Source: an uncultured Clostridia bacterium (lineage in GTDB: Bacteria; Bacillota; Dehalobacteriia; UBA4068; CALXSR01). From it: DNA of 64,000 bases. Both the position numbers and the translations under genes were made by a program. The notes below the pieces were generated by a model that searched no databases, was not told the origin of the DNA, and saw only the letters and a list, made by a program, of their open reading frames with translations. The DNA is taken from contig CALXSR010000015.1 in assembly GCA_944391215.1 (NCBI GenBank), positions 16,776-80,775 of the forward strand, read 5' to 3'. Positions 1 to 64,000 of this stretch are shown here, one piece after another; position 1 is the stretch's first letter, and the number at the start of each line of letters is the position of its first letter.

Positions 1-1347
<1,347 letters not shown>

Positions 1348-1369
1348 CTACAATTTTTAAAAGTTCTTT

Positions 1370-1660
1370 TTAGTCAATAATTGCTAAAATATCTCTTTCT
1401 CCACTTAAAATAAGATACTCTTCATCGCCTTTTTTCCATTCGGTACCAGCATATTTCGAATAAATTACTTTATCGCCAACTTTCACTTCTAAAGCAGCAT
1501 AAGTACCATTATCCAAAATACGGCCGGGACCCACAGCTACGACTTCACCTTCTTGTGGTTTTTCTTTGGCAGTATCCGGCAAAACAATACCGCTTGTCGT
1601 TACTTCTTCTTTCGGCATAACTTTAATAACAACTCTTTCACCCAACGGTTTGATGTTCAT
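1370..1660 (-). CDS. groES: Co-chaperonin GroES
   Basis: [13 protein letters not shown]...[24 protein letters not shown]; AGGAGG RBS before ATG 1660. Confidence 0.98.
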
Positions 1661-1683
1661 TGCGTGACCTCCTCTTTTTATTG

Positions 1684-1710
1684 TTAGCACTCATTGAACG
1701 TGAGTGCTAA
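1684..1710. promoter_or_regulatory. CIRCE operator (HrcA site)
   Basis: Perfect TTAGCACTC-N9-GAGTGCTAA upstream of groES. Confidence 0.98.
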
Positions 1711-1725
1711 TAGACTCTATGGATA

Positions 1726-1754
1726 ATAATAGTGGGAATTGGGTATTATTTCAA
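1726..1754 (-). promoter_or_regulatory. sigma-A promoter of groESL
   Basis: TTGAAA-17 bp-TATTAT just upstream of CIRCE. Confidence 0.75.
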
Positions 1755-1861
1755 GTTTTACTTAATGTCAAATATAGTCAAAATAAAACAAAAATCAATT
1801 CATACTCAATTTATCTTCTAGTTACTCTATTTTTCTTTTATTTTTATCATTTTTTATTTTT

Positions 1862-2794
1862 TCATGCGTCCGTAAATAAATTCATAGAAAGATATTTTTG
1901 GCCGCCGTCCGGAATTATTACTACAATTTTTTTACCAGTGTTTTGCTTTTTATCTGCTATTTCTAAAGCAGCCCCAATGGCTGCCCCGGCTGAAATGCCA
2001 ACCAAAATGCCTTCCGTATCCGCCAAAAGACGGCAGCAATTTTTGGCTTTTTCATCCGTTATTGGCAAAATTTCATCTAAAAGCTCCCTTTGCAATACGC
2101 TAGGAACAAAATTAGCGCCAATGCCTTGCAAACCATGCGCCCCGGCATACCCTTGGGACAATAAAGGAGAAGAAGCCGGTTCTACCGCTACCACACAAAT
2201 ATCTTTTTTATACTCTTTTAATTTTTTCGCACAACCCGTAATGGTACCGCCCGTGCCCACGCCAGCCACCAAAAAATCAATTTCTCCGGCAGTATCCTGC
2301 CAAATTTCTTCTGCCGTCGAACAATAATGGGTTTGCCAGTTCACAGGGTTATCAAACTGTCTTGGCAAAAATACCGACGGTAACTCTTTGGCCAACGCTT
2401 CCGCCTTTTGCACAGAACCGTTCATCCCATCTTTACCCGGGGTTAAAATAAGTTCCGCTCCGTAGGAAGCCAATAATTGCCTTCTTTCTAAGCTCATCGT
2501 TTCTGGCATGGTTAAAATTAAACGATATCCTTTCACTTTGGCCGCAATAGCCAAACCGATCCCAGTATTTCCACTTGTAGGTTCAATAATGACCGCACCG
2601 GGTTTTAGTTCTCCTGTTTTTTCGGCTTCCTCTAAAATAGACCAACCAATCCGATCCTTAATACTACCGCCTGGGTTAAAAAACTCTAATTTTAATAATA
2701 AATCAGCAACACTGCTTGTTTTTTCTTGTAAACGTTGCGCATGTAAAATGGGGGTATGCCCAATTAAATCGCGCACGCTTTGTGCTATTCGCAT
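1862..2794 (-). CDS. cysK: Cysteine synthase A
   Basis: NPGGSIKDR PLP lysine, EPTSGNTG, GVGTGGT. Confidence 0.95.
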   Translation of the reverse strand: MRIAQSVRDLIGHTPILHAQRLQEKTSSVADLLLKLEFFNPGGSIKDRIGWSILEEAEKTGELKPGAVIIEPTSGNTGIGLAIAAKVKGYRLILTMPETMSLERRQLLASYGAELILTPGKDGMNGSVQKAEALAKELPSVFLPRQFDNPVNWQTHYCSTAEEIWQDTAGEIDFLVAGVGTGGTITGCAKKLKEYKKDICVVAVEPASSPLLSQGYAGAHGLQGIGANFVPSVLQRELLDEILPITDEKAKNCCRLLADTEGILVGISAGAAIGAALEIADKKQNTGKKIVVIIPDGGQKYLSMNLFTDA

Positions 2795-2854
2795 TATTTT
2801 AGCTCCTTTCTATTTGCTAAAACATGGTATTTAAAATAATTATTTTGACTTTGG

Positions 2855-2883
2855 TTGCATTTTTCCTAGCTCCATTATACAAT
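2855..2883 (+). promoter_or_regulatory. Putative sigma-A promoter of cysE
   Basis: TTGCAT-17 bp-TACAAT. Confidence 0.55.
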
Positions 2884-2934
2884 AAAATATACATCTTTTA
2901 TTCCAATTGAGGAAAATTTTAGGGAGGAAATTTC

Positions 2935-3648
2935 ATGGAATTTTGGAACGATGCCAAATCGATTGCCCAAAGGGACCCGGCCGCAACAGGGCCCTGGCAA
3001 GTATTTTGGCTGTATTCCGGCTATCATGCCGTTTGTTGGCACCGTTTAGCACATTGGTTTTACCGACATAAATTGCTCTTTATTGCCCGGGCCATTTCAC
3101 AATTCTCCCGTTTTTTGACCAATATTGAAATTCATCCTGGCGCAAAAATTGGCAAAGGTCTTTTTATTGATCATGGTACTGGCGTTGTAATTGGGGAAAC
3201 TGCCGAAATAGGAGATTATTGCACCATTTATCATGGTTGTACCCTGGGCGGCACCGGTAAAGATATCGGCAAAAGGCATCCAACTTTAGGCAATAATGTA
3301 CTAGTAGGCGCTGGCGCTAAAATATTAGGGCCTTTTCAAGTAGGCGATAATTCGCGCATTGGCGCCAATTCCGTTGTACTACAAGAAGTTCCGCCCAATA
3401 CAACAGTAACCGGCGTGCCAGGCAGACAGGTAAAACAAAAAAAAGCACAAACACCTGCTTTCGATCTGGATCAAATTCACTTACCAGACCCCGTTTATCA
3501 AGAACTTAAGGAATTGATGGTCAAAGTGGAAAAAATGACTGCTGACCTAGAAAAAAGCCACCAGGAAGCGGCCAAACAAAAAGCCGAACTAGAGGCCGAG
3601 TTACAAGCGAAATTAACCGCGCATATTTCCGAAGAAAAAAGACAATAA
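2935..3648 (+). CDS. cysE: Serine O-acetyltransferase
   Basis: RDPAA, IEIHPGAKIG, FIDHGTGVVIGET, KRHPT hexapeptide region. Confidence 0.95.
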   Translation: MEFWNDAKSIAQRDPAATGPWQVFWLYSGYHAVCWHRLAHWFYRHKLLFIARAISQFSRFLTNIEIHPGAKIGKGLFIDHGTGVVIGETAEIGDYCTIYHGCTLGGTGKDIGKRHPTLGNNVLVGAGAKILGPFQVGDNSRIGANSVVLQEVPPNTTVTGVPGRQVKQKKAQTPAFDLDQIHLPDPVYQELKELMVKVEKMTADLEKSHQEAAKQKAELEAELQAKLTAHISEEKRQ

Positions 3649-3723
3649 GCCCATTCATGTATAAAAAATGACGGTCTCCACAAAATGGAATAGAAAACAA
3701 TTTAATTCAAGGAGGTTATCGTA

Positions 3724-4044
3724 ATGTCCGTACTTCATTTGCAGCAAAATAATTTTCAAGAAACCATAGCCAATGCCGATAAACCCGTTTTGGTTGACTT
3801 TTGGGCCACTTGGTGCGGCCCTTGCCAAATGTTAGGACCGGTAATAGAACAGATTGCCGAAAAAATGGATGGAGAAGCGATTATTGCCAAAGTAAACGTA
3901 GATGAGGAAAAAGCATTGGCCGCTTCCTTCCGCGTTATGAGTATTCCCACCCTGATTGTTTTTAAGGATGGGCAGGAAAAGGAAAGAATGGTTGGCTTTG
4001 TGCCGGAACAACAAGTCATGGATTTCATAAAAAAATATGAATAA
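3724..4044 (+). CDS. trxA: Thioredoxin
   Basis: WCGPC active site, 106 aa. Confidence 0.95.
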   Translation: MSVLHLQQNNFQETIANADKPVLVDFWATWCGPCQMLGPVIEQIAEKMDGEAIIAKVNVDEEKALAASFRVMSIPTLIVFKDGQEKERMVGFVPEQQVMDFIKKYE

Positions 4045-4050
4045 CAGCAT

Positions 4051-4079
4051 AAAAAAACCGCCGCACGGCGGTTTTTTTT
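4051..4079. terminator. Bidirectional intrinsic terminator
   Basis: A7-CCGCCG-CA-CGGCGG-T8 between convergent genes. Confidence 0.85.
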
Positions 4080-4090
4080 ATGGTTAAAAA

Positions 4091-5263
4091 TTAGATAGCC
4101 ATCATATTTTCTTTCAGCTTGGGAAAACGGATGATAAAAGAAGTACCTTCGCCTAAAGCGCTTTGGATATCTACCGTACCTTGCATTTGTTTGATTAAGG
4201 AAAAGCTGTTATAAACGCCCATTCCAGTTCCTTTTTCTTTGGTAGTAAAAAAAGGTTTGCCAATTTTGGCCAATGTTTCTTCATCCATGCCTTTTCCGGT
4301 ATCCGTAACAGTTAAGCAAACCGTATCTTCTTCCTCTACTGTTTTTAAAATAATTTGTCCTTCTGTTTCAATTGCTGCCAAAGCATTATTTAACATATTC
4401 ACTAATATTTGTTTAAAGCGACTACCATCCACCATAATGGGTTGCATATTAGCAGCAAAATCCGTTTTGATTTGGATACCGCGGGCCAAAGCCGGGCCAA
4501 TATAAAGAGGCAGTACCTGATTACATAAATCATTGATATCATAAGCCGCCAGATGCATTTCTTTTACCCGGGAAGATTGTAAATACTCCGTTAAAATAGC
4601 ATTTCCTCGATCCAACTCTGCAAATACTAAAGGTAAGTTCTTTTGCATAAAATCATCATTTTTATATTTTTCCTGCATTAGTTGTAAATAGGCGCGCACA
4701 ATTTGCATCGGGTTACGAATTTCATGAACAACACCCGCTGCAATTTCCCCAATTTGTGATAAATGCAATATCTGCTTGGATTGCTCATGCAATTCCTTTT
4801 CCAAACTACGATCCTTTAAACAAAAATGAATGCCAATCACTTTTCGCTCTACATCCAAAATTGGTTTCACAATCCGATCAAAGGTATATTCCTTCTCTTT
4901 GGTTGGTACAGAAAGATAATAATCTTCCTGCCCACTTTCATTGATCAAAACCTTTTCAATGACGGCGCAATCAAAAACCTTTTTCAACCAAACATGCGGA
5001 AAGTGCAAATTGCGGTAATGCACACCACAAATACAAGCCATCGGTAATTGAAAAAATTGCTGTGCTTTTTCACTTACGCCACAAACAATCCCATTTTGAT
5101 CAAGAATCAACTCCACATGATCGCTTGCTTGCAAAGTGGCATAATAAAAACGCATAGTATAATCCAACTCTTGCGCCAACTTTTTGGCCTTTTTCGACCA
5201 GTCTATTTTTTGCTCTAAGCCACCGCTATCTTTTTTCATTTCTTTTTCATTATGAATTATCAT
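4091..5263 (-). CDS. Orphan cytoplasmic sensor histidine kinase (PAS-like + HisKA + HATPase)
   Basis: H-box AAGVVHEIRNPM, N-box NMLNNA, DTGKGM, PFFTTK, GTGMG; no obvious TM segment. Confidence 0.88.
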   Translation of the reverse strand: MIIHNEKEMKKDSGGLEQKIDWSKKAKKLAQELDYTMRFYYATLQASDHVELILDQNGIVCGVSEKAQQFFQLPMACICGVHYRNLHFPHVWLKKVFDCAVIEKVLINESGQEDYYLSVPTKEKEYTFDRIVKPILDVERKVIGIHFCLKDRSLEKELHEQSKQILHLSQIGEIAAGVVHEIRNPMQIVRAYLQLMQEKYKNDDFMQKNLPLVFAELDRGNAILTEYLQSSRVKEMHLAAYDINDLCNQVLPLYIGPALARGIQIKTDFAANMQPIMVDGSRFKQILVNMLNNALAAIETEGQIILKTVEEEDTVCLTVTDTGKGMDEETLAKIGKPFFTTKEKGTGMGVYNSFSLIKQMQGTVDIQSALGEGTSFIIRFPKLKENMMAI

Positions 5264-5396
5264 AATATTCTCCGTTATTACCCTATTTGATAAATAACAA
5301 ATTTAACATCAACTTTCTTTTTCCTGTTTTTAACAAATAAGAAATTTCCTATTTTATTCGACCGAATTCTAAGAAAAAAGAGCAATTTTTCTATTT

Positions 5397-5969
5397 TTAC
5401 AAAAGGCCGTCTTCTGTTATAACGCCGTCCATCGCTATATCTTCGCACCTTACGGGCAATTCTTCTGTAATTTGCATAGCATAAGCCAAACCTATTTTTT
5501 GTGTTTCTTTGCGGGTTTGCGACAAAAAAAGATCATAATAACCACCGCCATATCCTAAACGGTGGTATTTTTTATCGAAAGCAACACCCGGTACTAATAT
5601 GAAATCGATATCCACTGGTAATACCACTTTTTTGTTTACCGGTTCCCAAATTCCATAATGATCCTTTTGCAAGCGATCCCCCTGCTGATAGCGACAAGCA
5701 TACATAACGCTTTTCTTCTCGTTATCACAAACCGGCACCAATACGGTTTTTCCTTGTTGCCATAAATAAGGAAACAAAATAGCAACATCTACTTCTGAGG
5801 CAAACGGCAAATAAGCCATAATCATCTGCGCCTTTGCCAAAATAGGCATTTGTTTTAAATAATCCACAATTCGCGCACTTTTAAGAGATATGTCCTCAGC
5901 AAAAAGACAATTCCTTTTTTGTAATATTTGTTTTCGCAATTCTTGTTTTTTTTGCACAATTTCCATCAA
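5397..5969 (-). CDS. 5-formyltetrahydrofolate cyclo-ligase
   Basis: KQELRK N-terminus, LVPGVAFD, RLGYGGGYYD. Confidence 0.93.
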   Translation of the reverse strand: MMEIVQKKQELRKQILQKRNCLFAEDISLKSARIVDYLKQMPILAKAQMIMAYLPFASEVDVAILFPYLWQQGKTVLVPVCDNEKKSVMYACRYQQGDRLQKDHYGIWEPVNKKVVLPVDIDFILVPGVAFDKKYHRLGYGGGYYDLFLSQTRKETQKIGLAYAMQITEELPVRCEDIAMDGVITEDGLL

Positions 5970-6198
5970 ATAACCTCATTTTTATTAACGCCCAGTTCCT
6001 TCATGCGCTTTGTTTTTTCTAAATCCAAGCGATATAATAGGTTTTTATTCAAAGAAAAACAGGACCAGGATTCCGATGAGCGGAAAAATCCAGCTTTTCA
6101 CAAATCGCACATAGATAGCAGGCGTTTTTATTTCATTTTTACTGAATTTTTTTCTTATCTACATATGATTTCCACATAGGATATGCCCCTTTTAATAG

Positions 6199-6229
6199 TT
6201 ATTAACAAAGTTATCCACATCATCAACAA
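6199..6229. promoter_or_regulatory. DnaA-box cluster (one perfect, two degenerate)
   Basis: TTATCCACA at 6211-6219 flanked by TTATTAACA and TCATCAACA. Confidence 0.45.
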
Positions 6230-6300
6230 CTGAATTTTTGACAATTTTTCAGCTCTTCCCAAAAGAATAAAAAGGCTTTCCTTCTTTTTATTTTGCAATT

Positions 6301-7305
6301 TTATTCATACAATTGCAAACCGGGACAAGCGTTTAAGGAAAAGTCCGCAAAGTCCTTTTTCTCCCATTTGCGCAAAGCGGCCTGTGCAATCATCACGCCA
6401 TTATCCGTACAATAAATAGGAGAAGGCCAAAGAATTTGCAAACCATCTGCGCGTTCTCGCAAACAATTACGCAAACAGGAATTAGCCGCTACGCCGCCAG
6501 CCAGAACAATCGTATTGACACCAAATAATCGGGCCGCCCGAATCGCTTTTGCACTCAACACATCACAAATCGCCATTTGTACAGAAGCCGCCACATCCTC
6601 TACCCGCCAAATTTCCCCTTTTTTCTCACACTGACGAATAAAGTTTAAAATAGCCGATTTCAAACCGCTAAAACTAAAATCAAAACTATCTGCTTCTAGC
6701 CAAGCCCGAGGAAACGTATATTTTTGTGGATCGCCATTTTGGGCAGCTTTTTGAATTGCCGGTCCTCCCGGATAACCTAACCCAATGGCCCGGGAAATTT
6801 TATCAAAGGCCTCTCCTGCCGCATCATCTCGGCTTTGCCCCAATAACTGATATCTTCCCGGCGCTTTAGCCAATACGATATCGCTATGACTCCCCGATAC
6901 AATAAGCGCTAAAAAAGGATACTGTAAATTTGGATGTTCTATAAAATTAACCAACAAATGTCCTTCCAAATGATGTACTCCAATGATAGGCTTACCAATG
7001 GCTTGCGCCAAACCTTTGCCATAACTTAATCCTACCAGCAATGCCCCTACCAAACCCGGCCCTTGCGTAACGGCCACTGCATCTAAATCTTGCCAAACAA
7101 GCCCCGCTTTTTGCATCGCCTCTTCTACAGTCGGCGAAATAGCCAGCAAATGTTGCCGACTGGCTATTTCCGGCACCACGCCGCCATATATCTTATGCAC
7201 ATCCACTTGGGAAGCTATGACATTTGCCAATACCTCCCCTTTATCGGTTATAATACCAGCCGCTGTTTCATCACAACTGCTTTCAATTCCCAAAATAATG
7301 GTCAT
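6301..7305 (-). CDS. tsaD: tRNA t6A37 threonylcarbamoyltransferase TsaD
   Basis: ILGIESSCDET, GGVVPEIASRQH, HHLEGH, DDAAGEAFDK; start moved to ATG 7305 (GGAGG RBS). Confidence 0.96.
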   Translation of the reverse strand: MTIILGIESSCDETAAGIITDKGEVLANVIASQVDVHKIYGGVVPEIASRQHLLAISPTVEEAMQKAGLVWQDLDAVAVTQGPGLVGALLVGLSYGKGLAQAIGKPIIGVHHLEGHLLVNFIEHPNLQYPFLALIVSGSHSDIVLAKAPGRYQLLGQSRDDAAGEAFDKISRAIGLGYPGGPAIQKAAQNGDPQKYTFPRAWLEADSFDFSFSGLKSAILNFIRQCEKKGEIWRVEDVAASVQMAICDVLSAKAIRAARLFGVNTIVLAGGVAANSCLRNCLRERADGLQILWPSPIYCTDNGVMIAQAALRKWEKKDFADFSLNACPGLQLYE

Positions 7306-7318
7306 AGCCGCCTCCATA

Positions 7319-7804
7319 CTATTTTTCAATTTCCAACCAATAAATAAAAGCATCCTCATTATTATCATTATAATAATGAGGGCGCACTCCAGCAAATGTA
7401 AAACCAAACCTTTTATACAGTCTTTGGGCTGATATATTACTACGGCGCACTTCCAAAGTCATTCTTTCAATTCGGTTTAAAATAGCCTGCTGTTTTAAAT
7501 ATTCCAATAGCAATTCCCCAAAATGACGGCCCCGAAAATTGGGGTGGATGGCAATATTACTAATATGCCCCTCATCCAGAACTTTCCACATGCCCGCATA
7601 ACCAATTAAATGACTACCATAAAATATCCCCACATAAATAGCCAAGTCATTTTCCGTTAATTCTTTTCGATAAGCCTCTTTACTCCAGGGGCTGGCAAAA
7701 GAAAGATTTTCAATTTCCACCATCTCATCCAAATAAGCTAAAGTTAAGGGACCTAAAGACAAAGCCGGCTCAAAATCTTGTTCCTGTAAAGGTTTATCCG
7801 GCAT
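7319..7804 (-). CDS. rimI: Ribosomal protein S18 alanine N-acetyltransferase
   Basis: GNAT fold; TLEVRRSN, RPHYY..NNEDA; between tsaB and tsaD. Confidence 0.92.
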   Translation of the reverse strand: MPDKPLQEQDFEPALSLGPLTLAYLDEMVEIENLSFASPWSKEAYRKELTENDLAIYVGIFYGSHLIGYAGMWKVLDEGHISNIAIHPNFRGRHFGELLLEYLKQQAILNRIERMTLEVRRSNISAQRLYKRFGFTFAGVRPHYYNDNNEDAFIYWLEIEK

Positions 7805-8504
7805 GCGATCCCTCCTTACCTTTTGCCAATAGCCGATTTTCCGCCTCCGATAAACGCAAATAAAATGGTTCGATACTGAAAGAATCCGTCACTTTATGTT
7901 CTTGCCAGGCTTGTTCTGCCAAAACGGCTACCGCGCTAGCCATAAAAAGACGGCGCGGCGGCGGACTTAATATTGCGCGTTCTCCCAATACTTCCTGTAT
8001 ACAAGAAAAATACGTTATTGTTCCATCTCCCATAAATTCAAAAATGGAGCAATCGGGCATTTTACTTAATTCTTCCGCTAGTTTCAACGGTTCTTTGGCA
8101 CAATAATCCCAAAGCCTTTGCCCATTGTGATACAAACAACAATATACTTCATTTTTGCGCGCGTCTAAGATAGGCACTGCAAAATGCGCCTTTTCTGCAT
8201 TTTGCGCCAAAGCATCTAAAGTAATAATCGGAATCAACGGCTTTTGTAAAGCTTGTCCCCAAGCTTTAGCAGTAGCAATCCCAATTCGCAACCCGGTAAA
8301 GGAGCCAGGACCCACCGTTAAAGCAATGGCATCCATATCCTGCAATTGGCATTCCGCACCTTGCAATAAAGCCTCCAGCATAGGTAAAAACCGCTGAGAA
8401 TGCGTTTTACCTAAGCAAAAGGAAAATTCAGCCAGCAAATTTCCATTTTCTATAATTGCCGCTCCTGATCCTTTTGTAGCGGTATCAATAGCCAAAATTG
8501 GCAT
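7794..8504 (-). CDS. tsaB: t6A biosynthesis protein TsaB
   Basis: ILAIDTA, GPGSFTGLRIG, DARKNEVY. Confidence 0.95.
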   Translation of the reverse strand: MPILAIDTATKGSGAAIIENGNLLAEFSFCLGKTHSQRFLPMLEALLQGAECQLQDMDAIALTVGPGSFTGLRIGIATAKAWGQALQKPLIPIITLDALAQNAEKAHFAVPILDARKNEVYCCLYHNGQRLWDYCAKEPLKLAEELSKMPDCSIFEFMGDGTITYFSCIQEVLGERAILSPPPRRLFMASAVAVLAEQAWQEHKVTDSFSIEPFYLRLSEAENRLLAKGKEGSHAG

Positions 8505-8955
8505 TTTTTATCGCCTCCTCAATCCATGCTCTATCTTTTTCAGCACAGGTAATTTGTAAAATTCGGCTATCCTCTTTTTCCCCTAATACAAAATCAATTT
8601 GCACACATGTTGCCGGTAAAAAGGAGCCCAAATTTTGCGCCCATTCTATTGCGGTTAAACCAGGCGCTGTAAAGTATTCTTCCAAACCCAAATCAAAAAA
8701 TTCATCTTCCTCGCAGAGTCGATACATGTCCATATGATAAAAGGGCATACGCCCTTCATATTCATTGATTAAAGTAAAAGTAGGACTCACAATATGCCGC
8801 TCAATACCAAGCCCTTTGGCCAGGCCCTGACAAAAATGCGTTTTACCGGCTCCCATTTCCCCATTTAAAGCGATTACTGTACCCGCAGGAGCCAATTTGC
8901 CCATTTGCCGAGCCAACGCTTTTGTTTCCTGCATACTATTACTGATAAACTGCAA
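8485..8955 (-). CDS. tsaE: t6A biosynthesis ATPase TsaE
   Basis: GEMGAGKT, SPTFTL, HMDMYRL, IEWA. Confidence 0.95.
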   Translation of the reverse strand: MQFISNSMQETKALARQMGKLAPAGTVIALNGEMGAGKTHFCQGLAKGLGIERHIVSPTFTLINEYEGRMPFYHMDMYRLCEEDEFFDLGLEEYFTAPGLTAIEWAQNLGSFLPATCVQIDFVLGEKEDSRILQITCAEKDRAWIEEAIKNANFGY

Positions 8956-8966
8956 TTTCTACCCTC

Positions 8967-9566
8967 CTACTCTTCTTCCGGCGGCGGCCAAGTTTGTTTG
9001 GGCAACAATCCTTTGATCCGTCGATATTCATCACGTACCTGTTGCATATCCTCCCATACCGGCCTCTTTTTACTTTCGTCCCGTAATAAAGCAGCCGGAT
9101 GAAAAGTAGGCATAATACGAAAACTACCTTTGGTTACCCATTGCCCACGGTCTCTGGTGATGCGAGCATTTGGACTGACTAACACTTGCGTAGCCAAAGC
9201 ACCCAAACAAACAATAATTTTAGGATGGATCACTCTCACTTGTTCCCGTAAAAAAGGCTTACAGGCTTCCACCTCATTAGGCAAAGGCAAACGATTCCCC
9301 GGCGGCCTACATTTTACCACATTACAAACATAAATATCATCCCATGGCAATTCAGCAGCAGCTACAATTTTATCTAAAAGCTGGCCTGCTCGTCCTACAA
9401 ATGGGATACCTTGCGCATCTTCATCCGCCCCAGGTCCTTCGCCAATAAACATAATGGTAGCCGATAAGCTACCTTTGCCGAATACCATATGTTTGCGCGT
9501 TGTTCCCAAAGGACAGCTATCACAATGCTGTAGTTTTTGCTCTAATTCAGCTAAAACCATTTTCAT
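8967..9566 (-). CDS. Uracil-DNA glycosylase family 4 (Fe-S)
   Basis: CxxC, GEGPGADED, PFVGRAG, KCRPP, FHPAALLR. Confidence 0.92.
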   Translation of the reverse strand: MKMVLAELEQKLQHCDSCPLGTTRKHMVFGKGSLSATIMFIGEGPGADEDAQGIPFVGRAGQLLDKIVAAAELPWDDIYVCNVVKCRPPGNRLPLPNEVEACKPFLREQVRVIHPKIIVCLGALATQVLVSPNARITRDRGQWVTKGSFRIMPTFHPAALLRDESKKRPVWEDMQQVRDEYRRIKGLLPKQTWPPPEEE

Positions 9567-9615
9567 CACCACTTTTTTCTTCTTCTTTTTATTGTAAATC
9601 TCCGCGCGCATCCCG

Positions 9616-10320
9616 TCAACAGGTTCTCTTATTCGCTTCTCTTATAAAAGAAGCAAAAATAGCCTTAGAAGACGCATCATTTTCAGCAGTAAGTTCCGGA
9701 TGCCATTGTACCCCGATACAAAAATCATATTGAGGGGCAACCCAGGCTTCTAGCAAACCATCTTTACTATAAGCAGCTGCTTCTAAATTTTTAGCCAAGC
9801 ATTTTATACCTTGATGATGAAAACTATTCACTTGCATTTCCTTTTTATTAATAATTTTTTGTAATTGCGGATGGATAACAGTAACGGTATGACTACTATG
9901 CCAACCGGGAGCATTTTGCATATGTTGTAAATAATTTTTTTCTGCACAGTATAAATCTTGCCAAACACTGCCACCCATAGCAATATTCACCAATTGCATG
10001 CCACGGCAAATCGCCAAAATGGGCAACGAGGCGCGTAGAGCATATTTTAACAAAGCAACTTCCCAATTATCCCTTTTTGGATCTACCGCCCCTAATCCCT
10101 TTTGCGGTTCCTCCTGCCAATAAAGAGGCGCAATATCTCCTCCACCCGTAAAAATTAAACCATCGATTGTTGCAATGATTTCCTTTGCAAATATCGTTTT
10201 TTGCGGCGGTAACAACACCACGCTTGCCCCATATTTTTCCAAAACCTGTTGATAAGAAGCACGCAGTTGAAAACAATTCTCTTTATAATCCATACCGCAA
10301 CTTAAGCCGATGATAGTCAT
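9616..10320 (-). CDS. Gamma-glutamyl-gamma-aminobutyrate hydrolase family (peptidase C26)
   Basis: GGGD, AICRGMQ, NSFHHQ, GVQWHPE. Confidence 0.9.
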   Translation of the reverse strand: MTIIGLSCGMDYKENCFQLRASYQQVLEKYGASVVLLPPQKTIFAKEIIATIDGLIFTGGGDIAPLYWQEEPQKGLGAVDPKRDNWEVALLKYALRASLPILAICRGMQLVNIAMGGSVWQDLYCAEKNYLQHMQNAPGWHSSHTVTVIHPQLQKIINKKEMQVNSFHHQGIKCLAKNLEAAAYSKDGLLEAWVAPQYDFCIGVQWHPELTAENDASSKAIFASFIREANKRTC

Positions 10321-10405
10321 AAAATCCCTCCTTAGTTATTTTTATGTTTTTATTATCGAAAAAGAAATAAAAAGGGATTTTGCTGACTCATTTTTCGCCA
10401 ATATC

Positions 10406-10438
10406 AAAAAAGCATAGCTAAAATAGCTATGCTTTTTT
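10406..10438. terminator. Intrinsic terminator
   Basis: AAAAAAGCATAGCTA-AAA-TAGCTATGCTTTTTT. Confidence 0.8.
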
Positions 10439-10448
10439 CTATCTTCTT

Positions 10449-11003
10449 TTAATAATATCCTCTTTGTACCCGGCTGATATTTCTGGGCGATACCCGCACC
10501 GTTAAATCCCCGCTATCCTGAATTTTATACTCATATAGCTCCTTATTTTTCATATCCTGTAAAAAAGTTTCCATATAACGGAAGAAAGAGCCTACATGAT
10601 GGTCAACCCCAATATAGTATTCATCCACAATGCGCTCTTTTCTTTCATCATGGCCATCGTAATATTCCTCTTCTCCACCATAATGATAATTAATGTGTAT
10701 AGAAGCTACCTCTGGATGATAAGTAACATCAAATACGATTGTTTCATCGTCTAAACTAGCATCAGCCACAATATTGATTTTTTTATTACCATGAAAATCG
10801 TTGTGATAATAGTTAATAATCAAAGGTCTATTCTCTGATTCAATCTGCCTAACAAAGGTTTCAGTTTGCATAGCTTCTTGTTCTAACTGCTTTTCTCCAA
10901 CAAAGTGAAAGGAGCTAAATTCTACAAAAGCAATACCGCCTCCCAAACCCATAAACAACAAGCCAACTAAAAATAAAGCGATGAGTTTTTTTCTTTGCGT
11001 CAT
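10449..11003 (-). CDS. Hypothetical membrane-anchored protein
   Basis: Single N-terminal TM helix; start overlaps stop of upstream gene. Confidence 0.7.
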   Translation of the reverse strand: MTQRKKLIALFLVGLLFMGLGGGIAFVEFSSFHFVGEKQLEQEAMQTETFVRQIESENRPLIINYYHNDFHGNKKINIVADASLDDETIVFDVTYHPEVASIHINYHYGGEEEYYDGHDERKERIVDEYYIGVDHHVGSFFRYMETFLQDMKNKELYEYKIQDSGDLTVRVSPRNISRVQRGYY

Positions 11004-12097
11004 TTACTTTCCCCTCCCACAAAGACTCCTTTAGCAATTAAAAAGATGAAACTAATTAAACAAAGCATACTGCCAAAGGTGCCTAAAGTGATGCCAATTA
11101 CAGGATAGCCTTGTATAAGTAAGGTAATCAGCATACCGAAACCAACGATAACAATTAGACCTAAACAAACAAAAGGCAACAATAAAAAGAAAACGCAAAT
11201 TTTGAAAATAACCGAAAGCATTTTCGAAAGGAACCGAGTAAAACTTCCGTCGCTTTCTTTTTTTGCTCTTTCTTTTTTCACTTTTTTAGGGAAAATCCGT
11301 TTTTCCGTTTTTTCCCAGGCAGTCATCATTTCCTGCGTTTCCCCTATTTCTTTTTCTGCGTCAGCCAAATCCTGCTGTAAAGAAGCCACGGCGTCTTCTT
11401 TTTCTTGTGCCGTACCGGTCATCACATGATATGCTTTCGCTTCTTCCTTTGGATTGCGACCGGAAGAAGTAAAATATTCATGTACTTTGATCGGATCTTC
11501 TCTTTTTTCTCGTACCAGCTCCAATTCATAGTCGTCGTCTTCCTCATCCACAAAATCGGTTAAAAACACCTTTTTCAAAAAAGCGTATAAGGTATAAAAA
11601 ATCATAATAACATACACGATATTAAAGCAAAGGGAAATAATGCCCATAATAGTTCCGCGTAAAAAATGCGGTAAAAAAGATAATACGCTGCCTAAGGAGC
11701 CTAAAATCCATTCAAATGGAAAACGAACCAAAAACAAACAAAAACCAACCACACAAAGTTTTAGAAAAACCACAAACAGCTCTTTTGGACTTTTTGTTAT
11801 CAACTCATCAGCAATGGCTGAAATAACGCGTCCCAGCCTTTTCAGCCCTTTCATAATGCTTCTTTCTACATTCAGTTTGCCTTTATTATAGTTCGGATTG
11901 ACATTATAAGCGTCCAAAATTTCATCGGCCAATTCGTCCACATCGCCGAAATCTTTAATCGCTTCTTCTTCACTTAAACCGGATTCTATCTTAATATCAA
12001 TATGCTGACTGTATTCGGCTAAAATATCCAAGCGTTCCTGTTGCTTTAAAACGCTCAGTCTTTTTTCCAAATGACTCAAAAATTCATTTTTCGTCAT
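11000..12097 (-). CDS. DUF1700 (HAAS)-domain membrane protein
   Basis: MTKNEFLSHLEKRLSVL..ERLDILAEY..GLSEEEAIKDFGD; several TM helices; follows PadR. Confidence 0.8.
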   Translation of the reverse strand: MTKNEFLSHLEKRLSVLKQQERLDILAEYSQHIDIKIESGLSEEEAIKDFGDVDELADEILDAYNVNPNYNKGKLNVERSIMKGLKRLGRVISAIADELITKSPKELFVVFLKLCVVGFCLFLVRFPFEWILGSLGSVLSFLPHFLRGTIMGIISLCFNIVYVIMIFYTLYAFLKKVFLTDFVDEEDDDYELELVREKREDPIKVHEYFTSSGRNPKEEAKAYHVMTGTAQEKEDAVASLQQDLADAEKEIGETQEMMTAWEKTEKRIFPKKVKKERAKKESDGSFTRFLSKMLSVIFKICVFFLLLPFVCLGLIVIVGFGMLITLLIQGYPVIGITLGTFGSMLCLISFIFLIAKGVFVGGESK

Positions 12098-12422
12098 CAC
12101 TTTCACACTCCTTAATAAAAGCATCCACCTTATAGTGGAATTCTTGCCATTCCTTTTTTAAATTATCCTTGTATAGCTCTCCTGCTTTTGTTAAATGGTA
12201 GTATTTCCGCGGCGGGCCCTCCGTGGATTCCACCAAATAAGTTTCAAAATAATGTTCATTTGTTAGTCGCTTCAAAAGAGGATAAATCGTTCCCTCATTC
12301 ACATCAATTACTTTGGATACTTCACTCACCAGCTCATAGCCATACATATCCTTTTTTGTCACCGATAAGAGAACGACAAGTTCCAATACTCCTTTTTTGA
12401 ATTGCACATTCAAATTCATCAC
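12084..12422 (-). CDS. PadR-family transcriptional regulator
   Basis: QFKKGVLEL, YGYEL, EGTIYPLLKRL, GPPRKYY. Confidence 0.92.
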   Translation of the reverse strand: MMNLNVQFKKGVLELVVLLSVTKKDMYGYELVSEVSKVIDVNEGTIYPLLKRLTNEHYFETYLVESTEGPPRKYYHLTKAGELYKDNLKKEWQEFHYKVDAFIKECESDDEK

Positions 12423-12443
12423 CTGCCTTATCTAACCATAATC

Positions 12444-12500
12444 ATCATACAATGACTACCTTGTAATGTCAAGTACTAAATTTTAAGTAATACCTTGCAA
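12444..12500 (-). promoter_or_regulatory. sigma-A promoter of padR operon with repeated putative operator
   Basis: TTGACA(12472-12467)-17 bp-TATGAT; TACCTTG(T/C)AA at 12457 and 12491. Confidence 0.6.
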
Positions 12501-12520
12501 AGCATTGCAATGAAAAATAG

Positions 12521-12555
12521 AAAAAAAGAGCTGTAAGAATTCTTACAGCTCTTTT
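12521..12555 (-). terminator. Intrinsic terminator after ndoA
   Basis: AAAAGAGCTGTAAGAA/TTCTTACAGCTCTTTT inverted repeat. Confidence 0.8.
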
Positions 12556-12567
12556 CTTATTCTTGTT

Positions 12568-12921
12568 CTATGTTAGTTCATCTAAATGGAAGCTAACCGA
12601 TAAGGCCCTATCCACCCGGGTCATGGTTTGTTCGGGCAATGTAGCAATTTTTTGTTGTAATCGTCCCTTATCAATCGTTCGAATTTGCTCCGCTAATACC
12701 AAAGAATCTCTTTTTAAACCAGACTCATTGCCACGAATCGCCACATGCGTGGGTAATTTTGCTTTTCCTGTTTGCGATGTAATAGCAGCAACAATGGTAG
12801 TGGGACTATACTGATTTCCAACATCGTTTTGCACAACCAAAACTGGACGCACACCGCCTTGTTCGGAACCTTGCACAGGATTTAAAGAAGCAAAGAAAAT
12901 TTCTCCTCTTTTTACTTGCAT
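12568..12921 (-). CDS. ndoA: MazF/PemK-family endoribonuclease (NdoA); no adjacent antitoxin
   Basis: KRGEIFFASL.PVQGSEQGGVRPVLVVQND.GN.YSPT.IVAAITS, KLPTHV, EQIRTIDK; downstream of alr. Confidence 0.93.
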   Translation of the reverse strand: MQVKRGEIFFASLNPVQGSEQGGVRPVLVVQNDVGNQYSPTTIVAAITSQTGKAKLPTHVAIRGNESGLKRDSLVLAEQIRTIDKGRLQQKIATLPEQTMTRVDRALSVSFHLDELT

Positions 12922-13018
12922 TTTTCATCACTCCGCAACAATTTCTTTATTGCAAAGCTTTACCAAAAAACACTTTTTTTATACAAGCTATGGAAAAATT
13001 TTTATTCCAATTGTTCTT

Positions 13019-14161
13019 TTACCGATAAACATAAACACGCGGCAAGCGCTCACTTAACATACAAATTACTTCATAGTTAATGGTACCCATTTGTTTGGCA
13101 ATTTCTTCCACCGTAATACAGTCATCGCCTTGTTTGCCAATTAAAATAGCTTCTTCCCCAACAGGCACTTGCCCCAACTCCGTAATATCAACCATCATTT
13201 GATCCATGCAAATGTTACCAACCACAGGACAGCGTTTACCACGGATCAATACCTGATACCCAGGAAAAAGTAAACGGCTGAAACCATCCGCATAACCAAC
13301 CGGCAAAGAAGCAATCACGCTGCGCCTTTGGGTAACAAATTTAGAGCCATAACCAATAGGACTCCCCGGAGGCAATTCCTTTACACAGGATACTTGCGCC
13401 CGTAAGGTAAGCGCCGGCTGCAAAGAAAAACGGCTCATATCCACCTCGTCAGAAGGACGGTGTCCGTATAAAACAATCCCCGGCCTTACCATATTATAGT
13501 GGGACTGTGGCAATTCCATCGTAGCAGCGCTGTTAGCAGCATGCACAATAGGTACCGTTAACCCCTTTTGCCTCATTTTAGACAAAAAGTCATCAAAAGA
13601 AGCTAACTGTTCATAAGCAAATGTTTTATCTCTTTCATCGGCTCTTGCCAAATGCGTATAAATACCTTCCACATATAAATTTGGCAATTGAAAAATCCGT
13701 TCAATTTGTTGTAAAGATTCCTCATTCCCTGGCAAAAACCCAATTCGCCCCATACCTGTATCGATTTTCAAATGGATGGTAGCAGTTTTATTTCGCTCTT
13801 TTGCCTTTTGCGAAATGGCTTCCGCAGCTTCTAACGTATAGACAGTTTGAATGATGTTATATTTAATCGCAACATCCGTTTGATCAGCCGCTACATAACC
13901 TAATACCAAAATAGGCGCCATAATACCTGCCATACGCAAACAAACACCTTCTCCTAAAGTAGCTACGCCTAAACGATCTGCCCCATTTTTCAATACGGTA
14001 TGCGATATTTTTTCCGCTCCATGCCCATAAGCATTGGCTTTTACCACTGCCATAAGCTGCGTTTGCGGCGCCAATACTTTTTTTATCTGTGCCACATTAT
14101 TGGCTATTGCCTTTAAATTCACTTCAGCAAAAGCCGGCCTTGGCACCACCCAAATATTCAT
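13019..14161 (-). CDS. alr: Alanine racemase
   Basis: VVKANAYGHG, DTGMGRIG, VGYADG, CMDQ. Confidence 0.96.
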   Translation of the reverse strand: MNIWVVPRPAFAEVNLKAIANNVAQIKKVLAPQTQLMAVVKANAYGHGAEKISHTVLKNGADRLGVATLGEGVCLRMAGIMAPILVLGYVAADQTDVAIKYNIIQTVYTLEAAEAISQKAKERNKTATIHLKIDTGMGRIGFLPGNEESLQQIERIFQLPNLYVEGIYTHLARADERDKTFAYEQLASFDDFLSKMRQKGLTVPIVHAANSAATMELPQSHYNMVRPGIVLYGHRPSDEVDMSRFSLQPALTLRAQVSCVKELPPGSPIGYGSKFVTQRRSVIASLPVGYADGFSRLLFPGYQVLIRGKRCPVVGNICMDQMMVDITELGQVPVGEEAILIGKQGDDCITVEEIAKQMGTINYEVICMLSERLPRVYVYR

Positions 14162-14171
14162 ATCGTCAACC

Positions 14172-15734
14172 TCATTTCTGCTTTTTGTCCATTATCCGCT
14201 TTCTGGCTTCCGGTAAACAATCCGCCAAATCCCTTGCTAACACCCCGGCGCCAGCTAATTTTTGCGCTGCAATATCGCCGGCCATACCATGCAGATAAGC
14301 GCCAATAGCCGCCGCCAAACCGGGCGCCAATCCTTGGGCCAGTAAAGCGGCAATACAGCCAGTTAACACATCCCCAGAACCACCCGCTGCCATTGCCGGA
14401 TTGCCAGTGGGATTCACAAAAATACGTCCTTCCGGCATAGCAATTATGGTTCGATGTCCTTTTAATAGAGTAATAGCCTGCCAATCACGCGCCAAAGTTT
14501 CTGCCGCCCGCAAACGGTCCTTTTGAACAACTTCCGTATCCACCTGTAATAAAGTAGCGGCTTCTCCGGGATGGGGTGTTAAAATAACCGGCTGATTTAT
14601 TTTGGCAATCAAATTGCTTTCTTCTTTTAAAACATATAAGGCGTCCGCATCTAATATGACTGGGCAAGGCAAACGGCTTACCATTTCTTTTATCAAAACA
14701 GCCGTTTCAGTAAAACGTCCCAGTCCCGGGCCAATCGCCACTATTTTACCAGCGGCTGCTTCTATAATTGCCTCTGTTGCGAAAGACGATATTTCTCCAT
14801 TTTCGCCTTCCGGCAAAGGCAAAAGCATGGCTTCCGGCAACTGTTCCATCACACATTTACAAATCGACTCCGGCATTGCTATCGTTACCAATCCAGCTCC
14901 AGCCCTTAAAGCACCGCGAGCTGCCAAAACAGGCGCTCCCGGCATTTTTTTGCTGCCGCCAACAATCAAAACATGACCAAATTTTCCTTTATGGGCATCC
15001 AAAGGACGTGGCAATAAATAACGTCGTACCAAATCCTCATCCGATAGCTGACGCCAGGAGCTTAGGCGGTCAAAGGTCTCTTCCGGTAAACAAATATCAG
15101 CTACTTTTAATTCTCCTACATAAGGCAAAGCATTTTCCAAAACCAAACCCAGCTTTGGACTTACAAAAGTTACTGTTTTTTGCGCTTTTATCGCAACGCT
15201 AGGAACCATTCCAGTATCCGCCAATAAACCGGAAGGTAAGTCAATTGCTAAAACCGGCTTATCGCTGGTATTGATCAATTCTATCGTATTTTTCGCTAAC
15301 TCTGCCATTGGACTATGAAAACCAGTCCCAAAGATACCATCTATCACCAAACATGCATTTAGAAGGGCTATTTTTACCACATGCAAATCACGTTCCCCTA
15401 AAACCAGTTGATAGCGCAAGCCCAATTTTCGTAAAATCTGCCAATTTACTTGCGTATCCCCTTGCAATTCCTCTGGCTTATATAACAAAAATAACCGGAC
15501 ATCAAATCCCTTTTGATGCAAATGCCGTGCTGCTACAAAGGCATCGCCGGCATTGTTTCCGCGCCCCGCAAAAATCAAAATACGGCCGGCAGCTTCCTGT
15601 CCCGCCAATATTTGGCAAGCCTCTTGCGCTACTGCGCGGCCAGCATTTTCCATCAACAATAAACCAGGAATCGCATAATCTTCCATAGCGGTTTTATCCA
15701 ACAAATTCATTTCTGCGGCTTTCAATAAACGCAT
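14172..15734 (-). CDS. nnr: Bifunctional NAD(P)H-hydrate epimerase/dehydratase
   Basis: LMENAG, GNNAGD, HKGKFG, LTPHPGE, GGSGDVLTG. Confidence 0.93.
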   Translation of the reverse strand: MRLLKAAEMNLLDKTAMEDYAIPGLLLMENAGRAVAQEACQILAGQEAAGRILIFAGRGNNAGDAFVAARHLHQKGFDVRLFLLYKPEELQGDTQVNWQILRKLGLRYQLVLGERDLHVVKIALLNACLVIDGIFGTGFHSPMAELAKNTIELINTSDKPVLAIDLPSGLLADTGMVPSVAIKAQKTVTFVSPKLGLVLENALPYVGELKVADICLPEETFDRLSSWRQLSDEDLVRRYLLPRPLDAHKGKFGHVLIVGGSKKMPGAPVLAARGALRAGAGLVTIAMPESICKCVMEQLPEAMLLPLPEGENGEISSFATEAIIEAAAGKIVAIGPGLGRFTETAVLIKEMVSRLPCPVILDADALYVLKEESNLIAKINQPVILTPHPGEAATLLQVDTEVVQKDRLRAAETLARDWQAITLLKGHRTIIAMPEGRIFVNPTGNPAMAAGGSGDVLTGCIAALLAQGLAPGLAAAIGAYLHGMAGDIAAQKLAGAGVLARDLADCLPEARKRIMDKKQK

Positions 15735-15744
15735 GATACCCCTC

Positions 15745-16110
15745 CTATTCCACCGTAGCCATGGCAATTGCCATTTGTTGGCTATGGCTTAAAGAAATCA
15801 TCACTTTGGTAATTTGCGCCTGTTCTATTTGTTTTTGCATGGTGCCATGGAACAGTACACAAGGTCTACCTTGCGTATCGGCTAAAATTTCTATTTCCTG
15901 CCAGCATAAAGAAAATAAGTTAAGTCCCAAGGCCTTACTTATCGCCTCTTTGGCAGCAAATCTGGCTGCTAAAGAAGCATAAAAGGAAGATTTTCTCCGG
16001 CATAAAGAAATTTCATTTTCTGTAAAAAAGCGTAACAAAAAAGATGGATATTTTTGTGCTACCTTTTGCACACGCTCAATTTCTATTAAATCCACCCCAA
16101 TTGCTTGCAT
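15745..16110 (-). CDS. acpS: Holo-ACP synthase
   Basis: IGVDLIEIERV, RFAAKEAISKALG, SLSH. Confidence 0.95.
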   Translation of the reverse strand: MQAIGVDLIEIERVQKVAQKYPSFLLRFFTENEISLCRRKSSFYASLAARFAAKEAISKALGLNLFSLCWQEIEILADTQGRPCVLFHGTMQKQIEQAQITKVMISLSHSQQMAIAMATVE

Positions 16111-16191
16111 AAAAAACCTCCGAAATGTTTAATAATTCTCTCGTTTTAGCATAAATTCCTTTTTTAAAAATAATTTTCATCGTAATTGTTT

Positions 16192-16890
16192 TTAATCCTG
16201 GGCAATCCATTGCGGGCAAAAACGATTTTGATCGCAACTTACCAACAGATAGTCTAACATTTTATTTTGCGGCGAAGCCAATTCTCCTGGCCCATGAAAA
16301 TGCCCATATATACATTTTTTTACCCCATATTGCAACAACAGCTGCACAAAACCACTTTCTTCGCCACGGTCGCCAAAGGGGGGATAATGCAACATACATA
16401 AAATAGGCCGACCGCTTTTTTGTCCTTCCTGCAAAGAAAGTTCCAATCTTTGTAATTCTCGTTTATAAATATGCAAATCTTCCGATAAAAAACTTTTATT
16501 TTCTGGATTAAGCCAGCCGCGTGTTCCGCATATTGCCCACTGTTTGGTACAAATGCAATTGTTTTGCAGTATTTCCGTATTGGGAGGCAAAAAAGAGCGC
16601 ATTTTTTTTAAGCTTTGCCACCAATAATCATGGTTTCCGCGCACCAATATCTTTTTCCCTGGCAACGCATGCAAAAAAGCAAAATCATATTTGGTTTCTT
16701 CTAAATGCATCGCCCATGAAAAATCTCCTGGTAATAAAACAATATCCTCTTTTTGTACACAAGCTCGCCAATTCTGTTCTATTTGCGCATAATGATTGCG
16801 CCAATGACTACCAAATACATCCATCGGCTTACCAATTTTACCTTCCTGCAAAAAAGATAAATGCATATCCCCTAAAGCATAAATAGACAT
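16192..16890 (-). CDS. Calcineurin-like metallophosphoesterase
   Basis: DxH, GDFSW, GNHD, HYPP, GHFH. Confidence 0.88.
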   Translation of the reverse strand: MSIYALGDMHLSFLQEGKIGKPMDVFGSHWRNHYAQIEQNWRACVQKEDIVLLPGDFSWAMHLEETKYDFAFLHALPGKKILVRGNHDYWWQSLKKMRSFLPPNTEILQNNCICTKQWAICGTRGWLNPENKSFLSEDLHIYKRELQRLELSLQEGQKSGRPILCMLHYPPFGDRGEESGFVQLLLQYGVKKCIYGHFHGPGELASPQNKMLDYLLVSCDQNRFCPQWIAQD

Positions 16891-16914
16891 CAATCGCACT
16901 CCTAGTTCTTTTTT

Positions 16915-17178
16915 TTATTGTGCAAACATAGGAATCAATATACGGAAATAAATACCGCAATGAATCAGAAAAGAACCGATATAAATTACATAAAATATAC
17001 TTTTTCTCGTTTTATGATGGAATAAAAACATTCCTAGCAAACCGCCCAACGCTCCACCTACAGCGCCTAATAATAATAATGTTTTCTCCGGAATTCGTCT
17101 TTTATGTTTTATGGCTTTTCTTTTATCTATCCCCATCAACAAAAATAAAATAAGATTCACAACAGCATAATAAATCAA
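16915..17178 (-). CDS. DUF1294 membrane protein
   Basis: MGIDKRKA..RRIPEKTL..GG..G..GMFLFHHKT. Confidence 0.85.
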   Translation of the reverse strand: MIYYAVVNLILFLLMGIDKRKAIKHKRRIPEKTLLLLGAVGGALGGLLGMFLFHHKTRKSIFYVIYIGSFLIHCGIYFRILIPMFAQ

Positions 17179-17208
17179 TACAACTTCTTTCAGTTTTTAT
17201 CCCTCCTG

Positions 17209-17238
17209 GTATAAAATTCCTGTATTCTGTCCATAATA
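17209..17238 (+). promoter_or_regulatory. Putative sigma-G promoter
   Basis: GTATA-18 bp-CATAATA upstream of DUF378 gene. Confidence 0.55.
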
Positions 17239-17261
17239 TTCCACATAAGGAGGTGAGAACC

Positions 17262-17465
17262 TTGATACAATACAGTTTTTTTGACAAACTGGCTTTGGTA
17301 TTCGTCATCATTGGTGCACTTAACTGGGGTTTAATTGGCCTTTTCAATTTCGATTTAGTAGCAGCGCTTTTTGGCGCAGCCAGTATAATCAGCCGTTTGG
17401 TTTACACGTTGGTCGGCATTTTTGGGATTTGGACCATCACGCTATTATTCCGTTCTTCTAAATAA
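17262..17465 (+). CDS. DUF378 small membrane protein (YuzA-like)
   Basis: IIGALNWGLIGLFNFDLVAALFG...SRLVYTLVG; AAGGAGG RBS before TTG. Confidence 0.88.
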   Translation: MIQYSFFDKLALVFVIIGALNWGLIGLFNFDLVAALFGAASIISRLVYTLVGIFGIWTITLLFRSSK

Positions 17466-17492
17466 AATCCTATCAAAAAATCAACAAAACCA

Positions 17493-17524
17493 GAAAAGCG
17501 CCTGCCATAAAGCAGGCGCTTTCT
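17493..17524. terminator. Bidirectional intrinsic terminator
   Basis: GAAAAGCGCCTGC-loop-GCAGGCGCTTTTC between convergent genes. Confidence 0.8.
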
Positions 17525-17544
17525 ATCTTCTTGCTGGAAAGCTT

Positions 17545-18177
17545 TTATCCTTTTTTTACCACATAAGCTTTGGCGCCATTATTAGTTAAACAGGCATTTG
17601 CCTCATCCGTATCCATATGCAAATCCAAAGCGCAAGCATCGCTTACCCGCACAACTACATCCATCAAACACATTTTTTTCAAACCATAAAAATAAACATC
17701 TGCCAAATCCCCATCCTGAAAACCGCGTTCCGCGCCTTCCTGCAAGCTTAAATGCAAATGCGTTTTTGCTATGATTACCCCTTCTTTTAAAAGGATATAG
17801 CCTTTGGGTCCTACTAAAACACAGCCCGGCGTTCCATCTAAATCACCGGATAACCGTAACGGGGCTTTGATGCCAATTTTTCTGGCATCAGTTTGCGCTA
17901 ACTCAATTTGTGTTCTACTGCGCAATGGTCCCAAAATCCGCATTTTTTCAATACTTCCTTTTGGCCCTACCACATTTACCGTTTCCTCAGCAGCAAATTG
18001 CCCAGGCTGGGTTAAATCCTTGATAGGCGTCAATTCATAACCAGGTCCATATAAAACATCCAAGTCCTCTCTGGTTAAGTGCAAATGTCGATTGGAAATC
18101 CCCACCGGTACCAAAAATAAATCATTTTCATTCTTAAAATCTATTTGCTCAATATCAATCATTGCCGGCACTTTCAT
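17545..18177 (-). CDS. pduL: PduL-type phosphate propanoyl/acetyltransferase
   Basis: VGISNRHLHL, QPGQFA, RILGP.R..TQIE, HLH, HMDTDEANA. Confidence 0.9.
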   Translation of the reverse strand: MKVPAMIDIEQIDFKNENDLFLVPVGISNRHLHLTREDLDVLYGPGYELTPIKDLTQPGQFAAEETVNVVGPKGSIEKMRILGPLRSRTQIELAQTDARKIGIKAPLRLSGDLDGTPGCVLVGPKGYILLKEGVIIAKTHLHLSLQEGAERGFQDGDLADVYFYGLKKMCLMDVVVRVSDACALDLHMDTDEANACLTNNGAKAYVVKKG

Positions 18178-18231
18178 TTCCTCCTTTATCCAATAAGACA
18201 CATTTATTTTACCCTATTATAGCAAAATTTC

Positions 18232-19743
18232 TCAAAAAGGAAAGCTTTTTTCCTCGTCATTGCAATATTGCAAAAACAATGGAATTTTTGCGCTTTTTAC
18301 AGTATTTTGCCAATTTTTCGCCAAACGATACCTCCAAGTTTCCTTTTGTTGCGGCCATATAGCTATTAGAAAATGGTATAAATATTCATACTTCACTTTT
18401 AATTGCGCATTTTTTTGCAGACGGTTTTTAGTAAAATCAGCAAAAGATTCATAAAAGGCAAAAGAATCCCCATATTGTTCAATGGCAAAAGCCAAAATAT
18501 CATAAAAACGTTCGCTATTATAATATAAATCCAAAATATCAGCAATCCATTCCAGCTTCTGCAGTTCTGCATTGGAAATAGATGGCGTTTCTATAATTTG
18601 ATAAGGTGGGACGTCGCTATATACCAAGCCTCTTTGCTGCGCTTCCTGCGCCAAAATACTACCCGGCAATACTTTCAAAAAACCCAGCTGCAAGTGATGC
18701 GCGCCCAATGCATAAACATCTCGGAATGAATCTGCAAACTGCGCATAGCTTTCTTCCGGCAAACCAGCAATTAAATCTAAATGCAAATGAACTTGGCTAT
18801 TTTGCAATAAATATTGCATTGCTTGACAAATTTTAGGCCAATCCATATGTCGCCTTACGGCCTTTAGGGCAGCTGGGCAAGTGGATTGTATTCCCGCCTC
18901 AATTTGCAAAAAACCTTTGGGAGCAGTACTTAATAAAGCTAACATCTTTTCATCTAACAAATCTGGGGCCATTTCCATATGAAAACAAATACCGGGACGA
19001 TAATGTTGCAACAAAAAAGTAATGATTTCACAGGCTCTATCAACCGGCCAGTTAAAGGTACGATCAACAAATTTTACCGTACGCGCATTCGAATGTAAAA
19101 TTTGTTTTAAGTCCTCTTTTACAAAATCCATACTACGGAGACGCGGTTTTTGACCGGCAGAAGAACAATAGCTACAAGTAAAAGGACATCCCCGGCTGCT
19201 CTCATAATATAAAATGTGATGGGCAAAGTCTTGCAGATTTTCCTCTTCATAAGGAAAAGGCAAGTCATCCATAAGCAATAATGGCGCCGCTATATTATTC
19301 TTTATGACTCCTTGCTGACGATAATAAAGACCAGGAACTTGTACATAATCCATTCCTTTTGCCCAAGCCTGGTAAAAAAGTGGAAAAACATATTCGCCCT
19401 CTCCGCAAAGCACAAAATCAATCATCGGATATTCGGTCAACAGATTCCGCGCCTGCCCTTCCGCCTCAGGTCCCCCTAAAACAATCGTTAACTGCGGCGC
19501 TTTTTCCTTTAACATAGTAGCTAAAGATATAATATATTGGCTATTCCAAATATAGCAAGAAAAAGCAATTAACTCCGGTTTAACAGCCAAAATCTCTTCT
19601 CGCGTTTCTTCTAATGGCTTATTAATACTCCATTGTTGCGTCATTACCGGTATCTTTTGTTCTTTACATGCTTTTTTTATCGCATATTGCGCCAAACAAC
19701 TATGGCTATAACGGGCATTGACCGCCACCAATAAACAGGTCAA
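18232..19743 (-). CDS. B12-binding-domain radical SAM protein
   Basis: FSCYIWN, LGGPE, SRGCPFTCSYC, KFVDRTFN. Confidence 0.88.
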   Translation of the reverse strand: MTCLLVAVNARYSHSCLAQYAIKKACKEQKIPVMTQQWSINKPLEETREEILAVKPELIAFSCYIWNSQYIISLATMLKEKAPQLTIVLGGPEAEGQARNLLTEYPMIDFVLCGEGEYVFPLFYQAWAKGMDYVQVPGLYYRQQGVIKNNIAAPLLLMDDLPFPYEEENLQDFAHHILYYESSRGCPFTCSYCSSAGQKPRLRSMDFVKEDLKQILHSNARTVKFVDRTFNWPVDRACEIITFLLQHYRPGICFHMEMAPDLLDEKMLALLSTAPKGFLQIEAGIQSTCPAALKAVRRHMDWPKICQAMQYLLQNSQVHLHLDLIAGLPEESYAQFADSFRDVYALGAHHLQLGFLKVLPGSILAQEAQQRGLVYSDVPPYQIIETPSISNAELQKLEWIADILDLYYNSERFYDILAFAIEQYGDSFAFYESFADFTKNRLQKNAQLKVKYEYLYHFLIAIWPQQKETWRYRLAKNWQNTVKSAKIPLFLQYCNDEEKSFPF

Positions 19744-19768
19744 AACAAAAACCTCTTTTCTATTGCAT

Positions 19769-19799
19769 AAAAAAACGGCTGCCCGGCGGCAGTCGTTTT
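19769..19799 (-). terminator. Intrinsic terminator after degV-like gene
   Basis: AAAACGGCTGCC-loop-GGCAGTCGTTTT. Confidence 0.65.
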
Positions 19800-19802
19800 A
19801 TT

Positions 19803-20675
19803 TTAACGGTCTTCTTTGGTTAAAAAGAAAAGTCCTAAGGTGCCGGGCCCAACATGAGAACCAATAATAGGGCCAACATAAGAAATATCTACGCTTTCTA
19901 TATTTAAAGAAGAAGCCATAAACAATTCTTTTAAAAACAGGGCGTCCTCTAAACAATCGGCATGCCGGATAAAAATTCTTTGTTTTATGCTATTATCATA
20001 AGATTTTTGACATAAATCAAACAAAACGCGAATCGCTTTTTTTCGGCTTCTTTCCTTTAAAAAGGGAATCAGCTCCCCTTTTAAATTCATTTTTAAAACT
20101 GGTTTAATATTTAACATGGTCCCCAAAAAAGCTGCAGTGGAACCAATGCGACCGCCGTCCCGTAAAAACATCAAATCGTCAACGGTAAATAAATGTGCAC
20201 TGCGCCATTTATATGTTTCAACCCAATCAACAACTTCTTGCTGCGTTTTGCCCTGTTTTAACAATTCCAACATATAATAAACCAAAAGGCCTTCTCCAGC
20301 GGAAGCGCAACGACTGTCTATAATACATATTTCAGCCTGCGGATATTCCTCTAAAACCATTTCTTTTGCCAAAATGGCGGATTGATACGTACTGCTTAAA
20401 ACAGAAGAAAAAGCAAGATATAAAATGGGCTTCTCCTCTTTTAAAAGTTCTTTAAAAAACCGGGCATAAGCAACGGAATTGATTTGCGAAGTATGGGAGC
20501 GGGAACCATTGCGCAGCTTCTCATACAACTCCTGCATGTCAAACACCTGCATAGTATCGATATGTTCCTCTTCATCTAAAAAATATGGAAACGGAATCCA
20601 AGGAATTTGTTCCTCCTTTAAATAAGAAAGCGACAAATCAGTACAACTATCCGTCACCAAAATTGGCATTGTCAT
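19803..20675 (-). CDS. DegV-family fatty-acid-binding protein
   Basis: TDSCTDL, TSQ, SSVLSSTY, GGRIG, LNIKP, HVGPG. Confidence 0.92.
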   Translation of the reverse strand: MTMPILVTDSCTDLSLSYLKEEQIPWIPFPYFLDEEEHIDTMQVFDMQELYEKLRNGSRSHTSQINSVAYARFFKELLKEEKPILYLAFSSVLSSTYQSAILAKEMVLEEYPQAEICIIDSRCASAGEGLLVYYMLELLKQGKTQQEVVDWVETYKWRSAHLFTVDDLMFLRDGGRIGSTAAFLGTMLNIKPVLKMNLKGELIPFLKERSRKKAIRVLFDLCQKSYDNSIKQRIFIRHADCLEDALFLKELFMASSLNIESVDISYVGPIIGSHVGPGTLGLFFLTKEDR

Positions 20676-20771
20676 ATATTATCTCCTTTATTTTGCAATC
20701 AGCTTACTGACAAAAACATCCCTTAGTTAAATTATAACAAGCAACCCCATCGCTTGTAAACCAAAAAGCAA

Positions 20772-20797
20772 GGAAACCCGGACAAATCCGGGTTTCC
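20772..20797 (-). terminator. Hairpin / probable terminator
   Basis: GGAAACCCGGA-CAAA-TCCGGGTTTCC directly after stop of 20799 ORF. Confidence 0.6.
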
Positions 20798-20798
20798 G

Positions 20799-21284
20799 TT
20801 AACGATTCGGATCTTCTGCCGCTTTCAGTACGCTTGCAGAAGGTTCTAATTGCTCGCGCAAACAAGATAATTGTTCAATTAATTTCCATTTCGTTCCCAT
20901 ATTTCTTTTGTTTTCCGGCAACAAAGACAGCAATTTCCCATAATAATCCAAAGCTGCTACGCGCTCATCAAAATCATATAAAATACGGACGTCTTTTTCT
21001 TCTTTCTGAATATATTCTATCACGGAACCCAAACAAATATCAATTTGCAATTCTAATTCTGTAATTGGTAAAGTAACCGTATAAAAACTTTCCAATAGTT
21101 GTAAGGATTCCCCCAAGGGAGGAATTGTATAAGAAATATTTCTTTTTTTAACAGGAGAGCAAAACGCCTCTTCCTGGGTTAATTCCTGTAAAAGGCCCCA
21201 AAAAAGATGACTGCTTTCAGCCCCTGTTTGCTCCTGTTTCAAATATTTTTGCAATTCTTTACTTAACTTTTTATCTTCGTCCAT
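20799..21284 (-). CDS. Hypothetical protein
   Basis: 161-aa ORF 8 bp downstream of thiN; no motif recognised. Confidence 0.6.
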   Translation of the reverse strand: MDEDKKLSKELQKYLKQEQTGAESSHLFWGLLQELTQEEAFCSPVKKRNISYTIPPLGESLQLLESFYTVTLPITELELQIDICLGSVIEYIQKEEKDVRILYDFDERVAALDYYGKLLSLLPENKRNMGTKWKLIEQLSCLREQLEPSASVLKAAEDPNR

Positions 21285-21292
21285 ATTCTTTC

Positions 21293-21961
21293 CTATCCCA
21301 TCTTTGGCTCCTTAAAATAATGGATCACCAATAGGACCCCTTTTTTATGACTTATTTTTACTATATTTTCTCGGAAGACATTGCTAATTCCTCTCGAAGA
21401 TCCAAATTTTAAACTTTCTTCTTGTAATAAATATTTTGTATTTTCCAAGGTAATCTGCGATACCTCTCTGCTTAATGGTAACAAACTCAGCAAATCTCCT
21501 TTTTGCCCATTTAAAACAATTTCCCCAGGCAATCTGTAATAGCCTTGCCAATTTTCGCCAATTAAAGTGAAAGAAATTGCCTTTTCTGCTTTTTCCAACA
21601 ATGGCACAGGCAAATAAAGATTTGCTAAACTATGATCTATTCTATTTCCCGTAGCTGCCAATAAAACAATATCAGCAGCCCCTAAACGGCAAGCGACTTC
21701 AATTGCAAAAGCACTGTCGGTAAAATCTTTCTCGCAAGGAACCGTTAAAAAGACCGCATCCCTCTGCTCAAAATACTTTTTACTTTCCTCCGGCAACGAA
21801 TCCATATCGCCTACAATATAATGCGGGCAAAAACCCATTTGTTGCGCATAAACCGCTCCGGAATCCGCTCCAATAATATAATCCGCTTCCTGTAAAGCAA
21901 CTTTGGCTTTTTCATTTTCTTTAAAACAACCGCCGCATAAAATAACCGCTTTTTTTCCCAT
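21293..21961 (-). CDS. thiN: Thiamine diphosphokinase
   Basis: GADSGA, GDMDS, KDFTD, RIDHSLAN, GISN. Confidence 0.92.
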   Translation of the reverse strand: MGKKAVILCGGCFKENEKAKVALQEADYIIGADSGAVYAQQMGFCPHYIVGDMDSLPEESKKYFEQRDAVFLTVPCEKDFTDSAFAIEVACRLGAADIVLLAATGNRIDHSLANLYLPVPLLEKAEKAISFTLIGENWQGYYRLPGEIVLNGQKGDLLSLLPLSREVSQITLENTKYLLQEESLKFGSSRGISNVFRENIVKISHKKGVLLVIHYFKEPKMG

Positions 21962-22034
21962 TTTGCCCCTCTTATCATGATAAAATTACTTTTTTAATTT
22001 CAGATATCGTTACTATGATCATAACATAAAATAT

Positions 22035-23117
22035 TCACCAAGCAAAATTACCATATAAAACTTGTTGCATTGTATTCTCTTGCCAATCGTACAAACGGAT
22101 TTCCGGAATATCCCAAGTAATATTGCGCAAAGCAATTTCGTAGGTTCCATCCTGGTCAAAATCATAACAACCTAAAAAACGAATATTAGTACAACTTTCA
22201 ATGCCTAAAAACACCCAGTCTTTTGTAAATTCCTCTAAACTTTTACCATCTCGATAGTGCTCAAATAAATCCCGTAAAAAATATTGTTTATGATATAAAG
22301 GAATCACTTGTTCTCCTTTTACCAACAAAGCGGTACAATAGGTCCCAGTGTCTTCTTTGGTAATATCCTCTACAGCAATGAGCGGATAACCGTCTTCCCC
22401 ATTCGGCGTATTGGCCAAAATAATTTTTTCTTCTATCCCATCGTCGTCTAAATCAATTACCACTACCGATAAAATATGGGCAACGCTGCCCGTTAACCCG
22501 TTTGCATCCAAAAAGGTACGAACAATTTCTTCTTCCTCAGTTGAAAAATCTTCTTTTATTATCATTTGCTTTGGTAAAGGATTTTGGCTCATATTCGTAG
22601 CCATAATAGGAGACATTTCCCGGTCGTCCACATAAAAATGCATATAAAAATGATCCAAAGGAACTTCTTTTTCTAAAATATCCTGACTCATTTCTTTGAA
22701 AGGTAAATTAAAATAAAGCAATGCATTGCCATATTCTTGATCTTTTCCTTCCATATAATAAGGCGCAAAAATACTGTTGCCATCTTTATCCAACCACTGG
22801 TCGTCAGTATATAATTCTGGATGCCATATTAACCGATTGCTTACCGCTATTTGTTTTTCCATATCGTATAAATAATATTGCGGCACGCTGAACAAAGAAG
22901 ATAGCGGCATGGATTGCGCCTTTTGGTTGGCAGACTCTTTTTCCGGATCACCTACAAAACTATGCCAGGCAGAATCTTCATAGTAGCCCAATAAATTTCC
23001 CTCTAAAATAACATAAACAGGCTCTGCATTTGCTTGCGGTTCTTGTTTTTGTCCGCATGCCACCAAAAGGCAGGCCAATATGCAAAAAGAAAGCATTCCT
23101 AATAATCTTTTTTTCAT
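22035..23117 (-). CDS. Hypothetical lipoprotein with DxDxDG motifs
   Basis: Lipobox LVAC; DLDDDG and DFDQDG. Confidence 0.75.
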   Translation of the reverse strand: MKKRLLGMLSFCILACLLVACGQKQEPQANAEPVYVILEGNLLGYYEDSAWHSFVGDPEKESANQKAQSMPLSSLFSVPQYYLYDMEKQIAVSNRLIWHPELYTDDQWLDKDGNSIFAPYYMEGKDQEYGNALLYFNLPFKEMSQDILEKEVPLDHFYMHFYVDDREMSPIMATNMSQNPLPKQMIIKEDFSTEEEEIVRTFLDANGLTGSVAHILSVVVIDLDDDGIEEKIILANTPNGEDGYPLIAVEDITKEDTGTYCTALLVKGEQVIPLYHKQYFLRDLFEHYRDGKSLEEFTKDWVFLGIESCTNIRFLGCYDFDQDGTYEIALRNITWDIPEIRLYDWQENTMQQVLYGNFAW

Positions 23118-23272
23118 TGTAAATCCTCCTATTTATTTCATTGACGCAAAAAAGGGGCAGAAAGTTACAAAAAACAAGAGAAGAAAAAGAAAGTAGCAAG
23201 CTACTTTCTTTTTCTTTCTTCTTATAAAATATAGAATAAAATATCTAAAACATTCCGTTTCCACCAAATTTT

Positions 23273-24529
23273 TTATAAATACAAGAAAACAATCATCCCC
23301 ACAATACAAGCCAGTATGCCAGGCCCTAGCGTTCTTTTGGTCAATTCCATAGGACTCACCTTCACCAAACCGGCCGTTAAAACCGTAATACCGGAAACAG
23401 GAGAAAGCTCCCGCCCTAAACTAGCAGTTAAAAAGGCCAAAGAACCAATTCCTTGGGCGCTCATGCCAAATTCTGCGGCATAGGGGGTAATGGAGGTATT
23501 AAAAGCCAAGGTAGGCGCATCTCCAGAACCAGAGATAATACCAATCAATAATGGCCCAAAAGTAGCCGCTATCGCAGCAATAGAGCTGGAATTTTTCATT
23601 ACTTCAATTAAAGCATTCGTTACCCCAATTGCTTCCATACCAGCGGTAAAGGCGGTAGCCGTACCAATAATGGTTACCACGTCACGTACCCCCACGCCAA
23701 TCCCTTCACAAAAGGAGCGTACCATATCCGCTGGATTTTGACGGACACAAATCATGGTCACAATCAAACAAATCAACATAGCCTGCGGCACTGATAGGGC
23801 CGGGAGTAAATGCACTTGCGGAATGCCAAGCATAATTAAAATAATAGGCAAAACAGGCATAAGTGCTTTTAAATAATTTACTTTAGAAAAATCAACTTCT
23901 TCCAAGCTCTCCTGGGCAACATATCCCCGATCTTCTTTCATAAATCTAGCTAGAAGCATACAAGCAATGGTCATAATCACCAAAACAATCAAACCGGGCA
24001 CCAAATTTTCTGCAACCAAAATGGAAACTTCTTTGCCGCAAATTTCAGCTACCAAAGCATTATGCCCAGAACCGACGCTAAAGAAATTCCCCCAACCGCC
24101 TAAAAGCAAAACGCTGCCAATCGCCCCTGGGTGAAACCCCGCTTTCAGCATAACATTAATCAACACCGGTCCAATCGCCGCTACCGCTCCAGTAGGACTT
24201 ACCAAAGCCATACCCACAATCATAGTAATAAAAATACCGCCTGGTATCATTAAAAAGCGGGCTTTTGACACAAACTTAAGTAAAAAACGAGCTAAATGCG
24301 CATCACAACCAGTCATTTTCATAACAAAAGCATAACCCATTGCCGTCATAATAATAGGAACCAAAAAACTGTTGACCAAATAGCCGGTAAATTTGTCAAA
24401 AGCCAATAAAAACTGCCCTGAAATACAGCACATTAACAGTCCGGAGGCAAAAAGGACCATTCTTACCTCATATTTCTTTAAAATGGCCACAAATGTCAGA
24501 AGAATAATGATAACACCTATCCATACCAT
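23273..24529 (-). CDS. dcuC: DcuC-family C4-dicarboxylate transporter
   Basis: Polytopic; KKYEVRMVL, MGYAFVMKMTGCDAHL, SGSGDA, LGRELSPV. Confidence 0.75.
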   Translation of the reverse strand: MVWIGVIIILLTFVAILKKYEVRMVLFASGLLMCCISGQFLLAFDKFTGYLVNSFLVPIIMTAMGYAFVMKMTGCDAHLARFLLKFVSKARFLMIPGGIFITMIVGMALVSPTGAVAAIGPVLINVMLKAGFHPGAIGSVLLLGGWGNFFSVGSGHNALVAEICGKEVSILVAENLVPGLIVLVIMTIACMLLARFMKEDRGYVAQESLEEVDFSKVNYLKALMPVLPIILIMLGIPQVHLLPALSVPQAMLICLIVTMICVRQNPADMVRSFCEGIGVGVRDVVTIIGTATAFTAGMEAIGVTNALIEVMKNSSSIAAIAATFGPLLIGIISGSGDAPTLAFNTSITPYAAEFGMSAQGIGSLAFLTASLGRELSPVSGITVLTAGLVKVSPMELTKRTLGPGILACIVGMIVFLYL

Positions 24530-24591
24530 AACTTTTCCTCCTTTATCTCATTTTATTTGGGATAAAATCTAAGTGGTCATGGATCATGTTA

Positions 24592-24606
24592 AATTATCTG
24601 ACAATT
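24592..24606. promoter_or_regulatory. Putative CodY box
   Basis: AATTATCTGACAATT, 2 mismatches to AATTTTCWGAAAATT, upstream of dcuC. Confidence 0.45.
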
Positions 24607-24710
24607 TATATGCCAATCAATTAAAAAATAGCACAATTTTACAGAATAATCAATATTTTTATTAAGATAAAATAAAAAAGGCCCGTTAGGGCCTCTGAAA
24701 AGTTTTTAAC

Positions 24711-26099
24711 TTATTTTTGGCGGATAAAGGTATCGATAGCCTTGGCTGCATTTTTCCCCGCACCCATGGCTAAAATCACCGTGGCCGCTCCGGTTACAGC
24801 ATCCCCGCCGGCAAAAACACCGGAACGCGATGTTTGCCCGCAATCTCCCGCTGTGATAATGCAACCTTTGGCATTGGTATCCAATCCTTTTGTGGTGTTT
24901 CTTAACAATGGATTGGGAGAAGTACCAATAGACATAATAACACAATCCACATCTAAAACAAATTCCGAGTTTTCTTTCACAACCGGCCGTCTTCTACCAG
25001 AAGCATCCGGTTCACCCAATTCCATCTGCACACATTCCATGCCGCATACAAATTGATTTTCATCGGTTAAAATACGCGTCGGGTTCGTCAATACATGCAA
25101 AAGAATTCCTTCCTCCTTGGCATGTTCAATTTCTTCCAACCGAGCCGGCATTTCCGCTTCACCCCGCCGATAAACAATAAATACCTGTTCCGCCCCTAAT
25201 CGCTTAGCACAGCGGGCAGCGTCCATCGCCACATTACCGCCGCCGACTACCGCCACCTTTTTCGCTTGCATAATAGGCGTATCGCTGTCTTCTTCATAAG
25301 CTTTCATTAAATTAACCCGCGTTAAAAATTCATTTGCGGAATAAACTCCCTTAGCATTTTCTCCAGGAATATTCATAAAACGCGGCAACCCAGCGCCGGA
25401 ACCAATAAAAACCGCTTCAAACCCATCGTCAAACAAATCATCCACGGAAAGCACCCGGCCAATGACCATATTCGTTTGAATTGTAACACCCAGTTCTTTT
25501 AAATTATCTACTTCTTGGCGCACAATTTCTTTCGGCAAACGAAATTGCGGAATGCCATAGCTTAACACGCCGCCCGCTAAATGCAATGCCTCAAAAACAG
25601 TGACCTGATAACCCATTTTCGCCAAATCTCCGGCGCAAGTTAAACCGGCAGGCCCAGCGCCAATCACCGCTACTTTGTGACCATTATTTTGAGGGATATC
25701 TGCTTTTTTCTTGCTGTTTTGCATATGATAATCGGCCACAAAACGTTCCAAACGACCGATTGCAACCGGCTCTCCCTTTACGCCACGAATACATTTGGCT
25801 TCACACTGACTTTCTTGCGGGCAAACCCGACCGCAAACAGCCGGTAGGGAACTGGATTTGCTTAAAACAGCATAGGAACCTTCCCAGTCTTCTTCTTTTA
25901 TTTTCTCAATAAAAGAAGGAATATCGATAGAAACCGGGCAACCAGCTACACAAGGTTTATTTTTACAATGCAAACAACGATTGGCTTCGTCAATCGCCTG
26001 CTCCTTACGATAACCCAAAGCAACTTCCTGAAAATTATGGCTGCGCTCTACATGGTCTTGTACAGGCATTGGATTTTTTTGCAAAGACATATTTGGCAT
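24711..26099 (-). CDS. nfnB: Nfn transhydrogenase large subunit (GltD-like)
   Basis: RCLHC..PC..GCP, CGRVCPQE.QCE, GAGPAG, GGGNVAMD, GGD; paired with small subunit. Confidence 0.85.
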   Translation of the reverse strand: MPNMSLQKNPMPVQDHVERSHNFQEVALGYRKEQAIDEANRCLHCKNKPCVAGCPVSIDIPSFIEKIKEEDWEGSYAVLSKSSSLPAVCGRVCPQESQCEAKCIRGVKGEPVAIGRLERFVADYHMQNSKKKADIPQNNGHKVAVIGAGPAGLTCAGDLAKMGYQVTVFEALHLAGGVLSYGIPQFRLPKEIVRQEVDNLKELGVTIQTNMVIGRVLSVDDLFDDGFEAVFIGSGAGLPRFMNIPGENAKGVYSANEFLTRVNLMKAYEEDSDTPIMQAKKVAVVGGGNVAMDAARCAKRLGAEQVFIVYRRGEAEMPARLEEIEHAKEEGILLHVLTNPTRILTDENQFVCGMECVQMELGEPDASGRRRPVVKENSEFVLDVDCVIMSIGTSPNPLLRNTTKGLDTNAKGCIITAGDCGQTSRSGVFAGGDAVTGAATVILAMGAGKNAAKAIDTFIRQK

Positions 26100-26939
26100 T
26101 TAGCGCACCCCCTTAAACAAATTACAAGTCTCTTCGTTCCGTTGTCTTTCAAAATCGCGATACATAGTGGAACGTTGCATTGCTTCATCAAAGTCAACCA
26201 AATGGCCGTCAAAATCCGGGCCATCCACACAAGCAAATTTGGTTTCGCCACCAACCGTTAACCGGCAGCAACCACACATGCCAGTTCCATCTATCATAAT
26301 AGGATTCATACTAACCATTGTTTTAATCCCATATTCTTTGGTTAGTTTACAAACAAATTTCATCATAATCAAAGGACCAATGGCAATCACCTCATCATAA
26401 GTTTCCCCTTGATCCAATAATTCTTTTAGTTGATCTGTCACCAATCCTTTTTTACCATAAGAACCATCGTCCGTCACTACAAATAACTGATCGCTGGCCT
26501 TTTGAAACGCTTCTTCCAAAATCAAAAGACCTTTATTCCGGAAACCGACAATTGCGTGCACCGTTGTTCCCTGCTGATGCAACTTTTTCGCAATCGGATA
26601 AGCGATTGCACAACCAACGCCTCCGCCAATTACGGCAACTTTTTTTAGCCCTTCCGTATGGGAAGGAATCCCCAAAGGCCCCACAAAATCAGCTAAATGA
26701 TCGCCGACTTGCAATTGATTTAATTTATTGGTAGTAGCCCCAACAATTTGAAAAATAATCGTGACCAATCCTTTTTCACGATCAAAATCGGCAATCGTCA
26801 AGGGAATACGCTCCCCTTTTTCATCCACTCTTAAAATAATAAATTGACCCGGTTCGGCCTTTTTGGCAATCAGCGGCGCCTGAATTTCCATCAAAGTAAC
26901 CGTTTCGTTCAATTCTTGTTTTTTTACGATTTCAAACAT
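26100..26939 (-). CDS. nfnA: Nfn transhydrogenase small subunit (FAD, 2Fe-2S)
   Basis: GERIPLTIAD, GGGVG, MIDGTGMCGCCR, FACVDGP; start ATG 26939 with GGGAGG RBS. Confidence 0.88.
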   Translation of the reverse strand: MFEIVKKQELNETVTLMEIQAPLIAKKAEPGQFIILRVDEKGERIPLTIADFDREKGLVTIIFQIVGATTNKLNQLQVGDHLADFVGPLGIPSHTEGLKKVAVIGGGVGCAIAYPIAKKLHQQGTTVHAIVGFRNKGLLILEEAFQKASDQLFVVTDDGSYGKKGLVTDQLKELLDQGETYDEVIAIGPLIMMKFVCKLTKEYGIKTMVSMNPIMIDGTGMCGCCRLTVGGETKFACVDGPDFDGHLVDFDEAMQRSTMYRDFERQRNEETCNLFKGVR

Positions 26940-27087
26940 GTTGCAACCTCCCCTTGCTATTTCCAGAATCCATAGCACAAACATAATAAGCATACCATTT
27001 TCCGTAAAAAAGAGCAAGGAAAGCCCTTCAAAGAAAAGGCAAACTATGCTATGATTAAAAGAAAGAAATCGGAAAAGGAAGTAAACC

Positions 27088-28341
27088 ATGAAAAAACTTG
27101 TCGCTTCCCTGATGTTGGCTCTTGCCTTATTAGGCTGTAAAGAAACAGTCGCCTTAGGCGCCACCAATTTAGATCAACTGCATACCTATGATTTTTCCTT
27201 TTATTTAGAAGACGTTATGGTACTGTCCCCCACATCAACAAGCGCTTTTATCAATGGACAAACTGTTGTGGGCAATCAACCTCTTTTAATCGACAATCGT
27301 ACAATGGTACCGGTTCGTTTTGTGGCAGAAGCAATGCAAATAGGCACTGTGGAATGGAACCCCTCCTTACAGCAAATTCGTATTATTACACAGGACGACC
27401 AGGAAATAAAAATGTTTATTGGCCAAAATACCATTTTTTTAGATCACGGTACCTACCAAATGGATGTTGTACCACAGGTAGTGGAAAACCGTACCTATAT
27501 TCCTCTGCGCGCTTTAGGAGATATTTTAGGCAAATTTACGTATTATGACGAACCGACCCAGCTGATTGTCATACGAAATGCAGACGTTGCGGAACCATTA
27601 GAATATCACAGCGGTATTATGGCTTATCTACAATGGGCCATGCAAGATCATGAAATCGTTTATAGCGACAGCCTTGTCACTTTTATCCGCAAAGAGGGCA
27701 AGCTTTATCAAATATTGGAAACTTTTGATGAAAACGGTTATGCTATTGAAGAACAACCTTTTGACATTGCTAACAACAGTTTTTTATGGCAAACACAAAA
27801 AGTTGGCGAGAATTGGTATTTCAGCTACCATCCAGCGCTCGCTTCTGCCAATTATGCTGCAGTTTATGAACAAAATGCCAAAGGAGAAATTGCTTTTATT
27901 GCCGATACCTATGCTTCTAATTGGCAAGTATATCATGATTATTTTTATGTTTTAGATAATATGCCGTATGAAATCAGCCCAGAAAGCGACACTGCTTATG
28001 CCGGTAATTTACAAAGGATTTCCTTAATCGACGCCAAAAAAGGACAACCGGGTAACCCATCTACAGGCTGGGAAAAATTAGGCAAGGAGGGCTATTTATA
28101 CGGTTATCCGGTACGGTTACACAAAAATACCAACGATACCTATACTGTAGTGGGCCGCATATCCGATACAGCGCCCCAACTGATTACGCAGGAAGACGGT
28201 ATCTATTCTTTCGGTGTGGAATTATACGCTGCCAATGCTTTGCCCACTTTGGGTTATTATAAAATTGATTTAAGCGGAATACGCAATCATGAAAAAATAC
28301 GTGATTGTAATCCCGATGAATTTATGATTGAAAACGAATAA
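27088..28341 (+). CDS. Secreted protein with copper amine oxidase N-terminal (stalk) domain
   Basis: Signal/lipobox LLGC; NRTMVPVRFVAE, NRTYIPLRAL. Confidence 0.8.
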   Translation: MKKLVASLMLALALLGCKETVALGATNLDQLHTYDFSFYLEDVMVLSPTSTSAFINGQTVVGNQPLLIDNRTMVPVRFVAEAMQIGTVEWNPSLQQIRIITQDDQEIKMFIGQNTIFLDHGTYQMDVVPQVVENRTYIPLRALGDILGKFTYYDEPTQLIVIRNADVAEPLEYHSGIMAYLQWAMQDHEIVYSDSLVTFIRKEGKLYQILETFDENGYAIEEQPFDIANNSFLWQTQKVGENWYFSYHPALASANYAAVYEQNAKGEIAFIADTYASNWQVYHDYFYVLDNMPYEISPESDTAYAGNLQRISLIDAKKGQPGNPSTGWEKLGKEGYLYGYPVRLHKNTNDTYTVVGRISDTAPQLITQEDGIYSFGVELYAANALPTLGYYKIDLSGIRNHEKIRDCNPDEFMIENE

Positions 28342-28375
28342 ATTTAGCAACTTGTGTTAGGCTATCAAATAAGGA

Positions 28376-29116
28376 GTGGTGAAAGTGGCAGAAATGCAAG
28401 CGCAACCAGTTGCGCTCTCTTATAACGAAGAAAAAAATTTAATACGGGAAGTAAATGGCATCGCCTATAACCGTTATGCAATCCGCACCCATGTAATACA
28501 ATATGGGGATGATTTGGTAGAAGTAACCAAACAGTATACGCAGGGCCTTTTACAACCAGGCGATATCTTTTTTATTACGGAAAAAGCGGTAGCCTGCACC
28601 CAACAAAGAGCCATTCCTATGGCGGATATTCATCCGCGGCCGTTAGCCAAATTTTTATGCAAATTTGTGAAAAAAACGCCCTATGGTATTGGCTTGGGTA
28701 TTCCGGAAACCATGGAAATGGCTTTACGCGAATGCGGTACACTGCGCATTCTATTGGCCGCCTTTGTTTCAGCCATTGGCAAATTATTTGGTCAACACGG
28801 CTGGTTTTACAAAGTAGCGGGAACCAAAGCACGCGCCATCGACGGCCCTTGCGATTGTACGCTGCCGCCTTATAATCATTATGTGGTCCTATCCCCAGCA
28901 GAACCGGAAAAAGTCGCGGAACGGGTTAGCAAAGCCCTTGGCGTTCCCACTTTAATTACAGATATCAACGACTTGGGAGCGGATATTTTGGGCGCCTATC
29001 CTCCGGATATTGACTGCGCACTGATGACCGAAATTTTAAGGGATAACCCATTAGGTCAATCTCATGAACAAACGCCATTTGGTATTATCCGGAAAACACA
29101 AATGCAAACAGCTTAA
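28376..29116 (+). CDS. Coenzyme F420-0:L-glutamate ligase (CofE)-like protein
   Basis: IRTHVI..GDDL, GDIFFITEKAVA, AIDG, ITDINDLG, NPLGQSHEQTP. Confidence 0.65.
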   Translation: MVKVAEMQAQPVALSYNEEKNLIREVNGIAYNRYAIRTHVIQYGDDLVEVTKQYTQGLLQPGDIFFITEKAVACTQQRAIPMADIHPRPLAKFLCKFVKKTPYGIGLGIPETMEMALRECGTLRILLAAFVSAIGKLFGQHGWFYKVAGTKARAIDGPCDCTLPPYNHYVVLSPAEPEKVAERVSKALGVPTLITDINDLGADILGAYPPDIDCALMTEILRDNPLGQSHEQTPFGIIRKTQMQTA

Positions 29117-29123
29117 AACTATT

Positions 29124-29205
29124 TTCTAAAAGTTTAGAAAAACACTTGACAGCCTTATTCTATCATTATAGAATAAGGCTGTATTTATATTCTATAAAAA
29201 TAGAA
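29124..29205 (+). promoter_or_regulatory. blaI promoter with three palindromic operators
   Basis: TTGACA(29146)-17 bp-TAGAAT; TTCTA-N6-TAGAA at 29124, 29158, 29190. Confidence 0.75.
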
Positions 29206-29223
29206 AATGAAAGGTGGAAAAAC

Positions 29224-29595
29224 ATGGAACCGTTGACCAAGGCCGAATTTGAGTTAATGGAGGCAGTATGGCAAACCTCCATCCCAATTACCAGCAATCG
29301 AATCAAAGAAAATTTAGCCAACGGCAAGGCCTGGAAGGCTACCACCATTTTAACCCTACTAGGAAAATTGATTGATAAAAACTATATCCAAGCCCAAAAA
29401 CAAGGAAAGTTTTATGAATATACGATTTTAATTAGCAAAGAAGAGTATTTGCGGCAAGAAACACAGGGTTTTTTACAAAAGCTATACCAGGGTTCTTTAA
29501 AAAACATGCTAGCCACCTTGTATCGGGAAGATTCTTTAACAGAAACAGAAATTGCAGAAATGAAAGATTGGTTTGATCAGGAGGTGCTAAAATGA
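29224..29595 (+). CDS. BlaI/MecI/CopY-family repressor
   Basis: LTKAEFELMEAVW, WKATTILTLLGKL, LYQGSL. Confidence 0.92.
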   Translation: MEPLTKAEFELMEAVWQTSIPITSNRIKENLANGKAWKATTILTLLGKLIDKNYIQAQKQGKFYEYTILISKEEYLRQETQGFLQKLYQGSLKNMLATLYREDSLTETEIAEMKDWFDQEVLK

Positions 29596-31550
29596 GTCAA
29601 TTTATCCATACGCTCCTTTTTTTATCCGCTACCACCACCCTTTTTATTTTACCGCTGCTTTTGTTACGGAATTGGTTCTATAAAAAATACCATCCTTTTT
29701 TATTTTATAGCATTTGCCTGATCTTAGCCCTCCATTTACTTTTGCCTTACCAAATAAATATCAGCCAAATTGGTTTAAAACCAATCAATATTGCCGTTCC
29801 AACCAATATTACCATCGGACAAGAAAAAAATACAGCACCGTTGGTCTTAACAGAACCGGAACCAGAAACCGCCCGACTACAGCAGTCATTCCAAGTTGCT
29901 CAACCAATCCCATCGTCGGGCAGTCGTCATTTATCAGCGGTATCTCTTTGCCCTTTCCTTTTTTGTGTTTGGTTGGCAGGTTTTTTATCTTATCTATTGC
30001 AAATATTGCTTGCTTACCGCTATTTTTGCCGTCAACTACAACAAAACTTATCCCCGCTTGCGCCTTCGCTCCTCCCCCTATTACACAAATTACAATGGGA
30101 AATGGGCGTTTATAAGGAAATTACCATTTTACAAACCAGTTTACCGTTAGGCCCACTTCTTTATGGTTTTTGGCGGCCAAAAATTGTATTACCCAATCAA
30201 CCATTAAGTATCACAGAATATGAAATGATATTGCGTCATGAGTTAATGCATGCAAAGCATCACGATTTACTGGCAAAAGCAATGATGCAACTTGCTAACG
30301 CCGTACATTGGTTTAACCCCTTTGTATATTTCCTGACCAAGGAATGTAACAATGCTTGCGAGCATTATTGCGACCATAGCGTGCTGCAAGGACAGGATAA
30401 AAGCTATATCAAAGCTTATGGAGATACGATTTTAACCGTGATGCAACAGAATAAAAAGAAAACCTATGCCTTCACCACCCAGCTATCGGGCAACCAGAAA
30501 ACAATAAAAAAACGTTTTACCCATATGTTAGATAAAGCTCCTAAAAAAAGAGGGATTTTATGTTTTGTTCTTATACTTTGCCTCACCCTAGGTATTACTG
30601 CATGCGTAACTGTAAAACCAGATCATCCGCAGCAAGCACTGGAGCCAGAAAATACAATATCTGCTTCTTATGAAGAAACAATAAAAGCAATTTTAAACCG
30701 TAATTATCTCTCTATGGCAAAACTTTCTACTCCTTATGTAGGCGATCCGGTTGCGGTTGGCAAAGTATTATCCGCTACCCCATTAAATCCATATCGTATC
30801 AAAGGATTACAGATGCAAACCGCTCAACGCCCTTATCGCATCATATTGGATTTTTCTATGCCCCTTTCCTTACAACAGGATGAGATCATCAACGCCTTAG
30901 ACATTGCTACCGTTTTAGATTGTTTTGTTTTAATTGCTAATGTGGATCAAGTGGAATTAAACCATGCTTTTTTTGATGAGAAAGGGCAAGAAACAAAAGA
31001 AAAACGTACCACTCTTTTTAACCGGACCACAATCAATGGCTTATTGCAATGTAATGTGCAAAATTTAGCCAATGACCCCAATCGTTGGAAAAACCATTTA
31101 GAAAAATATTTAACCGGTAATATGGAACAATATGCGGTAATTGTCAGCGATTGCGAACTATTCCCCCAAAAAGGAACAACTGAAAACAGGCAATCGCAAT
31201 CTGACTCTATTCCATTAAAACAGGGTACTTTAGTGCAAATTTTAACTATAAATGAAACGGAGACGGAAGTGGCTTTATTCTTCACCGGCTCTCATGTCAC
31301 ACAGGGCTATGTCGCTAACGCCAATATTTCCACAAAATGGACTGACATCCTCACCTATGCCAAAGAAGGATATATAGACCAAAGCCCACTATACATCAAA
31401 AATGGCAACAAAATTAGCCCGTCCTTCACCCAAATAAGTGGGCAATATCGCATTTTAGAGGAAGAAAGCGATATGGTTTATGCCGAATTAAGCAATGGCA
31501 TGCGCGGTTGGCTTAAAAAAAGCGACTTAATCGTACCATTACCAAATTAA
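29592..31550 (+). CDS. BlaR1-like M56 metallopeptidase sensor with non-PBP C-terminal domain
   Basis: HELMH zinc motif, HWFNP, EHYCD; ATGA overlap with blaI; C-terminal TPYVGD (DUF4825-like). Confidence 0.88.
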   Translation: MSQFIHTLLFLSATTTLFILPLLLLRNWFYKKYHPFLFYSICLILALHLLLPYQINISQIGLKPINIAVPTNITIGQEKNTAPLVLTEPEPETARLQQSFQVAQPIPSSGSRHLSAVSLCPFLFCVWLAGFLSYLLQILLAYRYFCRQLQQNLSPLAPSLLPLLHKLQWEMGVYKEITILQTSLPLGPLLYGFWRPKIVLPNQPLSITEYEMILRHELMHAKHHDLLAKAMMQLANAVHWFNPFVYFLTKECNNACEHYCDHSVLQGQDKSYIKAYGDTILTVMQQNKKKTYAFTTQLSGNQKTIKKRFTHMLDKAPKKRGILCFVLILCLTLGITACVTVKPDHPQQALEPENTISASYEETIKAILNRNYLSMAKLSTPYVGDPVAVGKVLSATPLNPYRIKGLQMQTAQRPYRIILDFSMPLSLQQDEIINALDIATVLDCFVLIANVDQVELNHAFFDEKGQETKEKRTTLFNRTTINGLLQCNVQNLANDPNRWKNHLEKYLTGNMEQYAVIVSDCELFPQKGTTENRQSQSDSIPLKQGTLVQILTINETETEVALFFTGSHVTQGYVANANISTKWTDILTYAKEGYIDQSPLYIKNGNKISPSFTQISGQYRILEEESDMVYAELSNGMRGWLKKSDLIVPLPN

Positions 31551-31576
31551 AGACAAAAGCATTTGTTTTCGTCTTT

Positions 31577-32480
31577 TTATAAAAAAGATAAGAAGATACC
31601 TTGCAAACTATTATTTTGCAAACCAACTGCAATCCGCGGAGATAAATCCGCCGAAAATTGCAATAAATAATTTTGACTAACCGCATTTTGCATTCCCAAA
31701 AGTTCACTTACTTTTTGTGCCGCAATCTGCAACAAATCCATTCTTTGCGCCTGATTCAGCGGCTCTAAGCATCGTTTTATCCTTTCTCGCGCCCCTGTGC
31801 TAATATGCAAACCCCTGATATCCTCTTGCAATAAAACAAGGCCTATGGCGTTGGTAGCAACCGATTCATAAAGATTGATTAAAAGACCGCGATAATCCGG
31901 ACAATAACTTTGCCAAAGAGGAATCATGTGATCTACCCGAAAACGACATAATAAATCATTCTCTATCATCAGGTGTTTGAAATAAGCATTGATATAGTCG
32001 ATACCCAAATAATCATCTGGAATTGTTTGGCAAAGAGGATAATCAATTTGACAGGGTATTTCATGCGCAAAGAAAGTATCATCATATTGCCAAAAAAAGC
32101 ATAGATATTTTTTAAAGTATCCTGCAAAGCAATATTTTCTACTTTAGGCACACCAGAAGAAACCGTTTGCCATAGTTGTGTCCTCATTCTATTTTAGATG
32201 CAATTTCCTTTCTACCCAATTGATACTGTTCTTTAAGATATACTTATAGCCATTCTTTTTTTGGTTGCCAAAAGGGATCTGGCGGAATATGCAAAATATA
32301 ACAAAGCCCCCATAATAAATTTTGCACAATCTCCTTTGGTACTGAAGTACTTTCTCTCATCGTATAGCGCCTGGTTTGCCAAGCTAACAACCGATAGAAC
32401 TTTATTTGTCATAACAAAAATTCTTCCTCGGTAAAATCCGTTTGCTCCGGAAACAATTCCGATATGATATTTTCTGGCAA
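31577..32480 (-). pseudogene. Disrupted DUF6179-like gene
   Basis: AAGGAGG RBS + TTG 32480; TGA at codon 24; RYTMRESTSVP, LQDTLKNIYAFF and FFAHEIPCQIDYPL are separated by stops/frameshift. Confidence 0.65.
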
Positions 32481-32491
32481 ATTATTCCTCC

Positions 32492-32941
32492 TTATTTTCC
32501 ACACAAAGATCCTCGCCACGTAAAAAAACGGCATATTGCCTCTAAAGATGTTCCTGCTAAATATTCCACCGATCCCTGTCTTGCCCCATTAAAAACGGTT
32601 TGCATCGCAGTAATTAAGGCATCATCTGATAAATGTTCTAATGATTCCGTTTTATAATAATAAAACATCTTCTGTAAAGAAAACAAAGTCCCCTCATAAT
32701 TATTTTGCGACAGATGGAGAGAAGAACAAAAAGCAATAATCAATTTCTTTAAAATGCCATCACCAAATTCCATCCTGCCTGCATTTTGCAAAGCGCCCAA
32801 ACGATGCTCCAGCAAATTTCGTATTTGCTGATTTGACAACACCAGGCCAAATTTTTGACTCATTGCATTACAATCGGCAATTCCCTGTATCATTACGGTT
32901 ACCGGTTTAGAAAGAATGGTCCAAGCATTCCAGTCTTCCAT
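32492..32941 (-). CDS. DUF6323-like protein
   Basis: FGLVLS, GRMEFGDGILKKLI.AFC.S, FYYYKTES, SDDALI. Confidence 0.65.
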   Translation of the reverse strand: MEDWNAWTILSKPVTVMIQGIADCNAMSQKFGLVLSNQQIRNLLEHRLGALQNAGRMEFGDGILKKLIIAFCSSLHLSQNNYEGTLFSLQKMFYYYKTESLEHLSDDALITAMQTVFNGARQGSVEYLAGTSLEAICRFFTWRGSLCGK

Positions 32942-33103
32942 TTATCCACCCCATCGTATATAAATTACACTATTATCATGCCAGTTACAAGATTTGATCC
33001 TTGGGTAATTTTGTGTTATGATAAATACGTAAAAAGCGAAAATATTTTGTAAAAAAGCAAAATGTTTTCGCTCTTTTATTTTATAATAGCGATTAGAAAC
33101 AAT

Positions 33104-33132
33104 AAAAAAGCCTCTCAAACGAGAGGCTTTTT
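33104..33132 (-). terminator. Terminator of the nuo operon
   Basis: AAAAAAGCCTCTC-AAAC-GAGAGGCTTTTT about 35 bp after the second nuoM. Confidence 0.85.
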
Positions 33133-33167
33133 CGTATGGGTTCTTTTCCAAATTTTAATACTTGGTT

Positions 33168-34634
33168 TTACATCCCAAACAGGTGAAGAATCTGTCCTAC
33201 AATCGGGTCAAATACCGCCATTAAACCATTGGGCTGCAACCCGAAATAAATCGATAGTATTAACAAAATACCCATTGGCACCAATTCATAATAAGAACCG
33301 TCATGGATATGTCCTAATTCCGGGTTGGTTTCGCCAAAAGCAATTCTCTGAAAAGACCATAAATAATAAACAACCGCAATAATCATCCCTAATGCAACCA
33401 GGAAGGCAATATAGCGGAAGGCTTGCCATACGCCCATCAATACAGAAAACTCCCCAATGAAACCAACAAAGCCGGGTAACCCCATAGAAGCAAAAAAGGC
33501 TAATACAAATAAAGTCATGGCTTTTGGCATTTTACTATATAATCCGCTTAATTTAGAAATCAAACGCGTGCCACAAGAATGCTGGATAACGCCACACCCC
33601 ATAAAGAGCATTGCCGATACCAAACCATGCCCAACCATTTGGAAAATAGCCCCTTTGATACCAGGGGCAGTTAAACTGGCAACACCAATTAACACAAAGC
33701 CCATATGACTGATACTGGAATAAGCGATCATCTTCTTTAAATCATCCTGCGATAAAGCGACATAAGCGCCGTATACAATACTGAGCAAGGCCAAAATTAT
33801 CACCAACGGCGTGTATGCCTGCGCACCTTGCGGATTCATCATATAAGCGATACGAATGAGCCCATAACCACCCATTTTCAACAAAATACCAGCCAACAGA
33901 ACACTACCGCCAGTAGGCGCTTCTACGTGGGCATCCGGCAGCCAGGTATGGACTGGAATAACCGGCAATTTCACACAGAAGGCAAACAGCAAAGCGGGGA
34001 AAACCAGTAACTGGAACCCGGTGCTAAAGCCGGCTCCCATAATCTCCGGCATGGAAAATGTGAAATAGCCCAATAAATGAGAGGCCGCAAAAGCCATGGC
34101 CCCAATGGCTAAAAGCATTATTAAACTGGCCACATGGGTATAAATTAAAAACTTCATAGAAGCATAGCTACGGCGTGGACCACCCCAAATACCAATGATA
34201 AAAAACATCGGGATCAAAACAATTTCCCAGAAAATATAGAATAAGAAGAAATCTAAAGCAGAAAAAACACCTAAAACACCGGTTTCTAAAATCATCAATA
34301 AGGAGAAATATAAAGGCGCTCTTTCTTCCGTTTTCCAGGAAAAGATAACAACCAAGAAAACCAAAAGAGCCGTTAAAAGGAACAAAGGTAAACTTAACCC
34401 ATCTAAACCAACGGCAAAACTAACCCCAAAGGCAGGAAACCATTGATTTACTTGCCCCAACTGGTAACCTACACCAGTAAAATCAAATTGGAAGCAAGCA
34501 TAAATACCCAAAATAAGCGTAATCAAAGAACCAATAAAAGCCATAACCCTTGCCATGCCGTCGCTGTTTTTGCTGATAAAAATGGCCACGGTAGTAATTA
34601 AGGGGATTAACAGCATCCAGGTTATAATACTCAT
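33168..34634 (-). CDS. nuoM: Complex I antiporter-like subunit M, second copy (NuoM2)
   Basis: FWE, VKLPVIPVHTWLPDAHVEAPT, LLKMGGYG, SSISHMG, GFIGEF; AAGGAGG RBS, start 35 bp after nuoN stop. Confidence 0.93.
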   Translation of the reverse strand: MSIITWMLLIPLITTVAIFISKNSDGMARVMAFIGSLITLILGIYACFQFDFTGVGYQLGQVNQWFPAFGVSFAVGLDGLSLPLFLLTALLVFLVVIFSWKTEERAPLYFSLLMILETGVLGVFSALDFFLFYIFWEIVLIPMFFIIGIWGGPRRSYASMKFLIYTHVASLIMLLAIGAMAFAASHLLGYFTFSMPEIMGAGFSTGFQLLVFPALLFAFCVKLPVIPVHTWLPDAHVEAPTGGSVLLAGILLKMGGYGLIRIAYMMNPQGAQAYTPLVIILALLSIVYGAYVALSQDDLKKMIAYSSISHMGFVLIGVASLTAPGIKGAIFQMVGHGLVSAMLFMGCGVIQHSCGTRLISKLSGLYSKMPKAMTLFVLAFFASMGLPGFVGFIGEFSVLMGVWQAFRYIAFLVALGMIIAVVYYLWSFQRIAFGETNPELGHIHDGSYYELVPMGILLILSIYFGLQPNGLMAVFDPIVGQILHLFGM

Positions 34635-34669
34635 TGAACTACCTCCTTTAATAGAATCTCATTCCAAAA

Positions 34670-36118
34670 TTAAGGCAACAATATTGCGACGGCCGCCTGG
34701 CAAAGCATGAAAAGCTGATTGGGGAATAAACCCAAAAGAAGCAGCAAGCCAACACATATCGCAAGCGCCGTGGAATAAGAAACTATTTCTCCCCATTTTG
34801 CTTTCGGGGCAGTTTCCGCTGATGCCGGACTCATATACATGACTTTAATGAGTCGGGCATAATAAACCATAGAAAGGGCGCTGTTTAAAACAAGGATTAA
34901 AGCTAAAAGAATCATGCCGCCGCCCACTTCAAAGGCGGAAATGACAATCACCATTTTACTCCAAAAACCAAGCAAAGGCGGTACCCCTGCTAAGGACAAT
35001 AAAATAACGGAAAGGCCTAAAGCCAATAAGGGAACTGATTTACCCAAACCATGAAAAGATTGCAAGGAGTAATCTTGTTTCTTTTTACAAACCGCCTCAA
35101 TGCCAAAGAAAGCGCCAACAGCCATCAAACCATGGGCAACAATATGCATGATAGCGCCAGCTGCAGCCAAAGGCGTAAAGATCGCCAACCCAACCAAAAT
35201 ATTACCGGCATGCGCAATACTGGAGTAGGCCAACATCCTTTTCATATCATTTTGTACCAAAGCCACAATATTGCCAATCGTCATTGTTAAAGCAGCGATA
35301 ATAGCAAACAACAATATCACATGCAATTTAATCGCAATCAGCGTAGCCAAAAATAGTTTTAATACTACTACGAAAGCACCTTTTTTGGTAATCCCAGCTA
35401 AAAAAGCAGAAACTGGAGTCGGCGAACCTTCATAAGCATCTGGCGCCCAAAGGTGGAAAGGAACAATCGCCATTTTATAACCAAATCCAGCTAATAGGAA
35501 TATCATAGCCACAATTAAAATCGGCTGCAAAGTAGAAGCCTGTAAAACAGTGGCCACCACGCTTAATTGCACACTGCCCGTTAAACCATACAATAGCGAT
35601 AAGCCATATAAAATGAGGGCCGAAGAGAAAGCGCCTGTTACAAAATACTTAATAGCAGCTTCTTTCCCTTTTTCACTTTTTTGGTCAATAATGGGCAAAG
35701 CATAAGTCGAAATACTAACCAATTCAAAAGCCACAAATAAAGTGATGAAATCACCGGCGCTGCCCAAAAACATTAATCCCATGGTTGCAACCAATAACAA
35801 GCTAATATATTCTTTGGCAAAGCGCAAGTTTTGCAAATAGTTATAGGAACCCAATATGGTAATACCCGCTAGCACCAAAAAGATCAATTTCATCAATTCA
35901 CTAAAAGCATTGATTTCCATAGAGCCAAAAAGCATTACCGTATTCGCCCCGGTAAACAAAAACCAAACGGTACCTAAAAAAGATAAGCCAATCGCACCCA
36001 AGGCAAATACCATAGGTATGTTTTTACTAGCCCGCGGCAAAAGGAAAATAACAATCGCCACCAAAGCTAAAAGGATTTCCGGAGCAAAATACTGTAAATC
36101 AGAAGGCGTAATACCCAT
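34670..36118 (-). CDS. nuoN: Complex I subunit N
   Basis: PEILL, EAAIKYF, YKMAIVPFHLWAPDAYEGSPTP, KRMLAYSSIAH. Confidence 0.93.
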   Translation of the reverse strand: MGITPSDLQYFAPEILLALVAIVIFLLPRASKNIPMVFALGAIGLSFLGTVWFLFTGANTVMLFGSMEINAFSELMKLIFLVLAGITILGSYNYLQNLRFAKEYISLLLVATMGLMFLGSAGDFITLFVAFELVSISTYALPIIDQKSEKGKEAAIKYFVTGAFSSALILYGLSLLYGLTGSVQLSVVATVLQASTLQPILIVAMIFLLAGFGYKMAIVPFHLWAPDAYEGSPTPVSAFLAGITKKGAFVVVLKLFLATLIAIKLHVILLFAIIAALTMTIGNIVALVQNDMKRMLAYSSIAHAGNILVGLAIFTPLAAAGAIMHIVAHGLMAVGAFFGIEAVCKKKQDYSLQSFHGLGKSVPLLALGLSVILLSLAGVPPLLGFWSKMVIVISAFEVGGGMILLALILVLNSALSMVYYARLIKVMYMSPASAETAPKAKWGEIVSYSTALAICVGLLLLLGLFPNQLFMLCQAAVAILLP

Positions 36119-37602
36119 TAGAGAACACCTCCTAACAATTGCAAAATATATTGCGAACTCACATTAATCACATTTAAAATAGGAGCCGGGCAAATCCCAA
36201 AGAACAATACCAAAGCCCCTAGCACCGTTAAAGGAACGCTCTGATACCAAGTTAAATCATGCGGATGATGCACTTCCAGGGATTCCCGATAAGGACCAAA
36301 GAAAGCTCTTTGCAGGGCCCACAAATAATAAGCAGCCGTAATAACCAAAGAAATCATAGCTACCAAAGTAAGGGCCGGGTAAACGGAAAACGCTCCCAAA
36401 AATACCAGTAATTCCGCCACAAACCCCGCTAACAAGGGCAAACCTAAAGAGGCGAAGAAAGTGAATACGAAAAAGGTAGCCAAACGAGGTAAACGATTTG
36501 CCAAACCGCCCAATTCGGAAATTCTTCTGGTATGGAAAGTATGTTGTAAAATACCGCAAAGCATAAATAACATTGCTGAAATTAAGCCATGCGCAAACAT
36601 TTGATAAATGGCGCCATTGAAACCATTCACATTCATAACCGCCAAACCGAGTAAAACAGAACCCATATGGCTTACAGAAGAGTAGGCCACCATTTTTTTC
36701 ATATCGTCTTGTGCCAAAGCAAGGAAAGCGCCATACACCATACTAATAACCCCTAAAATAGCCATCGGTAAAGCATAATACTTGGCTGCTTCCGGCATTA
36801 AGCAAAAAGCAATACGAATTAAACCATAGCCGCCCATTTTTAATAATACCCCAGCCAAAAGAACACTACCGCCGGTAGGCGCTTCTACGTGGGCATCCGG
36901 TAACCAAGTGTGGAAAGGTACAACCGGAATTTTCACCGCAAAACCAAAGAATAAGGCTGGGAAGACCAAATACTGGAAGGAGCTAGCAAAGTGTACCTTT
37001 TGCATAATCTCTATCATGTTAAAGGTATAATATCCCAGCTCTCTGCCGGCTACAAAATACATAGCGATGATGCCCACCAGCATAATTAAACTGGCTACAT
37101 GTGTATAAACAAAAAACTTCAACGCCGCATAACGACGACGAGGACCGCCCCATTCGATAATTAAGAAATACATGGGTATTAAAACCAATTCCCAGAATAG
37201 ATAGAACAGGAAAAAGTCCAAACTCATGAAAACACCCAAGACACCCGTTTCCAAAAGCATTAACAGGGTAAAATAGGTTTTCGTTTTATGATCCACATCA
37301 AAAGAAAACAATGTCGTCAACGTGGTTAAAAGCGTAGTCAACATCACCAAAGGCATGCTTAACCCATCAATCCCCAAATAATAGCTGATACCGAAATCCT
37401 GAATCCAGGGAATCAATACCGAAAATTGCAGTTGGCTATTCGTCCAATCGAAACCAAGCAAAGCAAATACAGAAAGTACCAATGGAATTAAAGATACCGC
37501 AAAAGCAATCCATTTGGCTCTTTTGGTGGTGGTTCCGAATAAGAATACAAGCAATGCTGCTACCAATGGGGTAAAGAGAATGAATGTTAGCAAATGATTC
37601 AT
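36118..37602 (-). CDS. nuoM: Complex I subunit M, first copy (NuoM1)
   Basis: FWE, VKIPVVPFHTWLPDAHVEAPT, LLKMGGYG, GFVAEL; TAATG coupling to nuoL. Confidence 0.93.
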   Translation of the reverse strand: MNHLLTFILFTPLVAALLVFLFGTTTKRAKWIAFAVSLIPLVLSVFALLGFDWTNSQLQFSVLIPWIQDFGISYYLGIDGLSMPLVMLTTLLTTLTTLFSFDVDHKTKTYFTLLMLLETGVLGVFMSLDFFLFYLFWELVLIPMYFLIIEWGGPRRRYAALKFFVYTHVASLIMLVGIIAMYFVAGRELGYYTFNMIEIMQKVHFASSFQYLVFPALFFGFAVKIPVVPFHTWLPDAHVEAPTGGSVLLAGVLLKMGGYGLIRIAFCLMPEAAKYYALPMAILGVISMVYGAFLALAQDDMKKMVAYSSVSHMGSVLLGLAVMNVNGFNGAIYQMFAHGLISAMLFMLCGILQHTFHTRRISELGGLANRLPRLATFFVFTFFASLGLPLLAGFVAELLVFLGAFSVYPALTLVAMISLVITAAYYLWALQRAFFGPYRESLEVHHPHDLTWYQSVPLTVLGALVLFFGICPAPILNVINVSSQYILQLLGGVL

Positions 37603-39482
37603 TATAACAACCCTCCCCATACCAATGCAATCATAACGGTGACAGCCGCCGCAATGAGTAGCAAGTATTGTTGTAACTGCCCGGTAGAAGTTTTACGGAT
37701 TTCACTACCGCCAAAGACAAAACCGGAACAAATACCGCGTATAATCCCATCTACAATATAAATATCTACCCATTTTGCTGCTTTAGAAACCAGCAGGGTG
37801 ACATCACGAACAATATGGATAATACCGTCAATCACATGTTTATCGAAAAAGTCCGCTACTTTGGCAAGGCCAACTACAATATGATTACAAAACCAATTAT
37901 AAGCAGCATCAATATAGTAACGGTTAATCAATAAAGTACAAATACCTTTAAAGGTATTGGCAATTTTAGCGGCGCTAATTTTCTGCCAGCCATAAATAAC
38001 AGTCGCCAATAAAAATCCTAGCAGAGCGACTACAATGGAAATCATCATCACGGTATTGCTGCCATGTGCCATCGTTTCACCAGTAATAAAGCGCGCAATC
38101 GGTTTGCTAAATAAACCGGAAAAAGCAGCAAAGAAAGAAAGCACCACCAAAGGAATTAACATGGTTTTTCCGCAAGCATGACCATGTTTTTCCGTGCGCG
38201 GTTTGCCAGCAAATACCACATAATATAAACGGAACATATAAAATGCGGTTAAAAAGCTTGCTAAAAGCAAAATGCCACAAAAAATTGGATTTGCGTGCGC
38301 CGCACCAATTAAAATTTCGTCTTTACTCCAAAAACCGGATAAAGGCGGAATCCCAGCAATAGAAATGGTAGCAATTAAAACGGTAATAGCAGTAACTTTA
38401 TCCTTTTTCCAAACACCGCCCATTTCCCAAATATTATTGGTACCGGTAACGTGAATAACACAACCGGCTCCCAAAAAGAGCAATGCTTTAAAGAAAGCAT
38501 GGTTTATCAAATGTAAAATTGCACCCGCCATATTTAAAGTTCCCAAAGCTACCACCATAAAACCTAGCTGGCTTAAGGTGGAAAAAGCCAAAACCCGTTT
38601 AAAGTCCGTAGCCGTTAAGGCCATTAAAGCGGTGCCCAAGGCAGTAATTAAACCAATGATAACCATAAAATTCTGCGAAATAGGCGCTAAAACCAACAGG
38701 GGCATAAAACGAGCCATTAAATATATCCCGGCTTTTACCATGGTAGCAGCGTGAATTAAAGCAGAAACCGGCGTGGGCCCTTCCATAGCATCCGGTAACC
38801 AAACGTGCAGCGGAAATTGTGCCGATTTCCCAATTACCCCGCCAAACAAACCCAAGGTAGCAGCGGTAATCCAAAAAGGATCCATATTGGCTGCTGCGGC
38901 AAAAATTTCATGATATTGTAAAGAACCCGTTTGGGTATACAAAATCAAAATACCAATCAACATAAAAACGTCGCCCACTCTGGTGGTCAAAAACGCTTTT
39001 TTTGCAGCAGCAGCAGCAGATGGTTTATGAAACCAAAAGCCAATTAATAAGTAAGAGCACAGACCCATAATTTCCCAAAAAATGAAAGCCTGTAAAATAT
39101 TATCAGCAATGACTACGCCAAGCATAGAGAAAGTAAATAACTGGACTTCAGCAAAAAAGCGCATTAAACCGCCTTCCCCGTGCATGTAGCCATTGGCATA
39201 TAATAAAATGAAAGTTGCTAAAAAAGATACCAATAATAATAAGGTAATGGTAAGTGGATCCAGCATAAAGCCAAATTTAAAATTTAAAAACCAGGTAAAT
39301 TCCACTTGTTTTACCGTACCGGCAATCACATCAGGCAATACAGATAAACTCATGCAAAAAGAAGCGATGGTGCCCAACATACCCAAATAAGCGCTTTTCA
39401 AACCCAGCTTTTTGCCAAAAAGCAAGGTTAATATCATGGTAAATAAAACCGGCATCGGTATTAACCAAAAGTAGTCTATCAT
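37602..39482 (-). CDS. nuoL: Complex I subunit L with extended amphipathic helix
   Basis: FWEIMG, GKSAQFPLHVWLPDAMEGPTPVSALIHAATMV, NHAFFKALLF, GFWSKD. Confidence 0.95.
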   Translation of the reverse strand: MIDYFWLIPMPVLFTMILTLLFGKKLGLKSAYLGMLGTIASFCMSLSVLPDVIAGTVKQVEFTWFLNFKFGFMLDPLTITLLLLVSFLATFILLYANGYMHGEGGLMRFFAEVQLFTFSMLGVVIADNILQAFIFWEIMGLCSYLLIGFWFHKPSAAAAAKKAFLTTRVGDVFMLIGILILYTQTGSLQYHEIFAAAANMDPFWITAATLGLFGGVIGKSAQFPLHVWLPDAMEGPTPVSALIHAATMVKAGIYLMARFMPLLVLAPISQNFMVIIGLITALGTALMALTATDFKRVLAFSTLSQLGFMVVALGTLNMAGAILHLINHAFFKALLFLGAGCVIHVTGTNNIWEMGGVWKKDKVTAITVLIATISIAGIPPLSGFWSKDEILIGAAHANPIFCGILLLASFLTAFYMFRLYYVVFAGKPRTEKHGHACGKTMLIPLVVLSFFAAFSGLFSKPIARFITGETMAHGSNTVMMISIVVALLGFLLATVIYGWQKISAAKIANTFKGICTLLINRYYIDAAYNWFCNHIVVGLAKVADFFDKHVIDGIIHIVRDVTLLVSKAAKWVDIYIVDGIIRGICSGFVFGGSEIRKTSTGQLQQYLLLIAAAVTVMIALVWGGLL

Positions 39483-39511
39483 TTTTTCACCTCATTTCCA
39501 TAAAATTCCGG

Positions 39512-39826
39512 TTACCAGCGCAGCAGATTGAATTTGTCCAAATCCAAACTGCCTTTGCTGCGGTAAAGCGCAATGGCAATCGCTAAACCAATTGCAACTT
39601 CCGCCGCCGCAATGACGATGACGAAAATAGAGAAAATTTCGCCGGCGCCGTTGGAAAGAGGCAGAAATTTGCTAAAAGCCAGTAAATTGATATTCACTGC
39701 ATTAAGCATCAACTCAATCGAAAGTAGAATAGAAATGACATGCTTTTTGCCAATGGCTCCAAAAAGCCCAATCGCAAATAAAGCCGCTCCCAATAATAAA
39801 TAATGTGTTAAGCCAATTTCAAGCAT
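39512..39826 (-). CDS. nuoK: Complex I subunit K
   Basis: SIELMLNA, AAAEVAIGLA. Confidence 0.95.
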   Translation of the reverse strand: MLEIGLTHYLLLGAALFAIGLFGAIGKKHVISILLSIELMLNAVNINLLAFSKFLPLSNGAGEIFSIFVIVIAAAEVAIGLAIAIALYRSKGSLDLDKFNLLRW

Positions 39827-40325
39827 GGTCTTTCACCTCTCTCCCGATGATAATTGCCGCGACCATAGCCACCAAAAGCAAAACAGCCGCTAATTCAAAA
39901 GCAATCACATATTGTGAAAGAAGCCTTACCCCAATTTCGCCCACGGAAGTAGCAGCCGCCGCAATTCCTGTCGTTTGCCAAGTTGTTTTGATTAAAGAGA
40001 AGGATAAAAACCCAAAAAACAACATGGCCGCCGCTACGCCAAGATAGCCAAAACGGCTATAGGGATTGGTTTCCGCCATTTTGCCATCGCCTTGGTTCAC
40101 CAAAAGCAAAGCAAAAATGACCAAAATAGAAACTGCTCCAGCATAAACCAAAACCTGCACTGCTGCTAAAAAGTCGGCTCGCAGCGTTAGGAAAATGCCG
40201 GCAACACCTAAAAAAGTCACAATCAAGCATAAAACGCTATGTACAATATTTTTCAGGTTAATAACAGCCAAAGCGCCTCCCAAAGTGAGCGCTGCCAACA
40301 GGAAAAAAACAATACTCTGCATCAT
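39819..40325 (-). CDS. nuoJ: Complex I subunit J
   Basis: QVLVYAGAV, FELAAVLLL. Confidence 0.93.
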   Translation of the reverse strand: MMQSIVFFLLAALTLGGALAVINLKNIVHSVLCLIVTFLGVAGIFLTLRADFLAAVQVLVYAGAVSILVIFALLLVNQGDGKMAETNPYSRFGYLGVAAAMLFFGFLSFSLIKTTWQTTGIAAAATSVGEIGVRLLSQYVIAFELAAVLLLVAMVAAIIIGREVKDHA

Positions 40326-40891
40326 GCTTTTGTTTCCTCCCCTCTGTTTTCCGGTTCAGTCGCCTGCTTTTCAGCAGCCATTTTTTCTTCCGGCAAATTT
40401 TGTTTCTCCACAGGAGCCGCATTCACAACTTCTTTTTCTTCCTTTTTTTCTGCTGCCGGAGCTACCGGCATTTTCACTGGTTGCCCAAACGTGGAAGCTA
40501 CCGCGTCCATATTTGGGTTTTTCAACAAATCATGTACCACATTTTCTTTGTGATAAATCGCCGTTTCAAATTCCAAAGTAAATTTTAAACAATGCGTTGG
40601 ACATGTTTCTACGCATAAACCGCAATGCAAGCAATAAGAACGATTGATTTCGTATTTCATCATCTTCTTTTTGCCTTCTTCTGTTTTGCCAATTTCACAA
40701 GTAATGGCATGGTTCGGGCAAGCACGGGCGCATAAGCCGCAAGCAATGCATTTATCAACGTCCATTTGGAAATCGCCACGCCAGCATTTTGGCAAAACAG
40801 GTTTTACTTCGGGATATTTTTCCGTTAATCGTTTGCTAACGGAAGCTTTACCGGTAACGGCCAATCCTTTTATTAAACCTTTTCCGTACAT
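40322..40891 (-). CDS. nuoI: Complex I subunit I (2x 4Fe-4S) with low-complexity C-terminal tail
   Basis: TEKYP, CIACGLCARACP, CLHCGLCVETCP. Confidence 0.92.
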   Translation of the reverse strand: MYGKGLIKGLAVTGKASVSKRLTEKYPEVKPVLPKCWRGDFQMDVDKCIACGLCARACPNHAITCEIGKTEEGKKKMMKYEINRSYCLHCGLCVETCPTHCLKFTLEFETAIYHKENVVHDLLKNPNMDAVASTFGQPVKMPVAPAAEKKEEKEVVNAAPVEKQNLPEEKMAAEKQATEPENRGEETKA

Positions 40892-40893
40892 TG

Positions 40894-41958
40894 TTACCAC
40901 CCCAAACCATTATTAAATACAAACAAAACAATACTTGTAATAAGAATATTGGCCAAGGAAATCGGTACTAAAAACTTCCAGCCAAAATTCATCAACTGGT
41001 CTACCCGAATACGCGGGAAAGTCCAACGGCAGAAAATAAAGAAAGAGAATAAAACGAATGTTTTCCCCAAAAACCATACCCAACCAGGTAAAAACGGTCC
41101 TTGCCAACCGCCCAGAAAAACGGTAGTGCCAATGGAGGCAATCACAAACAAATTGCAATATTCAGCCAAAAAGAATAGCGCATAACGCATCCCGGAATAT
41201 TCGGTATAAATACCAGCCGTTAATTCCGATTCCCCTTCCGGTAAGTCGAAAGGCGCCCGATTAGTTTCAGCCAAACCGCAAATTAAATAAATAATAAAAG
41301 CCACCGGCTGTAAAAAAACAAACCAAATATGGTTTTGGGCCGCCACAATAGATTGCATTTCCAAAGTACCGGTAATTAGTACCACGCCCAATAAAGAAAA
41401 CACCATGGGGATTTCATAACTAATCATTTGCGATACCCCACGCATAGCACCCATCAAGGAATATTTATTATTGGACCCCCAACCAGCCATAAAAATAGGG
41501 ATAGTGGAAAGCGCGGATACCGCAATTAAATAGAACAGGCCAATACTCAAATCTAGCGCCGCCATTTGCCGGCCAAATGGGATTACCGCTAAAGAAAGCA
41601 TCGGCGGTACAAAAATCAACAAAGCAGCCCATAAATGTACGACCCGATCGGCGTTTAAAGGCACTACATCTTCTTTGGTCAACAATTTAATCGCATCGGC
41701 AATGGTTTGGAACCAACCATTGGGACCCAAGCGATTCGGACCGGGGCGTCTTTGAATATACCCTGCCAATTTTCTTTCCCATATTACATAGAAAAGGGCA
41801 CATAAAACGCAAACAGCAATGATTGCAATAAAATAAACCAAACCCATACCAATTTCTGTAACAGTTGCATTAAAGCCTAGCCAGGCAAAGAAATGACGGA
41901 TAAGACCCGCTATGTAGAGAAAAATATTATCAAAAAATTCTAGTATATTACTCAACAT
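40894..41958 (-). CDS. nuoH: Complex I subunit H
   Basis: ERKLAGYIQRRPGPNR, QMISYE, NRAPFDLPEGESEL. Confidence 0.95.
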   Translation of the reverse strand: MLSNILEFFDNIFLYIAGLIRHFFAWLGFNATVTEIGMGLVYFIAIIAVCVLCALFYVIWERKLAGYIQRRPGPNRLGPNGWFQTIADAIKLLTKEDVVPLNADRVVHLWAALLIFVPPMLSLAVIPFGRQMAALDLSIGLFYLIAVSALSTIPIFMAGWGSNNKYSLMGAMRGVSQMISYEIPMVFSLLGVVLITGTLEMQSIVAAQNHIWFVFLQPVAFIIYLICGLAETNRAPFDLPEGESELTAGIYTEYSGMRYALFFLAEYCNLFVIASIGTTVFLGGWQGPFLPGWVWFLGKTFVLFSFFIFCRWTFPRIRVDQLMNFGWKFLVPISLANILITSIVLFVFNNGLGW

Positions 41959-41975
41959 ACTTCCCCTCCTTCCGA

Positions 41976-43082
41976 CTAAGCGTCAATTTCGCCTAATACA
42001 ATATCAAAACTGGCCAAAATTGCAACCAAATCAGCCATTTTATGGCCGATAAATATTTCATCATAAATCGCGATATTGGAAAAAGACGGCCGTCTAAAAT
42101 GAACCCGATAAGGATTGGTACTGCCATCGCTGGCCACATAGCAGCCAAGAATTCCCTTTGGATTTTCCGCTTCATGATAAGCATCGCCAACCGGCGGTTT
42201 GATTACTTTTGGGACTTTAGCCATAATTGGCCCTTCCGGAATATCCTGAATAAATTGCTGGATAAGACGGAAGCTTTCTTCCACTTCTTTCATTCGTACC
42301 ATATAACGATCATAACAATCACCGTGTTCGGTGGTGGCCACATTGATTTGATATTTGCCATACTGCAAATAAGGACGATCGCGTCTTAGATCATAATCAA
42401 CCCCACTAGCTCGTAAATTAGGGCCAGTTAAACCATAATTTAAAGCTTTTTCCGCCGTAATTTTGCCAATACCTTTGGTACGAGCATGGAAAATTTCATT
42501 ATCATCAACGAGAGTATGATATTGTTTAATGAAAGCAGGACATTCCTTTAAAAACGCTTCATAATGTTTAAAGAAATCCTCATTCAAATCTGCGGCAACC
42601 CCACCAATACGAATATAATTAAATGTCATACGGGCCCCACATAACTGGGAAAGCATTTCTAAAACGCGTTCCCGTAATTGGAAAGGATAAAAAGCGCCTG
42701 TTACCGCCCCTAAGTCCATAATATAAATACCAATCCCAACCATATGGCTGGCAATACGCATCAATTCCGCTGTAATCATCCGAATATATTGCGCACGTTC
42801 CGGTACCTCAACCCCCATCAGCTTTTCTACCGCCAAAACATAAGCCAAATTATTGCTGATGCCGGACAAATAATCCAAACGATCCGTATAGGGAATGACT
42901 TGCGGATACGTTCTGCTTTCCGCTAATTTTTCAATGCCGCGGTGCAAATAGCCGATTTTGGTTTTCGAGGCAACGCAATATTCGCCGTCCATCTCCACCA
43001 CAACATGAAGAACCCCGTGCGTACTGGGGTGCTGCGGACCTAAATTTAAAGTATAGGTTTGTGTTTTAACAGCATCACTCAT
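41976..43082 (-). CDS. nuoD: Complex I subunit D
   Basis: LNLGPQHPSTHGVL, GYLHRGIEK, DRLDY, DIVLGEID; no NiFe CxxC motifs. Confidence 0.95.
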   Translation of the reverse strand: MSDAVKTQTYTLNLGPQHPSTHGVLHVVVEMDGEYCVASKTKIGYLHRGIEKLAESRTYPQVIPYTDRLDYLSGISNNLAYVLAVEKLMGVEVPERAQYIRMITAELMRIASHMVGIGIYIMDLGAVTGAFYPFQLRERVLEMLSQLCGARMTFNYIRIGGVAADLNEDFFKHYEAFLKECPAFIKQYHTLVDDNEIFHARTKGIGKITAEKALNYGLTGPNLRASGVDYDLRRDRPYLQYGKYQINVATTEHGDCYDRYMVRMKEVEESFRLIQQFIQDIPEGPIMAKVPKVIKPPVGDAYHEAENPKGILGCYVASDGSTNPYRVHFRRPSFSNIAIYDEIFIGHKMADLVAILASFDIVLGEIDA

Positions 43083-43537
43083 TGTGGTTTCGCCCCCATT
43101 CTATTATGGTGATCATTCACAAAATCTTTGCGCAAGGGATAACCGTCAAAGCCTTCCCAAAGCAAAATACGCTCTAAATTGGGATGATTTAAAAAAGTGA
43201 TGCCCATCAAATCATAAACTTCTCTCTCTAGCCAGTTAGCCGAACACCACAAGTTTGCCAAAGATTCTATTTCCGGTTTTTCATGATCTAATTTTACCTT
43301 AATGGTAAAATGTTCCCCACTAGCATGGTCAAAGAGTTGATAAACCACTTCAAAATACTCTTTTGCATCTACCGAGGTTATATCAGATAATAAATCCATG
43401 CCCATGCGTTTTAAATAAGACATAATTTCTAAAAAGTTTTCTTTTTCAACCCAAAACTCTTCTGCTTTTTCTTCCGAAAAAGTTACTTTATCCGCATAAT
43501 GCTTCAATAAAGATTCTTTATAATTGGTCGCCATCAT
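43079..43537 (-). CDS. nuoC: Complex I subunit C
   Basis: ANWLEREVYDLMG, HPNLERIL, YPLRKDF. Confidence 0.93.
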   Translation of the reverse strand: MMATNYKESLLKHYADKVTFSEEKAEEFWVEKENFLEIMSYLKRMGMDLLSDITSVDAKEYFEVVYQLFDHASGEHFTIKVKLDHEKPEIESLANLWCSANWLEREVYDLMGITFLNHPNLERILLWEGFDGYPLRKDFVNDHHNRMGAKPQ

Positions 43538-43549
43538 TACCCCTCCTTT

Positions 43550-44077
43550 TTATTCATGTGTTTTCACAATTTCCGGATGGTTTAATTTTTGTTTTAATTG
43601 CAATAAACCATGAATTAACGCTTCCGGACGCGGAGGGCAGCCCGGAATATAAATATCTACCGGAACAATTTGATCGGCGCCTGGTACAACAGAATAGGAG
43701 TCCACAAAAGGGCCGCCAGAAATTGCACAATTTCCCATGGCAATGACCCAACGCGGCTCCGGCATTTGATGATAAAGCAATTCCACGGAAGGACGCATTT
43801 TTTCTGTAATCGTACCAGCCACAATCATCACATCGGCTTGCCGCGGCGAGTTACGAAACACTTCATATCCAAAACGCGAACAGTCAAAACGAGATTGCGT
43901 CATACAAATCATTTCAATAGCACAACAAGCTAAGCCAAATTGAAAAGGCCATAAGGACCAACCGCGGCCCCAATTAAACAATTTTTCCAAGGTAGTGAAA
44001 AGAATTCCTTTCTTTTCCAATTCTTCTTGACTCATCAAATCGGTATTGTCCGGAATTTTATTTTCTTTTACTGCCAT
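43550..44077 (-). CDS. nuoB: Complex I subunit B
   Basis: [30 protein letters not shown]. Confidence 0.95.
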
Positions 44078-44463
44078 TTTAGCACTCCTTCCTTCCAGGC
44101 ATACCACAGACCAGCTACTAAAATTGCGATGAAAATCAACATTTCAATGAGACCAAAAAGGCCCAAGGCATGAAAAGCTACTGCCCATGGATATAAGAAA
44201 ACCGTTTCCACATCGAAAATTAAGAAAATCAAAGCGTAGAGAAAATAGCTTGTTTTATACCGTACCCAAGTAGTACCTTCCGTTAGCATACCGCATTCAT
44301 ACGTAATCCTTTTACGGTCATAGGGTCTGTGAGGAGCAAATATACGCGAAATAATCAAGGCTGCGGCCGCAAATGCAATCGCCCCAACAAACATAATGCC
44401 CACGATACCATACTGTACCAAAAAGTCTACTCCGCTTACTGGATCTGTCATTTTCCTTGCCAT
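44068..44463 (-). CDS. nuoA: Complex I subunit A
   Basis: [25 protein letters not shown]. Confidence 0.95.
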
Positions 44464-44860
44464 CCTTTCTTTTTATATTTCTTATAAAAACTCAATTTAA
44501 AATTTTTGCAACTTTATAATATTGCGCAATTTGCACACGAAAAGATAAAAAAATAGTTTTTTAGCCTGCCTAAAAATAATATTTTTTCATCTAAAACTTA
44601 TAAATATGCAATTCTTTTTCTATATGAAACATGCTAAGCAATGCTTTTGCCTGCAGTTTTAAAAACATTAACCAAGTGCAATCAAAAAAATAGTTTTTGA
44701 AACTTATTTATTTTACCATGTTTAGGGTAAATTCGCAAGTTTTCTACCTTTTTTACCCTTGTTATTTTTCATCAAAAATGGATATTATAATTGACTTTTG
44801 TTTAAAAAATGCTAGTCTATAAATATAGTATCTCTTCTAGAAAAACAAAGGAGGAAAAAA

Positions 44861-45244
44861 ATGAAAAAACAAACCTCCCACACAGAAGAAGGACAAAACT
44901 GTCCTCTCACTTATTCTCTCCATTTAAAACTAAAAAAACAAGATGAAATATTTGGCCCTGGTATTATGCAATTATTATCAAATATTGAAGAAGACCATTC
45001 CCTAAATTCAGCTTGTGAAAAAATGAATATGGCTTATAGCAAAGGTTGGCGGATTATTAAAACCGCAGAAAAACAACTGGGTTTCCCTTTATTAGAAAGG
45101 AAAATAGGCGGCGTTTCCGGCGGCGGTTCAGAACTTACCCCTAAAGCGCGAGATTTGGTAGAACGGTTCTCGGCTTTTCAAACAAAGGTTTATCATTTAG
45201 CAGATCAAGCCTTTCAGGAACTTTTTCCCCAAGATCAATTTTAA
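44861..45244 (+). CDS. ModE N-terminal-type winged-helix regulator (no TOBE domains)
   Basis: FGPG..LL..I...SLN.A...MNMAYSKGW, GGVSGGGSELT. Confidence 0.8.
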   Translation: MKKQTSHTEEGQNCPLTYSLHLKLKKQDEIFGPGIMQLLSNIEEDHSLNSACEKMNMAYSKGWRIIKTAEKQLGFPLLERKIGGVSGGGSELTPKARDLVERFSAFQTKVYHLADQAFQELFPQDQF

Positions 45245-45380
45245 TACATTTTCACAAATTGGCAAGACCAATTTTTTCCGCGCTTTTGGCGCGGTTTTTC
45301 TTTTCATTTGTGAGTAAGCACAAAGCATGCTACAATAAAATAAGAATGCAAATTCTCAATTTATTAATGTAGGTGTTTTT

Positions 45381-46073
45381 ATGGAAACCAATATTTTAAT
45401 TGTAGATGATGAACAAGAAATTGCCGATTTATTAGAACTATATTTAAAAAATGAAAATTACCGTGTCCATAAATTCTACAGCGCGTTACCAGCTTTACAA
45501 TGCGTCAAAAGCCATGATATTGATTTAGCAATTTTGGATGTGATGCTACCGGAAATGGACGGCTTTACGCTTTGTAAAGAAATTCGCCAGGAATATCATT
45601 TTCCCATTATCATGCTTACCGCCAAAGTAGAAGACTATGATAAAATCACCGGTTTAACCATTGGAGCAGATGATTATATTACCAAACCCTTTAATCCCTT
45701 AGAAGTGATCGCACGGGTTAAAGCACAACTGCGCCGCTATACCAAATACAATGAAAAAATCGGCAAGGAAAATGAAGATATTTTGGAGTTTTCCGGATTA
45801 AGCATCAACAATACCACCCATGAATGCATCCTCTATGGAAAAGATTTGAGCTTAACGCCCATCGAATTTTCCATTTTATGGTTGCTCGCCAGTAATCGCG
45901 GGAAAGTTATCTCTTCTGAGGAATTATTTGAACAAGTATGGGGGGAAAAATATCTTTATTCTAATAATACAGTTATGGTGCATATTCGTCATTTAAGAGA
46001 GAAAATGCATGAACCGCATCGCAATCCCAAATTTATTAAAACTGTTTGGGGGGTTGGCTATAAAATTGAGTAA
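45381..46073 (+). CDS. OmpR-family response regulator, VanR-like
   Basis: VDDE, LDVMLP, DKITGLTIGADDYITKPFNPLE, NNTVMVHIRHLREK, TVWGVGY. Confidence 0.88.
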   Translation: METNILIVDDEQEIADLLELYLKNENYRVHKFYSALPALQCVKSHDIDLAILDVMLPEMDGFTLCKEIRQEYHFPIIMLTAKVEDYDKITGLTIGADDYITKPFNPLEVIARVKAQLRRYTKYNEKIGKENEDILEFSGLSINNTTHECILYGKDLSLTPIEFSILWLLASNRGKVISSEELFEQVWGEKYLYSNNTVMVHIRHLREKMHEPHRNPKFIKTVWGVGYKIE

Positions 46074-47163
46074 AGAAAATCCGCAATATTTAAGGAAATT
46101 AAAAAGTAAGCTTTTTTTAAAAATGATATTCGCTTTTGTGATTGGTATTTTGGCCGCTTTTTTATTTTTATTGGCCCTAGACGGCATTTTAAACAACTTT
46201 TTGGCCGAAAGCATTTCCAGTATCAACTATGGGCTTTACCTTTTCTTCGTAGCGCATAAACAAAGTTTTATGATGATTTTTGCCCTGCTCATTATTTTGT
46301 TAACCGTTTATTTTTCCATCAGCAAAACAGCCAATTATATTGACCTAATTGTACAAAGCATTGATAAAATTTTCCAAAAAGAAGAAGATTTAATTGAACT
46401 TCCCGATGATTTTAAGGAAGTCGAAAATAAATTAAATGGCATCAAATTTGATGCCCTGCGCAATGAACAAATTGCCAAAGATGCCGAAGCCAAAAAAAAC
46501 GACTTATTGGTTTATTTAGCGCATGATTTAAAAACCCCATTGACCTCTGTGATTGGTTATTTAACTTTGTTAAGAGAGGAACCGGATTTACCCGCTGAAC
46601 AAAGACAAAAATATATCAATATTTCTTTAGAGAAATCAGAACGCCTAGAAGATTTAATCAATGAGTTTTTTGAAATTACCCGTTTCAATCTGCAAAATAT
46701 TGTTTTAGAAAACAAACAAATTCATTTGCATAAAATGTTAGATCAATTAGTGGACGAGTTTTACCCGTTGCTGGCTGAAAAGAATTTAAACTGTCAGCTG
46801 CATATGGAAGAGCAAATTACCATTCGCGGCGATGCGGACAAATTGGCTCGCGTTTTTGATAATCTTTTACGGAATGCCATTAACTATAGTTATGAAAACA
46901 GTGACATCGATATTTTCGTCAAAAAAGATGAAAATATGGTAGAACTAATTTTCCAAAACCAGGGCAACCCTATTCCGGAACATAAACTCAACACTATTTT
47001 TGAAAAATTTTTTCGCTTGGATACAGCCCGTTCCAGCAAAACAGGCGGCGCCGGATTAGGTTTAGCCATTGCCAAAGAAATCGTAGAATTGCATCATGGC
47101 AGTATCAAAGCGTATAGCAGCAGCGAATATACCAAATTCAGCATTTTGCTCCCTATAAAATAA
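46066..47163 (+). CDS. Membrane sensor histidine kinase, VanS-like
   Basis: Two TM helices, YLAHDLKTPLTSVIGYL, EFFEITRF, RSSKTGGAGLGLAI; TTG start overlaps the regulator. Confidence 0.88.
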   Translation: MSKENPQYLRKLKSKLFLKMIFAFVIGILAAFLFLLALDGILNNFLAESISSINYGLYLFFVAHKQSFMMIFALLIILLTVYFSISKTANYIDLIVQSIDKIFQKEEDLIELPDDFKEVENKLNGIKFDALRNEQIAKDAEAKKNDLLVYLAHDLKTPLTSVIGYLTLLREEPDLPAEQRQKYINISLEKSERLEDLINEFFEITRFNLQNIVLENKQIHLHKMLDQLVDEFYPLLAEKNLNCQLHMEEQITIRGDADKLARVFDNLLRNAINYSYENSDIDIFVKKDENMVELIFQNQGNPIPEHKLNTIFEKFFRLDTARSSKTGGAGLGLAIAKEIVELHHGSIKAYSSSEYTKFSILLPIK

Positions 47164-47436
47164 CAAAAATACAGTAGAATGATTTTGACAGAAAATGCAA
47201 TATGAGACAGCATAAACTTATCCGACACCCTATTCCTTACGCTTTTTCCATTTCCATATTGTTAGTTTTCAAATACGGTTTAACGTTATACTGACAAAAA
47301 CGTTTATCAATAGATATAGCAAAAATTAAACTAAAACATAAAAAATCTTTTCTTTATACGCACTTAGCTTTTTAGCAATCAAGAGTGATAAAAAACTATT
47401 TAAAAAAAATTTATAAAGTCCATAAAAAATACGAAG

Positions 47437-47464
47437 AAAAAGGGTGGTTATCCCACCCTTTTTT
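47437..47464 (+). terminator. Intrinsic terminator
   Basis: AAAAAGGGTGG-loop-CCACCCTTTTTT. Confidence 0.7.
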
Positions 47465-47555
47465 ATTTTCCTATTGACATATTTTCGCTTCCTGTTATTA
47501 TAATACTTAAAAATATTTATATAAAAATTTTTAAGTATAGCGAAAGGATTGAATT

Positions 47556-48623
47556 ATGCAAAATAATAAAACAAAGCGCGGTTTAAAAATCGTACTTCTC
47601 ACCGTTCTTCTTATTGCCATTATTGGAATTGGCATTTTATACTCTTTGTTTCATAATGAATTGGCCACATTAAACAGCATTCAGCAAGCTGAAGACGCCC
47701 CATTCTTTACTATGACCTATTATGGAGATTATGGCTTTGACGACTTTTTACAGCAAGGCGCTTCTACCGATCAAGAATTGGTTGATTTTATTACCAAAAG
47801 ATTGTTAAAAGGCATTCCTATGAATTTTGATTTACCGGATCTGGGCTGCAGCACTTTTAGTGTCCAAACACCGGCGGGAGAACAGCTTTTTGGCCGTAAT
47901 TTCGATATGTATTACTCCCCTGCCCTTTTTGTTTGGACCGAACCGCAAAATGGTTATCGTTCGATTTCCATGGTTAATTTATCTTATATCGGTTTTGGTA
48001 AGGATAAATTGCCCATCGGTTTTCAAAACAGCATCATGACTTTGGCTGCTCCTTATGTGCCTTTGGACGGAATCAATGAAAAAGGCGTGGCCGTTGGCGT
48101 ACTTTTAATTGATACAGAGCCTACCAATCAACAAACTGATAAAATAGATATCACCACCAGCACTGCGATTCGTTTAATTTTAGATAAAGCGGCCAATGTA
48201 GAGGAAGCGCTGGATCTATTACAACAATACGACATGCATGCTTCTGCCAACAGCTGTTTTCACTTTCAAATTGCCGATGCCAGCGGCCGAAGCGTTGTCG
48301 TAGAATATATCAATCATGAGTTTTCGGTAGTAGAAAGCAAACAAGCCACTAACTTTTTATTAACCCCCGGCGCATGGTATCATTTTGGCAAAGGACAAGA
48401 TCGTTATCAAACCTTAGTTACCACACTAGCAAAAAAAAATAATACGTTAACAGAGACGGAAGCCATGCAATTATTGCAAGCGGTCAGCCAGAAACCGGAT
48501 TCGGAGGACACCGAAAAAAGCAGCACCCAATGGTCGGTGATTTATAATTTATCACAGGGAACTGCCCAAATCAGTATACAAAGAGACTATGACCGAATTT
48601 ATGAATATGCCATTAGAAAATAA
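47556..48623 (+). CDS. Membrane-anchored Ntn hydrolase (linear amide C-N hydrolase / C45-like)
   Basis: N-terminal TM; GCSTF nucleophile, FGRNFD, LDGINEKG. Confidence 0.8.
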   Translation: MQNNKTKRGLKIVLLTVLLIAIIGIGILYSLFHNELATLNSIQQAEDAPFFTMTYYGDYGFDDFLQQGASTDQELVDFITKRLLKGIPMNFDLPDLGCSTFSVQTPAGEQLFGRNFDMYYSPALFVWTEPQNGYRSISMVNLSYIGFGKDKLPIGFQNSIMTLAAPYVPLDGINEKGVAVGVLLIDTEPTNQQTDKIDITTSTAIRLILDKAANVEEALDLLQQYDMHASANSCFHFQIADASGRSVVVEYINHEFSVVESKQATNFLLTPGAWYHFGKGQDRYQTLVTTLAKKNNTLTETEAMQLLQAVSQKPDSEDTEKSSTQWSVIYNLSQGTAQISIQRDYDRIYEYAIRK

Positions 48624-48651
48624 AAACAGGCCACATCAGCGGCCTGTTTTT
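48624..48651. terminator. Bidirectional terminator
   Basis: AAAACAGGCC-loop-GGCCTGTTTT between convergent genes. Confidence 0.7.
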
Positions 48652-49277
48652 CATAAATCTTTCTTTTGAAAAATACGACAGGATATAAAATAAGAAATAA
48701 CATAAAGAACGAATATCAAAAGCGGCGCTACATAAAGAGCCGTTTTAATAGCCACTTCGGAAACAGCAGGCAAATCCGTACTCATGCTGGATAAGCCCAT
48801 AATGGCTAAAAAAGGAATCAGAAAAATAACCATCAGTAGCATACGGCTTTTTTCTACCCCAAAGCGATAGACCAAAGGAAATAAAATACTCATATAAAAA
48901 AGAATTACTAAAAAAACGGTATATCCCACTACTAAAATCGTACTGTCAAAAGGAACATGCTGGATAAAGTTAATAACATAAGAAAACACAAAGCCGACCC
49001 CAATCCCAATCACAGCCAAAAGGAAAGCCAACAGATATTTCGCCAAAACAATTTGTTTGCGATACACAGGCATAGCCGCCGCATAGCGGTCCCATTTACT
49101 TGTGTCGTCATAAGAAAAAGTGCTTAAGATTAAAATAGCAAAGAAAAAACCAATCAAACCTACAATAAAAGTGCTATCCATTGTAAATCCCAAAAAAGAA
49201 TAACAGAAAAGAACAAAAATAATACTTTTACCATATTTTCTTAAATTATAAATGTCTTTTAATAATAAACCGGCCAT
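48651..49277 (-). CDS. ABC-2 type transporter permease
   Basis: MAGLLLKD, FSYDD.SKWD.Y...MPV.RK.IV..KY. Confidence 0.85.
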   Translation of the reverse strand: MAGLLLKDIYNLRKYGKSIIFVLFCYSFLGFTMDSTFIVGLIGFFFAILILSTFSYDDTSKWDRYAAAMPVYRKQIVLAKYLLAFLLAVIGIGVGFVFSYVINFIQHVPFDSTILVVGYTVFLVILFYMSILFPLVYRFGVEKSRMLLMVIFLIPFLAIMGLSSMSTDLPAVSEVAIKTALYVAPLLIFVLYVISYFISCRIFQKKDL

Positions 49278-50137
49278 TATTTTTCCCCCTTCAGTAAAAA
49301 GACCATAATTTCTTCCAAGTCTACCTTGTCAATTACAAACTGCGGATATTTCTTTATCATACGCGATTTTTCTTTGACCAAAAGCTCATAACCAAAACCA
49401 GATTTCCGTACCCCAGCAATATCCTCCTGATCTATTTTATCCACATCCTGCAATCCACAACGCAACATACCATAGTACTCTAATAATTCATCTTTCGATT
49501 GATTTAAAAGAATTTTCCCATGATGGATAAACACAATATAATCGGCAATCCGCTCTAAATCGCTGGTAATATGGGTGGAAATTAAAATAGCATGTTCTTC
49601 ATCTTGAATAAAATCCAAAAACAAATCCAGTATTTCATTGCGTACCACCGGATCTAAGCCACTGGTAGGCTCATCTAAAATGAGCAATTTAGGATGATGC
49701 GCCATCGCCGCGGCAATCGCCAATTTCATGCGCATCCCTTTGGAGTATTCTTTTACTGATTTTTTCTCCGGCAGCTGGAATTTTGTTAAATAGGAAGCAA
49801 ACAAAGCGTCGTCCCAATTTTTATATACTTTTCCCAAAACACGCCCAATTTGTTGCGGAGTTAAGCCTTCATAAAAAAAACTGTCATCCAAAACAACACC
49901 GATCTCTTCTTTTATCCCCACTTCCGCATCGTCGATATCTTGCCCTAAAATATGAATATCCCCTTGCTCTCGATGGATTAAATTTAACATTAATTTAATT
50001 GTCGTAGTTTTCCCGGAACCATTTTCCCCAATAAAGCCCACAATACTGCCACCAGGTATAGAAAATCCTACATTTTTCAACTGAAAACCAGGATATGTTT
50101 TTACTAAATGGTTTATTTCCACCAATGGTGTCATCAC
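49277..50137 (-). CDS. ABC transporter ATP-binding protein
   Basis: GENGSGKTT, YSKGM, ILDEPTSGLD. Confidence 0.93.
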   Translation of the reverse strand: MMTPLVEINHLVKTYPGFQLKNVGFSIPGGSIVGFIGENGSGKTTTIKLMLNLIHREQGDIHILGQDIDDAEVGIKEEIGVVLDDSFFYEGLTPQQIGRVLGKVYKNWDDALFASYLTKFQLPEKKSVKEYSKGMRMKLAIAAAMAHHPKLLILDEPTSGLDPVVRNEILDLFLDFIQDEEHAILISTHITSDLERIADYIVFIHHGKILLNQSKDELLEYYGMLRCGLQDVDKIDQEDIAGVRKSGFGYELLVKEKSRMIKKYPQFVIDKVDLEEIMVFLLKGEK

Positions 50138-50511
50138 GCATCCTCCTCAAATAAAAGATTCAAAATCTCTTGTAATTCTTTTTTGCCAATACCGCTTTCT
50201 TTGGCAATCTCCACTGCTTTTTGCAAATAGCCTTCCGCCATATGTAATCTTTCTTCTTGAATCAAGGCCATATTAGCCCCAGCCACAAAACAACCTTTAC
50301 CGGCTACCGTAGCAATAAAACCGTCTTTTTCTAGCTCCTCATAAGCCCTTTTGGTTGTAATAACGCTAATCCGTAACTCTTTCGCCAATAAACGCATAGA
50401 AGGTAAACATTCTCCCTCTTTTAATGCACCACTTATAATCATGTTTTTAATCTGCCCCGCAATCTGTTCATAAATCGGCTTATCTGAGGAATAACTAATG
50501 ATAATATCCAC
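50134..50511 (-). CDS. GntR (YtrA subfamily) regulator
   Basis: PIYEQI, LPSMRLLAKEL.ISVITTKRAY; short C-terminus. Confidence 0.9.
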   Translation of the reverse strand: MDIIISYSSDKPIYEQIAGQIKNMIISGALKEGECLPSMRLLAKELRISVITTKRAYEELEKDGFIATVAGKGCFVAGANMALIQEERLHMAEGYLQKAVEIAKESGIGKKELQEILNLLFEEDA

Positions 50512-50527
50512 GCCATCACCTCGCCAT

Positions 50528-50577
50528 TACTGTATATATCATATATATACAGTATATCAACAAGATACACTTGTCAA
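50528..50577 (-). promoter_or_regulatory. Leftward promoter with YtrA-type operator
   Basis: TTGACA-17 bp-TACTGT; palindrome TACTGTATATAT-CAT-ATATATACAGTA (50528-50554). Confidence 0.75.
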
Positions 50578-50605
50578 TCTTTTTTTAAAATTTTTAAGAA
50601 AAAGG

Positions 50606-50658
50606 TTGACAAAGAAGAATCTCAACAGTATTATTGTATTAAGCACTTAATACAATAA
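50606..50658 (+). promoter_or_regulatory. Rightward promoter with YtrA-type operator
   Basis: TTGACA-17 bp-TATTAT; palindrome TTATTGTATTAAG-CA-CTTAATACAATAA (50631-50658). Confidence 0.78.
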
Positions 50659-50676
50659 GACAAAGGAGCTGAAAAA

Positions 50677-51045
50677 ATGAATTGGCAGTTTCAGGCCGAC
50701 CGGCCTATTTATACCCAACTAGTGGAACAAATACAGATGAGTATTATTGCCGGCACTTACCAGCCGGGAGAAAAATTGCCTTCGGTACGCGATTTAGCAG
50801 CCGAAGCGGCGGTAAATCCCAATACGATGCAAAAAGCATTGGCTGAATTAGAAAGAAGCGGCTTACTTTACGCGCAAAGAACCAGCGGAAGATTTATAAC
50901 GGAGGATAGCAAAATGATTCAAGAACTAAAAGACGAATTGGCCCTGCAACAAATTAAAGAATTTTTAGAAAAAATGAAAACATTGGGCTTTAATAGCAAC
51001 GAAACCATTGCAATGATGCAAACCGCCATTAAGGAGATGAAATAA
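50677..51045 (+). CDS. GntR (YtrA subfamily) regulator
   Basis: PIYTQL, LPSVRDLA...VNPNTMQKAL, RTSGRFIT. Confidence 0.9.
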   Translation: MNWQFQADRPIYTQLVEQIQMSIIAGTYQPGEKLPSVRDLAAEAAVNPNTMQKALAELERSGLLYAQRTSGRFITEDSKMIQELKDELALQQIKEFLEKMKTLGFNSNETIAMMQTAIKEMK

Positions 51046-51743
51046 TGGATACGATTTTAGAAGCTAGAAATTTAATAAAAAGTTATGGACAGCATACCGC
51101 TTTAAGCGGCGTAGATTTAACCTTACAACGCGGCCGACTGATTGGTTTACTAGGACCCAATGGCAGCGGCAAAACCACTTTAATTAAAATTGCAGCCGGT
51201 TTGCTCACCCCTACTGCTGGTGAAATCATGATAGATGGAAAAGCGCCCGGCATAGAAACAAAAAAAATTGTTTCTTATTTACCAGAACGAAGCTATTTAA
51301 ATGATTGGATGAAAGTAGCAGATATTATTGCCTTTTTTAAAGACTTTTATGAAAACTTTAACAGCGACAAAGCCTATGAAATGTTAAAAAGGCTCCACAT
51401 TAATCCGCAAGATAAGTTGCGTACCATGTCGAAAGGAACCAAAGAAAAAGTACAACTTATTTTAGTTATGAGCCGCGAAGCCGATTTATATTTACTGGAT
51501 GAACCAATCGGCGGCGTTGACCCGGCAGCACGGGATTATATTTTGCAAACCATCATCAGCAACTACAAAGAGGATGCCAGCGTAATGATATCAACTCATT
51601 TAATTGCTGATATTGAACAAGTTTTAGATGATGTGGTCTTTTTAAATTATGGTCAAATCGCTCTCGTTTCCTCAGTGGATGAAATCCGCGAAGAAAAAGG
51701 CCGTTCTATCGATTCTCTATTTCGGGAGGTATACAAATGTTAG
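51045..51743 (+). CDS. ABC transporter ATP-binding protein
   Basis: GPNGSGKTT, MSKGT, LLDEPIGGVD. Confidence 0.93.
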   Translation: MDTILEARNLIKSYGQHTALSGVDLTLQRGRLIGLLGPNGSGKTTLIKIAAGLLTPTAGEIMIDGKAPGIETKKIVSYLPERSYLNDWMKVADIIAFFKDFYENFNSDKAYEMLKRLHINPQDKLRTMSKGTKEKVQLILVMSREADLYLLDEPIGGVDPAARDYILQTIISNYKEDASVMISTHLIADIEQVLDDVVFLNYGQIALVSSVDEIREEKGRSIDSLFREVYKC

Positions 51744-52534
51744 GGAAATTATTAAAATACGAAATAAAAGCAACAGCCAGAACTTTTATCCCATTATATA
51801 TTGCGCTTCTCATTTTTGCGTTGATTAATCGCTTTTCCTTTGCCAATAATTTTATCAATAATACGTTAAGCGTTTTACCAGTCATCAGCGCAACTGTTTA
51901 CACGGCGTTAATCGTAGCCATTTTTGTTATTACTTTCCTAGTTATGATACAACGTTTTTATCGCAACCTATTATCCGATGAAGGATATTTAATGTTTACC
52001 TTGCCGGTAAAATCTTCCAGCCACATTTGGGCCAAAACCATAACATCATTACTTTGGATTTTAGCGAGCGGCCTCGTCACATTTTTATCCGTTCTTATTT
52101 TAGCAGCCGACCCCAGTTGGTTGGGTAGTTTCTGGAGCGATTTCCAACAAATGATGAATCTAATCCATTTGGAACTTGGCTTAAATGGTTATTTATTCCT
52201 TATTGAGTTTTTCTTATTGCTGTTAACCAGCGTTTGGAGCGGCATTGTTATGATTTATTTTTGCATTAGTATTGGCCATCGTTTTAGCTCTCATCGACTA
52301 TTAGCCGCTTTTGGAACATTCTTAGGCTTTAATGTCATTTTGCAACTATTATTCTCCATCTTTGGTCACGTAGGCATACAAGTATTTCATATTGACCAAT
52401 GGCTGCAAAATATGGAAGCCATTTCCGCTAGCCATACATTTTTACTGGGCAGCCTTTTAATAAACCTGGTAATTGGCATTTTCTGCTTCCTAGTTACCAA
52501 TAATATCCTAACCAAAAAGTTAAACTTGGATTAG
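51737..52534 (+). CDS. ABC transporter permease
   Basis: MLGKLLKYE, FYRNLLSDEGYLMFTLPV; about 6 TM helices. Confidence 0.85.
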   Translation: MLGKLLKYEIKATARTFIPLYIALLIFALINRFSFANNFINNTLSVLPVISATVYTALIVAIFVITFLVMIQRFYRNLLSDEGYLMFTLPVKSSSHIWAKTITSLLWILASGLVTFLSVLILAADPSWLGSFWSDFQQMMNLIHLELGLNGYLFLIEFFLLLLTSVWSGIVMIYFCISIGHRFSSHRLLAAFGTFLGFNVILQLLFSIFGHVGIQVFHIDQWLQNMEAISASHTFLLGSLLINLVIGIFCFLVTNNILTKKLNLD

Positions 52535-52560
52535 GATTTGAAATAGAGAAGGAATCCCCC

Positions 52561-52589
52561 AAACCCGGCTCAAATAGAGCCGGGTTTTC
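52561..52589 (+). terminator. Intrinsic terminator
   Basis: AAACCCGGCTC-loop-GAGCCGGGTTTT. Confidence 0.75.
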
Positions 52590-52631
52590 CTTGGCAAAAA
52601 ATACGTTTTTTGGTATAATATTTATAATAGA

Positions 52632-53024
52632 ATGGAAGAAAAGGAGAAGTTTTTTACTTTGCAATTTTTAAAGAAAAACTTGCTATTTTTGCTTGGCGCC
52701 ATTAGTTTGCTATTGGGTAGTATCGGAATCTTTTTACCGGTTATGCCAACGGTACCCTTTTTTCTTTTGTCCAGCGCCTGCTTTTCCTGCGCTAGTCCAA
52801 AAGTACATGCTTTGCTTATGAAAAATCATTATTTTGCCACTTACGTAAATAACTATCGTCATCAAACGGGCATTCCTGCCCATGTAAAAAAAAGAAGCAT
52901 TGGCTTGTTATGGGCAAGCTTGCTTCTTTCCATGGTTTTAGCCAGCCATACGATTGCCACCATAGTTTTACTTTTGGTGGGCATTGGCGTTACCTGGCAT
53001 TTATTAAGTTTAAAAACATGCTGA
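52632..53024 (+). CDS. YbaN/DUF454 membrane protein
   Basis: GIFLPVMPTVPFFLLS..CF. Confidence 0.85.
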   Translation: MEEKEKFFTLQFLKKNLLFLLGAISLLLGSIGIFLPVMPTVPFFLLSSACFSCASPKVHALLMKNHYFATYVNNYRHQTGIPAHVKKRSIGLLWASLLLSMVLASHTIATIVLLLVGIGVTWHLLSLKTC

Positions 53025-53026
53025 TT

Positions 53027-54667
53027 TTATTTTTCTTTTTTCCTTGCTTTGGGGCTTACCCTTGCATACTGACCGGCTTGCGTTTTCGAAATACGAAATG
53101 CAGCCGGTATATTTTTTATTTTACAGCGAGCCATTTTTTGCAATACTAATTTGCTGTCCGGCCCAGACATCTCGATGAAAGTATAATCCGGGAAAATATC
53201 AATATTGCCCACCGCTTTGGCAGGTAAACCAGTAACAGCAGTAATTGCTTGAATAATATGATTAGGCGCTAGTCTTTTGCTACGACCAATATTTAATTCT
53301 AAAACCACTCGATTACCGCCACGAGATCTTTTTTCTCCGCCCAAAGAAATGGGGTCCACCAAGGGAATTGCCTTTTGGTTCTTTTCGGCTCCTTTGCTTA
53401 ACAAAACGGCAACCAAATCCTCAATAGCATATTCCTCTTGCAACAAAGAACGCGACATTTCCAAATAAAAAGGATCTACAACCGAAGACAACGCTTCCTT
53501 TACATCTCGTAAAATATACTCTTTCCGGCTGTTCTCAATTTCGGTTACACTGGGCATTGCTGCAAAGGCGATCTTGGTATGCGCATGTTCTTCAATTTCA
53601 TGAATGCGTCGCAATTGATAACGATTGCAAACCAAGGTATAGGAACTGCCTTTTTTCCCAGCCCTGGCAGTACGACCAATCCGATGAATATAATATTCAT
53701 CTTCTTGTGGGATATCATAATTGAACACCGCATCAATATCTTCTACGTCAATGCCGCGAGCCGCGACATCAGTGGCTACCAAAATTTGGATACGACCATT
53801 TTTATAATCCTGCATAACCTGCGTTCTGGCCGCTTGGCGCATATCCCCATGCAAACCGATGCTATGAAACCCACATTCATTCAAATAGAAAACCAATTCA
53901 TCCACCATTTTTTTGGTATTACAAAACACAATGGAGCGTTTGGGATTCATTTTCTGTAAAAGTAGATTTAACGCTTCCTTTTTTTGCTCCACCGATACCG
54001 TATAATAAAATTGACTAATGGCATCCATGGAGCGTTGTCCTTTGCTAATGGCAATTAGTTGCGGATTTTTCTGAAATTGCTTGGTTATTTTTAAAATAGA
54101 AGCCGGCATTGTAGCTGAAAAAAGCAATGTTTGCCTTTCTTCCGGAACCCCCTGCAAAATAGTTTGCATATCTTCTAAAAAGCCCATATTTAACATTTCA
54201 TCCGCTTCGTCTAAAACAACGGTTTGTATCTCGTCCAACTTTAAAGTGCCCCGACGCATATGATCCATTACCCGTCCTGGCGTACCTACCACAATCGCCG
54301 AACCTTTTAGTTGCCGAATTTGGTTGATCATCGCTTCCCCGCCATAAACAGTGGCAATTTTAATTCCCTGCTTATATTTGGCATATTTACGCAATTCTCC
54401 ACTAATTTGCATCGCCAGTTCTCTTGTGGGGCAAAGAATTAAAACCTGCGGTTTTCTGCTTTCTTTTTGCTGCACTTTCTCTATAATTGGAATACCAAAA
54501 GCCGCTGTTTTGCCGGTACCAGTGCTAGAATGGCCTATCATATCACGGCCGGCTAAAATTGCCGGAATCGCCCCGGCTTGAATTTCCGTCATTTGCTCAT
54601 AATGCATATCCTGTATTGCTTTTTGCATTTCTATGGACAAATCAAAATCACAAAATAAATTGGTCAT
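53027..54667 (-). CDS. DEAD-box RNA helicase with C-terminal DbpA-type domain
   Basis: TGTGKT, PTRELA, DEAD, SAT, ARGID, HRIGRT. Confidence 0.93.
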   Translation of the reverse strand: MTNLFCDFDLSIEMQKAIQDMHYEQMTEIQAGAIPAILAGRDMIGHSSTGTGKTAAFGIPIIEKVQQKESRKPQVLILCPTRELAMQISGELRKYAKYKQGIKIATVYGGEAMINQIRQLKGSAIVVGTPGRVMDHMRRGTLKLDEIQTVVLDEADEMLNMGFLEDMQTILQGVPEERQTLLFSATMPASILKITKQFQKNPQLIAISKGQRSMDAISQFYYTVSVEQKKEALNLLLQKMNPKRSIVFCNTKKMVDELVFYLNECGFHSIGLHGDMRQAARTQVMQDYKNGRIQILVATDVAARGIDVEDIDAVFNYDIPQEDEYYIHRIGRTARAGKKGSSYTLVCNRYQLRRIHEIEEHAHTKIAFAAMPSVTEIENSRKEYILRDVKEALSSVVDPFYLEMSRSLLQEEYAIEDLVAVLLSKGAEKNQKAIPLVDPISLGGEKRSRGGNRVVLELNIGRSKRLAPNHIIQAITAVTGLPAKAVGNIDIFPDYTFIEMSGPDSKLVLQKMARCKIKNIPAAFRISKTQAGQYARVSPKARKKEK

Positions 54668-54771
54668 AAATATTCTTTATCTTCTTTCCTTTAAAAAAAG
54701 GCTAGGATAAAATCCTCGCCTTTCTCATTCTTTTTTATTAACGTGATAATAACTAATTCATTTTAACAGAA

Positions 54772-56466
54772 TCAGATCATTTCGTCAATGAGCGGTATTT
54801 TTACGGTTATGGTCGTCCCTACATTTTCCGTACTTTGCAAAACAATTTCTGCATTATGGCATTCCGCCACATGTTTTACAATGGACAACCCTAACCCGCT
54901 ACCGCCGGTTTCCTTTGCCCTACTTTGATCCACCCGATAAAAGCGCTCAAACACTCTTTGCTGATCCTTATTTGGGATACCTCTTCCCGTATCAGCCACT
55001 TTCACAATGGCGAACTCTTTCTGCTGGCCAATTTCTACCTCCACTTGTCCACCATTGCGATTATAACGAATGGCATTGTCAACCAAATTATAAAGCAATT
55101 CTTCCATCATGCGGCGATTTGCAGCCAAAGGACAACTTTGCCCATGCAACTGCAAAAGCACTTCCTTCTGCTGCGCCTGAAACTGCAAATGTTCCGTAAC
55201 CCCCTTGGCAATTTCATATAAATCAATTTTTTCTTTCGGAATATTGGTAGCCGTGTCAATTTGCGAAAGATGAATAATATCATTGATCATTTCCAAAAGC
55301 CTTTGCGATTCATCATATATTTTATGGGCAAAATGCCTCATCTCTTTTTTATCGTCTACCATCCCATTTTGCATCATTTCCGCAAAGCCAGAAATGGAAG
55401 TTAAAGGAGTTTTTAATTCATGAGAAACATTAGCGGAAAAATCTCGCCGTGCTTTGGCGGCTGCCTGCTCTTTGGTAATATCAATCAGCAAAACAATAAC
55501 CCCAATTTTTTCTTCTTGGGAGTATACCGGATTAGCAAAAATTTGACAGTACGTCCCATTCTCTTGTAAAACAACATTTTGACCATCATTTTGCATCGCC
55601 GCTTCTATTGTTTGCACAAATTGCGGGTTACGGCTCACCAATAGGATATTTCTCCCCTCATATTCTTCTTGCGGAGCATGTAACAAATCAATTGCACCAT
55701 GATTAATGGAAAGCACATTTTTATCTTTATCTAATAAAATAAGGCCCTCTTTCATATGTTCGGTAATGGTATGAATGGTATCGCGTTCCGTACGCAATTT
55801 CCCCATTTGTTTTTGGATTAACTGGTTTTGCTCCCTTATTTTGGCAATAAAAGGAAAAAACTCTTCATCATAATCATAGGAATCCGCTTGTTCCATATGA
55901 TCCGCCAATTCATACATCGGCTGCAAAATCCGTTTCGTTAAATAAGAAGAAACAAAAACCGCCGCTAATAAAATGCAAATTAATAATCCTAATAATAAAG
56001 GCGAAATTGCAAAGAAAATAGCAGCAATACCATCCGTTTCTCTCGCTAAACGTAAAATATGCCCATTGGGTAATTTTTCCGCATAATAAAACGTTTTGGT
56101 TTGCAGGGTTTCCGAATAACGGGCTTGCTGACCAGTCCCATTTTGCATGGCCTCCTGCACTTCCGGACGATCTTTATGGTTTATAAAATCAAGAATTCCC
56201 TTTTGTGAATCATAAAGCACATCACCGTTGTCCGCAAGTAAAGTAATACGAACACCTGCAAAAGTACCTTCTAAATTAGATAAGAAAGCAACGTCACCGG
56301 AGGGGTGAAAAGCGGCTGCTTGCGCCAAAACTTTTCCTTCACTCGCCAAATCCACTTTGGCTTGTTCCGAAAATACGTTAAAATAAGAAAACATCAAAAA
56401 AAGAAAGGAACAAATAACGGCAGCGGAGGCAGTAAAAACCAGGCTAAAATAAATCCTTTTTTTCAA
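54772..56466 (-). CDS. phoR: Phosphate regulon sensor kinase
   Basis: Two TM, PAS, ANVSHELKTPLTSI, FERFYRVD, GGSGLGL; in pst-phoU cluster. Confidence 0.88.
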   Translation of the reverse strand: MKKRIYFSLVFTASAAVICSFLFLMFSYFNVFSEQAKVDLASEGKVLAQAAAFHPSGDVAFLSNLEGTFAGVRITLLADNGDVLYDSQKGILDFINHKDRPEVQEAMQNGTGQQARYSETLQTKTFYYAEKLPNGHILRLARETDGIAAIFFAISPLLLGLLICILLAAVFVSSYLTKRILQPMYELADHMEQADSYDYDEEFFPFIAKIREQNQLIQKQMGKLRTERDTIHTITEHMKEGLILLDKDKNVLSINHGAIDLLHAPQEEYEGRNILLVSRNPQFVQTIEAAMQNDGQNVVLQENGTYCQIFANPVYSQEEKIGVIVLLIDITKEQAAAKARRDFSANVSHELKTPLTSISGFAEMMQNGMVDDKKEMRHFAHKIYDESQRLLEMINDIIHLSQIDTATNIPKEKIDLYEIAKGVTEHLQFQAQQKEVLLQLHGQSCPLAANRRMMEELLYNLVDNAIRYNRNGGQVEVEIGQQKEFAIVKVADTGRGIPNKDQQRVFERFYRVDQSRAKETGGSGLGLSIVKHVAECHNAEIVLQSTENVGTTITVKIPLIDEMI

Positions 56467-56470
56467 GAAA

Positions 56471-57151
56471 CTAGCCTCCAATCTTGTAGCCAACGCCCCG
56501 AACAGTTTGAATGGCCTTACCCATGGTCCCTAATTTTTGTCGCAAGGATTTTATATGCATATCTACAGTACGGCTTTCCCCTTCAAAGTCAAAACCCCAA
56601 ACTTTTTCCATAATTTTATCCCGTGACAAAACAATCCCTTGATTTTGCAACAAACAATATAATAATTCAAACTCTTTATACGTTAAACTGATTTTTTCAT
56701 TTTGGGCTATAACCAAACGCCGATCCGGATCCAAAGTTAAATCCCCATAGGATAGCACATGTTCCGCATTTTGTCCCTGCGATCGGCGCAACAATGCTTT
56801 CACCCGGGAAATGAGTTCCATAACCCCAAAAGGTTTGGCAATATAATCATCCGCCCCCATATCCAACCCTTTTACCTTATCATATTCGGATGTTTTGGCT
56901 GTTAACATAATAACAGGAATCTGTCCTGTATGGGGATTTTCTCTTAGCTCTTTTAAAATTTGCAATCCATCCGTCCCCGGCAACATAATATCCAATAAAA
57001 CGCAATCCGGCTTTTTTGTCTGGAGAGCAACAAAAAAGGAAGGAGCAGCAGAAAAACCTTCTGCAGCAAAGCCGCTTCCTTTTAAAGCGTATAAAACTAA
57101 TTCCCGGATACTTTCATCATCTTCTACACAATAAATGGTCTGCATTACCAT
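56471..57151 (-). CDS. phoP: Phosphate regulon response regulator
   Basis: VEDD, LDIMLP, SRTVDMHI, TVRGVGY; follows phoU. Confidence 0.88.
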   Translation of the reverse strand: MVMQTIYCVEDDESIRELVLYALKGSGFAAEGFSAAPSFFVALQTKKPDCVLLDIMLPGTDGLQILKELRENPHTGQIPVIMLTAKTSEYDKVKGLDMGADDYIAKPFGVMELISRVKALLRRSQGQNAEHVLSYGDLTLDPDRRLVIAQNEKISLTYKEFELLYCLLQNQGIVLSRDKIMEKVWGFDFEGESRTVDMHIKSLRQKLGTMGKAIQTVRGVGYKIGG

Positions 57152-57163
57152 TGATATCACCTA

Positions 57164-57829
57164 CTACATGATTCTTTCGTTTTTGTGTTCCCCAGTAATA
57201 GAAAAGACAACCCATTCGGCAATATTCACGGCATGGTCGCCAATCCGTTCAAAATATTTAGCTACCATCAATAAATCGATTGCTTGCTCCCCATTATTCA
57301 CATCTTCATGAATCATATGAATCAAATCATTTTTTACAGTATTGAATAAATCATCCACCACGTCATCATAAGCAATCACATCATATGCCATATCCAAATC
57401 CCGGCGGATAAAAGCATCAATACTACCTTTTACCATATGAATCGTCCCAGTCGCCATTTTAGGGATATCGATGAGTTTTTTAATATATGGAACATCAATC
57501 AAACGGATCGTAATTTCAGCAATATCGCTGGCCTGATCGCCAATTCGTTCCATATCGGTAATCATTTTCAAAGCGGTAGAAATCATACGCAAGTCGGTTG
57601 CCACCGGTTGCTGCTGCAATAAAAGTTTCAAACAACGCCGTTCAATGGCTTTTTCCTTTTCATCCACTTCTTGCTCAAAAAGCATGGTTTGTTTCGCTTT
57701 TCCCATGTTTTTTTCTGTTAACCCCTCCACGCAGCTAACAATAGCGCTTTCAATTAAAGAACCCATTTCAATCAGTTCCACATGCAAAGCTTCTAATTCT
57801 TTATCAAATCTACTTCTCAATTTTAACAC
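57164..57829 (-). CDS. phoU: Phosphate signalling protein PhoU
   Basis: QQPVATDLR, DMERIGD, ERIGDHAVNIAEW. Confidence 0.95.
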   Translation of the reverse strand: MLKLRSRFDKELEALHVELIEMGSLIESAIVSCVEGLTEKNMGKAKQTMLFEQEVDEKEKAIERRCLKLLLQQQPVATDLRMISTALKMITDMERIGDQASDIAEITIRLIDVPYIKKLIDIPKMATGTIHMVKGSIDAFIRRDLDMAYDVIAYDDVVDDLFNTVKNDLIHMIHEDVNNGEQAIDLLMVAKYFERIGDHAVNIAEWVVFSITGEHKNERIM

Positions 57830-57832
57830 CCC

Positions 57833-58591
57833 TTAACCAAAACGACCGGTAATATAGTCTTCCGTCCTTTTATCCTTTGGCATAGAAAACAGCTCTTCCG
57901 TTCCGTTATACTCAATCACTTCTCCCAATAGGAAAAAGGCAGTTTTATCAGAAATTCTAGTTGCCTGCTGCATATTATGCGTTACAATCACAATGGTATA
58001 TTTTTGTTTTAATTCTAATACCAAATCCTCTATTTTGGAAGTAGAAATCGGGTCTAAGGCAGAGGTCGGCTCATCCATTAAAAGAACTTCCGGCGCAACC
58101 GCTAAGGCCCTGGCAATGCAAAGCCGTTGCTGTTGGCCTCCAGATAAACCCAAAGCGCTTTTTTTTAAGCGATCCTTCACTTCATCCCAAATCGCCGCAT
58201 CCTTCAAACTTTGTTCCACAATATCATCCAACTGCGATTTTAGCTTAACCCCATGCGTACGGGGACCAAATGCAATATTATCATAAACGCTCATCGGAAA
58301 AGGATTTGGTTTTTGAAAAACCATCCCTACCTTTTTACGTAGTAAATTTACATCCATGGCGCTATAAATATTTTCTCCATCTAATAGCACTTCTCCTTGG
58401 ATACGGCAGCCTTCTACCAAATCGTTCATGCGGTTTAAACATTTCAGCAAGGTAGATTTCCCGCAGCCAGAAGGGCCAATAAAGGCCGTAATACACTGGT
58501 CTTCTATATTTAAATTAACATTTTTTAAGGCATGAAAATCATGATAATATAAATTCAAGTTGTTAATTGTAAATTTGTCCATCTTCTTCAT
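57833..58591 (-). CDS. pstB: Phosphate ABC transporter ATPase
   Basis: [36 protein letters not shown]. Confidence 0.96.
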
Positions 58592-58602
58592 CCTTTATCC
58601 TT

Positions 58603-59478
58603 TTATCCTTTGGCCAATTTTTTGGCCAAAAACGCTGAAATTGCATTGATGAGGAAAACCAATAATAACAGTATCACAGCAGTAGCATATGCCTGGTCGG
58701 TATTCAACCCTTCTCTTGATAAAGAATACATATGCACAGAAAGGGTTCTAGCAGAGCCCATAATACCAGAAAGCAGCTGGGGCCAAGTACCGGCCGTATA
58801 AATCAAAGCGGCTGTTTCGCCAACAATACGGCCAATCGCTAAAATAATACCGGCTAAAATACCCGGCACGGCTGACGGTAATACAATGCGGAAAATAGTT
58901 CTCAATTTACCTGCGCCCAAACCAAAACTGGCTTCTCGATATAAATCCGGAACGGCTTGTAAAGCTTCTTCTGTGGAACGGATAATTAAAGGCAATATCA
59001 TAATCGAAATCGTAAACGCCCCAGCTAATAGGGATTGTCCCCAATGCAATGTAGTGACAAAAAACAAAAGGCCAAAAAGGCCGTACACAATAGAAGGAAT
59101 ACCGGATAATGTTTCAGCCGTTAAACGAATCAGTTCCACTACCTTACTACCGCGTTTGGCATATTCCACCAAATATATAGCGGTGAAAATACCCAATGGC
59201 GCCGCAATCAACAAAGATAACAATGCTAAAGCAACCGTATTGATGATAGCCGGAAACATAGAAACATTATCCGAATTATATTTTAAAGCGAATAAGGAAG
59301 GTGTTAAATGCGGTAAACCTTTGATTAAAATATAAATAATCAAAAAAAGCAAAATAGCAAAAGTTGCAATAGCAGCCAAATTAACCAATAAAAAAAGAAG
59401 AAAAGACCCGGGATGTTTGCGATAGCTATGATATTTTTGCCTGAAGTTCATTTGATTAATACTCGACTGTTGGCGCAT
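58603..59478 (-). CDS. pstA: Phosphate ABC transporter permease
   Basis: AIYLVEYA, IPSIVYGLFG, RIVGETA. Confidence 0.94.
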   Translation of the reverse strand: MRQQSSINQMNFRQKYHSYRKHPGSFLLFLLVNLAAIATFAILLFLIIYILIKGLPHLTPSLFALKYNSDNVSMFPAIINTVALALLSLLIAAPLGIFTAIYLVEYAKRGSKVVELIRLTAETLSGIPSIVYGLFGLLFFVTTLHWGQSLLAGAFTISIMILPLIIRSTEEALQAVPDLYREASFGLGAGKLRTIFRIVLPSAVPGILAGIILAIGRIVGETAALIYTAGTWPQLLSGIMGSARTLSVHMYSLSREGLNTDQAYATAVILLLLVFLINAISAFLAKKLAKG

Positions 59479-60362
59479 TATCTCATTCTCCTTTTTAAAG
59501 CAGAAAACCCTAAATTAATCAGTAAAATAAAGGTAAAAAGAACCACCCCGGTAGCAATCAATACTTCGCGGTGCAAGTCAGCCGCATACCCCATTTCCAT
59601 TACAATGTTAGAAGTCAAAGTACGGATACCATCTAAAATACTATTGGGTAAACGGGTTTGGTTTCCCGCCACCATAATAACAGCCATCGTTTCGCCAATT
59701 GCCCTACCAACCCCCAAAACAATAGCAGCCATAATACCAGATTTTGCCGCCGGAACCACAGCTTTAAAAACTGCCCGCTCGCGTGTAGCTCCTAAAGCCA
59801 AGGCCCCTTCATAATAGCTTTCCGGCACAGCGCGGATCGCAGCTTCACTAATGCCCACAATGGTCGGAAGAATCATAATCCCTAACAAAATAGAAGCTGA
59901 AAGGATACTGGTACCATGCCCTCCCACATAATCGCGAATAAAAGGAACAATAACCACCAAACCAAAAAAACCATATACAACGGATGGGATACCTGCTAAT
60001 AATTCCACAGCCGGTTTTACTATTTTATATAATCGTTTCGGGCAAAAACGGCTTAAGTAAATGGCCGTAAAAATACCAATTGGCAACCCAATCAATACGG
60101 CTCCTATCGTAATATAAATGCTGCCCATAATCATGGGTAAAATACCAAAAGAGGGCGGGATATCGGTTGGCGCCCATTTGGTTCCAAATAAAAATTCTTT
60201 CAACCCTACTTCTAACATAGCCGGAACGCCATTACCGAAAAGAAAAACACAAATTAGAGCGACAGCCAAAACAGAGGTAAAGGCGCACAAGAAAAAGAAG
60301 CCTTTCATATATTTTTCTTTTCCTCTGGTTTTATTTTTTTTACTCATCTTTCTCACTCTCAT
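59478..60362 (-). CDS. pstC: Phosphate ABC transporter permease
   Basis: ELLAGIPSVVYG, GRAIGETMAV.MV.GN. Confidence 0.94.
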   Translation of the reverse strand: MRVRKMSKKNKTRGKEKYMKGFFFLCAFTSVLAVALICVFLFGNGVPAMLEVGLKEFLFGTKWAPTDIPPSFGILPMIMGSIYITIGAVLIGLPIGIFTAIYLSRFCPKRLYKIVKPAVELLAGIPSVVYGFFGLVVIVPFIRDYVGGHGTSILSASILLGIMILPTIVGISEAAIRAVPESYYEGALALGATRERAVFKAVVPAAKSGIMAAIVLGVGRAIGETMAVIMVAGNQTRLPNSILDGIRTLTSNIVMEMGYAADLHREVLIATGVVLFTFILLINLGFSALKRRMR

Positions 60363-60490
60363 TTTCTCTTCGTGTAATGGCGTTTCACAGCATGTTTTGT
60401 TATCATTGAAAAGATTGTGTTATTATTTTGCTATTACGGCATCCCATTGCTTAGCATATTTAGTCCTTATCATACCAACTTTAAAACCAT

Positions 60491-61399
60491 TTATTTTGCT
60501 TCAACAATATCCCAAGTGGTAGTAGCTCCGGTATAGATATCTTTAATTTGCGCACTCGTCAAATTGGTAACCGGGTTTTCCGGGTTTACAACAACGGCAA
60601 TCCCATCAACCGCAATCGTTGTAGAAGTTAATTGTTCTTTTTCACTATCTTTCAATTCCCGAGAAGCCATACCGATATCACAAACGCCGTCTATGGCACT
60701 AGTCATACCAGTAGTAGAATCGCTTTGCTGAATTTCAATCGTGGCATTGGGATTGAGCGCCATATAAGCTTCTTGTAATTTTTCCATAACCGGGGTTACG
60801 GAAGAAGAACCAGCTACCACAATTTTGCCTTGCGGTTTTTCGGTACTAAAGGCAGGCGCATCATCTAATACAGGAATATAACTACCAGCTACCACTTCTT
60901 GGCCTTCTTTGCTCATAATATAATTAATAAAATCTTGCGCAACAACGCTTACTTCCCCTTTGGTAGCAATGTTAAAAGGACGAGCCACCGCATAAATACC
61001 ATCTTTTACATTTGCACTTGTGGCTTCCACACCATCCACACTAACTGCTTTTACAGTTTCGTTTAAAGAACCCAAGGAAATATAACCAATTGCATAGGTA
61101 TCGCCCGCCACAGTAGTCATTACCACATCCGTAGAACTAACCGTAGTCGCTTCCGGCGTAGTATGGTCTACTTTGTTCCCATTGGCGTCTTTTTCTTCAA
61201 TACCCATCAATTCAATAAAAGCACCTCTGGTACCGGAACCATCTTCTCTGGATACAACATTGATGGTTTTAGTGGTATCAAAAGCATTCCCTTGTTGTTG
61301 CGGATCTTTTTGATCATCTTTATTCCCGCAGCCAACCAAAGCAGTAAGCGTCATCACGCCCACTAATAATAAACTGGCAATTTTCATTTTTTTATTCAT
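60491..61399 (-). CDS. pstS: Phosphate-binding lipoprotein
   Basis: Lipobox LVGC; SREDGSGTR, AGSSSV, DIGMASR; first gene of the pst operon. Confidence 0.9.
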   Translation of the reverse strand: MNKKMKIASLLLVGVMTLTALVGCGNKDDQKDPQQQGNAFDTTKTINVVSREDGSGTRGAFIELMGIEEKDANGNKVDHTTPEATTVSSTDVVMTTVAGDTYAIGYISLGSLNETVKAVSVDGVEATSANVKDGIYAVARPFNIATKGEVSVVAQDFINYIMSKEGQEVVAGSYIPVLDDAPAFSTEKPQGKIVVAGSSSVTPVMEKLQEAYMALNPNATIEIQQSDSTTGMTSAIDGVCDIGMASRELKDSEKEQLTSTTIAVDGIAVVVNPENPVTNLTSAQIKDIYTGATTTWDIVEAK

Positions 61400-61446
61400 C
61401 ACTTTTTCCACCTTTCTTTCTATACAAGTTCAGTATATGGGCACAT

Positions 61447-61499
61447 TGTAAAGAAAAAACAAAACCTATTGTAAAGATTTGGTAAAATAATACTGTAAA
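61447..61499 (-). promoter_or_regulatory. Putative PhoP boxes
   Basis: TTTAC(A/C) repeats on minus strand at 61447, 61470, 61481, 61494 upstream of pstS. Confidence 0.5.
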
Positions 61500-61577
61500 T
61501 TTTCTTCCTTTCTTCTCAAAAGGCAGCTATAATAAAAGAAGCAATATTCCTGTTTGAGAGGAAGTATTTTATTTAGT

Positions 61578-62174
61578 ATGCATTTTTTACAAGAAATTAT
61601 GGCCTACCAACCGCAAACAGAACAAGAAATTGTTGATCAGCAAGTTTTTTTACAATGCTTAACCCAAGACCAAATGGATTTTTATCAGCGCAGTAATCAA
61701 ATTGCTCATTTTACCAGCTCGGCTTTTATATTAAATTCCCAGCTTGATAAAACGCTTATGGTGTTTCACCGACTCTATCAAACCTGGACCATGTGCGGCG
61801 GCCATGCAGAAGGAGAACAAGATTTATATGCGGCTGCCATAAAGGAAGCCCAAGAAGAATGCGGGATAAAAAACTTGCGCCCAATTAGAAAGGAAATTGC
61901 CGCAATCGATATTCTACCGGTAAAAAAACAAAATAAAAATGGCATTATCGTACCTGCACATCGGCATTTTTCCATCACTTATCTATTTTTTGCTGATGAA
62001 GAACAGGAGATTCATCCGAATGAAATGGAAAACACAGCGGCGGATTGGCTTTTGGTAAAAGATTTGGATTTCTTTTGTAAAGAACCCTATATGCGTGCTT
62101 TATATGCCAAATTACTGCAAAAAGCCAAGAATTGGGTTTTTGACTCCCCCCAAAAAGAAAAACGCACAAAATAG
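61578..62174 (+). CDS. NUDIX hydrolase
   Basis: HFTSSAF, GGHAEG...AAIKEAQEECG. Confidence 0.85.
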   Translation: MHFLQEIMAYQPQTEQEIVDQQVFLQCLTQDQMDFYQRSNQIAHFTSSAFILNSQLDKTLMVFHRLYQTWTMCGGHAEGEQDLYAAAIKEAQEECGIKNLRPIRKEIAAIDILPVKKQNKNGIIVPAHRHFSITYLFFADEEQEIHPNEMENTAADWLLVKDLDFFCKEPYMRALYAKLLQKAKNWVFDSPQKEKRTK

Positions 62175-62319
62175 TGCGTTTCTCCTTGTTAGGGTAAGTA
62201 TTGATAGCGGAAATATCTATCTTATGGCAGAGTGTTTAACTAATAAAATTGCAGTTTGCGATAGCCTTCTTCATGGTAAGAGGAAATTTTCTCTTTATAT
62301 ATTAGCAACCGCTAACTAC
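62156..62319 (-). ncRNA. Candidate small RNA or micro-ORF transcript
   Basis: TTGACG-17 bp-(TGG)TAAACT promoter at 62354-62326 and hairpin with U-tract at 62184-62156; no long ORF. Confidence 0.4.
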
Positions 62320-62455
62320 ATTTAAAGTTTACCATAGCTAACCAAATACGTCAAGCAAAATCAGACATTGATTTTAAAATTTTTTGGCAACCAATTCTAT
62401 TTTATTTCGTCTATTTGGTATGGTGCCCTAAAATAGGAAAAAGGAGGGTTCAAAT

Positions 62456-63295
62456 ATGAAGAAAATATTAGCCTTGGTGCTTTTCAGCGCCCTATTATTG
62501 GCCGGCTGTGGTACCCCGACAAAAGATACTAACCCGCAACCGCAAAATCCTGCTCAAGGACAAGAACAACCAGGCGGTGAGCAGGAAAAAACACCCTTAG
62601 CGGAATTAACCGACTATATGACTGAGAATGTTTTTGGCCCAGATGTAAAAGACGAAAAAATTGCTTTAGAAAAAGAAGTCAATCAATTTTTCTTTCGCTA
62701 TGCCAAACAATATGATTATCGTTTTTTGCCCACTATAGCAGATGGGACCTTTGCTGATTTTAACACTGCTTTACTTTATGCCTATCATCAAAGACAAGAT
62801 TCTGTCGATCCTACCATGTCGGTAGGATTTGTAGACAGCATTTTGCAAAGGGACTTCCCTGATATTGCTTATGAAAATGCTACAACAGAAAGTTTTACTT
62901 TAAAAGACGGCGTCTATACGCCGGAAGCATTTAGCTTTGATGGCAGTACCAGCTTTGCCATAACAGAACTGGTTCGAGAAACAAAAGATAATACTTCCCT
63001 TTATACCGCTCACCTGCTCGGTTATCCCTTCGACGAACTGGATTATACCGAAGGCGATAAAATTGAAAATTATTCCCAAAATGCTCAATATGTCTATACT
63101 CGCATGCAAGAAGATACCTATAAAGATTTGAATTTTAGCCAAGCCTTGGAAAAAGTATTTGCCGATGGCGACGCCATTTCTCTTCCCAAAAGCAATATGG
63201 ATATAACTGTGCAGTTTACTGTTTCTTTAGAGGAAGCAACCCAAGAATATGTTTTACATTATCAACAAATCAGTATTACCCGTACCTATGAGTGA
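62456..63295 (+). CDS. Hypothetical lipoprotein
   Basis: Lipobox LAGC, Q/P-rich linker, AGGAGG RBS. Confidence 0.8.
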   Translation: MKKILALVLFSALLLAGCGTPTKDTNPQPQNPAQGQEQPGGEQEKTPLAELTDYMTENVFGPDVKDEKIALEKEVNQFFFRYAKQYDYRFLPTIADGTFADFNTALLYAYHQRQDSVDPTMSVGFVDSILQRDFPDIAYENATTESFTLKDGVYTPEAFSFDGSTSFAITELVRETKDNTSLYTAHLLGYPFDELDYTEGDKIENYSQNAQYVYTRMQEDTYKDLNFSQALEKVFADGDAISLPKSNMDITVQFTVSLEEATQEYVLHYQQISITRTYE

Positions 63296-63304
63296 TTCCT
63301 TTTT

Positions 63305-63332
63305 AGAGCCGCCTTTTGGCGGCTCTTTTTTT
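63305..63332 (+). terminator. Intrinsic terminator
   Basis: AGAGCCGCC-TTTT-GGCGGCTCT plus T-tract. Confidence 0.85.
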
Positions 63333-63404
63333 ATGGGAAAAGGATTTTGCCCAACCAAACAGAAATAATAAACGCATATCAGTGCAAAGGGGTTTTTTAT
63401 CTTG

Positions 63405-64000
63405 TTGGTACTCTCAGCCGAAAAAATCAAACAATCGTTACCGGATAAAATATTATTAGACGATATTTCCCTTTTTTTAAATGAAAGGGATAAAGTGGGC
63501 TTAATTGGCATCAATGGCACCGGGAAATCCACCTTTATGAAAATACTATCTGGTAGTTTACAGCCAGACAGCGGTAATATTACCTATGCCAATCCTATCC
63601 GTATTGGCTATTTGCCACAAAATCCGGACTTTTCCGGGGAACGGAGCATTCTAGAACAAGTTTTTTATGGCGCAGATGCCAGTATCAAAGAGCAAAAAGA
63701 TTATGAGGCCAAAAGTATTTTAGGGAAATTGGGTATTTATGATACGGAACAATCCATACAAAATCTATCCGGCGGGCAAAAAAAGAGAATTGCTCTAGCC
63801 AGCGTTTTTATTCAACCATGCGATTTGCTCCTTTTAGACGAACCAACCAACCATTTAGATAGCGATATGATCCTATGGTTAGAAAGCACATTACAACGTT
63901 TTACCGGCGCTATTTTCATGGTGACGCATGATCGTTATTTTTTAGATCGAATTGTAAACCGTATTGTGGAGTTAGAAGAGGGACATCTTTTCTCTTATCC
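63405..64000 (+). CDS. ABC-F family ATP-binding protein (3' end runs off the window)
   Basis: Not in ORF track. From TTG: KVGLIGINGTGKST, IGYLPQ, LSGGQKKR, LLDEPTNHLD, VTHDRYFLD. Confidence 0.9.
   Translation, partial: MVLSAEKIKQSLPDKILLDDISLFLNERDKVGLIGINGTGKSTFMKILSGSLQPDSGNITYANPIRIGYLPQNPDFSGERSILEQVFYGADASIKEQKDYEAKSILGKLGIYDTEQSIQNLSGGQKKRIALASVFIQPCDLLLLDEPTNHLDSDMILWLESTLQRFTGAIFMVTHDRYFLDRIVNRIVELEEGHLFSY

Follow-up and report, generated by a model that had tools for sequence, protein, structure and literature searches.

Gene Content and Organization of the nuo Locus

Twelve open reading frames lie on the minus strand of the window (the whole 64,000-nt stretch of DNA analyzed here), running from 44463 to 33168 in the order nuoA-B-C-D-H-I-J-K-L-M1-N-M2. 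The cluster is 11.3 kb long, its neighboring genes overlap or sit at most 35 nt apart, and the single terminator of the operon lies 3' of M2. Families were named from Pfam for A, B, C, D, H, I, J, and K, and from NCBIfam for L, M1, N, and M2, as follows:

44464..44860, minus strand: upstream intergenic region with candidate promoters (397 nt, from nuoA to a divergent LysR-like gene)
44068..44463, minus strand: nuoA, 131 aa (PF00507, E = 1.6e-36)
43550..44107, minus strand: nuoB, 185 aa from GTG (PF01058, E = 1.7e-30)
43079..43537, minus strand: nuoC, 152 aa (PF00329, E = 9.4e-38)
41976..43082, minus strand: nuoD, 368 aa (PF00346, E = 7.7e-93)
40894..41958, minus strand: nuoH, 354 aa (PF00146, E = 1.6e-120)
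40322..40900, minus strand: nuoI, 192 aa, two 4Fe-4S motifs (PF00037 and PF12838)
39819..40325, minus strand: nuoJ, 168 aa (PF00499, E = 1.5e-35)
39512..39826, minus strand: nuoK, 104 aa (PF00420, E = 2.5e-29)
37602..39482, minus strand: nuoL, 626 aa, with lengthened lateral helix HL (NF005141, 570 bits)
37722..37799, minus strand: extra 26-residue HL module (78 nt; about residues 562-587 of NuoL; from MAFFT alignments against short-HL NuoLs)
36118..37620, minus strand: nuoM1, 500 aa, may start at Met7 (TIGR01972, 565.9 bits; cut-off 263.8)
34670..36118, minus strand: nuoN, 482 aa (TIGR01770, 349.2 bits; cut-off 332.6)
34635..34669, minus strand: nuoN-nuoM2 spacer, 35 nt (AAGGAGG at 34648-34642, 7 nt before the M2 ATG)
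33168..34634, minus strand: nuoM2, 488 aa, the fourth antiporter-like gene (TIGR01972, 523.4 bits; cut-off 263.8)
33104..33133, minus strand: intrinsic terminator-like hairpin 3' of nuoM2 (13-pair stem, 4-nt loop, then TTTTTT)

The start of nuoB is uncertain and, as called, gives a 40-nt overlap with nuoA. Promoter-like hexamers upstream of nuoA (44738-44710 and 44604-44576) are consensus matches only, and their count does not exceed the shuffled expectation. At the other end, the nuoN stop codon (TAA) occupies 34672-34670 and the M2 ATG lies at 34634. The preliminary description of this DNA had reported an operon from nuoA to nuoN followed, 35 nt on, by a second full-length nuoM with its own AAGGAGG and with the terminator last, all of which is borne out by the open reading frames, the profiles, and the sequence itself. 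The operon is flanked by genes for regulators and DUF proteins, and no second nuoL-type or Cup-type gene was found among its neighbors.

The nuoN-M2 junction is spanned by a DNA contig (34475-34938) from a public run that may derive from the source sample. No RNA run is listed among the public runs containing the stretch, and no pieces spanning the junction were found in a possible RNA run (X20), two RNA runs (X23 and X24), or a DNA run (X1). From these four, the mismatch-free matches to the stretch are two short X20 pieces on nuoM1; elsewhere there are short mismatched bits.

Two Complete NuoM Copies

M1 and M2 share 51% identity over 488 residues, and each retains a full set of pump residues (E144, K230, K261, and E403 in M1; E137, K222, K253, and E395 in M2). 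These align with their counterparts in the Paracoccus NuoM (PDB 8qby_M), and the earlier claim that both copies keep the pumping residues holds for every residue named. The TM5 Glu, TM7 Lys, TM8 Lys, TM12 Glu, and three His, which from the complex I literature we take to have proton-channel roles, are invariant in 14/14 M1 and 14/14 M2 alignment rows (13 genomes, as L009 and L107 are one contig).

A Lengthened Lateral Helix in NuoL

The distance between the HL anchors is 54 residues in this NuoL vs. 28–30 in short-HL NuoLs. The difference is an extra 26-residue module, a second copy of a D-x4-D-G unit (D547/D552 and D573/D578), whose exact position inside the repeat is arbitrary. In the AlphaFold model of NuoL (pLDDT 83.1; TM16 at 603-625), HL forms an unbroken helix (523-596) that exceeds its counterpart in a one-nuoM (1M) control by about 24–26 residues, i.e., 74 vs. 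50 residues, or a span of 93 vs. 67 when the preceding helices are counted, though the HL part of the model is of low confidence (pLDDT 51–67). By Foldseek, the model matches NuoL/NdhF/ND5 chains with a TM-score of about 0.8.

Complex I of the 2M type was reportedly described by Chadwick, Hemp, Fischer & Orphan in 2018 (ISME J 12:2668). We take its features from excerpts of citing papers (PMC6606698, PMC9040806, PMC7117926, PMC8004040, PMC7300363), two of which give as a hallmark a NuoL whose HL carries about 26 inserted residues (PMC9040806; PMC6606698). Across the loci compared here, the anchor distance is 54 in all 11 complete L-M-N-M loci and in one more where the contig ends within M2 (L097), 54–56 in the eight tandem L-M-M-N loci of Chloroflexota, and 28–30 in 68 of the 80 remaining L-M-N loci. 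The long HL is present in each of the 21 two-nuoM loci, L097 counted. It is also present in nine related operons from this phylum that hold a single nuoM and end at nuoN (L102-104, L106, L108-110, L114, L115), and it does not, therefore, prove a fourth pump. Two of the genomes carrying these nine operons (G403, 96% complete; G114, 99% complete) hold only three PF00361 genes in all. The long form is also found in 74 of 75 more distant NuoL database matches, compared as NuoL sequences alone. As the HL state requires at least five changes on a tree of the NuoL core, gain and loss are indistinguishable, and we dropped the idea of a single origin of the long HL.

Conservation Across the Lineage

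The L-M1-N-M2 order occurs together with the long HL and the full set of pump residues in each of the 13 lineage genomes examined. The order itself was seen in 10/10 fetched relatives as well as in L008 and in L009/G452, and a survey of related genomes, as the preliminary description had proposed, finds it recurring throughout. Since every relative with the operon has this arrangement, it is not a product of chance. In one relative (G030, 95% complete) exactly four PF00361 genes exist, all inside the nuo operon; M2 has no alternative partner complex there.

Origin of the Second NuoM

In the NuoM tree, M1 and M2 cluster together with two archaeal NuoMs (UFBoot 93, SH-aLRT 99) and fall apart from both NuoM lineages (Ma and Mb) of the tandem Chloroflexota operons, in which the two Ms stem from two separate NuoM lineages. 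A shared origin with these tandem NuoMs was rejected by the AU test (p = 3.3e-8). The eight tandem loci used for comparison came from a phylum-level sample of 81 Chloroflexota genomes, where adjacent nuoM pairs are present; no such pairs were found in a class-level Chloroflexia sample of 51 genomes. An independent origin of M2, first suggested from its placement after nuoN, is supported by sequence phylogeny as against the tandem Chloroflexota 2M type, the one represented in the tree among published 2M clades that also include those of Nitrospira (clade 3) and Thaumarchaeota (clade 2).

A quick tree with 67 database matches placed M2 beside a 50-row Thermoplasmata/Methanomassiliicoccales clade (SH-aLRT 84). 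We do not claim an archaeal origin of M2, as forcing M1 and M2 into one clade scores 7.6 log-likelihood units better (p-AU 0.61).

Host Genome and Electron Path

The host is a small-genome uncultured Bacillota anaerobe, and its DNA occurs mainly in chicken-gut, gut, and sludge runs (mostly gut metagenome). Its own genome encodes a fumarate reductase (FrdC-A-B) along with MenA and UbiE, which catalyze the last steps of menaquinone synthesis; cytochrome bd was not found in it. NuoEFG are absent from the nuo cluster and from the genome, and the only Complex1_51K protein of the genome is HydB of an FeFe hydrogenase. With fumarate reductase and MenA/UbiE present and NuoEFG absent, gene content suggests that a ferredoxin-type donor likely feeds menaquinone.

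A Probable Four-Pump Complex I and Its Alternatives

We consider it probable that this operon encodes a headless 2M-type complex I with four antiporter-like subunits in one membrane arm, running from a low-potential donor to menaquinone and moving about five ions per two electrons. Eleven canonical subunits and a second NuoM would place L, two M, and N in a single arm, and we infer both the joint assembly of M1 and M2 and their physical order within it. The HL of NuoL, longer by one 26-residue docking module (about 39 Å), would span all antiporter-like subunits. A low-potential donor, e.g., reduced ferredoxin, may feed the enzyme, which would reduce menaquinone, and the menaquinol could be re-oxidized by the host's fumarate reductase. 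Four pump modules would then move about five ions per two electrons vs. four. On textbook potentials five ions per two electrons are unaffordable with NADH as donor, and the higher ion/electron ratio thus depends on the proposed low-potential donor. The preliminary description had likewise read the locus as a 12-subunit pump of the 2M type with a raised ratio; the genes, the residues, and an HL insertion co-conserved with M2 in 13/13 genomes back the 12-gene 2M-type part of that reading, with the qualification that the insertion also occurs in the nine 1M operons.

Those nine operons, two of them in near-complete genomes with three antiporter genes, are also what other readings draw on. M1 and M2 might be interchangeable and form two three-pump isoforms (L-M1-N or L-M2-N) of differing properties, the long HL being inherited and unrelated to M2; at 51% identity, the two copies leave room for functional divergence. 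NdhD paralogues do give alternative isoforms in cyanobacteria, where they sit in distinct operons, each under its own regulation and with its own partner genes. Here, however, both copies sit in one operon with a nuoN-M2 gap of 6–35 nt in all 13 genomes, which leaves no room for separate regulation, neither M has been lost in any of the 13, and the long HL accompanies all two-nuoM loci. Isoforms are for these reasons unlikely. That M2 is a facultative or sub-stoichiometric addition to a complex also working with three pumps, such that the ion/electron ratio could shift, would fit the apparent existence of three-pump, long-HL enzymes in the same phylum and the position of M2 as the last gene, with a strong ribosome-binding site of its own. 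We hold this to be quite unlikely, given that the nuoN-M2 interval showed no regulatory element, that M2 is strictly co-conserved, and that nothing in the data points to variable composition.

The host genome also carries, on another contig, an Mrp-like cluster with three PF00361 genes, so M2 could in principle act outside complex I, alone or with an Mrp-type antiporter, and merely be co-transcribed with nuo. M2 nonetheless scores 523 bits as a NuoM (TIGR01972) vs. 194 bits on the best MrpD model, and G030 retains it with no antiporter-like genes outside the nuo operon, making such a role very improbable. Another reading is historical: the long NuoL clamp may predate the second pump and be the more widespread of the two, with M2 plugged in at the operon end onto a pre-lengthened scaffold, and M2 might be facultative, letting the anaerobe vary the output of its complex I from about four to about five ions for each electron pair. 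To this combined scenario we give little credence.

Implications and Comparison with Known Systems

The existence of four-pump complex I has been deduced from genome data; to our knowledge, the enzyme has apparently never been isolated. This lineage adds a 2M case beyond the nitrifiers and Chloroflexota. Because nuoN separates two closely paralogous Ms here, an extra subunit can evidently originate otherwise than through the tandem, two-lineage arrangement of Chloroflexota, and the argument that it was invented repeatedly gains weight. Sister lineages with the long clamp and three pump genes provide a natural control for the role of clamp extension. If five ions are indeed moved per electron pair, a gut anaerobe would obtain more ATP from fumarate respiration driven by ferredoxin.

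The literature searched, which did not reach Chadwick et al. 2018, holds no mention that we found of an L-M-N-M order, and nothing relevant turned up there on a second NuoM or on NuoM in Firmicutes; no paper was found that joins Dehalobacteriia with nuo or complex I terms, and PMC12361115 does not discuss NuoM duplication. On that literature, we rate the design as already known from other microbes and the extra gene at the operon end as an unreported order.

The operon shares most with 2M complex I. It holds a second NuoM gene (TIGR01972) inside the same nuo cluster, and its 26-residue HL insertion falls at the same alignment position as in the eight tandem Chloroflexota operons. NuoEFG are absent, as they are, according to the available excerpts, in some published 2M clades. 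Those excerpts give the order in Chloroflexi as tandem L-M-M-N, which all eight Chloroflexota loci follow. Here, by contrast, M1 and M2 flank nuoN, the pair clusters in the tree with two archaeal NuoMs, and the host belongs to an uncultured Bacillota lineage.

Headless 11-subunit complex I (NuoABCDHIJKLMN, without NuoEFG) is found in many anaerobes and as cyanobacterial NDH-1. The present operon matches it in all eleven core genes and their order and in lacking an N-module, and its donor would likewise not be NADH via NuoF, the NuoF-like protein of the genome belonging to the hydrogenase. It differs in its twelfth gene, M2, and in an HL longer by 26 residues. Unlike the cyanobacterial NdhD paralogues, M2 is encoded in the same operon, 35 nt downstream of nuoN. 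The single-nuoM, long-HL operons of the phylum carry the same 26-residue module in the same place and end at nuoN.

A Second nuoM in a Conserved Operon

Twelve minus-strand ORFs occupy 44463-33168 of the window, neighbors overlapping or lying no more than 35 nt apart, and Pfam assigns nuoA, B, C, D, H, I, J, and K among them. The four antiporter-like genes (M1 and M2 being the first and second nuoM) matched NCBIfam models, and a terminator-like hairpin follows:

minus strand: nuoL, NF005141, 570 bits
minus strand: nuoM1, TIGR01972, 565.9 bits (cut-off 263.8)
minus strand, stop TAA at 34672-34670: nuoN, TIGR01770, 349.2 bits
minus strand, start at 34634: nuoM2, TIGR01972, 523.4 bits (cut-off 263.8)
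33133-33104, 3' of M2: 13-pair hairpin plus T-run

The nuoN–M2 spacer of 35 nt contains AAGGAGG (34648-34642), and M1 and M2 are 51% identical. Neither promoter-like (43 vs. 36.5 ± 6.4) nor terminator-like matches (23 vs. 17.4 ± 5.0) within the operon exceeded those in shuffled sequence. The preliminary description of the operon was correct in every point, and the survey it proposed shows that the L-M-N-M order recurs: all 10 fetched relatives have the full A-B-C-D-H-I-J-K-L-M1-N-M2 order, barring contig-end truncations, and the nuoN–M2 gap is 6–35 nt in 13/13 genomes. Two public MAG contigs (L008 and L009) also carry L-M-N-M; of 401 genomes sampled from the phylum, G452, to which L009 belongs, was the only one to show it again. 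Across 73 species genomes of the class, M2 relatives were found in the window's own family and in 13 of the 15 genomes of family f3, and, with the query used, were not found in f2 (0/31), f4, f5, or f7; family f6 genomes carry just one nuoM. In a database search, roughly 55 clusters contained M2 orthologues with ≥53% identity.

Without exception, 14/14 M1 and 14/14 M2 rows, which represent 13 genomes (loci L009 and L107 lie on the same contig), keep the TM5 Glu, TM7 Lys, TM8 Lys, and TM12 Glu as well as three channel His. In one relative (G030, 95% complete), exactly four PF00361 genes exist, all within the nuo operon, so that M2 there has no other complex to join.

The operon flanks (29592-32941 and 44861-47163) encode a BlaR1-type M56 peptidase, DUF6179 and DUF6323 proteins, a response regulator–histidine kinase pair, and a short LysR-like HTH protein whose gene is oriented divergently from nuoA. 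Public runs matching 33100-37700 (20 rows, 12 studies; three rows with at least half of the sampled words) are labeled mostly as gut metagenome or chicken gut; sludge and dust labels also occur.

The Lengthened NuoL Helix

For 2M complex I, the type with a second NuoM gene, a 26-residue insertion in the lateral amphipathic helix HL of NuoL has been described (PMC9040806). The window NuoL has only 626 aa, so the insertion would be hidden if judged by length alone, and alignments place an extra 26-residue module at about residues 562–587, in which a D-x4-D-G unit (D547/D552) is repeated (D573/D578). We scored HL by anchor distance, i.e., residues from the first Asp to the conserved Gly of the TG..Q.Y motif.

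HL anchor distance by locus type
54: 11/11 complete L-M-N-M loci, plus L097 (M2 cut by contig end)
54–56: 8/8 tandem L-M-M-N loci, Chloroflexota
28–30: 68/80 remaining L-M-N loci

An AlphaFold model (26-sequence alignment; pLDDT 83.1, pTM 0.80) has the NuoL/NdhF/ND5 fold by Foldseek (TM-score about 0.8) and predicts residues 523–596 as one unbroken helix before TM16, the HL part being of moderate confidence only (pLDDT 51–67); in a 1M (single-nuoM) control, an Anaerobacillus NuoL, the same procedure gave a helix of 50 residues. With the short preceding helices, the modeled spans are 93 and 67 residues, a predicted difference of 26 residues or ~39 Å, roughly one antiporter-like subunit in solved structures.

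The more distant L-M-N-M genome, G452, encodes a NuoL (L009:3110-5077, same contig as L107) of 656 aa with three D-x4-D-G modules in HL, i.e., two extra; its 80-residue anchor distance is shared by database proteins P0167 and P0168 (656 aa). That operon has only four antiporter-like genes, the genome's other three lying in an Mrp-like cluster.

A long HL also occurs beside a single nuoM. Among 15 other loci of the phylum (the nearest NuoM relatives plus two family f6 genomes), all have one nuoM and nine carry the same module (L102, L103, L104, L106, L108, L109, L110, L114, and L115). Two such genomes, G403 and G114 (96 and 99% complete), have only three PF00361 genes genome-wide. Long HL characterized 74/75 more distant NuoL database matches, from several phyla by source names, though the long-HL query biases the search toward such matches; the NuoL core tree requires at least five changes of HL state. 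The long HL thus favors a fourth pump but is no proof of one. In one of them (L108, G114:C15:15000-33000) the order is rotated, K-L-M-N preceding A-B-C-D-H-I-J on the same strand.

Origin of the Second NuoM

In an IQ-TREE analysis (63 rows, LG+G4), the M1 clade (99/99), the M2 clade (100/99), and two archaeal NuoMs form one 17-row clade (93/99), and both NuoMs of the Chloroflexota tandem operons (Ma and Mb) fall in two other, mutually separate lineages. An M2 + Mb clade, a grouping chosen after the tree was seen, was rejected by the AU test (delta lnL 187, p = 3.3e-8). None of the conclusions depends on sampled genomes marked as unpublished. A quick tree with 67 added database matches set M2 beside a Thermoplasmata/Methanomassiliicoccales clade (SH-aLRT 84), yet constraining M1 and M2 together improved on it by 7.6 log-likelihood units (p-AU 0.61); the preferred reading is thus that M1 and M2 are close paralogues. 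As the Chloroflexota Ms belong to separate lineages, the second M's route of origin, judged from these trees, differs from that in Chloroflexota. The independent origin raised as a possibility in the preliminary description is thus supported against the Chloroflexota type, the one sampled here among 2M types that also include those of Nitrospira (clade 3) and Thaumarchaeota (clade 2).

Beyond the M2 clade, the named proteins closest to M2 are NuoMs from Thermoplasmata and Methanomassiliicoccales (49–54% identity). A Candidatus Methanofastidiosia MAG contig (L011, 8609 nt) encodes a long-HL NuoL of 640 aa and a NuoM grouping with the window M1/M2 clade; it ends inside nuoN, and a second M may follow there.

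Electron Donor and Energetics

No NuoE, F, or G gene was found in the operon's neighborhood in the window. The genome assembly (1.79 Mb, 53 contigs, 92.8% complete), in which cytochrome bd was not found, encodes, at loci L098 (contig C20), L099 (C6), and L100 (C16):

FrdC-FrdA-FrdB type fumarate reductase
adjoining UbiA-family prenyltransferase and UbiE methyltransferase
HydA-HydB-HydC type FeFe hydrogenase, HydB being the genome's sole Complex1_51K protein

The probable donor is ferredoxin or some other low-potential carrier, with electrons passing to menaquinone and on to fumarate. By textbook potentials, ferredoxin to menaquinone yields about 67–82 kJ per electron pair and NADH to menaquinone about 47 kJ, so that five ions per pair are conceivable only with a low-potential donor. 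The hydrogenase cluster also includes another hydrogenase-like gene as well as genes for histidine-kinase-like ATPases. Elsewhere (L101, G000:C8:15000-24000), an Mrp-type cluster combines MnhE, MnhG, MbhE-like, MnhB, and NuoK-like genes with three PF00361 proteins (503, 502, and 575 aa); an FMN reductase gene comes next.

Comparison With Known 2M Complex I

By the two defining features, two nuoM genes and the HL insertion, the predicted complex I of the window is of the 2M type. It shares the long HL with the tandem L-M-M-N loci of Chloroflexota (anchor distance 54 and 54–56, respectively), but differs from 2M complex I, as far as the available descriptions go, in its L-M-N-M gene order and in how its two Ms are related.

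Follow-up and report, generated by a model that had tools for sequence, protein, structure and literature searches.

A tandemly duplicated module in the NuoL lateral helix and a second NuoM-type gene in a complex-I-type operon of a gut Bacillota lineage

Does a lengthened lateral helix in NuoL, encoded in the same operon as a second nuoM-type gene, indicate that four antiporter-like pumps are assembled into one complex I? The question is raised by a locus of an uncultured Clostridia bacterium, which lies in a stretch of 64,000 nucleotides that we analyzed as a whole and call the window. According to Belevich et al. 2011, TM15 and TM16 anchor the lateral helix (HL) at either end of the membrane arm, and a piston role is argued against, and for these two reasons we refer to the helix as a strap. 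We ask how the helix became long, how its length relates to the number of pump genes in relatives, and what this says about the second NuoM.

The operon and its second nuoM

The operon reads nuoABCDHIJKL-M1-N-M2, head to tail throughout and on the minus strand of the window, and it holds an 11-subunit complex-I-type set plus a twelfth gene, nuoM2. Upstream of nuoL lie eight genes, nuoA, B, C, D, H, I, J and K (39512..44463), which were assigned by Pfam matches above the curated cut-offs (Oxidored_q4, q6, Complex1_30kDa, Complex1_49kDa, NADHdh, Fer4, Oxidored_q3 and q2). They are followed by four genes with PF00361 matches: nuoL (37602..39482; 626 aa, P0001), with PF00361 at E 1e-81 and also PF00662; nuoM1 (36118..37620; 500 aa, P0002); nuoN (34670..36118; 482 aa, P0003), which has a lysine at the TM12 position, as E. 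coli NuoN has in K395; and nuoM2 (33168..34634; 488 aa, P0004), which encodes the second M-type pump subunit. A consensus scan places the strongest terminator-like site of the region, a hairpin of 13 pairs with a T run (33104..33133, minus strand), 35 nt past the nuoM2 stop, and finds none in the 35 nt that separate nuoN from nuoM2.

By Pfam, nuoE, nuoF and nuoG are absent from the nuo cluster, which therefore falls short of the 14-subunit NADH:quinone oxidoreductase. Because these three genes are missing, the electron donor is probably not directly bound NADH. The host assembly (1.79 Mb in 53 contigs, 92.8% complete) contains a single PF01512 gene, outside the cluster on contig C16, and one UbiA-family gene; no match to cytochrome bd was found in the whole assembly. 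A second cluster of three PF00361 genes, with open frames of 503, 512 and 575 aa, lies elsewhere in the same genome (contig C8, 17977-22324), and similar trios are present in other families of the order.

M2 shares 51% identity with M1 and 38% with E. coli NuoM. With positions taken from the E. coli K-12 sequence, M1 carries equivalents of E144, K234, K265, H322, H348 and E407, which we take from the E. coli literature to be the functional set of NuoM, and the corresponding residues of M2 are E137, K222, K253, H310, H336 and the M-specific E395. Four of these, E137, K222, K253 and E395, make up what is presumably the hallmark of a NuoM, namely a glutamate in TM5, lysines in TM7 and TM8, and a glutamate replacing lysine at TM12. 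Judged by these residues, M2 is an intact M-type channel. Its orthologues are present in all nine same-order loci that are fully covered.

Structure prediction of M1 together with M2 gave a score of 0.51, against 0.00 for the best of three controls, which amounts to weak support for a contact. Of 157 solved complexes, 116 attained the mark used, as did 2 of 215 mismatched pairs, but scores of 0.60 or less include only 18 of the 157 solved complexes and both of the mismatches that passed. The runs share at least 96% of their contacts, with a partner pLDDT of at least 85. Because neighboring antiporter-like subunits have been solved many times, the pass may only reflect the likeness of M1 and M2 to such pairs.

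Several observations concern the surroundings of the operon. Directly downstream of its terminator-like site lie genes for DUF6323 and DUF6179 (31577-32941, minus strand). They were considered as extra subunits of the complex and were dropped because tblastn gave no match in the loci of 13 relatives, which reach about 0.5-5 kb past M2, except for two that end before M2. Further on is an ordinary regulator pair, a Penicillinase_R repressor gene followed by a gene for a BlaR1-type Peptidase_M56 sensor (29146-31550, plus strand). At least half of the sampled words of 33168-39482 are present in four public DNA runs from three studies, labeled chicken gut or gut metagenome, and no RNA run is among the public runs listed for this stretch.

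The lateral helix of NuoL

The C-terminus of NuoL, read from the minus strand, is ...ADFFDKHVIDGIIHIVRDVTLLVSKAAKWVDIYIVDGIIRGICSGFVFGGSEIRKTSTGQLQQY... and contains FFDKHVIDGII (residues 545-555, 37850-37818) and WVDIYIVDGII (residues 571-581, 37772-37740). The two motifs are 78 nt, or exactly 26 codons, apart, in full agreement with the original prediction. They open two modules of 26 residues each, of which module 1 (residues 545-570, 37773..37850, minus strand) is located by sequence and profile match and module 2, its tandem copy (residues 571-596, 37695..37772, minus strand), by sequence and by hhalign to module 1. Both lie within HL (residues 522-598, 37689..37919, minus strand), which DSSP on an AF2 model predicts to be one unbroken helix of 77 residues. 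The TGQLQQY motif follows, and then the TM16 anchor helix (residues 604-625 in the AF2 model, 37608..37673, minus strand).

Two similar motifs might recur by chance in a hydrophobic helix, and the window NuoL taken alone gives little reason to think otherwise. In register, its modules agree at 5 of 26 residues and at 33 of 78 bases. Because up to 6 identities are reached at other offsets from 10 to 44, the single sequence is not above chance. Across 82 two-module homologues (alignment A2), in contrast, the mean identity is 8.07 of 26 at offset 26 and stays at 0.9-3.1 for all remaining offsets between 10 and 44. In register, hhalign matches the module 1 profile to the module 2 profile (probability 98.5%, E 2.1e-15), whereas the helix segments flanking the modules, used as a control, match neither (E 0.035 to 0.51). 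Either copy can be aligned with solved one-module NdhF chains, module 1 with the chloroplast NdhF and module 2 with 6tjv_F; a search with the C-terminal 146 residues, which returned 4 chains at E up to 1, gave no solved chain that matches both. Together with the stepwise helix lengths described below, these comparisons refute chance recurrence, and the insertion is a true, and old, tandem duplication of one 26-residue module. We rejected the further idea that repeated modules also make up the canonical helix, because its flanking segments fail to match the module profiles.

Conservation in A2 is strongest at D552, D573, D578 and G579, which are invariant, with D547 kept in at least 90% of the sequences; near TM16, G601 and Y606 are invariant and Q604 is kept in at least 90%. 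Among 122 one-module sequences, a single strict D-x4-[DE]G motif is present in 82 and none in the other 40; two are never present. The prediction that a canonical NuoL has one D-x4-DG motif thus holds in the sense that no one-module NuoL here has a second strict copy. E. coli D563 falls within the region aligned to the module, with uncertain equivalence; a 2012 paper by Steimle et al. reportedly concerns, by its title, Asp563 of the NuoL helix.

We measured the span of the helix from the conserved aspartate after TM15 (D525) to the glycine before TM16 (G601). It is 76 residues in the window NuoL, compared with 47 in that of E. coli K-12 and 50-52 in nine further one-module NuoLs aligned with them. 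The check proposed at the outset, an alignment with E. coli and single-M relatives, accordingly gave a net insertion of 26 residues in the lateral helix. Because the module is duplicated in tandem, the strap is 26 residues longer than that of one-module enzymes, or about 39 Å if helical at 1.5 Å per residue. Over 216 NuoL sequences (the window, E. coli, 11 same-order loci, loci from genome and metagenome contigs, 30 Zixibacteriota loci and 22 database proteins, leaving out loci with a NuoL open frame under 560 aa), spans fall into three classes, with 47-52 residues in 122 (E. coli at 47 and 121 one-module relatives at 49-52), 76-86 in 89 and 102-103 in 5. Such sharp quantization points to a structural constraint that, as far as the sequences tell, acts on whole modules.

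The AF2 model of NuoL, built from the 82-row alignment, has a mean pLDDT of 84.4. It contains a helix at 476-498, then HL, continuous from 522 to 598, and then TM16. The helix length was also to be checked in a predicted structure, and there it indeed comes out unbroken, at a moderate confidence over HL (block pLDDT 58-77). The protein has the Proton_antipo_N and Proton_antipo_M domains and the C-terminal TM15-HL-TM16 extension of the NuoL/ND5/NdhF family, and Foldseek matches its model to chains of NdhF, NuoL and ND5 at E 2e-33 and weaker, with a TM of about 0.8. Among the 50 matches listed, rmsd values are about 11-12 Å for full-length matches, compared with 3.7-4.6 Å for 8qc1_L and 7aqw_L; this pattern fits a displaced TM16 in the model, and we do not count it as evidence.

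Module number and pump-gene number

A NuoL of the window's type is found in 12 of 51 genomes of the same order. Eleven orthologous loci were fetched (53-64% identity), of which nine read L-M1-N-M2 and two are cut off by the end of a contig, within nuoN or shortly past it. Among relatives with a name, the nearest, at 57% identity, is a 'Bacillota bacterium' genome from goat cecum. One orthologous same-order nuoL (G032:C131:4300-6177, L008/L037) has an in-frame TGA; that genome is 81% complete, so either gene breakage or faulty assembly may account for it.

Distinct four-pump operons number 14 in our sample, namely the window, the nine same-order genomes, L134, L099, L111 and L121. All 14 have a lengthened helix, with two or three modules, and they belong to two separate clades. 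Among loci with at least 1.5 kb of sequence past both ends of the pump-gene cluster, which we count here as fully covered, two modules occur with four pump genes in four (the window, L042, L099 and L121, where L042 and L038, which belongs to the nine same-order loci, are one contig), and one module occurs with three pump genes in 54 and with one or two in nine. No genuine one-module operon with four pump genes was found, the sole such row (L064) being an overlapping-frame artifact.

The converse does not hold, since the long helix also occurs without a fourth pump gene. Sixteen fully covered loci combine two modules with three pump genes, L-M-N (L043, L054, L069, L086, L096, L120, L151, L187, L190-L192, L200, L201, L207, L212 and L213). 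They include redundant metagenome contigs, with L190 and L191 identical and L192 and L200 near-identical, and they span at least six lineages, among them Zixibacteriota, Ignavibacteria/Melioribacter, Acidobacteriaceae, a planctomycete-like group and Actinomarina. Their NuoLs are about 45% identical to that of the window and often 691-837 aa long, and in some a further hydrophobic stretch follows TM16 at the C-terminus. A whole-genome search with PF00361 in ten genomes of this kind (G041-G045, G068, G072, G089, G100 and G105) found no spare pump gene in nine. Two L-M-N triplets and Mrp-like pairs are all that eight of the ten contain, and G105 has one triplet and one pair cut by a short contig. 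In G045 a spare M is possible because three further PF00361 genes are scattered over the genome. In Zixibacteriota, two modules are present in all 30 loci fetched, and no fourth pump gene lies next to L-M-N in the five genomes checked. A database search returned 121 NuoL-type proteins, with two cores 26 residues apart in 113 and 27 apart in one, three cores (26+26) in four, one core in two, and one protein truncated; because these are the highest-ranked proteins by similarity to a two-module query, they overstate the frequency of two modules.

Helix length can also exceed the gene count in operons with four pump genes. Three-module NuoLs (P0021, P0047, P0048, P0049 and L134:3654-5621) have spans of 102-103 residues and lengths of 655-656 aa, and on the NuoL tree they arose at least twice within the window's clade. 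The one in L134, which belongs to that clade, is nearly identical to P0049, and its operon is complete, with L-M-N-M2 only and then an ORF on the opposite strand. No three-module NuoL was found in the window's own order, where the best identity is 54%.

The NuoL trees were built on the core only, with the helix columns excluded, by FastTree on 134 of the 216 rows (26 Zixibacteriota loci and the one-module metagenome loci were dropped) and by a quick IQ-TREE run under LG+C20 on 57 hand-picked rows. Both are quick trees with poorly resolved backbones and open forks. The window's clade, with two or three modules and L-M-N-M wherever the context is known, has a support of 100 in both. Its sister is a group of archaeal-type loci with one module and L-M-N (Ethanoperedens, Thermoplasmata and Methanobacteriota; L046, L058 and L068), with a support of 99 in FastTree and 98 in IQ-TREE. 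In a tree of 106 M sequences, M1 forms a clade with a support of 98 and M2 one with 100, and both join three M proteins of the sister group in a single clade (100), within which the branching order of M1, M2 and the sister-group M is open. Because one module and L-M-N characterize the sister group, the simplest reading of these trees places the M1/M2 duplication and the helix duplication on the same stem, that of the window's clade. The helix duplication could predate that stem, because P0058, a two-module protein without known context, sits in the sister group. That the nearest outgroup of both the window NuoL and the window NuoM consists of archaeal records (L046, L058 and L068) hints, on tree position, at transfer between domains.

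It had been argued that the repeat, roughly as long as one antiporter subunit is wide, is independent evidence that M2 is physically incorporated. This part of the original prediction is not supported, because the same repeat occurs with only L-M-N in the 16 loci above. The three-module NuoL beside L-M-N-M2 in L134 speaks against it as well. Its occurrence in relatives with one nuoM had been named as what would undo the argument, and it was found, but in distant relatives; the counter-example of L134 differs in carrying an additional module, and within the window's own clade, no relative with one nuoM was found. What stands of the earlier interpretation is the net insertion itself and, on the simplest reading, a helix duplication on the same stem as that of nuoM. 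The long helix is present in all four-pump operons of our sample and, by these counts, is insufficient alone to call one; because it also occurs where there is no fourth pump gene, helix length is unusable by itself for calling extra pumps.

A proposed four-pump arm, its rivals and known systems

We consider it somewhat probable, at roughly 0.6, that the long strap and M2 together represent the published 2M design, with four pumps (L, two M and N) in one complex. An ancestor duplicated one 26-residue HL module in tandem, on what the trees most simply give as the stem branch of the nuoM duplication too, and the longer strap would allow TM16 still to reach its proximal docking place across four antiporter-like subunits. 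Such an arm would move a fifth proton per two electrons, a higher H+/2e- ratio, as has been proposed for 2M complex I.

The 2M design does not follow from the helix, however, which might instead be an inherited or otherwise used trait unrelated to M2, with M2 added independently or not at all. The 16 single-nuoM loci with two modules fit such an unrelated strap, and so do the Zixibacteriota, where all 30 loci have two modules and none of the five genomes checked has an adjoining fourth pump gene. A three-module helix beside only four pump genes fits it as well, and the poorly resolved NuoL backbone makes a single old origin of the two-module form possible. Against it, the nearest outgroup in our sample whose context is known combines one module with L-M-N, all 14 four-pump operons, in two clades, have a lengthened helix, and the sharp steps in span point to a constraint on whole modules. 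On balance we regard this explanation as unlikely. A different doubt concerns M2 itself, which could be a separate cation/proton antiporter-like protein, or serve another partner, and share only the transcript with complex I. The weak support from the M1 and M2 prediction leaves room for this, as does the presence of another PF00361 trio on contig C8. Yet M2 closes the operon and no terminator-like site precedes it, it is kept at the same place in all nine fully covered same-order relatives and in L134, it retains the M-specific TM12 glutamate, and it is a paralogue of M1 within the lineage; we therefore think a place outside complex I very unlikely.

There is a bolder variant of the 2M design, in which each HL module is the docking unit for one antiporter-like subunit, and the number of modules rather than of genes gives the number of pumps. 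We hold this to be rather improbable. If true, operons with more modules than genes, that is, the two-module L-M-N operons of many phyla and the three-module L-M-N-M2 operons of the window's clade, would incorporate the same NuoM twice. Relatives of the window operon would then be five-pump machines, and complex I variants moving five or six protons would be far commoner than gene counts suggest. Whichever reading applies, helix length changes in steps of about 26 residues and can exceed the gene count even in close relatives, which calls for caution in its use.

The four-pump reading of the window is best judged beside the systems already described. Canonical NuoL, Nqo12, ND5 and NdhF of solved complex I and NDH-1 structures (for example 3rko, 4he8, 6hum and 7z7s) have the same fold, the same TM15-HL-TM16 layout and the same TM5 Glu, TM7 Lys and TM12 Lys as the window NuoL, and they differ from it in having one module only. 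The single-nuoM systems with a long strap found here share with it the two 26-residue modules, their spacing and, in most, the span of 76, and they have only L-M-N in the operon. The same is described by Yu et al. 2022 (PMC9040806), where the insertion is present in the three-pump Complex_I_1 and Complex_I_2 of 'Ca. Manganitrophaceae'; a literature search on NuoL helix duplication together with NuoM found only the Manganitrophaceae preprint.

The 2M complex I itself was described for Nitrospira (CI_1) by Chadwick, Hemp, Fischer and Orphan (2018, ISME J 12:2668), a paper that we know through PMC6606698, PMC9040806, PMC7117926 and PMC7419157. In the passages of PMC6606698 and PMC9040806 that define it, a 2M complex has an elongated NuoL together with another NuoM, in line with the original statement that such complexes have insertions in the NuoL helix; the argument from a long NuoL and a second NuoM is, by the same passages, already a published one. 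The window has both features, a second nuoM-type gene (M1 and M2 both match PF00361 and both have the M-specific TM12 Glu) and a NuoL lateral helix about 26 residues longer than usual (span 76 versus 47-52). Our literature search found no account of a Bacillota 2M complex or of a tandem-repeat insertion, with the limit that Chadwick et al. may bear on both.

In the Chloroflexota 2M loci (nuoL-M1-M2-N in PMC7117926; L099, L111 and L121 here), four antiporter-like genes and a lengthened helix are present as in the window. Unlike the window, these loci are ordered L-M-M-N, have spans of 77-79 instead of 76 and carry a degenerate second motif (e.g. DIPVITG). The Chloroflexota 2M form is probably of independent origin because it is a separate clade in the NuoL trees. 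As the citing papers describe it, Nitrospira CI_1 is like the window in its second NuoM, its helix longer by about 26 residues, the lack of nuoE and nuoF in the cluster, and the four pumps and fifth proton proposed for it. The clade-3 cluster of Nitrospira, in the description of PMC6606698, lacks nuoH and has an enlarged nuoG, whereas the window has nuoH and no nuoG. The window's host, moreover, is a gut member of the Bacillota with a small genome and the order L-M1-N-M2, and its NuoL and M proteins group with archaeal-type sequences in trees that hold four Nitrospirota rows, all with one module, and no two-module or 2M Nitrospira sequence. To the known four-pump design, the locus thus adds a gut Bacillota lineage with the order L-M1-N-M2 whose NuoL and NuoM are nearest to archaeal types, and it identifies the insertion in the strap as a true tandem duplication of one module.
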